Below are positions 1 to 64,000 of a stretch of DNA of 64,000 bases, piece by piece. The stretch lies in assembly GCA_030264375.1 (NCBI GenBank), contig JASCQW010000043.1, positions 83,800,036 to 83,864,035 on the forward strand. The letters are read 5' to 3'. The position numbers and the translations under genes are program-made. A model generated the notes under the pieces. It worked only from the letters and a program-made list of their open reading frames with translations. It did not search any database and was not told the origin of the DNA. Positions within the stretch are counted from its first letter, which is position 1. Each line of letters begins with the position of its first letter. Origin of the DNA: Carcharhinus longimanus. Its lineage: Eukaryota.

Positions 1-489
1 AGGCAATACATGTATGGGAAACCTAAAAAAAAAAAGGTGGGGGGGAGGGGGGAATGCGGGGGTGGTGTTTAAGCTGGAGGAACAAGGCCAAAATCTTAAG
101 TTGTTGAATTCCATGCAAGTCAAGTGTGGCAACATGCCTGACTGGAAGATATGCTGCTCTTCCAGCTTTCACTGGGGCATTGCATGGGCCAAGGATGGGC
201 ATGAGAGCAAGATGATGAGATGTCATTTCTCCCTCCTTTTTGGGACCCCTGTTATGGAATGTATATATTGTTACTAGATAGTGGACTCCATTTCAAAAGC
301 CAGGTGTCATTCTGTCATCCTGACCTTGCATATGAAGACCTGCTGCATGCCCAGTAATTGTTTAATCGCCAGACTACAGTCACTGGCCAAGTTTAGAAGG
401 ACTGAAAGGTGTTTGACCTTGAGTATCTTTTGAAGTATGGTCCATAGTTTAAAGCACATAAACTGATATCATTTTTCTTTTTCTTTTAG

Positions 490-855
490 GCACTGTTACT
501 TGTAATTCATTAGAGTTTACTTGTGCCAGTGGTAGATGCATTTCCAAAAACTTTTTATGCAATGGTGCAGATGACTGTGGTGACGGAAGTGATGAAAAGG
601 ACTGCAAGTCGCGTATCTGTGGCCCTCATGAGTTTCAGTGCAATAGTTCTGAATGCATTCCCATGAATTGGCTGTGTGATACTAATGCTGACTGTGCTGA
701 TAAATCTGATGAATCTCCACACCAGTGTGGGTATACACTTACAGTGACCTGTTCTCCTGGTGAGTTTTTATGTAATTCTGGTGAATGCATTCACGGTAAC
801 TGGCACTGTGACGGAGATAAAGACTGCAAAGATGGAAGTGATGAAGACAAATGCT
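490..855 (+). CDS. Unit A exon: LA4-LA6 (three LDL-A repeats)
   Basis: ttttag|GC...TGCT|gtaag; 366 nt; [30 protein letters not shown]...[23 protein letters not shown]. Confidence 0.95.
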
Positions 856-3800
856 GTAAGTGTTATATTCCTTCTAGTCTGGGATTTACAATGTTTTAAT
901 TGGTGGGTTTTTTATGTCTCTCCTTATTGATGGTGGCCTAGCAGTGCTAAAATTCTTTACTGTCTCTAACCAACAGACTGCTCTTGAACTGAGACATTTT
1001 GAATTCTAGAAATGTTAGTATTTGAATGCAATTGACCACGAATGGAGGAATAACTAAGCCAGTGATAAATACAAATGATATCTTGTGTCATTCCTAAATA
1101 GTGTTTGGTGCAACTTGTTCAGAATTTGCCTCCTTTTTTTAAAAATACAGTTGCTTTACCTGTAGTTCTGGTGTGCCTGAGTGGACACGAGTCAGGAAGT
1201 TGAGTTCAAGCCCCTTACTGAAGGCACTATACTGTCTTTTGGATGGAATAATCATCAGATCTTTCTGATGCCTTGGGTGGATATAAAAGATTCTATGACT
1301 GTATTTGAATAACATGCTGTCCCTGTGTCCTGCCACTGTTTGTATACAATCAACAATGGGTATAAAATACTTTAGGACATCCTGGAATCACTATTGTTTT
1401 GTCTGAGATTATTTTAAGGAAAAATGGAGCCCATGACATCTGAACTAATTTAATCCCATTCTGCATCTTAATTTTTGTTTCTAACCTCCAGGATGCTAAT
1501 TCTGGAGAAAAGTCATTGCAACACTAAAAATGTATTTTTTTTTTTCCAAACGGTTTGAGCATTTCTTTGCTGTGATGNNNNNNNNNNNNNNNNNNNNNNN
1601 NNNNNNNNNNNNNNNNNNNNNNNNNNNNNNNNNNNNNNNNNNNNNNNNNNNNNNNNNNNNNNNNNNNNNNNNNNNNNGCTTATGGCACTCCACATTGAGG
1701 GAAGACTAATTTAGGGACAATTTGTTACACCAATCAGCCTAAGAGCACATCTTTTGGGGTGTGGGAGGAAACCGGAGCACCCAGAGAAAACGCACGCAAG
1801 CACAAGGAGAATGTGCAAACTCCCACAGACACTGGCGCAAATCCATGTATCTGCACAGAAACAGTGATAGTGACTGAGCTGTCGTGTTGCCCAGCATCTG
1901 GTCCAGTTTAAGTGTACACTAACGACGTGAAGTACTAGGCTACACTCAACATCCAAGAGCAGCCCTCGTACGACCCATCGTGCGTATGCCCCTTGTTGGA
2001 CAACAAGGCAGACCAAAGCACCTGTGGATTAAAAGAGAAACATCAATACCATGCACGTCCTTATACAAAGGTTATCATTGACTAGGAACTGAACTAGCCT
2101 AGTGTGTAAATACTGTAGTGATCAAAGTATAGGAATCCTGTAGCAAGTAATTTGCCACCTGATTCACCAAAACCTTTGCAATGTCTACAAAGCACAAGTC
2201 AGGATTGTAGTGGAATACTCTTCTCTTGCCTGGATAGGTGCAGTTCCAATAACACACAGCTTGACACATTCCAGGACAAAGCAACCCTTTTGCTACCCCT
2301 TCCACAAATATTCATCAGCTGTCTGAGCATCTACACAATGCACTGCAGGAACTCCCCAAGACTCCTCAGGAAGCATTTGACAAAGCTGCAATCACTACCA
2401 TATAGAAGGACAAGAGTAGTAAATATCTGGGAACACAACCTCCTGGAAGTTCCCTTCTCAGCCACACACCATCCTGACTTAAAGTGTGTTTCCTTCTTTG
2501 CCACTGGGTCGACATCCTGGAACTCTACCCTAACAGCTCTATGGATGTACCTACATATTGGAGATTGCAGTGATTCAAAAGGCAGTCCTCACTATCTTTT
2601 GAGGACAACTAGGGATACAATAAATACTGGTCACATAAATTAGTAAAATAGTGGGGGAGAATAATGAGAAACCTTTAGGGGTACATTTTAATTATGGTTT
2701 GTGACAGAAGTTTATATTAGAAATATTTTGGGAGCATTATTTTAAAATTGAGCATGTTAAATATTGTCCTAATTTGTTGGCTTGCTATGTGATTCCTGTT
2801 TCTTAAATTGAGTTTTTGTTTGGCAGCTGCTCCAATATGCAAATTTGGTCACTTCAAATGTGGAGATAAATGTATTCCTGAAAGCAAGAGATGCAATGGC
2901 TTTATTGATTGTACTGATGGTAGTGATGAGCACAACTGTAAGAGTAAGTAGACAGTAGAGTTTAAGAGCACTTTATTGAGCTCCTTGGTTCAAAACTCAT
3001 TCAACTTTTTTCCTTCTACCAGCTCTGGCGTGCACAGGGCCTTCTGATTTCCAATGCCAAACTGGAGAATGCATAAATATGAGTCAAGTGTGTGATCGGC
3101 GACAAGACTGCAAAGACTGGAGTGATGAGCCCCTAAAAGAATGTTGTATGTAGCTTTATAGTTCCACTTATTTCTTCTCCTATTCCTGCAAACTGAAATA
3201 AGGCTGGCAGACAGGGGCAGGTGTTTTTAGGCTATTATCAGACTTTTTTAATTGTGAAAAGTTTGAATTTTGCTAGTATTAAATGTGTCTTTTGATTTAA
3301 ATTCATAAACATTGTTCTTAGTCACCTTCACAAATTTCCCCCCTCCAGTGCACTAACAAGTAATGTCGTGATTATCCTTGTGCATCAATATTTGGTTTAA
3401 TCTAATTACAATGTTCTTTATTAAATGATCTTAGTTAAATGTGGGCAAACGTGAGCTTCACTTGGAATAGAAATGCAGAATTGAACAGGGATGTGTGAAT
3501 CACATGCAAGTGACTAGGATGGCAAATTGATGCTGGCCTTTATTGAAAGGGGAATGGACTATTGGATTAGGATAGTCCTGCTACAAATTTGGCTTCTGGT
3601 ATAATTGCATTGAGCAGTTCAGAAAGTTCACCAACTGATTCCTGGAATGAAGGTTTTTCATGTTTGGTTTTTACCTATGGAAGTTTAAAAGAATGATGAA
3701 TAAGACTTGGCTGGGCAGGTACTTTTCTCTATCAGACTAGAAGACAACTTCCCATGTCAAGATGGGAGTTTTTGTTTCTGAGGATCATTCATCTTTGATT

Positions 3801-6800
3801 CTGTAGCGGTAGGGTCATACTTTTTAAGGCTGTTTAAATTATGATTGACACTTGTCAAAGTGAGTAGTGTTGAGGCTATGATCCAATCATCCATGATCTT
3901 ATCAAATGGCAGAGCAGGCTTGAGGGGCTGAAAGATCTAACCCTGCTGCTGGTTTGTACATGTAGATGTGTCAAAGTTTCTAATATCAGTAGATCATACA
4001 CTGCAGCAGGAAGTGTTGGAGCCTGATCCATTACCTTGAAGCAACCCAAAAGCCAAAAATTATCCCAATTACTCCCAACCATGCCTCTGGCCACCTATTT
4101 GCCATTGCTAAAGCACCCCCGAACAAAAACACCAAAAGAGAGATCTGTGGTGAATGGAGACACATCAACAAAAAACATCAGTGCTATCCCCTCTGAGGTT
4201 GCAAAATTTAAAAAATGTCTTAAAGGTTGTGGAAGAATGAAGATCCTACAGGGTTTGAAGTGTGACAAGGCAGCAGGATATATATATATATATATATACA
4301 TACACCAAAAGTTATGAAATACTTGGGGGGCCCTGAGATTTTGTCTAGGTGACTTGGTTTTACATGATGGCTATGAATACCAAAACAATAACAAATAGTA
4401 GCATTCAGCTGGCTATCAACTGTAATCTTGACCAAATGAGTGCAGTATTCTGCAACTATGCTAAGGTTTGGTGGGTAGTGTTAGCAACATCTTAGGTTGG
4501 GTCAAGTAGTTTGGCAATAAGTTGTTTCTGGACTTGGCTCCAACTGTTTTGGGTGTAAAAGCCATTGCCATAACATGGAAAAGAACTCATACCTGTAGCT
4601 AGCAACTGTCCAATCTTGCCTGTCAGTTCCATTATAAAATTCTTGGATGTCTCCTCCTTCAGCAGATATCCCTCAATCCTTCTTTAGTCAAGCTGGTTTT
4701 TGCTAGCACTACAGCGTGGGAACAAGTATGTTGAAAACAGCTTTCAGAAAAACTTGGACAGTTGCTGTTTCTGAACTTCACAGCAGCCTATAACACCATT
4801 TGGCACACTGCCCCTCTCCCCTGAGTGGCTAACGGCATTGCAGTACTATTGAACAGTCAAAAGTTCAGAGTTCACTTTAGCAGCCATAGAGTATATGGAA
4901 AAGGCAAATCAAGACTCTTGCTCCAACCCTGTTCAACTTGTACAGCAATGATCTTCCAGAAACTACCTCCCAAATTCATATATGCCAACAATATTGGCCT
5001 TAATCTCTCTGACTAGATCTCAAATGAGGACTTGTCAAAATTTGAACAATACTTCAACACATGGTGATTCAAAGCAAACCCTCCATTTTCACAAGGCAAA
5101 AGCCAATAGTGCTCAACATCCAAATGGCTGCAAGTTAAAACACTAACTCAATATAGTTCAATGTGACTCTAGATAGGATGCTGATCTTCCAGGAACACCT
5201 AAACAGCTGCAGCCATGATAGAGACTACTCTGGGGTGTTGCTATCACTGCCCTCCAAACCTCAGCATTTGAACTCCATGCTTGTAGCAAAATACTGTGCC
5301 CTTTGGTCAAAATCATCTCACATGACTCACATCCAGCTGAATGCTACCATGTATATCCATACTGGAACAGCCATTTCGGTGGGGGGAGAGCCACCTCCAA
5401 ACAGGATTTCAATGTATATTCCACCTAGACAAGTGAATGGGATTCATTGAATGTGACCAAGTACTTGGCCTTAAACTTGTTTCAACTTGCCAAGGAAAAT
5501 GTGGTCCACTCAGATTCAGGCACAGCCACCGACCCTCCTTGGTGAACCCCCCCACAGAGGGGGCATTAGAGCTAGCCTTTTCTCCTAAAGGAGAGTGTAA
5601 GCTACGCACAACCATCAGTGTCTAATCTACAGACTCCATAGAGGCCTATCCAAACTCAATACAGCAGGACTGGAAGAAACTGTTTGCTTGAGGACTTTGC
5701 ATTCACTAAACAAACTAATTGATTTATACTGTTTTAATTTTACACTGCTTATGGTGGAGTTACACTGTCTTGTAATAGCCTTTGAGACTTCAATACGAAA
5801 GAAATTCCAATTTTGTTTTGCAGATATAAATGAGTGTCTGGTGAGCAATGGTGGTTGTTCTCATATCTGCAGGGATCTTGCCATTGGTTATGAATGTGAA
5901 TGTCCACCTGGCTTTGAACTGGTGGGCAAGAAATCCTGTGCAGGCAAGTTCAATTCCACTAATTTTCTTCCAAATTGACTCAGATCATGAATTTGAAAGG
6001 ATATTTCTTTCTTTGCAGATATTGATGAATGTCAAAATCCAGAAACCTGTAGTCAAATTTGCATCAATTTAAATGGAAGTTATCGGTGCGACTGTCATAA
6101 AGGATATCACATTGATCCGATCAATGGGGGTTGCAAGGCTGTAGGCAAGTACAGTATTTGAAAATATTCAATTAAGTCTGCTGTGAAACACTGTTATACA
6201 CAACAATATGCAGGTATTTAACACATAATGTGTGCTGAAGAACTGAAGGTAAATAACTAAACCCTAAACTAGCTGATTCAAAGCTGAAGTAGATGTTTGC
6301 AGCTTTTGGTACATGACAGGCTGGGTTAAGTATCATTACCTATGTAAAATCCATCTGGGTTGACACTTGAGAGGAGTGTTTTAGGTCCACTGTTTGAACT
6401 GCATTTATTGCTATTGACCAGCAATGAGCTACCTAGGTTGATTGGGCTGCATGAGGTGGCTCTCCATCTCTGGGCTGCAAGCTGACTCGTTCACTGACTA
6501 TGACCAAGAATACAATTTGATTGTTTAATATGTATCAGCTCCAAATGGCTAAATACTTCTGCACTGGATGCAGGGGAACACTGTACACATCTATGGAGCA
6601 ATCAGCATGCATCTTGCTTCACTTGCCCTTTATGTACACATCAATTCAGTCATACCAGCAGGGAAAAGAACTGGGTGGTTAAAATATGACAGCCTGGCAC
6701 ATGGTATGGTGGTCAACACCATGGGCCGTCATCAGAACCCAGATGAGTTTGGGGAAGGTGGGGGTGGGTGTACAAAAGTTGGAATATTCAGTGTCTTGCA

Positions 6801-9800
6801 GAGAGCCTGTTTATTATTGTCATCCCTATAAACTATTGGGAACAAATCATCAATCTCAATTGTGTTATCTTGTAAGTTTGCTGTCATGGCTTCACATCTG
6901 AGAAGAGGGGTATTTTGAGAAAGGGGACATTCCACAAGGAATCTTATGCTCTTGGAGCAGGCACGATGGGCCAGATGGTTATCTTCTGTGCTGTATGACT
7001 GCAAAGACTTCTACAAAAGGAAACCATTGTTCATGTGTTGGCTTTCCCCTACAGGAGAAGAGCCCTATTTAATTTTCACTAATCGTCATGACATCAGGAA
7101 AATTGGATTGCATCACATGGAATACACTCAGATAATTGATCAGCTGAGAAATGCTGTAGCACTTGATGCTGACATTGCAGCGCAGAAAATCTTCTGGGCT
7201 GACCTGGGCCATCATGCAATTTTTAGGTAAGATTTCTGAAACTCTATTATGTAATGACTTATTTTGAGAATTTTCAATTCAAGATNNNNNNNNNNNNNNN
7301 NNNNNNNNNNNNNNNNNNNNNNNNNNNNNNNNNNNNNNNNNNNNNNNNNNNNNNNNNNNNNNNNNNNNNNNNNNNNNNNNNNNNNNNNNNNNNNNNNNNN
7401 NNNNNNNNNNNNNNNNNNNNNNNNNNNNNNNNNNNNNNNATTGGTAGAAAAAGGTATTTGCTACCAAATAAACCTGTTGGACTTTAACCTGGTGTAGAGA
7501 CTTCTTACTGTTTACCCCAGTCCAATGCTGGCATCTCCATCATGGATGTAGAACTTCCAGGGATTGGTATTCTAATTGAGCTAGAAAAAGTTTGTCACAT
7601 GTAGGCTTACATTAATACTGCAATCAAGTTACTGCTCCAGCACCTAACTGGGGTACACCTGAGGGAGAATTTAGCATGGCCAATGCATCTAACCAAGTCT
7701 TTGAGGAAGGGAGTGGAGAAAGAAAGCACCTGATGGAAGCTCTTGCAGACTCTGCACACTGACCCAAGATAGGAATGGAACCTGAATCCCAGAAGCAGCA
7801 GTGCTAGCTGCTGAGTTACTCAAGTAGACCTGAGGTGGGTTGACTTTAGCACAGGTTAAAAGCCTGCCACTGTTCCAACCTGATTTTGGATGGGAGAATT
7901 GCTTTTTGCTCAAAGGCATGGTATAAAGTGAAATTTATATGGTAATTGATTTATGGTGCAACATTAAGATCTGAGATTGATAGAGCCTAAGAAGCAATTC
8001 ATTCAGCCACCATTCAATATGCAGGAGAAAGTGATAGTGATCCAAAGGATGGGGTCTCCATTTTTAACTTGGAAGTGAAGTGAAAATATAAGGCTGAAGG
8101 CTATAACTCTTGTAGAGTCACAAACTGAAATCATTAACTTCTTCTGAACTAGATGCAGGGCAAATGAATTTAAAATAGCTCTTGATCAAAATGCCAAGTG
8201 TAATATAGGGAGAATTAGAATTTGAACTTCTTAAATTGAGGTTTAAGAACTGATGCATGGAGAATATTAATGCTATTTGCTCCAGAGGCTCTTTTGCAAA
8301 TTGTAAATGGAGTCCAAAACCATATGACAAGTGTCAGAAACCCAGACTGGTAACAACTAGAGGTTGGACTTCTCTAGTGAACTTAACCCAAAGTGTTCTC
8401 ATCATTCAACAGCCTTTTTCATGAAACAAAAATGCTGTTTAAAATCAAATTATTTTCATGACTCAAATTGAATGCTGTACATGGTAACACTGCATTTAAG
8501 AAAACAATTCCTGGCGGTGGAGAACTCTTCCTGCTTCTGTTATAGTTTTTGCCTCCATCCAGTTGGTCTGATACAAATTCCGGCTGCCTTAAGGTCTGAC
8601 AACATGCCAGAAATGGACTGCTAATGAGTCTGCAAGAAATGAATTGGTCCTTTTGAACAGGAGCAAGCCTGTGCAGGGGGCTACTCCTTGGATGAAAGCA
8701 AGTGGAAACTTGTGATTTCTGGCCACAACTCAGCTGCCATTGTTTTTCCCCACCCTCCTTTCTGTCCCACTAGAGCTGTGAAACCCAAAGTATTTTAAAT
8801 CACTTGAATGCAAATATCATGCCAAGTGAAATACAAACATTAGATTGTCACCTAGTTCTGTTTTGCTGCTCTCATTCCTAATTTACAAGATATTGGTTGA
8901 GGAGAAAGGATTTAAACTAGACCTCTTACTAAAACAAAATCTGTGCATTACCCTTAAATACTTTAATAGTTACAGTCTGACAAGTATCAAACTTTGGAGC
9001 TAAAGTGTTCCAACCAATAATATACAACTGCTCACTGGGGATTGCACAAATGTGAACTTCAATCCTGAATTTCTAGGTTTTAAATTTGAATGTTTTATCC
9101 AGGTTTTGTATTTACTACTGTGACTTCATTTTGCAGTAAATCAATAGATAACCAAAGTGGTGCAATGGAGATTGCCAGAGTCATCAATGATACACGCCTT
9201 CCTTTGGGAATTGCAGTCGATTGGATCCACAAGAACATTTATTGGACAGATGCAGGCCTTAAAATTCTTTCAGTGAGCAACTTTGATGGAACCAAAAGGA
9301 AGATCCTCTTTGATACCAATCTAAAGGAACCAGGATCTATAGCCGCTGATCCATTTACTGGGTACTAAAGAATTTATAACTTGTCATCAGGGTATCAGAA
9401 GGAAAGTGTTTGGCAGTAATTCATACCAAGTTGGTTGGCTTGACATCAAAGTGGCCAATTAACTAGTAATGCTAGCCACTTGAGTTTAATTCATAAGTCA
9501 TTTTGATTTATTCAATTGTCTATAAGCATGACCTGTGGATATAAAGAGGTAGCATGGTCAGATTATTCATAGTTTAACTTTAATTTGCTACAATTCAACT
9601 TGAACTTTTGTCTTTTGCTATCCTTTTGATGGCACACTTGAATATTATCCAAACTCTGGAAAATAGTGGGCTCTTGTATCTATGTTGAACATTGAGGTTA
9701 TGTTGTGGCTGTCAAACCGAATCCAGTAAAATGTAACTTTGACAATGCCAGTAGAAACTATCATTTTCACCCAGTGAAGCATTTTGAGTCAAAAGTTCTC

Positions 9801-12800
9801 CTCTTCTGACTCTTTTTTTTCCTTTTGGATTATAAGGTTTATATACTGGTCAGACTGGGGTGAGCCTGCAAAGATTGAAAAAGCAGGCATGAATGGTGCT
9901 GACCGCCAGCTTTTTGTTAGCAGAGAGATTTATTGGCCAAATGGCATTACACTTGGTAAGTAAACTGAAACCTGCTTTGCAGCATTCATTATCAGGGTTT
10001 TGCTTAACTCCATACATCAAATCTGTTCACAGATCTTGTGAAAAGCCGCCTCTACTGGGTTGATTCAAAACTGCACATGCTGTCGAGCATTGATCTAAAT
10101 GGTCAGGATAGAAGAACTGTATTGCAGTCTGAAGAATTTCTTATCCATCCTCTTGCTGTGTCTATCTTTGAGGTAAGAGGCATTGCCAGAACTTTAATTG
10201 CTGTAAGTGGAGTTGAATTAAGCAGCACGAGCTTGTAAGCTCATTTAACCCAGTTAGTACTATTTATGTATTGAGTTCAAAGTCTTAAATGGTGTATTTG
10301 CAAGCAAGGGAGTGATATACCACCCCCTCAGATCAGCTAATAGCTAGATACTGAATAAAACTCAATTATTCTTTAAACAACCAGTAGATGTTGGCTTACT
10401 GTTAGAGGGATATGCAAAAAGCAAATGTTTCCTCCTATTGTAGGAAAGTAACTGATCTACTCCAGTTTTGTGACTAGTGTGCAGAATTAGCGTCAGCTAA
10501 CAAGTGTATTTTCTGTTATCCAGGTTATGGGTGTTAACTAAAATATCAAATCCAAAAATAACTGGTGCTAGTAAGGGATTCAATTGTGGGGTAGAAGTTT
10601 AAGGGGAAAGTACCTTGCATAAGTCAATGTAATTTGTAACTTGATTTTGATATTTGTGGACTTTTGGAAGTCATTCTCTTTGAAACAAGTCCTTCTTTGT
10701 TTTCTGTATTTTTGCTTGTATACATCAAGTCTTGCATCTAAAAATGTCAGTTGAAGTATGCATTTTGTACAAATCAAGGTATACTTGCACTGGTGTCAGA
10801 ATTCCAGATTTTGGGTAATATCTAATTTGACTGTTTTAGGATCGTATCTTTTGGATTGATGGTGAAGAAGAAATCATTTATAGTGCTAATAAGTTCACAG
10901 GGGCCAATGTGGTGACATTAGTCTCCCATCTCGACGAACCTCATGATATGATCGCTTATCACAAGTTAACACAGCCATCAGGTAGGACATTTTGATTTAA
11001 GGGTGAGACTTGCCATTCTCATGAGCTGTACAAGAATCAGCTAGTCAAAATTAACTCATCAATTTGGAAAATGNNNNNNNNNNNNNNNNNNNNNNNNNNN
11101 NNNNNNNNNNNNNNNNNNNNNNNNNNNNNNNNNNNNNNNNNNNNNNNNNNNNNNNNNNNNNNNNNNNNNNNNNTCAAAATTAACTCATCAATTTGGAAAA
11201 TGAAATATCATAGAATCCCTTCAGTGCAGAAGGGGGTCATTTGGCCCATCAAGCCTCATGAACAGCAATTCCACATGGGCTGTATTCCCATGAATTTACA
11301 TTGCTAATCCCCTGACTAAGGGGTGATTTTGGTTGGCCAGCCATGCTATCTAACCTGCACATTTTTGGAGTGTGGGAGGAAACCCATGCAGTTATGGGAA
11401 GAATGTGCAACTGGCTGGAGTTGCACAAAGCTGGAATTGAACTCGGGTCCCTAGAGCTGACAGAGCAGTACTAACTACTGTGCCAGTGTTGCCCTAAAAT
11501 CATCCCCTTTGTGTTTAAGATTAAGCTATTCCAAGCAGTAAATCTTGTGCTGCAATAATCTTTTAGTTTTGTAACTAGCAATCTGACAAGAGATTGCTGT
11601 AATTGTACAGTAAGCCTTTATCCTTGTCACCCTATGAAAACCAATTCATTCTTTGACAAGTTGACTGATGTAACATTTTATATCACTAATAACAAAAACT
11701 TAAGTTTGTAGTAAATCAAAATTCTGAATTGTCAAGCTGTGTGGCAGAACTAATCTTGAATGATTTGATTACATGCTTTTTTCCCAGTGATGATTTTCTT
11801 AAATTTTCAACAGGCAAAAATTGGTGCAGTGAGAGTTTGAATGGAGGCTGTGAATACATGTGTCTTCCTGCTCCTCGCATATCTGTGAATTCAGTAACAC
11901 ATACTTGTGTATGTCCAGCTGGCTTTGAACTGAACAAAGATGGAAAGCGGTGTACAAGAAGTAAGAACAATTTTAGCTTGTTCACGTATTTAACATTGAA
12001 TGTTATAGCCTGGAATTTAGTCACCATCTGGGGGAAAGGTATTAGAAATTGAGCAACACTATATTTACACTTCTGCCCAATTCATTTACACAAAGCTCAA
12101 ATGTAAAATAGTCTATGAATCATTGATTGTAATTGACTACAAAAAGCTTCCACTTATTGGGTCAAAATTGCTGCAATTGAAGTCACCAATCTGGTCACTG
12201 TATAAAGTACAATTTCACAAAAATATTCAAGGAGTCTCAGTTGACTAGTTGTAAGTCATTAACAAATGAATTGCAACATAGATGCATGTGTGGCTAAAAT
12301 TCTCACAAATAATGGTGAATGCCTGCAGATGAGTGCATTTGATAGACTTGCCTTGCTGACTTGTGGGCAGATATTGCTTTGAGTTGAATTTTTAAGTTCA
12401 ATGCTTTTTCACATACTACTTGATTGAGCAAGATATTGCTCAAAATCATATTGGGCATCTAAGCTGGAAATCTGAAACACCTTGACATCTGGAGTCGGAA
12501 CAAAGTTCTGATGGACTTCTCCCTGAATTTCTAGGATCCCTTCCTTCTGTTTCTTGAGCATGTCTCCAGCTATCAATTTCTGAATTGGAGCTATAAACTT
12601 CCAAAGACCTCTTGGAAATATTCCTTGTGCAGTATTTCCTGTCCCCAGTTTAAAATCGGTAAACTCTGCATTTTAAACTGGTGGGAATGCATAATCAAGA
12701 GATCCCCTGCCACAAAGGTTTGGACTGTTACTAAATAAATAAACACCTAAAAATTGCCATAATGTGAGGTGAATTGTGCAATTGAAGTTCAGCAGTTTTG

Positions 12801-15800
12801 GCATTGGATAGTAAATTATCTGCAGTATTCTATGATGTGCTGTTTTAACTTTAAATGCCCCAAATGTCATGGTTTTTTTCTTGCTAGTTCAAATTTGTAA
12901 CTTGCAGGTTGCTCTTTGTAGATACTGGTCCACTTCTGTCTTAGTTGTCTGGCCTTGCCCTGGAGCAATGAAATTAATGCCTGGCAGGATGGCCTACCAC
13001 TTGTTCAGCTACATGTGAAGTATATGGGTAACTGGTGCTTGTGGAACCAGAGGTAGAGTGCAACTGCATATGAATCTTTAGCAGCTTAAACCACTCTTGC
13101 TACTTCTCTCTAATAGATGTTCTGGTTAGTAATATGTAAGATCTTTATTTTAATTGATCCTCCTTCCAAACAGTTAACACTGCAACCTGTGAAGCATCAG
13201 ACTTTGTGTGCCACAATGGGCAATGTATACCCAATAAGCTGAAGTGTAATGGTCATGCTGATTGTGAAGATGGATCTGATGAAAACCCAGAACTCTGCTG
13301 TAAGTATTTGTATTGCATATAAGCAAATATTCAGTTTTAAATGTGTAAACAACATTTGAATTGGAAGTAATTTTTGCAGTTTAGGTAAATTCATTTGCAT
13401 GATGGTTACTAAACCTCACTTGGCCTCTTCAATGGTTTTGAATATAAATTAACACCTATATTTGATATTGTCAATACATGTGCTTTAGGGAATGGGTTAT
13501 TAAAGCTGACTCAGAATGGGAGTTGCTGCTTCTCTTTCTGGACTTTACATGGGCATAAGGCTGATGGTTTTGACTTTTCCAGCAAATGGTTTATTGATCA
13601 GTCAATTTAAACTGACTGCAGTCTATTGCCTTTTTTCTCTTTTCCCCCACCCCTGCAGTATTTTTAAGACTTGCTTAAAACAGTTGCTAGTCCCCTTACA
13701 GACAACTGTCCAGTTTTTATTCTAGACTTTTTGACCACAGATCTGATCTACTTGAAGAGTAAGAAAGTAACAGGACTATTCTAGATTGAACAATATTGCT
13801 GAAACTTTGTCTTGTATTCATTGAGACAGTTGCTAAATTTCAGATTCTCTTTATAATGCAGTGATAGCTGGCTCATAGTTAAGGTTTTGCCAGAGAGTAT
13901 TTCACAATCTGGTAATTCAAAAGTTGAAGGTTGAATACATTTCCTTAAATGTAAATGAGTGGTATCAGTTTACTGCAAATGTGTCTAACAGTTGGTGGCA
14001 CAGTAGCACAGTGGTGAGAACTGCTGCTTCACAGCTCCAGGGACCTGGGTTTGATTCCTGGCTTGGGTCACTTTGTGGAGTTTGCATATTNNNNNNNNNN
14101 NNNNNNNNNNNNNNNNNNNNNNNNNNGCATATTCTCATGTCTGCGTGGGTTTCCTCTCAGTCCAAAGATGTGCAGTTTAGGTTGATTGGCCATGCTAAAA
14201 TTGCCCCCATGTCCTAAGTTGTGGTAGATTAGCAGGTAAAATATGTAGGAATGTGGGGTAGGGCCTGGATGGGATTGTTTGGTGTAGATTTGATGGGCTG
14301 AATGGCCTCTTCTGCACTGTAGGGTTTCTACAAATTTTCTTATTTTGCAAGTATAGATGGGTTGAGTACAGTCTATTAAATCAACCAGCCACCCCACAAT
14401 TTGGCAATGTCATGTATGCATTTCAGTATCACTACAATGCTGAGGGTCACTACCCCAATGATTTGATCAAATAAAACATAGGCAGGGTAACAAAATCCAA
14501 AATATCTACTAAATTAAATGTGAATCTGCAATTGGGCAGCACTCACCAGTTGAATGAAGTGTGCTGGAAGTGACTTTATTTATATACAATTCAATCCCTT
14601 AAATCTCAAGTGAGACATTCCCAATCCAAGCTGACCAAACAGGCAAGCTTCTTCCCACCTTGGGCTTGATCTACACGCTCCAAGCTATTGGAGTAGGCAT
14701 TGCACTTCCAAGGTTTGTTTTTTTTTTTTGCATCATAATAAAGGCCAAGATGCTGTTTTTTTTTAAAAAAGGCTTCATTTGAAGCCTTAAATGCAGGATG
14801 TCAATACTATGCTTGATCTTAGCCAAAAGGCTGGAAGTGACATGCTCATGTGCAGGGATCTGTTGTGCAAACAAGAGAAATATGTTCAGGCCTGCACTTC
14901 AATTATTGGTGCTTTGTGGCAATACTTCATCAGAGTTGGACTTGGCAACCATTCAACACTTACTGTGGCATAAATTGTCAAATTAAATGATTGCTTTTGC
15001 AATATAATTCTCTTCAGCAGTATTCAAGTTCTGTGCTACCAAACTACAATTTAGGTTGAGATTTGAATACTAACCTTTTTGAAAGGAATCAATGCCATAT
15101 TTAAATTTTCAGGGCAGGAAGCACTTAGCGATGTGAAACCACATCTGAATGCATCAGTGCTTGTTTTTCTGGCACATTCTGTGAAACTAGTGGGTAATTA
15201 CTCCCAAGCTCATGCTAATGATTTTTATCCTTTTGAATAGGGTGTTAAACAGATGTCCTGTCTGACCTTGCCCAGTGGGTTGATACCATGGCACTTTAGG
15301 CCAGCAAGTTATTCCCATCTAGCTGATATTGATATCTCAATCTGCATTGCAGTAAAATTCTGGTCGTTATGTTGCTGTTTTTGGCAGCTTGTACAGTAAT
15401 GATTACACTGGCATTTGTGTAGATCCTTGCACAATGTGGAGTCCATCTTTTTTTCCTTCCCCTTTTGAGGGTTGTTGCAATATCCTTGTGAAGGAATGGG
15501 GTCCTGTTATCTCTGTTAACTTCTGGCGTTTGTATAAACCAGTTAGATGCAATTTGGCTGCTCAAACTTGCCTCCATACTTCTCAACTCCATCATGGCCT
15601 GTCTTATTTTGCTTTGTCCTAATGTTGGTAGAAACCCTGACTGACTTCCTACTTGGACAAAAGTCTTGTAGAGTTTAATATGCTTTTTCTTTTAGACAAG
15701 AGGACCTGTGCTTCTGATGAAATGAGCTGTGGCCCTGGGTTACCATGTATTCCCATCTTTTGGAAGTGTGATGGAGTAGAGGATTGTACTACTGGCAGAG

Positions 15801-18800
15801 ATGAGCATGATTGTGGTAAGTAGATGCTGGATCATTAAGTTTTGAAAGCTCTTAATCTGTGCTATAGAATTGTTCACTATGCTGCTACCTTAATGCCAAC
15901 CTCACATTTTGGAACTTTAATTTTGCTGCTAACCTTCAGCTTGGACCCTCCTGAATTCACTAGTTAATCTGTGCCTTTTTATTAATGATTTTTAAATCTA
16001 TCCTTGTTCATCCTGTGAATAGCCCTGTCTTAGTCTCGCCCCTCAATATTCTGATGCCTCTGTCTATTTCTAGAATAGTGTCCAGAATGAATGCAATATT
16101 CTGGCTTAATTTTTACAATAAATTATCCTTCATTGAAATTCTCATCTTTTAAAATTGTCACCTGTTGTCTCTAGGTTTTACAAAATATTTACATTTTGTT
16201 TGCAATAAAACTGTTTTTCAGACGTTGTTTGCAGTGCAGAAGAGTTTACCTGTGCAAATGGCAGATGCATTTCCAAGGCATTTGTTTGCAATAGTGATGA
16301 TGATTGTGGTGACGGAAGTGATGAGAAAAACTGTGCACCAATTTCGTGTGGCCCACATGAGTTTCAGTGTAATAATTCTGAATGCATCCCTTTGGGCTGG
16401 GTCTGTGACACTAACACTGACTGTACTGACCAATCTGATGAATCTCCAGAACGTTGTGGGCATGTGCTTCCTTTTGTGACTTGTTTGCCTACTGAAAGGC
16501 AGTGTGATTCTGGTGAATGCATCCATGCTCGATGGTACTGTGATGGTGATACTGACTGTAAAGATGGAAGTGATGAAGCCAACTGCTGTAAGTGGTCTAA
16601 CTTTTTATTAGTGCCACATTGGGGTAGCAGATTTGAGTGCTGTGAAATAGGTAACTTTTAGCAAGCTGGCTCCAAGAATGCCACTGACATTTTCACTGAT
16701 TTGGAGTGATGAGCAGAAGACAATGCCAAAGGTCTGTGTAAAGAACTGACCTTGGATAACATTGGAAAACTAAGTGCCAAATTAGTTGTCTCTGTATACC
16801 TGGTAGTATGTGGATGACAAGTATCAATTTTTCCAGGATCTGTGAAAAATGCTATCAGCTTTCTCTCCATTAAAATATTTTAGTCATACTGTTGCAATCC
16901 ATCCGTTCAAGTTACTGTCTCTTCACCCAAAGTTCATCAATTGTAGAATAAAATTAAGTTGCATATTGGAGAATTTTTTACAGTTTGAACATCTTGAGGT
17001 AGTCAAATAGAAATACTTGACCTGAAAGCTTAGCTTAACTTTATCTAGCTGTGATTTTTTTTTTTAGATCTTCAGGTTCTGCTTTTTCCACTTGTGGAAC
17101 AAGTTCAGTCTTACTATGATTTGTACTATAGCATTGTAGGTCATGATCAGGTGTTGATGTCTGAAGCATGCAGTATAGCATTGATGCATGTTTGTGCAAG
17201 TGCCAATCCAGCTCCAGTAAGTTCAGTTAAGTAAAATGTCAATCCTTGCAGATGAGACCCCTCAGTGTACTTTGGGTTGTACCAGAAAATGTCTTTCTCT
17301 AAAATGCATTAGAGCTGTGTGGGCAGAAGTTTGTTTCTCTACACAGCTTTTTGAATAGTCAAATGTGTCCAGGTAATAGTTTCTCACATTCCAAATTCAT
17401 CAGCTACCTTGGACAGATGGTTCCAGGTTGTGAATGCTTGTATGACAATGTTAAATATTGATATTCTCCATATATGGAATCCCCTCCTAGAAGCTGTTAC
17501 TCTTTAACTCTCTTTTACAGTTTTTGCCTGAAGCAAAAGCTTCAGGGTATTCCAGTAATCATGAACTCCTCCATCTTGAGTCATACAGGTATACAGTGTA
17601 GAAACAGTCCTTTTTTATCCCAACGAGTCATGCTGACCAGGTCTCCTAAACTGAACTAGTCCCATTTGCCCCATATCCCTCCTAAACCTTCCTTATCCAT
17701 GTACCTGCCCAAATGTCTTGTGATTTGTAATTGTGCCTGCCTCTACCAGCTTATTCCATATATGCACCACCCTCAGGTCCCTCTTTTTTTAAATTCTTCC
17801 CCCCCCCCCCCGCCCCCTCTTCTTTTAAAACCTATGCCCTCTTGTTTTGGACCCTGGGGAAAAGAACATTTCAGGAAACATTTTGGCCCAGGAGAATTTG
17901 GATTCACCAAAACTAATTGACCTAGTGAACAACTATTTCCAATTGAATTTCCACATCAACACTATATATAAATATCTGACAGTGCATGCACACTGAAGCC
18001 CCTCCTTCACCAACTTACAAAGTTGTGGCTTCCACTTTGCAGAGATGGTTTTGTTAATGGAGTATAGTGTAAGAACAGGCCCTTTTTGGTCCTCCAACCC
18101 TGTGCCAATCATGATGCCTGTCTAACTAAAGTAGTATGCACTTATGGAGTCTGTATCCTTTCATTATCGTTTTGTTCACATATTCATCTAGTTTCCCTTT
18201 TTTAAATGCTGCTATTGTAGCTGCTGCAGACATTCACCTGTGTGCATATTTTTTAAAAAAAACTTGTCTCTCTCATTTCTGAACTTTCCCCATGTGCCTT
18301 TAAACATATGTCCCCAGTACTTGATTTTTCTACCCTAGGAAACCACATCTGACTATCCATTCAAACCTTGTTGACCTCCACCAGGTCACCTCTCATAGCT
18401 AATACCCTTCAGACCAGACAACATCCTGGTAAACCACCTCTATCCTCTCCAGCATCCACATCCTTTCAGTAGTGTGGTGACCAGAATTGTGTGCACATTC
18501 TAAATTGAGTTTAACTTGTTCTGTACAGCTGCAATATGACCTACCAGTTTTTATATTCAACGCCCTGACTGGTGAAGGCAAGCATGCCATGTTTCTTGAC
18601 TACCTTATCCACCTGCATTGCCACTTTGATCAGTGGACATTGTACACCCAGATCTGCCTGTCAATATTCCAAAGGATTCTATCATTACTGTATAATTCCT
18701 ACATGCATTGGACTTTCCAAAATGCATTATTCAGGTTAAGCTGTCATTTCTCCAACTGGTCCATATCTTGCTGAATCCTCTTCACTATTTGCAACGTCAC

Positions 18801-21800
18801 CAATTTTTGTGTTGTCTGCAAACTTGCTAATCAAATCAGCTTCTGTATCCATATTGCCAGCTCTCTGATCCTGTGACTTCACCTTTTTTGTACCTTGTCA
18901 AAGGCTTTACTGAAGTCAATGTTTACTACATCCACTGCCTTTGTCATCTCATTTATCATCTTTGTTACTTTTCTCAAAACTCAATCAGGTTAGTGAGGCA
19001 CAACCTCCCCTTCACACAAACATGTTGTCTATCACCCAGAGTCCATTGTTTCCAAATGTGAGTAAATCCTGTCCTTGAGAATTTTTTCCAATTTCCCTAC
19101 CACTGACCTTGAGGCTTACTGACCTAAACTTCCCAGATTATCCTGCTGCCCTTAAACAATGGAACAACATTGGCTACAGGTGACATCCTAGAGAGCCAGT
19201 GAGGAAACAAAGATTTCTGTCAAGGGTCCAGCAATTTCTGCCCTTGCCTCCCTCAGTATTCTGGGGTAGATCCTGTTGGGCCCTGGGGACTTATCTACTT
19301 TAAGACAACCAAAATATTTTTTGATATTGACATGACCTGGAATATCGACACACCCTACCTGAGGCTCCTCATCCATCAAATCCCTCTCTTTGGTGAATAC
19401 CGAGGCAAAGTGTTCATTTTAAAACCTTGCCCATTTCCTTGTTCCATGTATAGTTTCCCTCTGCTATCCTTGAGTGGACCAATCCTTCCTCTGACTACCC
19501 TCTGTCCAAAGGACCACTCTTGTCCTTATCCACAAGCACCTTTTTTAACTTGTGGAATTATGATCACTATTCCCAAAAAGCACTCCTAATAAATCTTCAA
19601 TCACCTGGCTGATTTGGTTTCTGCAAAACCAAATGGCTGGAATAATTGAATTGACTAGCAAATGTGTAAATAAACTGAATATAGCTGGTTAGGTAGGGGG
19701 AGAAATTCCTCTTTTTTTTTCCATCTCTAAGCCTCTTTATAACACAATGGCAGCACGCCTGGTAGAATGTAGAGCACTTGAGGACATGACATGACATACC
19801 ATACCAATTGGATTGGATCTAATCTACAATTACCCATTAGTAATGGCTGCTCTGGAACTTGCTGTTGTCTATGCTGTAGATGATGTAACCAGTTTTCTTA
19901 AAAAAAAAAATAAAGAACGCTGTTCCTACCAAGTATTATAGATGAGCAAATATCAGGGGTTGGTCAATGATCCTGAACTGCCATTGCTGCTTTTCTGACA
20001 AACAGAACCCATCTCTATATTGGATGATGCCCTGACACTTGTGGTGGAAATTTGGTGTTTACAAATCCTGTTTTTTAAATGTGCTTGCATTGCTGATTAC
20101 TTTGCATGTGCAAGTGTATGCAGTTTCAGTTGTTTAGTATTTGGTCTTGATGCGAAGTAGATGGTGTACAATGAGCAAAACTTACTAACCAATCGTTTGT
20201 TAGCTATGTTCTAATTTGTGCTTAACTTTAATAGCAGTATTTTCTAATAGTTATGTGCATTCCTTTAAAAGTTCAGTTCCACCTTCTATTTTAATTTTTC
20301 TCATGCAACAAATCCAATGGTATTAATGGTGAGGTGTTGGTAAGCTATTTCAAGAGGATAGCTCAACTTGCTCATTAAGTCAATGTATTGGGGAGAAGGA
20401 GCTGTGACTTTTCACTCAGCCTATCCTGAGATTTCCAAGGTGATTTTTCTAGAGGACTATAACATGCAGGGCATAAGTAGATAGTCAACATCTTTTCCTA
20501 AAGGTAGGAGAGCCTAAAACTATGGACATAGGTTTAAGGATCCAGAGGAGCAATTTTCATTGGGTGGTGAGTGTCTGAAATGAGCTGCCAGAGGCAGGTA
20601 TAATTGTCTTTTTAAAGCATTTGGATAGTTACATGGGTAAGAGGGATGTGGGTAATTAGCTTGGTGGTTTTAACAACTGGGTGGCATGGACAAGTTGGGC
20701 CAGTGTGTGTATGTCAAGCTCTTCAGTAAATCAAATGTCATCTGATTTTTCAGCTCCTCATCCAACATGTCCACCACATTACTTTCCATGTGGCAATGGT
20801 AGTTGCATTCCTTCAGACAAGCAATGCAATGGGTTTAAAGACTGCATTGATGGCAGTGATGAGTTGAACTGTAAGAATGGTAAGTGTCTGTCCACTGGAT
20901 AAGAATTAAGTTGCCATTTCCAAGTCACTAACCTGACTTTCTCTGTCCCTAGAATGTACAGGGCCAAATAACTTCAAATGTCAAAGTGGAGAATGCATAG
21001 CTAAAGACCAAGTATGTGATCGGCATCAGGATTGCAAGGACTGGAGTGATGAGCCCCTCAAATATTGTCGTAAGTGGTTTTTATAGCTTTTTTTAATTTA
21101 AACTAAATTTAATTTACTCCTATATTCATCTCAACCATGGTGCTTAAATCTTCCTCTTTCTTCCCCCACCCCCCCAATCCTTTGCACTGATGAAACTGCT
21201 CCTCTTGCCCAAATCAAGTTTATTCTGCACTTGGCTATACCATTCATCAGAGCATCACTGGCAATGTATTTCCTTCACTGTGTCATTATCACTTTTTTAT
21301 CCTTTGGCAATATCTAAAAATATGAAGAATTCACATTACTGTCTTCCACTCTATCAAGCCCCTACCCTCCTCTTGACCTTGTAATACTCCATCTTGGCAG
21401 CTTCGACCACAACCTGTGCTGGTCTAACTACTGTCCTGATATATTATTGCCTCAGGTTCACAACCTTTGCATTCTGTTCAGCCATAAGCAGAATTTCTGA
21501 CTTTTGACATTCTTTCCACTGCCTGAGCACTTGCTTGCCTTCAGCATTTAATCCTGTACGTCCCTAGTACAATCTGTCAGCAGAGTCTTCTCTTGCCTCG
21601 TGGCATTACAATGCTTGTCCCTCACTCTTGGCACATTCAAAACTCTGCAGCACCATCTTTTGTTCCTGTTCTCACTTTTTTTTTGCATTTTGGCTTTCTG
21701 CTCCCAACACAATTTTTGCCTTTTATAGACTTTGACCCTCCATCCTTCCCTTTCTCTAATCTAATCCAGCTCTTAAAAACAGAATTTTAACATTCCTGAT

Positions 21801-24800
21801 TTGGTGCAAGCCATCATTTTGGCAGTGGGGTTACAGCTATGTTAACTGATTTCCTTCCCTGACCCCCTCTGCATCATACCCTTTTTTTGCCTTTATACTA
21901 TAGTTTAAACCAACTTTTGTCGCTTGTCTTATTTTGTCTTATTCTTGCACCACTCCAAGACATGATCTTGGGCCTCCATTGTTCAATGTATGAAATGAAT
22001 TTTAACATTGGCAAACTGGAGATTGTGAACCTCATTATACTGGAGAGTACATTTGAGTTTCCACACAACCTAGATTATGGTAATTGTTTGGAATGTCAGG
22101 ACTTGACAGGTGCCTTGAACTAAATTAGATGCACATTTCACAATCCAGGCCATTTTAGACCCCACATTGTGTGTGGGGAGTTCCACAATTGGTATAACTT
22201 TAATGTTGAAATGGAGAGTAATTTAACTAAGTTGGCCTGCTTATTACACTCCTTCCCATGCTGTGAAGTCAAGTGCCTTGATTAGAACTAAGCTTCACTT
22301 CATGTACTATCTGTTGGACTTGAAACCTAAAGTAATGCAGTCATAACATACTCATTCTCAATTAAATTTTCAAACTCTTTGGAACCCAGAATTAGTTGCT
22401 ATTGAGCGGTTTAAATATAGCTGGTCATATACTTAATTATCATTGTTACAAAAATCTTAATGTTCTGCTTGGATAACTTTGTTTTGCAACACTCCATTAC
22501 TCCATTTTATATGAAACATGTAGGTTTACATAAAATTTCCTTTGCTAATTTTTTTTGGCAGACTGCTTAAATATAGTGCTACAATGAATTCTGGACTAAA
22601 GATGTCCCCCTCACTATGCAGAATCAATAAATCAAACTGCAAGTATTCTAGTTCCATATTTATAAAGCATTTTTTTCTTTCTCTGTACAGACCTAAATGA
22701 ATGCTTAGTGAACAATGGAGGTTGCCCTCACATCTGTAGAGATCTTGTGATTGGTTATGAATGTGACTGTCCTGCTGGCTTTGAGTTGATTAATGGAACA
22801 GCCTGTGAAGGTAAGTGACTTGCTGACATATAATCCTGAGCAAAATCACTTTTCGTGGAGAGAGAATGAAGATGCTCTAACTATCCAAATGCCAGGCAAA
22901 GGATTTACAACCATCTACATATTTAGTGGTATTGCCATTGATCTTCCATCTTTAACGCCCAGGAAGTCAACTGACCACAAATGGTGTAGCTACCCAAGCA
23001 AGTTGAATGTAGGGACTCCATGGTCATTAATTTTAAGGCCTCCACTACACCTTATTTGTCTTATAGTACACATGGTCTACTCGCCAAGACCTCTTGGGCA
23101 AGTTTGGTTTTTTTTTTTGGCTCCACTTGCTGGCATAGTACCTAGGTAATGTGCAAGTCAGAATTACACGTATCTTCACTAGGTTAAAACTGGCACTCCC
23201 TACCTAAAACACTTTTTTGGGAGTACCATCTCTTATGGGTTGCAGTATTTCAAGAAGGCTGTGCACCAATATTTTTGTCAAAGGTGTCCAGATTTAGGGA
23301 TGTCCTGACAAGGTAGATTACAATTGCACTGATCTCTGGGTAAGCCTCCTGAAGATTGAGGTAGGGACAGTTGCTTTCTGGAACCATGTATGTATTGATT
23401 AGACTCTGATTTTGAAATCAGCTCAGATTAACTAGTTGGAAGTCTGAGCAAAGTTTCTGCCTCATTTGCCTAAAACCTTGAGTATTTGAATTTTTTATAG
23501 ATATTGATGAATGTCAGGATCCTGGTGCCTGCAGTCAAATTTGCATTAATATAAACGGAAGCTTTGAATGTGCATGCTTTGCAGGATATCGCATGGATGT
23601 AACGAATCACATTTGCAAGGCAGTTGGAGGTAAATGGAACAAAAATGACTTCCCAGCTTGATGTTTAGTTTGTTGAAATGTGGTGCTGCTTTCTTGTACT
23701 TGAGTAATTTGTGATATCCCAAGTGGAAAATTGAAGATGTTTGGAAGACTAGGGTAAAGAAATTATCAGAAGCAGCAAGCACGTTCTTTTTGAGTCATGT
23801 TGATGCAAAGTTTTTGTTGCTTCTAATTTTGTTGCTGCACCTTGGATACATTGCCAAAAATGGATGGTGAATCTTACCTCCCTGATTGTGTATTTTGGAA
23901 AAATTTGTTATTTCCACTCCTAGCTTGAACACAAAGCAACACCTCACTACTACTCATTTTCAGTTAATATTGAAATTAACAAATCTGAGTTTAATACCAG
24001 ACCAAGAAGCTGAGTATTTGGATCCAAGCCTGTTATTGACATGTGAAGGGTTTTGATAGTGTCATCTCTAATGTGCTTTATCAACACTGACTTGCCCAGT
24101 GTTGCTATTTGGGACATGCAGCCTTGGTAAAGCTAGATGGCACTGCATGGAATTTAATCTGAAATTCTGGTTGCCATGAATTTGGGGGCCTCAAGCTGTT
24201 TGAGTTAACTTCAGGCCATAGATGTAACCATGTCCTTAATACAGTCTATTGGGCTGTTTGAGCAAGGAAATTTAGTGTACACTACTAAACTGTGTAAATA
24301 CTATCTTTTTCCTAGGCAAAGAGCCTTATTTAATCTTTACTAATCGTCATGACATCCGAAAGCTAGGACTGCATCACCACGAGTACACCCAGATAGCTGC
24401 ACAGCTGAGAAATGCTGTTGCATTGGGTGCTGACATTGCTGAACAGAGAATCTTCTGGGCTGACTTGGGGCAGCAAGCAATTTTCAGGTAATGAATCAAG
24501 AAGCAATACTGGTGGTTACAGTACTGAAACTGAATTTTTTGCTAGATGGTACTGTTTTGGGTAAAATATTCTGAACAAAGCTGATTTTGTTTAACTGCAT
24601 GAAGGTTTGTCTTAATCCCATAACTTCAGTTAGAACTAGTCACTGTTAATCTGACTGTCAGTCTATATCTGAACTTCAGCTACCCTTATTATAGTATGTA
24701 CATTGAAGAGGATTGATACATTTCAACTTCATGGCTTTGGTAGTAAGCATTTCCAGCTTCTAAAGCTCACATTTGGGTTAGTTGATGTAACAATGGTATT

Positions 24801-27800
24801 CTTTTCTTTCCTTAGTATGTTCATGTATGAAAAGAAAAGTAAAACCAGTATTTCTCAAGTTATCAAAGATGTTGCAATTCCTATGGGGATTGCAGTGGAT
24901 TGGATCTACAAGCATATTTATTGGACAGATCGTGGTGCTAAAACTATCTCTGTGGCTACATTTAATGGAACTGAAAGAAAGATCCTCTTTGACACAGACT
25001 TGAGGGAACCAGCTTCTGTGGCAGTCAATCCACTAACTGGGTACTGAACTTTTTTACCTGTCACTGAAGCCACTTGGCACTTGTAAAATACTTCTATAAT
25101 GTTCAAATCTCTGGGTTTGTCTTGGGATGGTGAGTGAATTGGATGTGAAATTGAGATAGGCTAATCTCTTGTGGAAAAACTAGGGGTGTGAGTGCTTTAT
25201 ATGCAAAAAAAACAATAGTGCTTGGATCAGCTGGATAATTCTCTCCAGTTTTGAAGTGGAAATTGTTATTGTTTCTTTTAGTAACCTCCCACTGATCAAA
25301 ACTTGGCAATACAGGAGGGAACAATAACCTTGTTCCTTCAATGAAGGGGGAAAAGTGTAGCAGTCATCAGTGAAGTTTTGAGCTGTCTTTTTTTTGGGGG
25401 AGGGGGAAACAATTTTTGGATGACCATTCACTGGTGGGGGTGCTTTTTTCCCCAAAACCCAGACCAGCTGAAGCAGGAGTTGCAAAATGTGCCTCAAGTA
25501 AAAGTGTGTTTTTCTGTTATGCTTTGGAAGTTATTGAAACAAACCAAACTAGCCTTGGTACTAGCATTGGATGCCTGAGTGTTCAATTCTCTAATAATCT
25601 AATTTTCTGGAGTTTGAGTGATGCAGTGAGCCCTAGTGACCAGGGTGGGTGGTGACTTTGAAGGAGGAGAATAAATACCATGGCTCGGTCTAGGAGTAGC
25701 CCCTAAGCAAATACAAAGTTGCTGCCACTGTTTGAGCTAACTTTTTAAAATTTGAGTGACCAGAATTGACCATACAGGGTGCTAGGCAATTATTAAATAT
25801 TCAGATACAGGGGATTCTAGTGGATCCATGCAGCAAAATCCAATAGTAAGCCTGAGAAGGTTCTAGATGAATACATGTGGTTTGAGTAGGAGCTACTATT
25901 GGGTGAGAATGATTCATTGATTAAATGGAGCTGGAATTCTCCTGGGGGGAATTGTCTTAGATTTTTTTTATGGCTGAAATTGCTGCCACTTTGCCTGACA
26001 AGATCCTTGTATCTACTAATTGAGATTTCTAATGATGGAATTGTCTGTCTGTTCTAGTTTAAAACCCTATCTGGGTTAGGTTGGCAAATTCACTTGATTT
26101 GATCTCTAGGGGGGTTCATAACACCTTCAGTTTATACTTCTATGCTAGAGTATTTAAAATCCATTTGTGTTGAGATTCCTCTTGATGGCCTTTTGACTAA
26201 TCCAGTCTCCATTGCTTTTCAAAGATTTATTTACTGGTCTGATCTGGGTGAACCAGCTGTGATAGAAAAAGCAGGAATGAATGGTGTCCATAGGCAACTT
26301 CTGGTTACCAGAGAGATTCAGTCACCAAATGGTATTGCACTTGGTAAGTGGGCAAGTAAATTTTCCCTTTTTTTTTCTTTTTATTGAGCTTGGTTAATAA
26401 TTCCAATTTTCTTCACAGATCTTGTGAAGAACCAACTCTATTGGGTTGACTCAAAACTGCACATGTTGTCCAGTGTAGACTTAAATGGACAAGGCAGAAG
26501 AACAGTCCTTTATTCACATGAATTCCTTGCTCATCCTTGTGCTGTTTCAGTATTCGAGGTAATGTCATTTAACAATAGCTATATTTTGCTTTGAGTGCAC
26601 AGTTGGGTTTTGAGGATATCTACAATTCAGCGATTTATTTTGAATCATTACTTCTTGAGAGCACGTTTGTCTGAATCTCATGTGGTTATCACAACCCAGT
26701 CATATTTGGAAAATTTTATCCTGGGCTAAAGTAATTAGCAAGCTGTTCAATATGTACCCAGGCAAGAGTAATTCCTTGCCATGCTGCCTTAAACCAAAAG
26801 ACAATGCCCCAGTGGTATTCTGCATGCTCTATATTTTTGGTCCATTCCCAAGAGCCCCTAATTTTTGTGGCCTGGTTAAGGGTGCCAGTAGGAGCCTGTA
26901 CCCTGACTGCTGGCTGAGAACCCAGACTGTTGCAAAATGTGGGAGGAGAAGACTGTCTAACTGACAGCTTTATGATGTAATCTAATTGTGTAATGTTGTC
27001 AATGGCTTAATTTTTTTGTTAATTTGCCAAGTGCTTGGAGCGTCTGTTTTCAGTACTTTTAAAAAAGAAAAAATTTGATAGTCCTAGGGTTGTAGCACCT
27101 ACAATTGAAAAGAAAATTATGAATTGAGGCTGGAGCCAAAATTGAGTTTGCCTTTCACCTTTGTACTGAGACTGATCTATTCTTGATTGCAAGCTGAGTG
27201 GCACACGCTTTGCTTTATTATCTAAAGCCATGCTCCAATTGGGCACAATTCAATTAAGGTGTACTTTTTACTATGGCTGACCAGTGGTTTAGTCGCAGTG
27301 TTTCTGATTATCCAAAATATGGGTGGTGAAATGTTGACAATAGGAGAATTTTCCTAAAGGACTGAACAGTGGATCAGAATAAATATGATTTAGTATCTGT
27401 AGCTTTTGAAGTATAAGTTTCAGTACATTGAACCATCTCAGGTAGAGATGGACAGGGTTGAAAGATTGGTAGCACTCTGCTAGCCAGGCTCCTCCTGGGG
27501 AGAGGAGAGATGGGATTTATGGCCTACATATAAGCAAGAGATATGAGAGAATACCAGAGATGTGTAACTCAAATTTGTTTTTGTTATCTCAACTAATGAG
27601 CCACTTTGTCTTCAGGACTTTTTATTGTAGTAGACACAAGACATCTTGCAAAGAATGCCAAGTTATTTCCTGATTGTTCCCATTGTTTCAGGATCATGTA
27701 TTCTGGTCTGATGAAGTAAGCAAAACCATTTATGCAGCCAACAAGTATACAGGAGCAGATGTGACGGCCTTGGTTTCCAATCTTCATCAACCTCAAGATA

Positions 27801-30800
27801 TCATTATTTACCACACTTTAATGCAGCCATCAGGTAGGAAATCAAACATCTACTTTTAATGTTATTGGCTTTGCATTTACTCTGTAGGGTAGATGTGCCT
27901 AACTGCTAGCATGTGGATTTCCAATAGTTGGAGGTCAGCAAATTCCATTTTGTTATAGAACAGTAATAGTTCTAACTATAGATATAGTATGAATATCTTT
28001 GCCTTCCACAGCAATCATTTTGTCCACATTTGGATTAGTCGCTGTGGATATTTTGTTTGTGCTCAAGTCCATGATTTCAATGCACAATGACTACTGTGAA
28101 ATTTTGAATGTTTCAAATAGCAAATTTGGGTTTTCATTTGATCTTGGGCCACTGGCCTTGATTTGTTTCCAGTACTGACAAATTTATTTGGTCTCAACAG
28201 GCATAAACTGGTGCAATGAGAAGTTGAAAAACGGAGGCTGTAAATACCTGTGTCTCCCTGGCCCACAGATTAATCAGCTGCCAAAATATACTTGCGTGTG
28301 TCCATCTGGAATCAAGATGAAGAATGAACACTGTGAATTTGGTAAATATTGGTTTTGAGGTTTGTTCAGGGGTTGGGGGGGAGGGGAGGTGAGACTTTGC
28401 TTTAAGTGAGAATGTAACATGTTTAGCGTGTGATTGAAGATTTTGATCTATTTTGTAAAATCATAGACTAGGCAATCACCTTTTGCATGAAGGATAGAAA
28501 AATTACCCAAGGCCTTGAGATTGCATGCAGCAATCTGACTACACACTATCAATCACTAATCTGCATAAAGCCATAGTTGGAATGTCATTATACTTGTGTT
28601 GTGCCTCCTTTGTGCATTAGTTCCAGTAGTGTTTTTTGTGGTATTTGCTTTTGGATGCTGCTGGTAGTTGATCCAATAGCTAAGTTCAAGTGGGGTGATG
28701 AAGTCTGTCTATCTGAATAGTTGGACATATGGGAGGCCTCAAATAGATCTGATATGCAAGTCATATTTAGAGTAAAAATGCATATTAAGCAAATAATAAA
28801 TGCTCTTTTGTGTACTGCTTCCCCTTGTCTACAAGTTTTCCCCAAAGGGATTAACTTTTTTTTGAGGGGATAGTATAAAGAGGAAATGTGAAAAAGGATG
28901 CCCAATAAAGTATTCTGGGAGCACTGTTAAGAAAGGTGAAAATAGATGGACCTGGAATCCCTCAGTTACAGAATTGGAGTGAGTTGTACATTGTGCCAAC
29001 CTGGAAGTGGGTAGAATGCTTTGTATTGGTCAAAGCCAGTATAAGTCAACAAGAGCTCTTTAGACAATAAGATCATGTGACAAATCATTTTGAAGTTCAG
29101 GCTTTATGTAATCCAGCCCAAATTGCTGCAATCTTAACAGCTAACCCACTGGGAGCAATTGTTTAGTTCATCAGTATTTACCCATCCTTGTCATCACAAT
29201 CTGTAGCAGTTTCACCAATTTGCCTGGTACTTAAAGACATCATGACTGGACATGTTCATGACCCTTTTTTTTTGAATGAATTTTTCCAGGGCACACTAAG
29301 GAAATGACTGACTCTTCACTTTAGACTCCGCTGGCTGCCATTCAGCATAATAGCTAAATGGAGGGGTGAGGGTTCTTGCATACTAAATGTTCAACTTGGC
29401 CGTATGTCTTGAATTAGCAGTAGTCAAAGACTGTAGTCGTATTTTCCCTGACAATTAATGCTCTATGTCAAGAATCTGACTTGTCATGATGGACAATGCC
29501 TAGTAAGTGGCAGTGTGATGGAGATGCTGACTGCAAAGATGGATCTGATGAAGCCCCAGATGCCTGTTCTAAATATCTTATGTTGGCAGTTCAACTGCAA
29601 CAGTCAATCACTTTCTTGAGCAAAAAATACTAGTACAGCTTCCGCAACTAGTTTCCTTTCTATACATTGCATTTGACTGGGACTTTCATAAGAGATTAGC
29701 AGATCAAGTTATTAAAGTGCCATCTGCAGTACAATGAAAAATCTGTTGGCTGCACTGAATTTTACCTATTAGACTCCTAACTCTTGGTCAAACAGTTGAA
29801 TTGTTCGCACATTGTAATTTAATGGGTAGAAAGATGGATGCAAACATTAAAATTTATTTTGTTTGTAAGTTACCTCACCTAGATCAGGTGAAAAAAGGTG
29901 GTAATGGGGAATCGATGGGAGCTGAAACTGGACAGCATATAAAATGCTCACTGATTCACTGCCTATTTTTAACTAGTAGCAAATCAACAGCCATGGTGCT
30001 GGCCTAAAGTTTTAATGTTGCATGACCAAAGTTAGTTGTGGTATAAATGGATGGATATGTTGCACTCTAGCACAAGTCTGGGTCTATACATGCTTCTGCA
30101 TACTCAAATGTGATGTCTTTGACTACCTTGGAGCAAATCCTTTTTACTGTAGTTCTTAATCTGTTTGAGAAATGAGATTCTGGAATAGCTGTTTATTTTA
30201 AAACCTTCTATTTCAGACACCAGAACCTGTCATATGAATGAAATCAGCTGTGGCCCTGGATCTCTTCAGTGTATTCCTGCAAATTGGAAATGTGATGGAG
30301 AAAAGGACTGTGCAAGTGGCAGTGATGAAGAGAACTGTGGTAGGTTAATAATGGCAAGATTTAAACATGGTTTGCAAACAGTCAAATAGTCCAGGGAAGG
30401 TGGGAAAGAGAATGCAATGAAGTTGCTGTGAAAATTGCCTAGCCACTACACTCTCTATCTGAACAGGCACCACTGAAGGAGAATTTAGCATGGCCAATGT
30501 CAGTTGATATGGTTTGAATTTTAATTGAAGGTAGGCTTGAAGAACTCAGTTTAATTGTAGCCCAGGCTATTGCTCGGTACCGGCAATGAAAATGCTAATC
30601 TTAGAAGTTACAGTTGGTAAATTTTGATGCTAGTCACTTTTGTCAAATGCTCAAGACCTTTTGCAGGTAAACACGTCAAACTAATCTAATATCTACTGCT
30701 GTCAGATCCTCCTGGAAAAGCAGCACCTGTTGGTTGAAATAATTCATTATCTGAAATAGGAGCAATTTTTTTTACTCGGGCTAAATCCATTTTTGGTTGA

Positions 30801-33173
30801 TGGTGTTCTTCTACCACTGGAGAATCCTCCTGGTCTGGCAGCTTCTGAAGAAACAGTTCCAGTCAGAACTGGTGAAATGTCACAACTGAAACATTCTCTC
30901 TGGAGAGAAGCGCAGACCTGCTGACATTCTGATATTTTGCTTTTGAATTCATGGAGAATTTTTGGATGCATTATGGAATGAGTGATAAACATTAAACTAC
31001 ACTATGAATAAAATATTTTTCAGGCAACCTTACTTGTAGTCCCAGGGAGTTTACCTGCTCCAGTGGCAATTGTGTTTCCAGAGCATTTCTCTGCAATGGG
31101 GAAGATGACTGCAGTGATGGAAGTGATGAAAGGGACTGTGTGCCATCTATTTGTCACCCACATGAGTTCCAGTGCAATAATTCTCAGTGCATTCCCTTGG
31201 ATTGGGTGTGTGACAGCAATGCAGATTGTGCTGATCAGTCTGATGAATCTCCAGACCGCTGTGGACACATCAGTCTTCCTCCTGTGACTTGTGCACCTGG
31301 TGATGTTCCATGTGATTCTGGTGAATGCATTCACAGTAAATGGCACTGTGATGGTGATGTAGACTGTAAAGATGGGAGTGATGAAGTTAATTGTCGTAAG
31401 TAATCTGTTTTTATGCTATGCACCTCTTGTATAAATTTCAGTTGTGATGAGCCCTCTAATATGGTGAAGGAAAATGTAACCCTCTGACGCAGGAGTACTT
31501 GGAATAGATTTACACTAGGGATGTTTCAAATGAATATTCTACATTTTTTAGGATCCTTTGTCATCAGAACAAGTTTAAAAGGCACCCAATACTTCACTGC
31601 TGCTTAAAATTTGTTCCTGATAAATAGGCTTACATTAACACTGCAATGAAGTTACTGTCAAAATCCCCAAGTCGCCACAGTCTGGTGCCTGTTTGGATAC
31701 ACTCCAGGAGAATTTAGCATGACCAATGCACCTAAGCTGCACATCTTTCAGACCTGGGAGGAAACCCACACAGACATGGGAAGAATGTGCAAACTCCAAT
31801 GACCTAAGCCAGGAAGCAAACCCTGGTCCCTGATGCTGAGGCAGCAGTGTTAACCGCTGCCACTATGCTGCCCCCTGTCAGAAGTTCTGTATATGTGTCA
31901 CGATTGAGGGCAATCCAGAACTGCTTGTGTCCACTAAGCTTGTCACATGCTTATTGTTTTTAAATGTGATATTGTCAATGCCAAGTTGAATATTTTGGAA
32001 CAGCAATGCAATTTCAAGTGAAGCTTCAACATTGCAAGTATATTTATAACAAGTTTAATTCAGAGCACTGGAACATTTAAACTTTTGGTCCCCATCTTTG
32101 ATTTCAGCTCCTCGCAAATGTAATCCAGGTTATTTCAAATGTGGTGATGGTGCCTGTATCCCTGGTAATAAAATATGTAATGGAATTTGGGACTGTGCTA
32201 ATGGCAGCGATGAAGCTGTCTGCAAAAATGGTAGGTTTGTAATTTGCCAAAATAACTTCAAATGTTTTTTGGGTCATTTCAGAGTATTTACTTTGTTTGT
32301 TCTCTTCTACAATTAGAATGTACAGGACTTGATGATTTCAGATGTCAAAGTGGGGAATGCATCAATGTGTCTCTAGTGTGTAATCACCATCCAGACTGCA
32401 TGGATAAGAGTGACGAACCCCCTAAAGGATGCTGTAAGTTTGAACTATAGGCATGATTGGCTTCATATTTAATGAATCTGATGCTGCTAACTCATTAAAA
32501 TTTTGTCTTGTGATGTAGACCATGTTCCTTCCCTTTTGAATGCAAAATCTTGCAAGTTCTTTAACTGTCAAATGTGCAGCCACTGATGTAGAAATGTTGC
32601 TGTTAAAGAGCTTTGTATAACTTAGCTGTGATGTGACAATGATCAAAATCTGGGGGATAAGTATCATAAGAACATAAGAAATAGGAGCAGGAGTAGGCCA
32701 TCTGGCCCTTCGAGCCTGCCCCGCCATTCAATAAGATCNNNNNNNNNNNNNNNNNNNNNNNNNNNNNNNNNNNNNNNNNNNNNNNNNNNNNNNNNNNNNN
32801 NNNNNNNNNNNNNNNNNNNNNNNNNNNNNNNNNNNNNNCACACAGTACTCCAGCTGTGGCCTCACCAATGCCCTATACAGCTGCAGCAAGACCTCCCTAC
32901 TTTTATATTCAATCCTCTGGAATAGTGTCATGGGATCTCTGTACCCACAAAACAGATGGCCCTCCCCAAGTTCTAATGGTGTAAAAGATCTAATTTCATT
33001 TTGAAGCTTAAACTGGCACTTCCCACATAAATTTGATTTTTTTTTGTGAATAGTTGGCCCCAAGCAATGATTGCAGCATTCCACTAGTCAGTGTCAACCT
33101 TGTGGCTTGCTTCCACTTTTTTTGTTTTAAATGTCCTCATCCATGCCAGTACATTATCTGCCTGCCACTTCTT

Positions 33174-33206
<33 letters not shown>

Positions 33207-36200
33207 TTCTTTCTCCTCCCTCTCCCTCTTTTTCCCCCCCCCCCCTCCAGTTTATTTGCTAATTTCCTGTGTGGCCCTTGTGCCAAAGTGCCTCAAAATC
33301 CATATTTGCAAACGTCCACTTCTCTAATCTGTTCTGCTAGTTGCATTCTGACCCAGTTAATTGAATCTTTCCCTTTTGACTAATCAAGTGTCTTGTTTCT
33401 ATTTTTAATATATCCTTTAATAGATTTTGGCATTTCCCCAAGTCAGATTATCTTTCTGTATTTTACCCCACCTTTTTATAGTGGGATTACATTTGCTGCC
33501 TTCCAATCTCTAGAAATTATTCTAGAGCACGAATGTAGCCAACTTTTTCGGCATTTTGGAATGTAGATCAAGTCCAGGGGATTTATTGACTTTCAGTCCT
33601 GTTGTCTCCCATGTGATTTTCACATCAATCTTTTTTTGGTCCATTGGCTCTCTAGTATTTGAGGGAGGCTTTTTTTCCTCATGAGGATCGAGAAGCTATG
33701 TGGCCACCTCAATTTGTATGTCAAATCCACAAGTTTTGAGTGTTTATCCTTTTTGAATTTATTCATTGACCACAGACCTAATTGCATTCTTCCCTATTTA
33801 GCCATTTATATCACTTCTGCTAGATAGTTGTGACTTGTTAAAGGTTATTTTAGTTACATGTAAGGCTTAAATTAACATTGCAATGAAGATTTTGTGAAAT
33901 TCCCCTAGACACCAAAGTCCAGTGCCTGTTCAGGTCAATGCACTTAACAAGTACGTCTTTCAGAATGGGCGGGAGATACTAGTACACCCCCACGCTGACA
34001 ATGTGCAAACTCCACATACAGTAACCCAAGCTACAAATTGAACTCAGGTCCCTGGCGCTGTGAAATAGCAATGCTGGCTCCTGTGCTGCCCATATATAAT
34101 GTAAATTAAATGCCATGATGCATCTCTCAAACTCCCAGCTTGCTAATTCTTCTAGGCAGCTTTCAATTTTGACCATTCATCTTAGACTGTTCAATTTCCA
34201 TGGCTCAGAATATCCTTCTGCTCCTGGATTAACTTTGGGCATTTTCTTGAATTCTACTTCAGAGTTTCAGGCATGCAGGATGGCAGAACAATTGTGGTTG
34301 ACATCAGTCTCAATTCTAGCTGTGATAGAATATTATCTGCTCAAGTATTGAGTATTATTCAAATTCTTGGTATTGAATTACAACAATCCTTAACCACATT
34401 GCAAACTCCCATTGTAAATATCTTGCCTTGCATTACAGCTGCACGTTGTGTTATTAATAATGCTTATTGTTTGAATTTGTATCCATTTTTGTATAGTCCT
34501 CCAGTTTGAAGATATTAGCAAATTGATTCAGATACAGTTTGGAAGATGCTGTGGAGTATGATTCTGCTGGTACTGGAGACACTCTAGAAAAGTGGTGGTC
34601 TGACATCTGGATTTTACTGTCTTTGTAGATGTGAACGAGTGTTTAGTGAACAATGGAGGCTGCTCTCACACCTGCACCGATCTTGTTATCGGTTACAAAT
34701 GTGAATGTCCCTCAGGTTTTCAACTGTCCACCACAAAGGCCTGTGTAGGTAAGTAGAATCATTAAAAACAGGCTAATGGAAAATGGTCACCTTGAATGAT
34801 ACAAAATTTTATTTTTTTTCCAGACATTGATGAATGTCAAACTCCTGAAACCTGTAGTCAAATTTGTATCAATTTAGAAGGGAGCTACAAGTGTGAATGT
34901 CACCAAGGATATCACATGGAACCAGCGACTGGCACATGCAAAGCAGTTGGTAAGTAAACTGAAGATTTAGTGAATTGAATGATAAACTTTTTTAAATTTC
35001 TTGCATTTAAAGCTTCCATCCCCATAGCCAATTTTCAAGAATATCATATTTTGTTGAATGTTACCTTTTGATCCTTTTGGAATCAGCCACACTTCAACAA
35101 TATAGCTGTATAGTTCAAACAGTGGGAATAGCATTTCTGGTGTGTAGTTGGAAATTTATTGCAACTATATACAAGTTATTGGCACTTACTACTTCTAAAT
35201 GTCAATGTCTTTGAATTGCATTTTGGCTCTTAAGCTGGTTCTTAAAGTTATTAATATACATAGGAAAAGAGCCTTATTTGATCTTCGCAAATCGCCATGA
35301 CATCCGCAAGCTAGGACTACATCATCGTGAGTACACCCAGGTAGCTGTACAGCTGAGAAATGCTGTAGCACTGGATGCAGATATTGCAGAACAGAGAATC
35401 TTCTGGGCTGACTTGAGCCAGCAGGCAATTTTCAGGTAATGAAGTATTGTGCATAAATCCTAGCTTGATGCTAAAACTTGCATGCTATTTATGTAGAATT
35501 TAAGTTTTAAATTTAAATGAGTAAAACTTCAGCTTAACTTCTAATCCAGGACACTAGACATTTTGTGACAACTTATTTGCTTTTTGTTTGGCACTGCGAA
35601 TTGAATCTAATACCACTAACTGTTTAATTTTTGTATATTGAATTAAGGCTGTTAATTTTCTTTTGGAGAAGTGAACTGTTTTAAAGTGGATGTGCGAGCT
35701 AACCTGACTGTTCACCCTGTTTTAGCATGTCTCTGAATAAGTGGGAAGACAGAACTGACCATTCCATAGTGGTCAAAGATGTAGAAATCCCTGCAGGAAT
35801 TGCTGTCGATTGGGTTTACAAGCATCTCTACTGGACTGATCGTGGTACTAAAACTATATCCATTGCAACATTTGATGGAGCCAAAAGGTCTATTTTGTTT
35901 GACACAGACTTAAAGGAGCCAGGTGCCATTGAAGTTGATCCACTGTCTGGGTACAGTAGTTCTAACTTCTGTAATTTTAGTAGTTTTTTTGTTTAAGTTC
36001 TGAAACTTTAATTTGGGGTCTGAGTTTATCCCAACAAACTGAGTACAAATTGCCCTTCAGCCATCATGCATGCTGAAAATCAAGTGATTGTAGAATTGAA
36101 AATGAACACGTGGAAATAGGAAGTACATGCTGTAATTAGAGGGAATGTTGACTTCAGTAGAAGGCTGTATACACTGTCTCAAATGATGATCATGCTAAAA

Positions 36201-38340
36201 TGATTCAATAGCCATGGATCTAATTGAATATAGGTTAATGATTATCTCGCTGCATGTGATTTTCAAGCTCAACTGATTTTTCTAACACAAGTGTCAATTT
36301 GAGGTATTGCTTTGCAAAACTTAGATGGCCAGCTATTTTCCTAAATATATGCAACAATAATGGTTTAATTTATACTGTGCAGTCCATTCATTTGACTTCC
36401 CTTTGTTTTTTAATTAGGTTTGTTTACTGGTCAGACTGTGGTGAACCAGCAAAGATAGAAAAATCAGGAATGAATGGTGTGAATCGACAAATCCTTGTTG
36501 CCAATGAGATTCAATGGCCAAGTGGCATTGCTCTCGGTTAGTTAATGACACTTTAATTTGTTGAAACCTGCTTTTTGCCTTCTGAAATCTGACCATGCTT
36601 TCTTTGCCTCCAGATCTGGTGAAAAGCCATCTCTATTGGGTTGACTCTAAGTTGCACACGTTATCCAGCGTAGATCTAAATGGGCGGGATAGAAGAACAG
36701 TGCTGCAGTCACAAGAATTCCTTACTCGTCCACTTGCTGTCTCAATATTTCAGGTGAGATGGAAGTGTTGAAATTAGGGTTTTTATAGCCAGACGCACTG
36801 TACTGTTTTGATATCACATTTCAGAATCCCTATTGTGTTGAATCATATGCCCAGAAAAGTGCTCCTGCCAAATATACCAGTGTTGCATGTATTCTGATCT
36901 AAAAATAAGAGCAGTTTCAAACACTGCTCTTCCAGAACATGAAAAATTACTGAGACAGTCCCTTTTCCTGAATGTACACAAGGCTGCCATTGCTTAACAC
37001 CCTGATTCAGAATGTCAAACTTTTTGGAAGATTTTACTGGCATGAATACAGTTATTGCCACCTGTAGTTCCTAACTTTCTCTCAATATTCTGACTTGGAT
37101 GCATTTATTAGCAAGTGTATGCACCTTGGCCATTCTGTTGGGGTTAGATAGTTGGAGGCTGACCATTTGCATTCAATTACTTTTGAAGATCTGAATGAAT
37201 AATTTTGATCCAAATTTGCAAAGGCTGCATCTATTGCTCTTTTTTAAATTGGCACAACGTGGAGCACAAACTAAAGACTTTTTCTTTCCGTTCCAGGATA
37301 GTGCCTTCTGGATTGATGAGGAGAATGAAGCCATTCATGAAGCCAACAAGTTCTCTGGTCAACATGTGCTAACTTTGGTCTCTAATCTGAATGGACCACG
37401 AGATTTAATTATTTATCACAAGTTAATTCAGCTATCAGGCAAGCTTGTACTGTTTTTACAAACAAAAAGCAACATTAATGTTGTACATCAGCTGAAGAGC
37501 AGTGAGGTTTCTACAGATTGGGTAGTTTTTTTAAGTTTCATGCTGCAGGCTTATATTGCCAAAAATCTTAGCCAGTCTCACCAATACTAGAAGCAAATAA
37601 AAAAAATATGCTAGAAAAGCTCTGGCAGCTTCTGTGGAGAGTTAAGTCTTGGCTTGAGAGTCTCCCTCTCCCTCTCCCTCTCTCTCTCTCAAGCCAACAC
37701 CAGGTTAAAATCCAACAGGGTTTATTTAGAATTGAGCTTTCGGAGACTCTGAACCTGGTGTTGAGACTTCTTACTGTGCCCACCTCAGTCCAGTGCTGAT
37801 ATCGCCACACTCTCTCTCCAGCTAAGAGCTGGAGAAATATGATGGATTTTATACTTTAAAAGGATGGAGCAAAATAGGTTGGGGATAAATCTTGAGCTCA
37901 AGATGTCATGGACACAAAGTATTAGTGTACAGAAGGTACTGATAGTGGCATTAAAGGCATGTTAATGGCAAAATAGCCCCATTAATTTATGGGGCAGGAG
38001 GAATTGACATCAGTATTTGCCTCTTTGACTTTGTTTTAAGGTACAAATTTGAAGAGTTGGTGTAACATCATTGAGTTACTATGTAACTAAATGAAAAGCA
38101 ATTTTTGTTAAAATGGCACACAAAGTAACATCATGATCTGGGACCTGTGATTCAATTATAACAGCATTGAAATTTGATTTTGAGCTTTTGATGTGCAATA
38201 TCTTTGGGGGGGGGGGAGAGCGGGGGGCAATTCTTCATGCNNNNNNNNNNNNNNNNNNNNNNNNNNNNNNNNNNNNNNNNNNNNNNNNNNNNNNNNNNNN
38301 NNNNNNNNNNNNNNNNNNNNNNNNNNNNNNNNNNNNNNNN

Positions 38341-38415
<75 letters not shown>

Positions 38416-41400
38416 GTCGTCATGCTTCAAATTCTAAATATTTTTAAAATGGTTTTTCTTTTTCAGGAAGGAGCTGGTGCAGTGTGAATGGAAAGAATGG
38501 AGGCTGTGAATACATGTGTGTGCCTGCACCTCAAATCAACAGTTATTCAGAGAAATCTGCCTGTCTGTGTCCCCCTGGAATGATGCTTGTGGATGGACAG
38601 TATTGTATGGCAGGTACATAGTCAGCAATTTTTTTGCATAACTTCCCTCCATCTTTTTCTCAGGGAAAGAAACCAAGTGGGATATTGACTTGCAGCCTTA
38701 AGGATGTCTTGTAGGGGTGATAATATGGAAAATGTTTATTTCTGAAGGTTAATCTATACTCTTCTGCATAAAATCTGGGTGTAATACCTGTGCAAAGTAA
38801 TGGTCTCATTAGGGAATTCATAGCTATACTCTGAAAAAACACAACCTTTTTTAATGTGTGGGTAGTCTGACATGTCCTAATCAAGTACAAGATGGAGCAA
38901 GCTAGTATTTAGTATTCCCAGAATTTCCACTTTTTTTGTGCATACTTTATCACATCCCTTTCTCCCTCTTGTCTTTAGGTAAATTTTACATTTATCACTT
39001 CTAGTAAAGCAACATGTTAAATTAATTGTGCAATTGACCTGTTCAAAAATTGTCATTGTTTAAGGTGGACAAGATGATAGCATAGTATGGCTTTTACTGA
39101 ATTAAGTGTCACTTGTTCCTATTCGTTAGTTAACGTGACCTGTAGGGAATCGGACTTTGTGTGCCACAACGGACAATGTATACCTAGAAGATGGCTGTGT
39201 GATGGCCAAGCAGACTGTAAAGATGGATCTGATGAAAGTCAAGAAATCTGTTGTAAGTATCTAGTTGATTTACTCCTGTGATGGAAATATTTCCATGATT
39301 TCATTGCTTCTGGCTCTTTATTCACCTGCACTTAAAATTATGGGGCAATACTTAAAATCAACCAGTGGAATTTTTACATATTCCAGCAAAGTAATATCAG
39401 TAGGTGACACTACAGAAATTTCAAACGAGTAGCTGAAAAGTGAGAAATTCAACACTTATTACTTAATTCAGTAAGTAAATTAAAATGACTCGTGTGCCCT
39501 GGTTCAATTTTCGTAGCAGAAACAAATTCGGTTTGGTAGTGGAAATACACTAGTAATCATTTGAAAAATAGCTTGCAGCTATGTAACCAGTCTGTGTACT
39601 TCTAAACTCTCATAATCTGGCACTTGGATTGTTTCAGATGTGAAAACCTGTCTCCTCCATGAAATCAGCTGTGGCCCTGGATCTTCCCAATGTATTCCCA
39701 TCTCTTGGAAGTGTGATGGTGAAAAGGACTGTGATAACGGTGGTGATGAGGAGAATTGTGGTAATGTGGCCTCTACCAATGGGAAATGCTTGTTAGACTA
39801 AATTTGGCAAAACTTATTTTAGAAATAAGAAAAAAAATCACAATGGATGGCTTGTGGCAGCTAACACCATACTTTTCCAATGCAATGAACGGTTCAGCTT
39901 TTTGTTACAGTAGCTAATTGACAAATGTAGATGAGGATTTTTGTAACAGGTGCTAAGCAGGGCAAATAGGCAAACAATTTGGAGATGAACAGTTTTTGGG
40001 GAATTAAGATCAACTCCTGGGTTATAAGCCTCCAAGGTGCTGTTTGGAACTGGCATCAAGAGCAGTGGTTTTTAATCTATTCCTTAGCTAAAATTTCCCA
40101 TTCATCCAGAATTTGATGAACTGTCAGCATCAATGTGATTGGAGTCTTTAGCAGTGGTGGAGGAATGGAACTACAGTCTGAATTTTCAGGATGGGAGTGT
40201 TTCAACCCCATCTGGAAAGTTGGCAGGAAAATGCTCCTCATGCCTGTTGCAACTTTACACTTCTGGCAGCAAGCAGGACTTTTATGTCTGCATTTGGCTG
40301 ACAACACTCAAACCCATCCAGGCATGGTACTGCAGTGTCATGCCTGAGAATTTGCATCCCACAAACTGCAGTGATAAGTAGCAGGGTATCCAGGAAGAGT
40401 AGAGGATGATTGCAAGAGGGTGAATGGAGGCCCAGATTGGTAAGAAAGTGGCCCCAGTCAAAGGAGCCTTCTGATTGAGGTGCTACTGGCCTTCCCTCTA
40501 AAGGGGACACAAGTTAAAGGTGAGGGGGAAGGTTTAAGGGAGATGTGTGAAGTTTTTCACGCAGAATGATAGGTGCCTGGAATGTGCAGCTAGAGGTGGT
40601 GGAAGCAGGCACATTAGCAACATTGAGGCATCTGGATGGGTACGTGAATAGGGGGAGATTGTAAGGAAGGTGTTTTTAGTTGATCAGTGCAGGCTTGGAG
40701 GGTTGAAGAGCCTGTTCCTGTGATGTACTTCATCTAAGATGGAGGGTATAAACTTTTGTTTCCCAAACTGGGTGCCATCAACAATAGAAATACCAAAGAC
40801 TGAGAGTTGGATTGTCTCACTGGAGTTGGTCTTTGCCTGGTACTTGTATGGCATGAATGTTGCTTGCCACTGATCAGCCAAGCCTGAATATGTCCAGGTC
40901 TTGGCATATAGGCCTGAACAGCTTCAGCATCTGAAGGGTCATGGGTGGTGCTAAATGCCGCCTCCTGACCTTTTTAATATGGTAGGGAACTCATTGAAGC
41001 ACTGAAGATGGTTGAGCGTAGGACACTACTCCTGAGGCGCTCCTGCAGTGATGTTCCGGGTCAGAAATTAACCAGCCGCAATCTTTTTGTGCTAGCTTTG
41101 TCTCCAAGTGATTTCCCACGAACTCCAGTTTTCCTAGGATGTCTTGATGTCAAGAGCAGTCACTCTAATATCTCCTCTGGAATTCAGCCCTTGTCCATGG
41201 TTGAACTAGGGTTAGATTAAGGCCTGGAGCTGAGTAGCAAACCAGAGTGCAGGTCAAATGCTACATGACAGCACACCCAACAACCCTATCTGTTGCTTTC
41301 TTGGTAGAGTAGACTGGGGTAGTAATTGCCAAGTTGGATTTCTCCTTTTGTTCAGAGGACATACCTGGGTAACTTTCCAAACTGTTGGGTAGATGCCAGT

Positions 41401-44400
41401 GTTGTGGCTGTACTGGAACAGCTTGGCTAAAAGGATGAGGCTAGTTCTGGAGCACAAGTCCTCAGTACTACTAATGGAATGCTGTTAGGGCCCCATAACC
41501 TTTTTGGTATATGGTACTTTTAACTCTTTCAGTGGAATGAAATGAATGAACTGAACTGGCCTCTTGTGATGCTGAGAACCTCTGGAGGAGGCCAACGTAG
41601 ATCATGCATTCTGCACTCCTGGCTGAAGATTATTACAAATGCTTCAGCCTTTTGCACTGCACAAGATTCCTTCATTTTGAAGATGGGATATTTGTGGTGT
41701 TGTCTCATCCAATACATTATTGTCCATCACATTCACAACAGAATGTGGCAGGACTTGATTTGTTGGTTCTTGGATCACTTTGGCTCTATCCAGTGCTGCT
41801 TAGTTTGTACAGGTGTTGTAGCTTCACCAGGTTGACCTGTCACCTGAGGTGTGCTTGAAGCTGCTTGTGCGTTCTTAGTTGAATTTGGTGCTGGATTGTT
41901 AATGCCTACATGCCAAGACCTGGACACATTCCAGCTTGGGCTGATCAGTGGCAAGCAACATTCATGCCACATACAAGTACCAAGCAAATATTGAATGCTA
42001 AAATGAAAATATAAATACTTGGTCAGGTAGTATGTGTTGTGAAGGAAGTGGTTAAGGTTTCAGGTCTGTGACACTTAACCAGAATATAACTTGTGTAAAT
42101 GAATATTTACAGCAGAGGCAGGCAAGAGCACACCATACATCCAAGGCAACTAACTGAATCAAGGACATAAATTAATTTGCTTTCATTAAATTAGTTCATG
42201 AAAATAATTACACTTTAACAAAGTAACACTGGTCCTTGGATTTAAAGCTGAGAAGAGTATTAGAAATTCCCTAACTAAATTTTCCTTTCTGGAAAATCTC
42301 ACACGTCACCTCATTTTGAAGATGAGGAAACCCAAAAATTTTGGGCCATGTGTCTAAGCACCTTAAATTTCAGCTGAATGGTGACCCAGCCTGAATTTGT
42401 AAGGCCTGTCTATCTTAATTACTACTTTGCAGTTCGATGGACAAATATCAGAGCATAAATCCTGCATAAGATTGAAAGTCATGGCATTGAGGGTACTGGC
42501 TGTTAACAGATGGGTTGAGCTGTAGGAAATCAAGTAGGAATATTAGCAGGATACAAATGCTGTCCCATAGTCAGGTCTCAACTGTTCACTCAGCTTGTAT
42601 GTGGCAGGATGAAGCACCTTTCTTCTTATTTCTGGTTAAGACCAAGATTAGCTTAACTGGGCAAAACTGACGCCAGGATTATGATGTGTGTAAATGTGAA
42701 CAAATTCACTTTGGACCACAACACAAAGTAAGCTAGAAGTCATGGACATCCAAAGATGCTTGGCAATCCAATGTATAGACCAATGTGCTGAGAATCAAAG
42801 CTTGTTGGAATGCTTTGTATAGCAGAAGCATTTCATCCAGGCTTAGACCATATCTGGAGCAATTTTGGGTGCTGCACTTCAGGAAGGATGTTTTGGTGTT
42901 GGAGAGTGCTGTTTTCTTGTATCTAAACTTTAGTTTAAAGAACTAATTGTATCCATTGGAATTTAGGAGGTTGGGTGATTGAGCTTTCAATGAGAACTGG
43001 CAATAGATAAAGTGCTAGCTGTGAACCTTTTTAAAATTTCAGTTATGGGCTAAGGCCTTAGCCAGCATTTATTGTCCATCCCTAGTTGCTCTTGAAGACT
43101 GGAACATATTGATCTGGCTCTAATACATAGGTTTTCAGGAAACAGTTGATGACAAGAAATTACTGTCAGTAAGTCTGAGCTCCACAATCCCCTAATACAT
43201 TAGTTTCTACACTACAGAACCGCACTGGTTCAAATAGATAAATGGTGATAATATAGGCATTTCTATATTACTTATCCCATTCTTCAGATGGTGCTGGGAA
43301 TGTGCCAACTTGAGTCTGGTCTTTAAGACATGTAAAAGGGTTTCTGCACAAATTTCCTGTAATAAATTCAGTCCTGAAGATACTTTTCAAACCATGTCAG
43401 CTGGAGATTGCATTTGTGTAAAACAAGAAATTGACCAAATTTGAGTGACAACTGATTTAATGCTCCATGTGCAAAATATGATCAATATTTGAATGGTATC
43501 AAATATTTGATCTTGAGTCATTTTGAATTGATCTAATTTTATAATTCAACTAAGTGCAAGTATAGGCTACTGTTTTAAGCAGCCTTGAGTGGCAATATTA
43601 ATACTTTTGTTCCATTCCCTGTTCAATCATATTGACTGTTACTCCAGATCAGATCAGTTTCTTGAGCAGACTTTATCCTTTTTTTTTCAGGGACCTTTAC
43701 TTGTGGCCCAGCAGAATTTGCCTGCTCCAATGGCAGATGCATTTCAATAGTATTTATCTGCAATAATGAAGATGACTGTGGTGACGGAAGTGATGAAAAA
43801 GGCTGTGCACCAACTGCTTGTAGTGCACATGAGTTTCAGTGTAATAGTTCTGAATGCATCCCCTTGAGTTGGGTGTGTGACACACATGCTGATTGTGCAG
43901 ACCAATCTGATGAATTTGCAGACCGCTGTGGGTACATCCATTCTCTGACATGTTCTCCAAATGCAATTCGGTGCGGCTCAGGGGAATGCATCCATAGACG
44001 CTGGTACTGTGATGGAGATGCTGACTGCAGAGATGGAAGTGATGAAATCAACTGCCGTAAGTATTCAAGACTTTCTGCTTTGGATATTTTAATAGTTAGT
44101 GCTAGGTGGAAAAGTGTGCAGATGTTGGTCCAAGGACCATAATGAGGCCATTTGGTCTGTTCTGCCAACTGGTTAATTCAGATGCATGTCTTGCACCTTT
44201 TCGGCCACCCTTTAAATCCATACTTAGTGGCCAAATTCAAAACTCTTACTCAAATTTTAATTTTGTGCCAGAATCCACAGCCCTCAAGGATTCCATTGTC
44301 ACTGTTCTGTGTACAGTGAACATTCATTAGCCATTAACAGCAACTACAGAGGCCTTGTTGCATGACTAAAATGTCAATGACCACAAATGGTCACATGGAA

Positions 44401-47400
44401 ACTAGGTTAAATCTGAAAGGTATTGCACAGACCTTGTTGCATGATGTGAATTAAGGACCACATGATCACAGGTTGAAGAGAAAATTAAACATTAATTCAT
44501 TTCTCTCACTGAAGTTCTTAATCTCTTCCATTCTGATTTGTTCTCTTTGGGGAGATCACTCTTTAGATAACATTTCAGTTAATCTTAAGTTCTTTCAAAC
44601 TTGCTCACTTCTACACAACTCACTATACCTCCACCTGCAATTTGGGATCTACCCTCTTAGAGTATTTGTCAACAATTGAATAAAGGTGTTATCCTTGGAA
44701 CATGTTAGAATACATCCTCTAAGCAATTCTGCTTTTTTATTTTTTTGTGGTGATCTTGCTTTCTAGAAGTCCATGTTATCAAATCTGGAAAACCTCTTGA
44801 TCCACTTCATGCTGTGACTTTTGCTCAGCTTGTATTCTTGGTGCTCCAGGATTAATTATAGCCTATGAATAATATGGGGATTGCTCTAGCAATTTTCTGC
44901 TTAATCCAATAAATGAATTTTTTTAAATTCCAGAAGAGAACTTTAGGCTGATTTTTGGGATGAGAATAAAGCAGCTGTTTTCAAATATTAACCTTTTGGT
45001 TTTAAAACTGGATGAATCACCTAAAATGTGACCTGCTATACTATTCTAACCTTCAGCCCATCACACATGTAGACCAGATCACTTCAGATGTGGTGATGGT
45101 ACCTGTATCCATAATGACAAGAAATGTAATGGACTGAATGATTGCCTTGATGCCAGTGATGAATCTGGCTGTATAAATGGTAAGTGCATGGTGTCATTTA
45201 GAATGAATGATTTTTTTTGACTGACTGAAGTTCTCCATTCTAAATGTATTTTTTCTTTCTGCAACAGAGTGCAGAGGTGCCACTGAGTTTAAGTGTGGCA
45301 GTGGTGAATGCATTGATATAACAAAAGTCTGTGACCAGCATCAAGACTGTAGAGATTGGAGTGATGAGCCAGCCAAAAAATGTAGTAAGTAGTGAATTAG
45401 TTGCATTGCAGATATAGAGCTTTTTAACTGTTTACTGATTTGAACTTCCTGATCCAAAATCTGTTCAATGCTTGGCTATAGTTAGCTTTTTATAGCGGTT
45501 AGCATTCTAATCCGATTATGGTCAGGATACTCCAGCCATTCACCCCAGTGGGATTCCTTGGTTTTGCTGCAGTGAACAGATTTGGCTGAGCATCAATTCT
45601 TCTTCACTTGCAGCAATGGCAAGGTGTGAACAGGTGGAAAATTCCAGCCATTGCATGTGATTCTGGCAAGAACCTGGTTTAGTCTGTCATTCAGTGCTGA
45701 TTTTCATTATGCTTGTAGGGCATTGACTTCAATTACACTTGCTTTATTTTATATTCAAAATATTTGTAAAGTTAAATATTTTGCTTCCAGCTATGAAATA
45801 GTTTTAACTAAAGTTATTTGATTTTTATAAGCTGTTACAATCCCTTTGGGATCTATAAAGCAAAACATTTTACTGAATGATCTAAGATTGTCACTTGTAC
45901 AAAATCAGTGCAATGCAGAGGTAATACAGTATACACTCTGCCTGTGTAGTCTGTTTTTGCCACAGTTCCAAGTAGAATCTCAATCCCTTTCAAGGATTTA
46001 ATCAATATTTTTTTGTGTAGGCAGCAGTATTTACGTGGTTCTCTGTGCACCTTTTCCCATGGATGTACTTTTTCTGGTGTTTGTAGCATCTCCTTGTATC
46101 TGTTTTCTGTTTATGCCTTCAACCAATAACCTGTTGGTACAGCTTTCAGTAAAGGATCACCAGGTCACTTAAGGATTTGATCCTGTATTTGGGCATTGAA
46201 ATGTTTAGAATCTAATTTTTATGGCAAATTTTGAGGTCAAAGGTCATCACAATGCTTTCTACCCAAAGCAGGAATTGAGCAACTAGACCTTGTGATTAAG
46301 TATTTCTGGTTAGTTTGTAGAACTTTCTTTGACATTAAATATCTGATCGTGCACTGACTTAGGCATCTCCAGAATGCAAGTATATAGAGCTGATAAGACC
46401 AACTTTAAAATATAGGGTATTGTGTTGAAAGCATGTCAGAATGAGTGTCAAACTTGTGACAAAGTTATGTAGCTTACTAGCAAAGCAGTTGTATACTTGA
46501 GCTAAATTTTGGAAGGGTGGGGGAGTTCTAAAGTGATTTCATCCTTTTGCTTCCAGATGTGAATGAATGCTTGGACAACAATGGTGGCTGTTCTCACATC
46601 TGTAAAGATCTGACTGTTGGCTATAAATGTGATTGTCCCACTGGTTTTGAGTTGATTGGTAAAACTTGTGGTGGTAAGTTTACTTCACTATTCTACAAAA
46701 GAATAATGACTTTGATGACACTCCAGAGGATATTGGGTTTTTTTTTGCAGATATTGATGAATGTAAAATTCCTGGGACCTGCAGTCAAACTTGTATTAAT
46801 TTAGAAGGAAGCTACATGTGCAAATGCCACGTTGGATATCAAATGGACCCAGCTAATGGGGTTTGCAAGGCTGTAGGCAAGTATATCTTCAGTCGAACAT
46901 CCTAAGAGAGACTGGGTGATAGACTTATGTCCAGTCACTTATTCAGGAGCACCCTAGTGTTTTTGCTCAAGATCACATGTCTGTTTCAGTGACCAACTTA
47001 CTAACTAATTGGGATGAAGGGAAGATTCCCATGGAATTGGGGAAAATTTCCACTAGTGCAGAACTGCTCTTCTGAACTTGAATCATAAGACTATTTTTAT
47101 AGTAATGATCTACTTGTTTTCAATTAAATGTTAAACTAGTTTGTTACTCAGCTCCCATATATTGAGCATTAAATAGCTTGCACATGAAATGACCAACTGA
47201 TCCATCAAGCTTGCCCTACATATGAATGGAGAATTATAACTAAACCACCAACACCCTGGTGCCCCATTCTTAACTGAAATAAACAATCCAGATACTATAG
47301 TGTCAAGTTCCTAGACATTTCTAGGAATCCAACATTTGTGTTGTAGCTTGGTCAGAGGTACTGAGGCATGTTCAATCTGTTACTCCATTCTTCTAGCTCG

Positions 47401-50400
47401 CCTCCAAACTTTTCCATGGTCACTTTCTCCTTGAGGGAATGAGAACTGGGTCTAGTGGTCATGTTCATTCTGCATAGTGCCATTGAGTTACACTGGTTCT
47501 TAACTATAGTTTCTTGCATTTGTCAAGGATCCAGAAACATTACCTTTTCTGTAACTTTCACATGGAATATTGCCAGTATCCTTTCAACACATGACAATTT
47601 TAATCTGAACGCAGTTTGCCATTAGCCCACTCCCTCGATATACTACCAAAGTTTCCAAAAGCATTATCTACCAGATTTCCCACATTTCCTTGCCCCTAAG
47701 ACTTGAGTTCTGCTAAGGGAATATTAGAGTATCTCTTTCTGTCCAATCAAATCCTGCACCCTTTTTGGATAACTTGGCATCGTCAGGATGAATCTGACTG
47801 CAGTGTTTTGTAGCCAGTGAGGGAAAGTTAATATTTCTAGTGGACCTCATCATAGATCTGAAACGTGGTTTTTCACCACAGATGCTGCCTGACCTGAGAA
47901 TTTCTAGTTTTTTTTTTTATTTCCAGCATCTGCAGTATTTTTGTGATTCATGTGACCTGCCCGCCCTTCCCCACCCATGCAAAATGTTAAGGGCATTTCC
48001 TCTAACTGCTTTTAGCCTTCACCAACAAACTGGTTATTGTAGACTTAACACAGTTCATGTCCTCACGCTATTGCTTTCTCTGGCATTACTTTTACACTGA
48101 AACCGTGCTGACCTTGTGTAGACAATGCATGTAAAAAGGGATGGAGACAAGCTAATCTATATAAAAAAAAAAAAAAAAATTTGTTCCAGTTTGATTGCAA
48201 TATTCTGGGAGAAGCAAGACACCTTTTGTCAATTTAGGAGATGATTCTTGGGATAGATGTGGGGTGATTTTTTTTCTCTTGGATGAATTTCAAATTGGCG
48301 GTCACTGCTTTTTAAGTCTCCCATGTAAATTGGACTGTTTTCTTTTCTTGAGGGTAGTGAGTCTCTGGAACTCCCTCCAAAGGCAGATGAAGCAGTCTTA
48401 TGGTAGAAACAGATTATTGATAAGTGGTTAGCATCAAAGTAGCCACGAATGATGAAGCAGACTTGCGGGGCCAAATGGTCTGCTCATATCAGGTGAGCTC
48501 TAGGAGGCCAGTTGGATCTTTTTTCCACCCAATTTTCAATGGCATTTAGAATTTGTCTCCCTTTGTAAAATGTTTGCAGAACACAGGTCCACAATCTATT
48601 GCAGATTACTTTAGTGCTTCCTAGCGTCTTAATAGTTTGTCTGGCTCAGCTAGTACTAGGCTGACTATTGCCACTGTTTCCTAGCTTGGATTTTAAAACA
48701 CCAGTGCTGTGCTCAACGCAACTTTACAAAGGTTGATAGCATAATCCTTGGGCTATATCAAACCATCTAAATTGTTCAATGAAACAAGGTAGATATGGTA
48801 GTCAGAGAAGTGACCTTGAATTCAGAAGTCTCCTTTTTTTTACTAGAGTAATTAAATATAATTGAAGTGAAAGATTTTATTTCCTTACAATGCAAGTAAT
48901 ACCACTAAGCTGAACTTGTTTCAACAAGATTGCTTTTGCAAGTGTAGAGCATGGGTAAATACAGTTGCTTCAGACAATCTATTTTTCCTTCTGAGAATAA
49001 TAGGAATGAATATGGCTTGGGCAATCTGCACTCATCCTCTTGCAAGGTTTATGGCAAACTCTAGCTTTGTTCACCTTTATCTTCTAATGGTGACGACTGA
49101 GACAAACTAATAGAATGTGTCCCTTCAACACCTTTTATGTAAATGCCTTGGTCTCAAGGTAAATGGCAGTTGGTTGAGTAAATTTTGAGGGACATTTTCA
49201 TTAAGTTTCTCTTTTTTTAATAGGAGAGGAGCCATACCTGATCTTCACTAATCGCCATGATATCAGAAAATTGGGATTACACCACAAAGTGTACAGTCAG
49301 GTAGTTGCAGAATTGAGAAATGCTGTGGCACTGGATACTGATGTGGCAGAGCAGATAATCTTCTGGGCTGACTTGGGACAGCGGGCAATTTTCAGGTAAT
49401 ATCATGTTGCACCTCCATAGCTGACCTTGTCCAAAACAGCACTTGCTAGCTTCAGTAACCAATTTGGTCACTTTCTGAAGTGCTTCCATCTTTGAACATT
49501 TTGTGGCTGAATAGTTTTTTGTGATGGCTTTGATTTTATTTCATAATCATTGCATATACTCAGCAGATCTGTGACATCAATAATCATTCATGCAATTACC
49601 TTGTCAAATTAATTTGAATCTCTTCAAATCATGATTGACTAGTTTTCTGGATCACTAAGTAATGACTTGATGTTGATGTGCTAAACTTTTGTAATTAGCC
49701 TGCCTTTTTGTGACTCCACTCCAAGTAGATTTGCTGGTGTTTCAGATGTATGTCCAGTGTCTAGTAATCCTGCAAGTCACATGGTCACTTGAGAGCAACC
49801 AGTAAATTGGCTATAATCATATACTACCTGTATTGTGCATTTTGAGGTACACAACTCTTGCAAGATTTTAATGGTTGGAATTTGTTTGCTTTAACTTTTT
49901 TTTTCTGCAGTATGCTGATGGATGGCAGCACTGGCATTTCCAGGATTGTTAACAATGTACGCATTCATGTGGGAATTGCTGTTGACTGGATCTACAACAA
50001 TATTTACTGGACTGATATGGGTGCTAGAACTATATCTGTTGCAAGCTTTAATGGAATCAGAAGGAAAACTCTCTTTGACAGCAACTTGAGGGAGCCAGCT
50101 TCAGTAGCAGTTGATCCACTATTGGGGTATGAACTTTGCCTTGAATGTACCATTGGGTATTGATGCTTGATTCACTTTCACTGGCATTAAGTATTTTGTG
50201 ACTAAGGTGTTTGGATGATCAAGTAATCAACCAGATCTAGTAACTACAGATGAGAGCAATGATTTATCACTACAGCATGACAATCACATGGGCCATTTTT
50301 GCCCGCCCTTGTCTTTTAGATTGGAGTTGTCTAACAGCAATCTCATTTTTCGCTCTTAAAAATATTTGACCAGTTCCAGTTTGCCTCAACAGCCACTTTT

Positions 50401-53400
50401 TATTGTCCTGACTCCCTGAATGAATTTGGTTCTACCCTGCTGCCCCCTCTCAACCCTTGGTCTTCCAGAATCACTAACCCAAAGCAACCACCCAACTTCT
50501 AAACATTTGCATTTCCCTTGTTTAAATTCAATTTTTTTTAAAGATTTAGCCTTCGACTAAGTCAATGTATACAATTTTTATGCATTTTCCTAATCATTCC
50601 TATATCTAGCCCAAACCTGGGCACAATAATACTGACCCTAACAGAACCATAGGGTGCTTGTTCACCATCTTGTATATTGAGGCCATTTTTAATGGATGCT
50701 AAATTCACCCTACACAAGGCAATAGATTAAGGCTAACATTTCATGGTTCACCAGAAGGGCTGCTTGCATATGCAAGATTAGGAGCAGTTTAATTACTAAT
50801 TTCATAGGTTACACATGTTGAGTACTGATTCCTACCATTTGCCTTTTGTAGCAAAACTCTTTAAAATCACATCTGCCAGACAGTGAAAGTCAAATTTCTG
50901 TTTTGGCTGCAAACTTAGCTAGTTTTGAAGCTTTTTTCCTTGAAGCCTTTGGTATATTGCTGAACACTGTGCTATGCACTGATGCAATTTGACAGCATTG
51001 GCTGAAATTGGGCTATTCAGGGTAAAGGGATCTTCTGGTCCTGCAAGCAGCACACCCTGCCACAGGTTTCCCAGTGGCAGTGCATTCAACAAGAAACAGG
51101 ACCAGAAGATGCTTTTACTGGCCAGTGGTTGGTTATCTCTACGTTGTGGCATGTGGAAAAGCCCACCATTCTTTTCAAAAATGCTGACAGCTTGTAGCGC
51201 AAATTATTTTGCTGAAAAATGAGTTTTTAATTTGGTTTGCATGAGTTACTGAAGTGCCATGTTTGTTTGGAGAGCAGTAATTGCATACTTTACAAATAAA
51301 AAGGCATTGGAGTTTTCAATCCTACTTGTGTCCTTGTCCCTAAAAAGAACCAGTTTCTTTTGCAAGTCTCTCAATCCTGCAAACCAGTGCAGATAGTAGT
51401 AACTTGCAATGGTGGTAATCATCCTGGGGTCAATCTGATTTTTAGAAACATCTAAGTTTTTGTTTTAAGATGCAAGAGTAATTTATGTCTAGGTTATATG
51501 TATAGAATCACTTTACAAAACAAACTACACTTGTACCCAATATTATAACTTAGTATTACAAATTTATCATTGTTAGATTTGCAAGGGAAAACAACTCAAA
51601 TGTCCTTGAAATTGAGAGCTGGAATTTTTAGAAGCAGAAATTCAATTAAATATTCCCCAGTTCTTGCTTACTACTGCCACACTCCTCACTAGCCCCCTGC
51701 TGCCAATGGATCAGCTTCCTTGGATCAAATTTGGCATGCTTGAAATTTGTCCTGGTTTTCTATCTATCACTGGGCAAACTCTAGTTGTGGGTTCATGTTG
51801 CATTGGTGTTGACTTGGTTGTATCGCCCACTGCTGTTTATAAAAATCCATTTGGTTCACTAATCTTTTTAGAGATATATTTGCCATTTTCCTCTGGCCTG
51901 GTTCCTGTTACTCCACATCCACTAACATAGTTGAATCCTGACTGCTTGAGGATGGGCAACAAATGTTGGCGTTGTCATTGACTCTGTCCCGTGAATAATG
52001 GCCCACTACACCTGAAGTTAGATATGCTAGGCAAAATCTTCAAATTTGGAAGTGCAGTTCAATTTTCAATCTTGTAGTACTCAGCTGCCCCTAGGGTGGG
52101 GTAGTGGCAGTAGTTAGCACTGCTACCTTACAGCACCAGGCACCCAGGTTTGATTCCTGGCTTGGTCATCCATGTGGAGTTTGTACATCCACCATTTCTG
52201 CATGGATTTCCTGCAGGTGCTCGGGTTCCCTCCACCATCCAAAAGACACGTTGGTTGGATGCATTGACCCGAACAGGCATTGGAGTGTGGTGACTAGGGG
52301 AATTTCACTAATTTCATTGCAATGTTAATGTGAGCCTTTAATATATTAAACTTTTTCAGATGGTAGGAATCTAAAATTGGATGTGCTACCATTTTTAACA
52401 GCAATGTAATAACTAGCCTTCTGGGGAAAAGGCCATAACAAACAGCCTGGATGTCTAGACAGAAAAGCAGTGCTTTTGTTACTGAAGCTTCAGGGACAGT
52501 TCAGATTGAATTCTTTTTGTTGTTTTTATTTAAAGGTATATTTATTGGTCAGACTGGGGTGAACCTGCAGTGATTGAAAAAGCAGGAATGAATGGTGTTG
52601 GTCGCAAGCTCCTAGTTACCAGAGATATTGAATGGCCAAATGCCATTGCACTTGGTGAGTAGAGCTGTATAAAAATAGACTGTTTTTGGTCTTTGACAAG
52701 CATGGCTCATTTGGTCCAATTATCCCATAGATCTTGTGAAAAATCGTCTTTATTGGGTTGACTCTAAGCTGCACACACTGTCAAGTGTGGATGTGACTGG
52801 ACGGAATAGAAGAACCGTGCTTTCCTCACATGAATACCTTGCTCATCCTTTTGGCATATCAATATTTGAGGTAAAGTATCATTATAAAAAGTGTAGTGAA
52901 TTGTTAAATGGTTTTTGATCAAATGAAATAATCTTGGAAGACATTTGGATTTTAAGAAGCTCCAGAGCTTGTATTGGTTACATCTTGTTATCTGTCCATG
53001 TCCATATGGATGGTCAAATAAGGTGGTTTATGCAGCATGAGGGTGTCATCAGGTGTACAATCTAACCCCTGTTCAGCACTTTTGACTACTTCATAGAATC
53101 CTGAACAGTACAGAAGAGGGCCAATTGAGCCTGCACTAATAATCCCATCCAGGCTCAATCCCCATAACCCACATTGCCCTTCTAATCACCCCAACACCTA
53201 AGGGCAATTTAGCATGGCCAATCCACCTAACCGGCACACCTTTTGGAATTGCCTTTTACTGTCATTCATTGTTTATTGCACCAAATTCGTGTATGTTAAC
53301 TGTAGCATGGAGCACTGTAATACTGTGGGGTAAACAGTTATAGAAAAGCAAAATGTTGTGCTGCAAGTGCACTGCTGGAAATAGCAATCTGGCAGAATAT

Positions 53401-56400
53401 TTGGAGGGGGATGTGCAAAGTTATGGCCTGCAGAAATTTTAAACTTTTTAGGTGAGGAGGGCACATTTTTGATTTCTGTATCATGTTCATTGAATGTGGT
53501 TGTGACTGGTAAGGCCAACAGGTTGCCATTGATATCCTTGAGGTCAGTTGTATTGCTGTGGGTTATAGGGTAAGCTTATCAAATAAGGATGGCTGGTTTG
53601 CTTCCCTAAAAGAATAGTAAAACCCACTTGTCGCAACAGTTGTTGCCAAACATGTCATTTCCAGCATTTTATGTTGAATTGTTCTGCTTTCAATAATGGA
53701 AGAATCTATGTTATGGACAAATGTTCTACATGACTTGGATTGGCTGGATGAACATCTATAAAATGAAATCAAAACTCCATTGCTGACACACATTTGTAGT
53801 TGCCCATTCAGCAATTGTATCAAACCCAGTTGCAGTACAAAGCATGTGAAGCTGTTTCCACCCACTAGAGAGTGGATTTGTGGTGAATATTGACTTGCCT
53901 TTATGACCTTTGGAAGTGGTCTCATTTCAGGATCATNNNNNNNNNNGGACTGACTGGAAGAATAACAAGATCTATCAAGCTAATAAATACACAGGAGGGG
54001 ATCTGATGATTTTACTCTCTCGTGTTAAGGAAGCTCGGGACATTGTTGTTTCTCATGAGCTTGTACAGCCATCAGGTAGGAATTCTTATCAATTAGCAAA
54101 CCCTTGTTTCTAAACACATTTCCCATTGGCCATTCACCTGATTCTATAGATCAATCACTTTGCATCTAAATAAAACTAGCTGTTTTTAATTCCATGTTTC
54201 TTATCAGAATTGGACTTCTGAATTTATGAATTGTCAGTTCATGCTTTCAAATGCTGTAAGAACATTTGTATTTCAGAACAATTTGGATGCTCACCATGCC
54301 TGTAGTGCATCTGAAATAGCTGTTTTTAAAATAGAATGGGGTTCACTTGCATAATTTTAGGTTCTCCTGTCCCACTTCAACTACTGACCATGCAATTTGA
54401 TCCTTCAAGATCTGCTTGGATTGTGGTTTCCTTCTGAAACTTACCTAGGTTAAACAAACATTTAAGGGTATATTGTAATATTGGCAGAATTCTCTGGTCT
54501 TGTCCGGCAGGACCTGTTGGGAGTGAGAATAGAGAACTTGGGCTTTGCAGCCCAAAACTCCATTTGGCCTTCTGGGTTATTTGGTATTAATCAGTTGTTT
54601 ACCCATGCTAAATTGCCACACTCAAACATATCCATTCTTTAAAGCAATTTTCAATGTTGTAAATGAGTTGAATTTTATGGTCAATTTTGTAATATACAAA
54701 TGATCAGAGTTGAAACTTGGCCCATTCAGCATGTGGCTATTTCTGTTGGTTTAAGTTTCTTTGCAATTTTAGTCACCAGTATTTGCAGATTTCAGCAACA
54801 CTTGTTCATGTGGAAATTTTTAATGCTTTGAGGTAATTGCAGTTGTATTGGAGCAGAATTTTAATATTCAAATTGTTTCCAAGAACCATTCAAGTCTTGT
54901 AATACTAAAGCCAAATGTAATCATCAAAAGAATACATTGGGTTGGTTATAATTGGATGCACAAAAATTAATGAAGGTAGCTTGGTTTAAACTATGCATTG
55001 GTTCTCGATGTGCTTTTGTTAGATGTGAGAGTGGGTTTTGCCATCTATTGCTTGTAGTTATCACACTATTCATTTTCCTGTTCAGAGCAATCTTGCTGGG
55101 TTTGGGCTGCTGGCTGCAAGGTGAGATCTGGCCTGCTTTGAACTATGATGCATGAGAAGAATACTGACCTCTTGACGGACTTTTTTTTTTGTACATCTGT
55201 TTCCAGGCAAAGACTGGTGCAATGAGAATCTGAAGAATGGAGGATGTAAATATATGTGCCTTCCAGCTCCCCAGATCAACAGTTACTCTCCAAAATACAC
55301 CTGTGTATGTCCATCTGGAATGGAGTTGCAAAAGGATGGACAACACTGTAAAGCAGGTAAGCACTGCAGATGCTGGAAATAAGTACAGAAGTGCTGGGGT
55401 CAGTTAGCATTGGGAGAGTTGCCTTTCTGATCAACTTGCAACATTTTAGTGCTCTCCTCCCACTACAGCCCCAGCCTCAACACATGCAAATACGTGTGTA
55501 GTGCAATGTTTGTTTCATTTCCACAGATCTATATTTTTAATATCAGTAGTAATCTGCCTACTTGTGGAGTTGTTTTTGGAATCTGGATTTTTGCTCCATG
55601 GGGGAATGCATGTTAACAAAATGACAGACAATTGTAGTTGCCTTCACTCTGTTGTGCTGTTTTGCAACTATTGATCATCAACTAGGATACTAGGAAAACA
55701 AAAACTGGTGAATAAGAAGGTTTTCCTTGACCAGGCCAGAGTAGTAGGTGTAATATACTTGGATTCTCAAAAGGCCTTCTCTAAAATTCTGCATAATAGA
55801 CATGTGCAGACCTTGTCAAAGAGCAGATAGCAAGCTGGCTATAAATGGTAATGACTGGCAGGAAAGTGTTACCAAGAGATTGGTGCTGGACCATTACTGA
55901 TTATTTACAGACTGACTAATTTTCAATTTGTAGATCCACCAATTGGGGATGGGATGAGGAAGACTGACAAAACACAAGAATGGACGTAAACAAGTAGCTT
56001 CAATTTGGCAACAGTATATTTTGTAGGAGTTAGAGCCATGTGCTCATACACTGAGCAAAGTGGGGTACACATGGTACAAAGCACAACTTGATTTCCAGAT
56101 GAGTAAGCAGAGAATTTGTGTAGATATTACATGACCAATTGTGCATAATTCTGGTCTCAATAAAAGCACTAAATTCCAAGTATGGTAGAACCACAGTTAA
56201 TTCCTATCTGGAAGGATTGAACAGTTTGGCAATCAGTTATACCTATCTGGAAGGGAACAATGACTGGAGGCAATGCTTTTTCCACATAAATCCAAAACTA
56301 GATCATGAATAAGATGCTAAAATGGGAATTTGAGGGAAGCTAAACTGAGAATGAAATAGCTTGGAGGAATTTTTAAGGGAAGCAAGTAGATGGGAAGACA

Positions 56401-59400
56401 CTTTGTGGAGCATAAACACACTTGAGCTGAAATAACCTGTCTTTGTACTGTAAATACCATGACTGTCATAGCTTTCCTCATGATTCCCCCTGCAAATTCC
56501 CAACCATTGGCTGTCTGATTCTGGCATTAACCTTATTTGGTTCTGATTTGTCCTTTTTCCAGGCGTTGGCTTTTTTCCTGACTGCACTGTCACCTGCAGC
56601 CCATTACTAGTCCACTGGTGACACCATGTGGGCATTGGATTTCTTTCCACATGTCTTGATACTTTATCTCTTCCCTCCCCTGTCACTCATTCCACCTGAG
56701 GCTTCATTAAATCTGTCTCAAATTCGGTTGTACCTTGAGCTTCTGATCTCATTTTCCCTTCTCCCACCTGAGGACACATCCTTGTTACATAAGCCCAGCT
56801 AATTATGTGGAGACTAGAAAGCAGCAGGAAACTTCCTGTTTTGAGCTTGGGTGTGTTCATAAGATTCACTTAATTTTATATTTTAAAAAAAAGCAAGCAA
56901 TGTTAGTGTGACGTTAGTGTTGCAACATTGTAAGCCATTACTTTAGGCATGTCTGTCATTGTTTAGATGAGGAATTAATCTAATTGGAACTAGTAAGATT
57001 TGTTGAAAACAAATGCAATATTTTTAAGGCATGTTCAGTTTTGTATAAATCAGTACACTGATTCTTATTTTGGCATCTATATTCTAGTAGAAAATCTTGC
57101 ATTCTATTCACATCTTGCAAATCTGGATTTTCAAGAATTGGATACTATATATTTCAACCACAACTTTGAGCATATCAAAAGTTGTTTAAGTGTAAGATTA
57201 GTCAAAAAACAGGAACCCCTTGTATTTTTGAATACTAGATTTGAGTTTTGCTTCATCCACTTGCATCCTCCTTATAGCAGCAGGATGAGCTGGAGAGGAT
57301 CACTGGACCAAACATGATCTGAAAGCCAGGGATATGTTGGCTTCAGAAACAATTTGACTGTTCATTGCCTAGTCTTTAAAAGGAACTGGGGGAAACTTGT
57401 TGATACAAAAAAACAAGCTCTATTAGATCAGTAGCTGACCTATCAAATAATACCAGTGAAGAATTGAATGCTGTTTAATTTTATGCCATCTTCTACAGCT
57501 TAGTGCACTGCAACCTTTTAAGACTTGTTGAATAAACTGGACTAAGGGTAAAGTTCATGATAAACAGCAGATTTTATTTCAGTTAAACGTTTCTGTATGC
57601 AACATGTTCTGTGGATGAGAACTGTCTCATCACTCAATAACCTGCTGTCCACTGTTAATTTCTGTGCACACTTCTATCTTTCACTAGTAAAAACTACATG
57701 TGGAGTGATGGAGTACAAGTGTAATGATGGACAATGTATACCTAAGAGATGGCAATGTGATGGCCAAGCTGACTGCCATGATGGTTCAGATGAGAGTGAA
57801 GAAGTTTGCTGTAAGTGCTTGTCCTNNNNNNNNNNNNNNNNNNNNNNNNNNNNNNNNNNNNNNNNNNNNNNNNNNNNNNNNNNNNNNNNNNNNNNNNNNN
57901 NNNNNNNNNNNNNNNNNNNNNNNNNTGTAAGTGCTTGTCCTTGGATCAGTTTCTTGCCTACCATAAGAACCAAATGGTAGGTTGGCTATTTGTATCTGCA
58001 TATTTAATACTTTTGGCATCTACATGGATTGTGAGCTCCATTTCCATGTGCTTTCTGAACATCATTCCTTGGTGTCTTTCCTCTCTTCTTTCTATCTCCC
58101 TACCTCTTGACATCAATCATGCTTGCCTTAGCCCTTCGTGCTTCCTCCTGTTCCTTATCTGCAACCAATTAACAGCCATATCTTTTAGTCAGCTGCTGAA
58201 TGCATTTCAATTCCTTTTAAGACCCAATCAACCAAGATTATGATTACTGATCTAAAATTGTCTCTGGCTCATTAGTATCTTGGGTTATGTTCTCTATAAT
58301 GCTAGTATCTAACAAACTCCGCTGCACCTATAACTGAAACAACAATCTGGCTTTCACAACTAGTGGAAAAAATGTCATTTTGCGGACAATGTTTGTTCCC
58401 TCCATAACTGGAGGGACAATTGTGTGCTTGGAGGCAGGGGCACAGTATAGTGTTTGAATACATGTGCACATAAGGAGCTTTCATTATATCTAATGAAATT
58501 TAGAGAATGTGAACAAAATTTTAGGAGTAGAAAGGAAGGTGAGGTCTGGCATCAGCCCAGATGTTTCCTAAACCTGGCTTGGTCATTTTCCTCCTGCAGA
58601 AACTGGTGAGGGCAAAGGACTAAAGTACTTAACTAGGGTTTGAGAGGAATAAATGGGAAGAAATAGTACTTTTAAAAGATGGAACCAGCACTGACTTTAA
58701 GAACAAATATTTGGTGTAAATTTCCTATAATTGGTTATTATTGAATCAACGCCATCCTATAGGCAAAGAAAGCTGACCACTTTAACAGAAACTTTGCTTA
58801 TTTCAGACCTGAGAAGCTGTCCCATTGAAGAAATTAAATGTGGCTCTGGATCTCATCAGTGTATTCCAGCTTCTTGGAAGTGCAATGGAATACAAGACTG
58901 CGATAATGGTGGTGATGAAGAAAACTGTAGTAAGTTTTTTTTTGTCAGGAAATTGATTTTTCTGGCCTAAGGCAAGATCTCCCACTTGGTCTGCCTGGCC
59001 CTTGCTATGTTCCCTTCAACATTCCCCCTCAATTCTTGATTCCCTGATTTGAAGCAAGATGTATTTGAACAATTTTTTTGGGTGTCCAAATGACTTCTCA
59101 CCTTCATCTAACTTTACACTAAATGGGCTGATGCTATGATGGCCACAGGTGCACAAAATCATCAGTGCTCTATTGGGCAAGCCTTTGTTCATTCAATTGG
59201 AAATGTGCAGCAGGGGGTTAAACCTATTGCTGCAACCCAAACTGCTATTGTCAACTTCCCCCAGTATTGACTGCAAGCCATGGGTGTGGCTTATCCTTCC
59301 ATTTTTAATAATGAAACACTGATCTTGATTAGGATTGATACATTTGCAAATAGGACTGAACTCCAAACAGGCAACTCTAAGAAAAAGCAATTGTGCCTCT

Positions 59401-62400
59401 TTTGAGGAAACTTGAATCCTATGATAGTGGGGAAGACTGGGCCTCAACAGAACATGTTACTGCTTCTGTATTAATAACATTGAGATTAAAAAAAAAAGTA
59501 ACTTTGCAGGCATGCAAGGCCCTGACATTGTGTGGTTCTTGTAGTCTGACCTGCCCAGATGCCCCTGACTCAAATGAGCTAGTAAACTTAATGAAAAACA
59601 CTGGAAGCCTGATGCTGCTTTTAACAGTAGGGAGAACCATTTGAGAATTGTGGCACCAAATTTCTGGCCAGTTATGAAAATTAGCAGAACATAAATTTGG
59701 ACTGCCTCTAAACAATGACAGATTGGCATGCAGCACAAATAAGAAGCTATTGGCAGAGCCCAAACTGGATTTTTAAAAAGCCATTGAAATTGACACTCTC
59801 GCTGCCAAACAAGAAAAGGGGCTTGAGCTGCTACAGGGAAGTAAATACAGATGAAGGGGCTCTTGTATCAGGAAGCAATGTTCTTTAGTCAGGGGTGAGG
59901 GGCTTAATTTAATCAGTCCTTGAGCATTTATGCAAGCAATTGGGTTAGCAGGTCACTTGCAACATCAAAGCTCTAACACCATGCAGCAGAGGCCCCAAGA
60001 GTATGGAGGAATATATTCCAGAGGGCTACAGATGGCAGGCAGTGTGTTATTGCAAGCACTGCCAAGGTGAAACTTTAGGATTAGGTAAAAATGCTTGCTG
60101 TTCAGTGAAGCAGCCAAGCCCATACCTAACTGCCATGTGGGTATACCCACTTCCAGAACTGGGCTTTACAACTGAATCTCATTTCACAATAAGGGTTGCC
60201 CCCATAGCAAAAGAACTAACGAAGAATGATCACCCCTTGAAAATGAAGGTGAACATGGGGACTGTGGCCTCCATTATCAGAAGACATCTGAGTACCTTGC
60301 AACTGGCATCCAACTTCTGAGCTTAAAGACATGAGGCCAGAATAGCCACCTACATGAGGCAACTTAATAAATGCACCACAGTCACCCTGATGACTTCCAG
60401 CCAACAATCTGCTCACCTCCCCATTTCCCAAGCCTTATGGGAAAGAGATGAGATCTTCAAGCTAGGATTGGGGGGCTGTCAGCAGATACCCTGGAGTTTT
60501 CCAAGAAGGACTGAAAAATAAAAGGGGCCAAGATCCATGTCAACCCTGATGCTAGATCAGGGCAAGACCAGTCCCAAACTACACTAGGAATGACTTGACT
60601 GTTCAGACATAAGGCCTGTGCAGTTTGCAGAATGGGCTATCCATAGTTCCATACCTGTGCCTGAGCTGGACACATTGGCCTGCCTGTAGGGGATTCAAAC
60701 TTGATAAGTATCCTCTGCCCTGAATCAAAGACCTGTTAGACATAAGCTGCACCCATATTCAGCTTGAATTGGACAAGTCACCCTGAAAGTGTGACTCAAC
60801 ATGCACAAAAGGACACTTGCTTGCACTTGAGTGTCTCATCCATGTGCACTATATTCCAAGTTATACAGAATATATCCCCAAGGGCTACTCAGTGGTGGTG
60901 TACTTGGATGATATCCTGGTGTTTTGGGATGAGAGCACCTGGCAAACTCCATTTTTGCAAGATGTCCTCCCCAAGTCACAGTAAGCTGAAAGAGGGGGAA
61001 AATGCATCTTTCAAGTGACTGAACTACCAGGAGATGGCAATTGCTTACACCCAGTAGACGATCAGGTGAAGGCTAGCATGGATGCACTGACTCCAAGGAA
61101 CAAATCAAAGTCCTTCCTGGGATTAGTAATTAGTACACAAAATTTATCCCTAACTTGGCTTCCATGCTGGTCCCCTTGTCCAACTGTGAAAATATCAAAT
61201 GTGGTCTTTGGGATTGCTTTCAACTGTTTTCATTTAACTTTTTGGCCCACTTTAACACAACACTGCATGTGACATTTCTCCATATGGGGGCAGTGCTATC
61301 TCACTGCAAGAAAGACTGGCTGGAAAAGCCCATTGCATATACATCCAAGACTCTTTCCGATGCAGAACTGGGGTATTCTCAGATCGTGTTTGGTTGTATT
61401 TGGTGTGAAAAAGTTTCTATCAATAAGCCTGGCAGACATTTCATAGTTATGGACAACAAATCTTTATTGGGACTTTAAGATTGTCTGCCTGGATACCACA
61501 TTGGGTCTTGTTATTTGCAGCCTATGAATACCTTCTAGAGCAGTGGTTCCCANNNNNNNNNNNNNNNNNNNNNNNNNNNNNNNNNNNNNNNNNNNNNNNN
61601 NNNNNNNNNNNNNNNNNNNNNNNNNNNNNNNNNNNNNNNNNNNNNNNNNNNNATGAATACCTTCTAGAGCAGTGGTTCCCAACTGGTGTGCTGTGAAGAC
61701 GACCCTTGCCCCCTCAATGTGCCACAAGTTTCCAAATTCATTAGGTGAAACTAACCTTTTTCAGTTCCATGGTTGGCATCAAAGACTTAAGCCTCCAGTG
61801 TATGTTCTGACTGGGAAGGAGCGGCACGTGTGGTTTTGTTTTTCTTTGGTCAAGCCTGTGAACATGGAGCTGAAACAGGTTCGTATACCTGCACAAAAGG
61901 CAAAAATCCTGGGAGAAGCAAGAAACAGACTTTATTTAAAGTGAAAGGACAGGAAGCTTAAGGTTTCCAGTAAGATTAAAATAGATGTGCCTCCATTTTT
62001 AAGAGGTGAATTACTGTTCTAGAGTACTGCCTTGGAATGCAGATAGCCCACGCTATCTCCATTTTGCCCATAAGCCTGACTCCTTTTACCAGGATTAGAG
62101 GTTGTGATGAAATTGTTTGGAAACAGTGTCCACAAGGCAAATTTTAAGGTTCAATCTTGTCTAAGTCTACACGGTGGGTTCAGAGGACAACCCTCAGAAT
62201 TCTATCTGAATAAGTAAAATTAGGTGGTGATGGGATCATTCTCCACAGGTCCTGAATAGTTGTCTCTTGTTCAGGGCAGCATCTGATATTGAGAACTACA
62301 CAATAGCCTCCATGGAGTATGAAAAATGCTGGTTAGCAACATGTCTGGTGGCTTGACCTTGGCTCAGACTTTGTGGTGTGCCTTATGCCAAGAGAATCAA

Positions 62401-63247
62401 AACATCCATCCCTCAGACTTAGTACATTCATGGAGTGGAGTGGCCTGGCAGGCATGGGTAACTGCATATGGACTTATGGATTACATGTTTTCAATCTTCT
62501 TGATAACTGGGTTGAAGTTGCTCTTCCCCTTTTTCAATGCAATGGAGATTGAGAATGTAGACTAGCCACTGTTTCCAGCCTGATGGTGTTTCTCCATTTT
62601 ATTATATCCTGACATTTTGTAAATGGTTAACATATTTATTAAACTGGATTTTGGCATTGGGATTTTAATTTGAATTTCATAATGGTTCTGCAATTCTGAA
62701 AGCATGAACTTTTTTCTAAAATGCCTTTTTATTCACTGTCTTTTTCAGGTCATGTTACTTGTAGTCCGGCTGAGTTCCTTTGTGCCAGTGGCAGATGCAT
62801 TTCCAAAAAATTTGTCTGCAATGGTGATGACGACTGTGGCGATGGAAGCGATGAAGAAAGCTGTGCTCCACTCTCCTGTGGCCCACATGAGTTTCAGTGC
62901 AGTAATTCTTCAGAGTGTATATCTTCACACTGGGTGTGTGACAACAATGTTGATTGTGCTGATCAGTCTGATGAAGCTCCTGACAGATGTGGACGGACAT
63001 CAGCTCCATTCGTCACCTGCTCTCCCGGTGATCTTCAGTGTGGTTNNNNNNNNNNNNNNNNNNNNNNNNNNNNNNNNNNNNNNNNNNNNNNNNNNNNNNN
63101 NNNNNNNNNNNNNNNNNNNNNNNNNNNNNNNNNNNNNNNNNNNNNCTCCCGGTGATCTTCAGTGTGGTTCCGGTGAATGTATCCACCACAAATGGTTCTG
63201 TGATGGAGATAGTGACTGCAAAGATGGAAGTGATGAAGCCAACTGTC
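490..63247 (+). CDS. VLDLR: Giant VLDLR-like lipoprotein receptor gene (partial; 52 coding exons, at least 5 tandem ectodomain units, about 2,800 aa in window; N- and C-termini outside window)
   Basis: Manual splicing of the exons listed below gives one continuous frame, and no junction codon is a stop. Peptides match VLDLR rather than LDLR/LRP1/LRP2 ([13 protein letters not shown], [13 protein letters not shown], [68 protein letters not shown]). Exon boundaries and phases follow the VLDLR/LDLR gene structure. The symbol denotes the family; this is probably a paralogue, not the canonical 1:1 orthologue. Confidence 0.85.
1706..1892 (-). mobile_element. V-SINE/HE1-like tRNA-derived SINE
   Basis: Reverse complement of the V-SINE core (gtgggaggaaaccggagcacccagagaaaacgcacgcaagcacaaggagaatgtgcaaactcc); boundaries approximate. 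Confidence 0.75.
2110..2645 (+). mobile_element. LINE 3' fragment (CR1/L2-group, shark-type)
   Basis: Decayed LINE 3' end (atgcactgcaggaactccccaagactcc...cacaccatcctgactt...cctggaactctaccctaacagc...caataaatactgg); related to the copy near 22.9-23.3 kb. Confidence 0.6.
2827..2943 (+). CDS. Unit A exon: LA7
   Basis: ggcag|...|gtaag; 117 nt; [38 protein letters not shown]. Confidence 0.92.
3023..3145 (+). CDS. Unit A exon: LA8
   Basis: accag|...|gtatg; 123 nt; [40 protein letters not shown]. Confidence 0.93.
3430..3955 (+). mobile_element. CR1 LINE 3' fragment
   Basis: Decayed CR1 ORF2/3' UTR motifs (gatgctggcctttattgaaagggg...ttcaccaactgattcctggaatgaagg...ggcagagcaggcttgaggggctgaa). Confidence 0.6.
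4278..4298. repeat. (TA)n microsatellite
   Basis: atatatatatatatatatata. Confidence 0.85.
4500..5715 (+). mobile_element. Decayed non-LTR retrotransposon RT fragment (possibly Ingi/Vingi-like)
   Basis: Degenerate RT motifs in the ORF track: [10 protein letters not shown] (YADD-like), [25 protein letters not shown]...[11 protein letters not shown]. The clade assignment is inference. Confidence 0.55.
5824..5943 (+). CDS. Unit A exon: EGF-A
   Basis: tgcag|...|gcaagt (GC donor); 120 nt; [39 protein letters not shown]. Confidence 0.92.
6019..6144 (+). CDS. Unit A exon: EGF-B (calcium-binding EGF)
   Basis: tgcag|...|gcaagt (GC donor); 126 nt; [42 protein letters not shown]. Confidence 0.92.
7055..7226 (+). 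CDS. Unit A exon: YWTD propeller exon 1
   Basis: tacag|...|gtaag; 172 nt; [51 protein letters not shown]. Confidence 0.95.
7600..7810 (-). mobile_element. V-SINE/HE1-like SINE (decayed)
   Basis: gtaggcttacattaatactgcaat...gagggagaatttagcatggccaatgcatctaacc; same family as the copies at 31.6, 33.9 and 52.1 kb. Confidence 0.65.
9137..9361 (+). CDS. Unit A exon: YWTD propeller exon 2
   Basis: tgcag|...|gtact; 225 nt; [35 protein letters not shown]. Confidence 0.94.
9837..9955 (+). CDS. Unit A exon: YWTD propeller exon 3
   Basis: ataag|...|gtaag; 119 nt; [39 protein letters not shown]. Confidence 0.94.
10033..10172 (+). CDS. Unit A exon: YWTD propeller exon 4
   Basis: cacag|...|gtaag; 140 nt; [47 protein letters not shown]. 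Confidence 0.95.
10840..10981 (+). CDS. Unit A exon: YWTD propeller exon 5
   Basis: tttag|...|gtagg; 142 nt; [47 protein letters not shown]. Confidence 0.94.
11210..11494 (-). mobile_element. V-SINE/HE1-like SINE
   Basis: tagaatcccttcagtgcagaagggg...aacctgcacatttttggagtgtgggaggaaaccc...ggaattgaactcgggtccct. Confidence 0.72.
11814..11960 (+). CDS. Unit A exon: EGF-C
   Basis: aacag|...|gtaag; 147 nt; [49 protein letters not shown]. Confidence 0.93.
13174..13299 (+). CDS. Unit B exon: LA2
   Basis: aacag|...|gtaag; 126 nt; [41 protein letters not shown]. Confidence 0.92.
13993..14332 (+). mobile_element. V-SINE/HE1-like SINE (near full length, with gap)
   Basis: tRNA-like head with A/B boxes (agcacagtggtgag...gggtttgattcctgg), core gtggagtttgcatatt...tccaaagatgtgcagtttaggttgattggccatgctaaa, and LINE-like tail gatgggctgaatggcctc. 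Confidence 0.8.
15696..15815 (+). CDS. Unit B exon: LA3
   Basis: tttag|...|gtaag; 120 nt; [39 protein letters not shown]. Confidence 0.92.
16222..16587 (+). CDS. Unit B exon: LA4-LA6
   Basis: ttcag|...|gtaag; 366 nt; [22 protein letters not shown]...[23 protein letters not shown]. Confidence 0.95.
17580..19560 (-). mobile_element. CR1 LINE fragments (ORF2 remnant)
   Basis: Minus-strand ORF 19188-19379 reads [36 protein letters not shown] (CR1 ORF2); further CR1 3' pieces at 17.6-18.8 kb. Confidence 0.75.
20400..20705 (+). mobile_element. CR1 LINE 3' fragment
   Basis: agatagtcaacatctttttcc...ggacataggtttaagg...tgagctgccagagg...ggcatggacaagttgggcc. Confidence 0.6.
20754..20879 (+). CDS. Unit B exon: LA7
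   Basis: ttcag|...|gtaag; 126 nt; [41 protein letters not shown]. Confidence 0.93.
20953..21069 (+). CDS. Unit B exon: LA8
   Basis: cctag|...|gtaag; 117 nt; [38 protein letters not shown]. Confidence 0.93.
22691..22810 (+). CDS. Unit B exon: EGF-A
   Basis: tacag|...|gtaag; 120 nt; [39 protein letters not shown]. Confidence 0.94.
22830..23290 (+). mobile_element. LINE fragment inserted in the unit B EGF-A/EGF-B intron
   Basis: Decayed LINE 3' sequence related to the 2.1-2.6 kb copy; this intron is 690 nt, against 75-77 nt in the other units. Confidence 0.55.
23501..23629 (+). CDS. Unit B exon: EGF-B
   Basis: tatag|...|gtaaa; 129 nt; [43 protein letters not shown]. Confidence 0.92.
24316..24487 (+). 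CDS. Unit B exon: YWTD propeller exon 1
   Basis: cctag|...|gtaat; 172 nt; [51 protein letters not shown]. Confidence 0.95.
24816..25040 (+). CDS. Unit B exon: YWTD propeller exon 2
   Basis: cttag|...|gtact; 225 nt; [28 protein letters not shown]. Confidence 0.94.
26225..26343 (+). CDS. Unit B exon: YWTD propeller exon 3
   Basis: caaag|...|gtaag; 119 nt; [39 protein letters not shown]. Confidence 0.93.
26419..26558 (+). CDS. Unit B exon: YWTD propeller exon 4
   Basis: cacag|...|gtaat; 140 nt; [47 protein letters not shown]. Confidence 0.94.
27692..27833 (+). CDS. Unit B exon: YWTD propeller exon 5
   Basis: ttcag|...|gtagg; 142 nt; [47 protein letters not shown]. Confidence 0.94.
28201..28341 (+). 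CDS. Unit B exon: EGF-C
   Basis: aacag|...|gtaaa; 141 nt; [47 protein letters not shown]. Confidence 0.92.
29455..29568 (+). pseudogene. Unit C LA2 pseudo-exon (inactivated)
   Basis: Homologous to the LA2 exons (CQESD...[20 protein letters not shown]). Acceptor reads caa instead of cag and donor ctaaat instead of gtaagt. Two small deletions (about 5 and 4 nt) create an in-frame TGA. Confidence 0.85.
30217..30339 (+). CDS. Unit C exon: LA3
   Basis: ttcag|...|gtagg; 123 nt; [40 protein letters not shown]. Confidence 0.94.
31024..31395 (+). CDS. Unit C exon: LA4-LA6
   Basis: ttcag|...|gtaag; 372 nt; [30 protein letters not shown]...[23 protein letters not shown]. Confidence 0.95.
31625..31875 (-). 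mobile_element. V-SINE/HE1-like SINE
   Basis: aggcttacattaacactgcaatgaagttactg...gggaagaatgtgcaaactcc...ggcagcagtgttaaccgctgccactatgctgccc. Confidence 0.78.
32108..32230 (+). CDS. Unit C exon: LA7
   Basis: ttcag|...|gtagg; 123 nt; [40 protein letters not shown]. Confidence 0.93.
32317..32433 (+). CDS. Unit C exon: LA8
   Basis: attag|...|gtaag; 117 nt; [38 protein letters not shown]. Confidence 0.92.
32665..32918 (-). mobile_element. CR1 LINE 3' end (relatively young; spans a gap)
   Basis: aagaacataagaaataggagcaggagtaggccat 3' terminus; minus-strand peptide [25 protein letters not shown]. Confidence 0.8.
33175..33248. repeat. (CT)n / pyrimidine-rich simple repeat
   Basis: ctctctccctctctctctctctctctctct...cccccccc. 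Confidence 0.8.
33865..34092 (-). mobile_element. V-SINE/HE1-like SINE
   Basis: aatgtgcaaactccacatacagtaacccaagc...gaactcaggtccctggcgctgtga. Confidence 0.72.
34629..34748 (+). CDS. Unit C exon: EGF-A
   Basis: tgtag|...|gtaag; 120 nt; [39 protein letters not shown]. Confidence 0.94.
34824..34949 (+). CDS. Unit C exon: EGF-B
   Basis: tccag|...|gtaag; 126 nt; [42 protein letters not shown]. Confidence 0.94.
35264..35435 (+). CDS. Unit C exon: YWTD propeller exon 1
   Basis: catag|...|gtaat; 172 nt; [51 protein letters not shown]. Confidence 0.95.
35726..35950 (+). CDS. Unit C exon: YWTD propeller exon 2
   Basis: tttag|...|gtaca; 225 nt; [30 protein letters not shown]. Confidence 0.94.
36418..36536 (+). 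CDS. Unit C exon: YWTD propeller exon 3
   Basis: attag|...|gttag; 119 nt; [39 protein letters not shown]. Confidence 0.93.
36614..36753 (+). CDS. Unit C exon: YWTD propeller exon 4
   Basis: tccag|...|gtgag; 140 nt; [47 protein letters not shown]. Confidence 0.94.
37297..37438 (+). CDS. Unit C exon: YWTD propeller exon 5
   Basis: tccag|...|gcaagc (GC donor); 142 nt; [47 protein letters not shown]. Confidence 0.88.
38467..38613 (+). CDS. Unit C exon: EGF-C
   Basis: ttcag|...|gtaca; 147 nt; [49 protein letters not shown]. Confidence 0.92.
39130..39252 (+). CDS. Unit D exon: LA2
   Basis: gttag|...|gtaag; 123 nt; [40 protein letters not shown]. Confidence 0.94.
39638..39760 (+). CDS. Unit D exon: LA3
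   Basis: ttcag|...|gtaat; 123 nt; [40 protein letters not shown]. Confidence 0.94.
40490..40725 (+). mobile_element. CR1 LINE 3' fragment
   Basis: gttaaaggtgagggggaaggtttaagggagatgtg...gcaggcttggagggttgaagagcctgttcctgtg. Confidence 0.65.
40740..41990 (-). mobile_element. LINE ORF2 remnant (CR1/L2 group)
   Basis: Minus-strand peptide [28 protein letters not shown] (RT N-terminal region); carries an inverted copy of an internal segment at its right end. Confidence 0.7.
43691..44056 (+). CDS. Unit D exon: LA4-LA6
   Basis: ttcag|...|gtaag; 366 nt; [30 protein letters not shown]...[23 protein letters not shown]. Confidence 0.95.
45057..45179 (+). CDS. Unit D exon: LA7
   Basis: ttcag|...|gtaag; 123 nt; [40 protein letters not shown]. 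Confidence 0.93.
45268..45384 (+). CDS. Unit D exon: LA8
   Basis: aacag|...|gtaag; 117 nt; [38 protein letters not shown]. Confidence 0.93.
46557..46673 (+). CDS. Unit D exon: EGF-A
   Basis: tccag|...|gtaag; 117 nt; [38 protein letters not shown]. Confidence 0.93.
46751..46876 (+). CDS. Unit D exon: EGF-B
   Basis: tgcag|...|gcaagt (GC donor); 126 nt; [42 protein letters not shown]. Confidence 0.92.
49224..49395 (+). CDS. Unit D exon: YWTD propeller exon 1
   Basis: aatag|...|gtaat; 172 nt; [51 protein letters not shown]. Confidence 0.95.
49911..50126 (+). CDS. Unit D exon: YWTD propeller exon 2
   Basis: tgcag|...|gtatg; 216 nt; [28 protein letters not shown]. Confidence 0.94.
52096..52345 (+). 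mobile_element. V-SINE/HE1-like SINE
   Basis: gtggcagtagttagcactgctaccttacagcaccagg...ggtttgattcctggcttgg...gtggagtttgtaca...ttcattgcaatgttaatgtgagcct. Confidence 0.78.
52536..52654 (+). CDS. Unit D exon: YWTD propeller exon 3
   Basis: taaag|...|gtgag; 119 nt; [39 protein letters not shown]. Confidence 0.94.
52731..52870 (+). CDS. Unit D exon: YWTD propeller exon 4
   Basis: catag|...|gtaaa; 140 nt; [47 protein letters not shown]. Confidence 0.94.
53092..53245 (-). mobile_element. SINE 3' fragment
   Basis: catagaatcc...cagtacagaagagg...aagggcaatttagcatggccaatccacctaacc. Confidence 0.65.
53931..54075 (+). CDS. Unit D exon: YWTD propeller exon 5 (contains a 10-N gap)
   Basis: ttcag|GATCAT-N10-...|gtagg; DH...[43 protein letters not shown]. 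The paralogous exons are 142 nt, so the gap is probably about 7 nt. Confidence 0.88.
55207..55356 (+). CDS. Unit D exon: EGF-C
   Basis: tccag|...|gtaag; 150 nt; [50 protein letters not shown]. Confidence 0.94.
55700..56460 (+). mobile_element. CR1 LINE remnant (highly decayed)
   Basis: gtaatatacttggattctcaaaaggccttc (VIYLDFQKAF-like RT motif) and a CR1-like 3' end near 56.4 kb. Confidence 0.6.
57688..57810 (+). CDS. Unit E exon: LA2
   Basis: actag|...|gtaag; 123 nt; [40 protein letters not shown]. Confidence 0.93.
58807..58929 (+). CDS. Unit E exon: LA3
   Basis: ttcag|...|gtaag; 123 nt; [40 protein letters not shown]. Confidence 0.93.
59340..62580 (+). mobile_element. Decayed Ty3/Gypsy LTR retrotransposon internal region (gag-pol remnant)
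   Basis: Motifs occur in Gypsy order: gag-like [11 protein letters not shown] (about 59.4 kb), RT YLDDILV (60901-60921), RNase [22 protein letters not shown] (about 61.3 kb) and integrase zinc-finger-like CALCQEN (about 62.4 kb). Many frameshifts; no LTRs identified. Confidence 0.8.
62749..63247 (+). CDS. Unit E exon: LA4-LA6 (interrupted by a false 100-N gap)
   Basis: ttcag|...|gtaag. The 24 nt ctcccggtgatcttcagtgtggtt occur on both sides of the gap; collapsing them gives a 375-nt in-frame exon [23 protein letters not shown]...[23 protein letters not shown]. Confidence 0.9.
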
Positions 63248-64000
63248 GTAAGTGATTTGTCAATAATATGACCATTTATTCATCCTTTTGAGTGAAGGAC
63301 AATATAAATCAACTTTGGTTGCTACTGGCACTTTCCAATTCAGTCAAATGCCCACAGGTGCAGTAAAGTTAATTTGACTACAGCAATGTACTTGTTGTGA
63401 AGTTGTTTCACAACCTAATTCCCAAATGGGCATTGCAGATGTAGCAAGATTTTCTCCATGTTGCTGTAGTAATCTGAGGAATGGAGGCTGCCAGCATTTT
63501 TGCAGCTACTTTCACTCCAACTTTAAAAGTCAAAGAACTAAGAACAATTGGGACTCTGGGAACTCTGGATAAGTTTAGGAAAGTGGTTCCTGGGGCTAAA
63601 AGTTTTTTTCCCTTTTTATACCTGCTGTCTGTAATTTTACAGCAAAGGAGCCATTGAACTGCTGATTTTTGTAATTTGGGAATCCAGCTAAGTCTCTATT
63701 TAAACTTGCTATATGGTACTAAGTTGTCTGTCTATCTGGCAAGTGTGCAGCCTTTAGGACCCAAAGAGATTGATCAAATCTTAGTAATACACCTCGTCAA
63801 CTTCGGCTGAGTCAGAATCGGCTGCTCTGTATGACTGAATCAGGACAGAGAAAATCACGAAGCTTCCAACCTGATACCTGCTCCAATATGAGGGAATGAA
63901 GGTTTATGTACCTAAAATGCAGAACTGAGCAAATTGATCATGGAAATGCAATACAAATGTGTAGTTGTCTACAGTTGCTTTTTTGTCCATATTTACTTTG

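Follow-up and report, generated by a model that had tools for sequence, protein, structure and literature searches.

The four spacers that separate the repeated receptor units in this stretch of Carcharhinus longimanus DNA are very probably phase-1 introns of one gene, VLDLRc3. Splicing is predicted to join its five outer units, all of VLDLR type, in a single membrane receptor whose likely role is yolk-protein uptake in the ovary. The feature is real and is already known: VLDLRc3, VLDLRc2 and VLDLRc1 (c3, c2 and c1) were named by Ohishi et al. in 2023, and the five-unit architecture is described in the same paper (PMC10015161). The additions made here are the exact junctions, a most likely misplaced contig carrying the 5′ end, and the lineage-limited loss of one LA2 exon. 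The window, that is the whole 64,000 nucleotides analysed (G000:C43:83800036-83864035), contains the units as follows.

490 to 11960, + strand: unit A, from LA4-6 through EGF-C; the signal-peptide and LA3 exons belonging to it are at G000:C166:3629313-3630944
13174 to 28341, + strand: unit B, LA2 to EGF-C, 13 exons
30217 to 38613, + strand: unit C, LA3 to EGF-C, 12 exons
39130 to 55356, + strand: unit D, LA2 to EGF-C, 13 exons
57688 to 64000, + strand: start of unit E, which extends beyond the window; its EGF-C ends at window-equivalent position 74167

The EGF-C exon of unit E is followed by a Ser/Thr exon and two membrane/tail exons, with the stop at window-equivalent position 76636; this is the only membrane/tail exon set in the gene. 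In the spliced model the reading frame crosses all four junctions and shows no stop in the 2,782 codons before an N run in unit E; beyond that run it stays open until another N run, in the last exon. Since the latter interrupts the exon, the frame into the tail motif FENPVF is predicted. The tail (window-equivalent 76525-76636) ends three residues after this motif and is without the C-terminal exon of VLDLR. Both multi-unit genes of the locus carry FENPxF instead of FDNPVY (window-equivalent 76525-76636 and 143818-143910). Units A to E have 6, 7, 6, 7 and 7 LA repeats (33 in total). The LA4-6 exon of unit E is broken by a 100-N gap (window 63046-63145) with a short duplicated overlap on its flanks, an assembly artefact.

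A genome search located the missing 5′ end on scaffold C166, as a signal-peptide exon, a 1,442-nt phase-1 intron and an LA3 exon; signal and LA1-3 exons were not found in the 200 kb upstream on the scaffold of the window. The C166 piece carrying this 5′ end is most likely a misplaced contig, because the ends of the segment G000:C166:3628626-3631366 overlap both flanks of the N run that precedes the window (about 55 nt each, 96-98% identity, the left overlap being repeat-like). The single signal-peptide exon can be spliced to unit A. It joins LA3 directly, as in the models of three other sharks, and the five-unit gene is without any LA1.

For the intron model, every GT/GC-AG pair near each exon was scored against three full-length homologs, giving 64 introns from the LA4-6 exon of unit A to the last coding exon. 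The best-scoring pairs define the junction introns and their neighbours:

11961 to 13173, + strand: A-B junction intron, 1,213 nt, GT-AG, phase 1, linker CTRINTATC
28342 to 30216, + strand: B-C junction intron, 1,875 nt, phase 1, predicted splice from EGF-C of unit B to LA3 of unit C, linker CEFDTRTC
29455 to 29568, + strand: dead LA2 exon of unit C, acceptor AG changed to AA, donor GT changed to CT, deletions of 5 and 4 nt
38467 to 38613, + strand: EGF-C exon of unit C, VLDLR exon 15 equivalent, phase-1 donor, PF14670 match under the curated cut-off
38614 to 39129, + strand: C-D junction intron, 516 nt, GT-AG, phase 1, linker CMAVNVTC
39130 to 39252, + strand: LA2 exon of unit D, VLDLR exon 3 equivalent, PF00057, E 4e-16
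55357 to 57687, + strand: D-E junction intron, 2,331 nt, GT-AG, phase 1, linker CKAVKTTC

The homolog-guided search thereby recovered the coordinates of the preliminary description: its four spacer lengths, with the distance from the EGF-C donor of unit B (28342) to the LA2 pseudo-exon of unit C (29455) as the 1,113 nt given for the second, its four linkers, and its GT...AG bounds with a dead acceptor at the pseudo-exon, whose damage exceeds what had been listed. All four junctions are phase 1. The 516-nt intron is unremarkable among the 64, which range from 73 to 4,166 nt with a median of 688 nt. The three live LA2 acceptors are weak, ranking 5th, 6th and 8th lowest of the 64. In the C-D linker (window 39130-39138), six residues and the N-V-T glycosylation sequon are kept in all five orthologs printed for it; the B-C linkers of other sharks also have an N-x-T.

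GC donors are the best reading for five of the 64 introns (window 5944, 6145, 37439 and 46877, and window-equivalent 66706). They mostly follow EGF-A or EGF-B exons; three more occur in the three-unit gene, and none among the 14 introns scored in the one-unit gene.

DNA reads cover the C-D junction. A short-read contig of run X1, which may be the source sample, matches window 38474-39800 with no differences and no gaps; it begins just past window 38241-38414, where an N gap leading into a long stretch of poly-C, likely a sequencing artefact, lies 50 nt before the EGF-C exon of unit C. In a related organism, B, the 516-nt intron region lies within one DNA contig, and none of the 40 substitutions listed, of 55, falls at the GT or AG. 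The contigs of organism B switch strand over about 47 nt at window 28433-28481, possibly a micro-inversion in the B-C intron. All five read-set runs compared behave as DNA contigs, continuing through introns, and therefore carry no information on expression or splicing.

Each spacer was searched alone (E<1e-3) with 50 queries from shark and other vertebrate receptors, comprising 15 signal peptides, 13 signal peptides with LA1 and 22 tails; six of the 13 single-unit tail queries started within the membrane segment. None of the 22 tail queries and none of the 15 signal-peptide queries matched any of the four junction introns at this threshold, and none of the 13 signal+LA1 queries matched the A-B, C-D or D-E introns. 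In the B-C intron 11 of these 13 matched, the best match being the LA2 pseudo-exon. At the true ends of the five-, three- and one-unit genes, used as positive controls, 10 to 22 of the 22 tail queries and seven to nine of the 15 signal queries matched. The search for initial and terminal VLDLR exons that had been called for thus returned no such exon, in line with the earlier reading that the spacers hold no transmembrane, Ser/Thr-rich, NPxY, signal-peptide or LA1 exon.

It had further been argued that the spacers are too short to hide separate genes. For the 516-nt spacer this is decisive: in the Carcharhinus longimanus genome the tail exons alone span 2.5-3.0 kb and the distance from start codon to LA2 is 3.2-5.1 kb, and the true between-gene distances from EGF-C to LA2 at the locus are 30.9 and 85.7 kb. 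The C-D intron contains no AATAAA or ATTAAA, and its longest stop-free frame is 33 aa. For the longer spacers size does not settle the matter, and the claim rests on the exon search.

The surroundings of the window show how the gene ends are arranged. Within 464 kb there are three genes on the same strand, with five, three and one units in that order, each with its own membrane/tail exons, and only these three membrane/tail exon sets were found. Five full-length five-unit proteins of 3,423-3,489 aa (P0121, P0122, P0123, P0241 and P0244) align to the model at 74-90% identity; the model is 90% identical to the Mustelus asterias model (P0121, XP_078069987.1) and 80% identical to catshark VLDLRc3 (P0123, BDQ29913.1). 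The exon-free spacers, the single membrane/tail set after unit E and the full-length five-unit orthologs together argue for one gene, as the preliminary description had proposed.

The units keep their identity by position. Same-position identities are 92-93% with Mustelus asterias, 83-86% with catshark P0123 and 76-80% with whale shark, against 62-70% between units within the gene. Trees were built from 49 sequences (one Chiloscyllium plagiosum unit was left out; bony VLDLR and LRP8 were included, LRP1/2 and Lrp13 were absent). In these trees the units group with shark VLDLR and the positional clades have FastTree support of 0.999-1.0; sevengill or sawshark units fall in those of A, B, D and E. 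Judged by these clades and identities, the five-unit layout was probably in place before the main shark lineages diverged. An identity as LRP1 or LRP2, suggested by the automatic names of some orthologs, was rejected, the identity to these being only 33-41% as against 76-78% for the c3 records.

The assignment to VLDLRc3 follows from the five VLDLR ectodomain repeats, the tandem arrangement with c2 and c1, the unit-by-unit orthology, and one signal peptide and one membrane segment with a tail motif, in a last exon that holds an N run. As in other chondrichthyan VLDLRc3 proteins, including the whale shark record (P0122, XP_048450538.1), there are five ectodomain units, the signal peptide runs directly into LA3, and a single membrane helix precedes a short FENPxF tail; the gene stands in tandem with three-unit and one-unit genes and is 80-90% identical to the two carcharhiniform records. 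It differs from them in that unit C is without LA2 and the Ser/Thr exon is shorter. The exon 3-15 order and phases of VLDLR/LR8 (VLDLRc1, the vertebrate vitellogenin receptor) recur in every unit, and the units are 65-70% identical to Carcharhinus longimanus c1. However, VLDLR/LR8 has one unit, eight LA repeats including LA1, an FDNPVY motif and, with a 19th exon, a longer tail, whereas the units here have six or seven LA repeats and no LA1, and the tail carries FENPVF. The three-unit neighbour, VLDLRc2, shares the phase-1 junction introns and has an FENPAF tail; it differs in that its unit 1 retains LA1 and LA2 and its unit 2 opens at LA3 with no trace of LA2. Its junction introns are:

window-equivalent 117063 to 117305: first VLDLRc2 junction intron, 243 nt, EGF-C to LA3
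window-equivalent 133539 to 133865: second VLDLRc2 junction intron, 327 nt

Among more distant receptors, teleost Lrp13 is a yolk receptor with extra LA repeats, given as 7-13+1 (PMC9935665), and the whitefly vitellogenin receptor is described with 12 LA repeats in two patches and an NPXF motif, such tails being described for insect yolk receptors (PMC4861306). LRP1 and megalin are bulk-uptake receptors with several LA clusters. Lrp13, the insect vitellogenin receptors and LRP1/megalin all differ from the present gene in not being built of five regular VLDLR units.

As to the origin of the units, the duplication breakpoints had been placed in the introns equivalent to VLDLR introns 2 and 15. 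In c1 both introns are phase 1 and the live junctions run from the exon-15 equivalent to the exon-3 equivalent, so that the phases and the exon numbering fit. The positions themselves are plausible as the simplest account only. The matching phase is expected, because 14 of the 18 VLDLR introns are phase 1 and two random introns share phase 61% of the time. Neither comparison of spacer with spacer nor of spacers with c1 introns 2 and 15 gave a match (blastn, E<0.01), so the breakpoints cannot be placed from intron sequence. The unit may alternatively have begun at intron 1 and later lost LA1, because the locus shows three sites at which front LA exons have disappeared: unit A (LA1 and LA2), unit 2 of c2 (LA2) and unit C (LA2). 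An ancient duplication would have created a chimeric EGF-C-to-LA intron, later rounds would have copied it, and front LA exons would have decayed in some units. The order of unit duplication is not fixed by the trees, in which FastTree support between units is 0.15-0.90; the clade of all c2 and c3 units has SH-aLRT support of 100 with 26 of the 49 sequences, against 0.45 in FastTree with all 49.

A somewhat unlikely history that would nevertheless lead to the same single gene starts from tandem duplication of the whole gene instead of a single exchange between introns 2 and 15; splicing would then have read through from copy to copy, and the tail exons, promoter, signal exon and LA1 would have disappeared. 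Whole-gene duplicates do adjoin the five-unit gene, and the three losses of front LA exons are of the kind this history calls for. However, it requires more steps, and the spacers hold no tail, signal or LA1 remnant although the LA2 remnant of the B-C intron is readily visible; age erases evidence either way. No remnant of LA1 or LA2 (E<1e-3) was found in the introns around LA3 of unit A or in the 243-nt junction of c2.

With its dead LA2 exon, unit C gives a minor example of a module being lost. The same dead acceptor is present in organism B, at a contig end. The exon is degenerate in the Mustelus asterias model, where its first cysteine is missing, and intact in the catshark, whale shark, two bamboo-shark genera and sevengill models. 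On this comparison of models the loss of LA2 from unit C is recent and lineage-limited. In the holocephalan c3 protein, as read by eye from the supplement of the 2023 paper, LA3-start and LA2-start units alternate (PMC10015161), which suggests that the LA2 losses were independent.

Phase 1 is common to all junctions and to the exit towards the membrane exons, and the LA2 acceptors are weak, so that a variable number of units is conceivable. The junctions might then act as a tuning dial, through which oocytes could set the unit number of a receptor anywhere from one to five, include or omit LA2, or release soluble truncated forms; the losses of LA1 and LA2 would mark units shifted to other yolk ligands, with LA2 of unit C lost stepwise within carcharhiniform sharks. 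This extension of the one-gene reading is doubtful. More generally, junction breaks in database models, weak acceptors and the imperfect c3 record (P0123 is without the signal peptide, LA8 of unit A and one junction cysteine, at the A-B junction) are compatible with minor isoforms, skipped or truncated, but not with separate genes for membrane receptors.

It is very improbable that the units are separate genes or transcripts encoding soluble single-unit proteins, each ending by read-through into a spacer and restarting at an unrecognised promoter. Eleven database models are partial and several are split at unit junctions (A, B-D and E in Hemiscyllium; unit C alone in Chiloscyllium punctatum; unit E alone in Carcharodon), and reading on beyond each EGF-C donor does reach a stop within 2-30 codons. 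Yet there is no signal exon ahead of units B to E, the split models start without the signal peptide of the family, AATAAA occurs in the spacers at chance level and not at all in the 516-nt intron, and donors and acceptors are retained in frame across sharks. Still less probable is that the five-unit array reflects an assembly artefact or pseudogene decay, as one dead exon, several N gaps and 5′ exons on another scaffold might indicate, given units that differ by 30-38%, the same unit order in other sharks, 2,782 codons without a stop and concordant short-read contigs.

As one gene, VLDLRc3 would, going by its orthologs, be transcribed into one mRNA of about 67 exons, spliced across the four junctions, and yield a protein of about 3,400 aa. 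This would comprise 33 LA repeats, 15 EGF modules and five YWTD propellers. Behind each LA cluster would come EGF-A, EGF-B, a YWTD propeller and EGF-C, and behind the last EGF-C a short Ser/Thr stretch, a single membrane helix and a short tail with FENPVF. Receptors of the LDLR family capture ligands by their LA clusters, release them at low pH and are taken up through clathrin. By analogy with the literature and the family, the LA clusters may bind ligand multivalently, the propellers would release it in acid, and uptake would be through clathrin. The first three repeats of the single-unit receptor reportedly bind vitellogenin (Li et al. 2003). Expression of catshark VLDLRc2 and VLDLRc3 is described as ovary-only, which makes the ovary the probable site here as well, and the repeats are proposed there to bind several vitellogenins at once, binding itself being left to future work (PMC10015161). 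In the literature searched, nothing on VLDLRc2, VLDLRc3 or elasmobranch VLDLR in the ovary was found beyond this paper and one preprint.

The junction introns are the place for a direct test of the single transcript. The three published c2/c3 primer pairs, mapped with one or two mismatches, either lie inside one unit or span the distance between the last unit and the gene end, and none crosses a junction; the published c1 reverse primer gave no mapping (at least five mismatches). The primers listed in the 2023 paper thus do not span the junction introns (PMC10015161). The results also show why annotation pipelines break up or misname VLDLRc3. Knowledge of the gene family is unchanged by them; they provide exon-level confirmation, in one more shark, of the five-unit receptor proposed for the building of very yolk-rich eggs.
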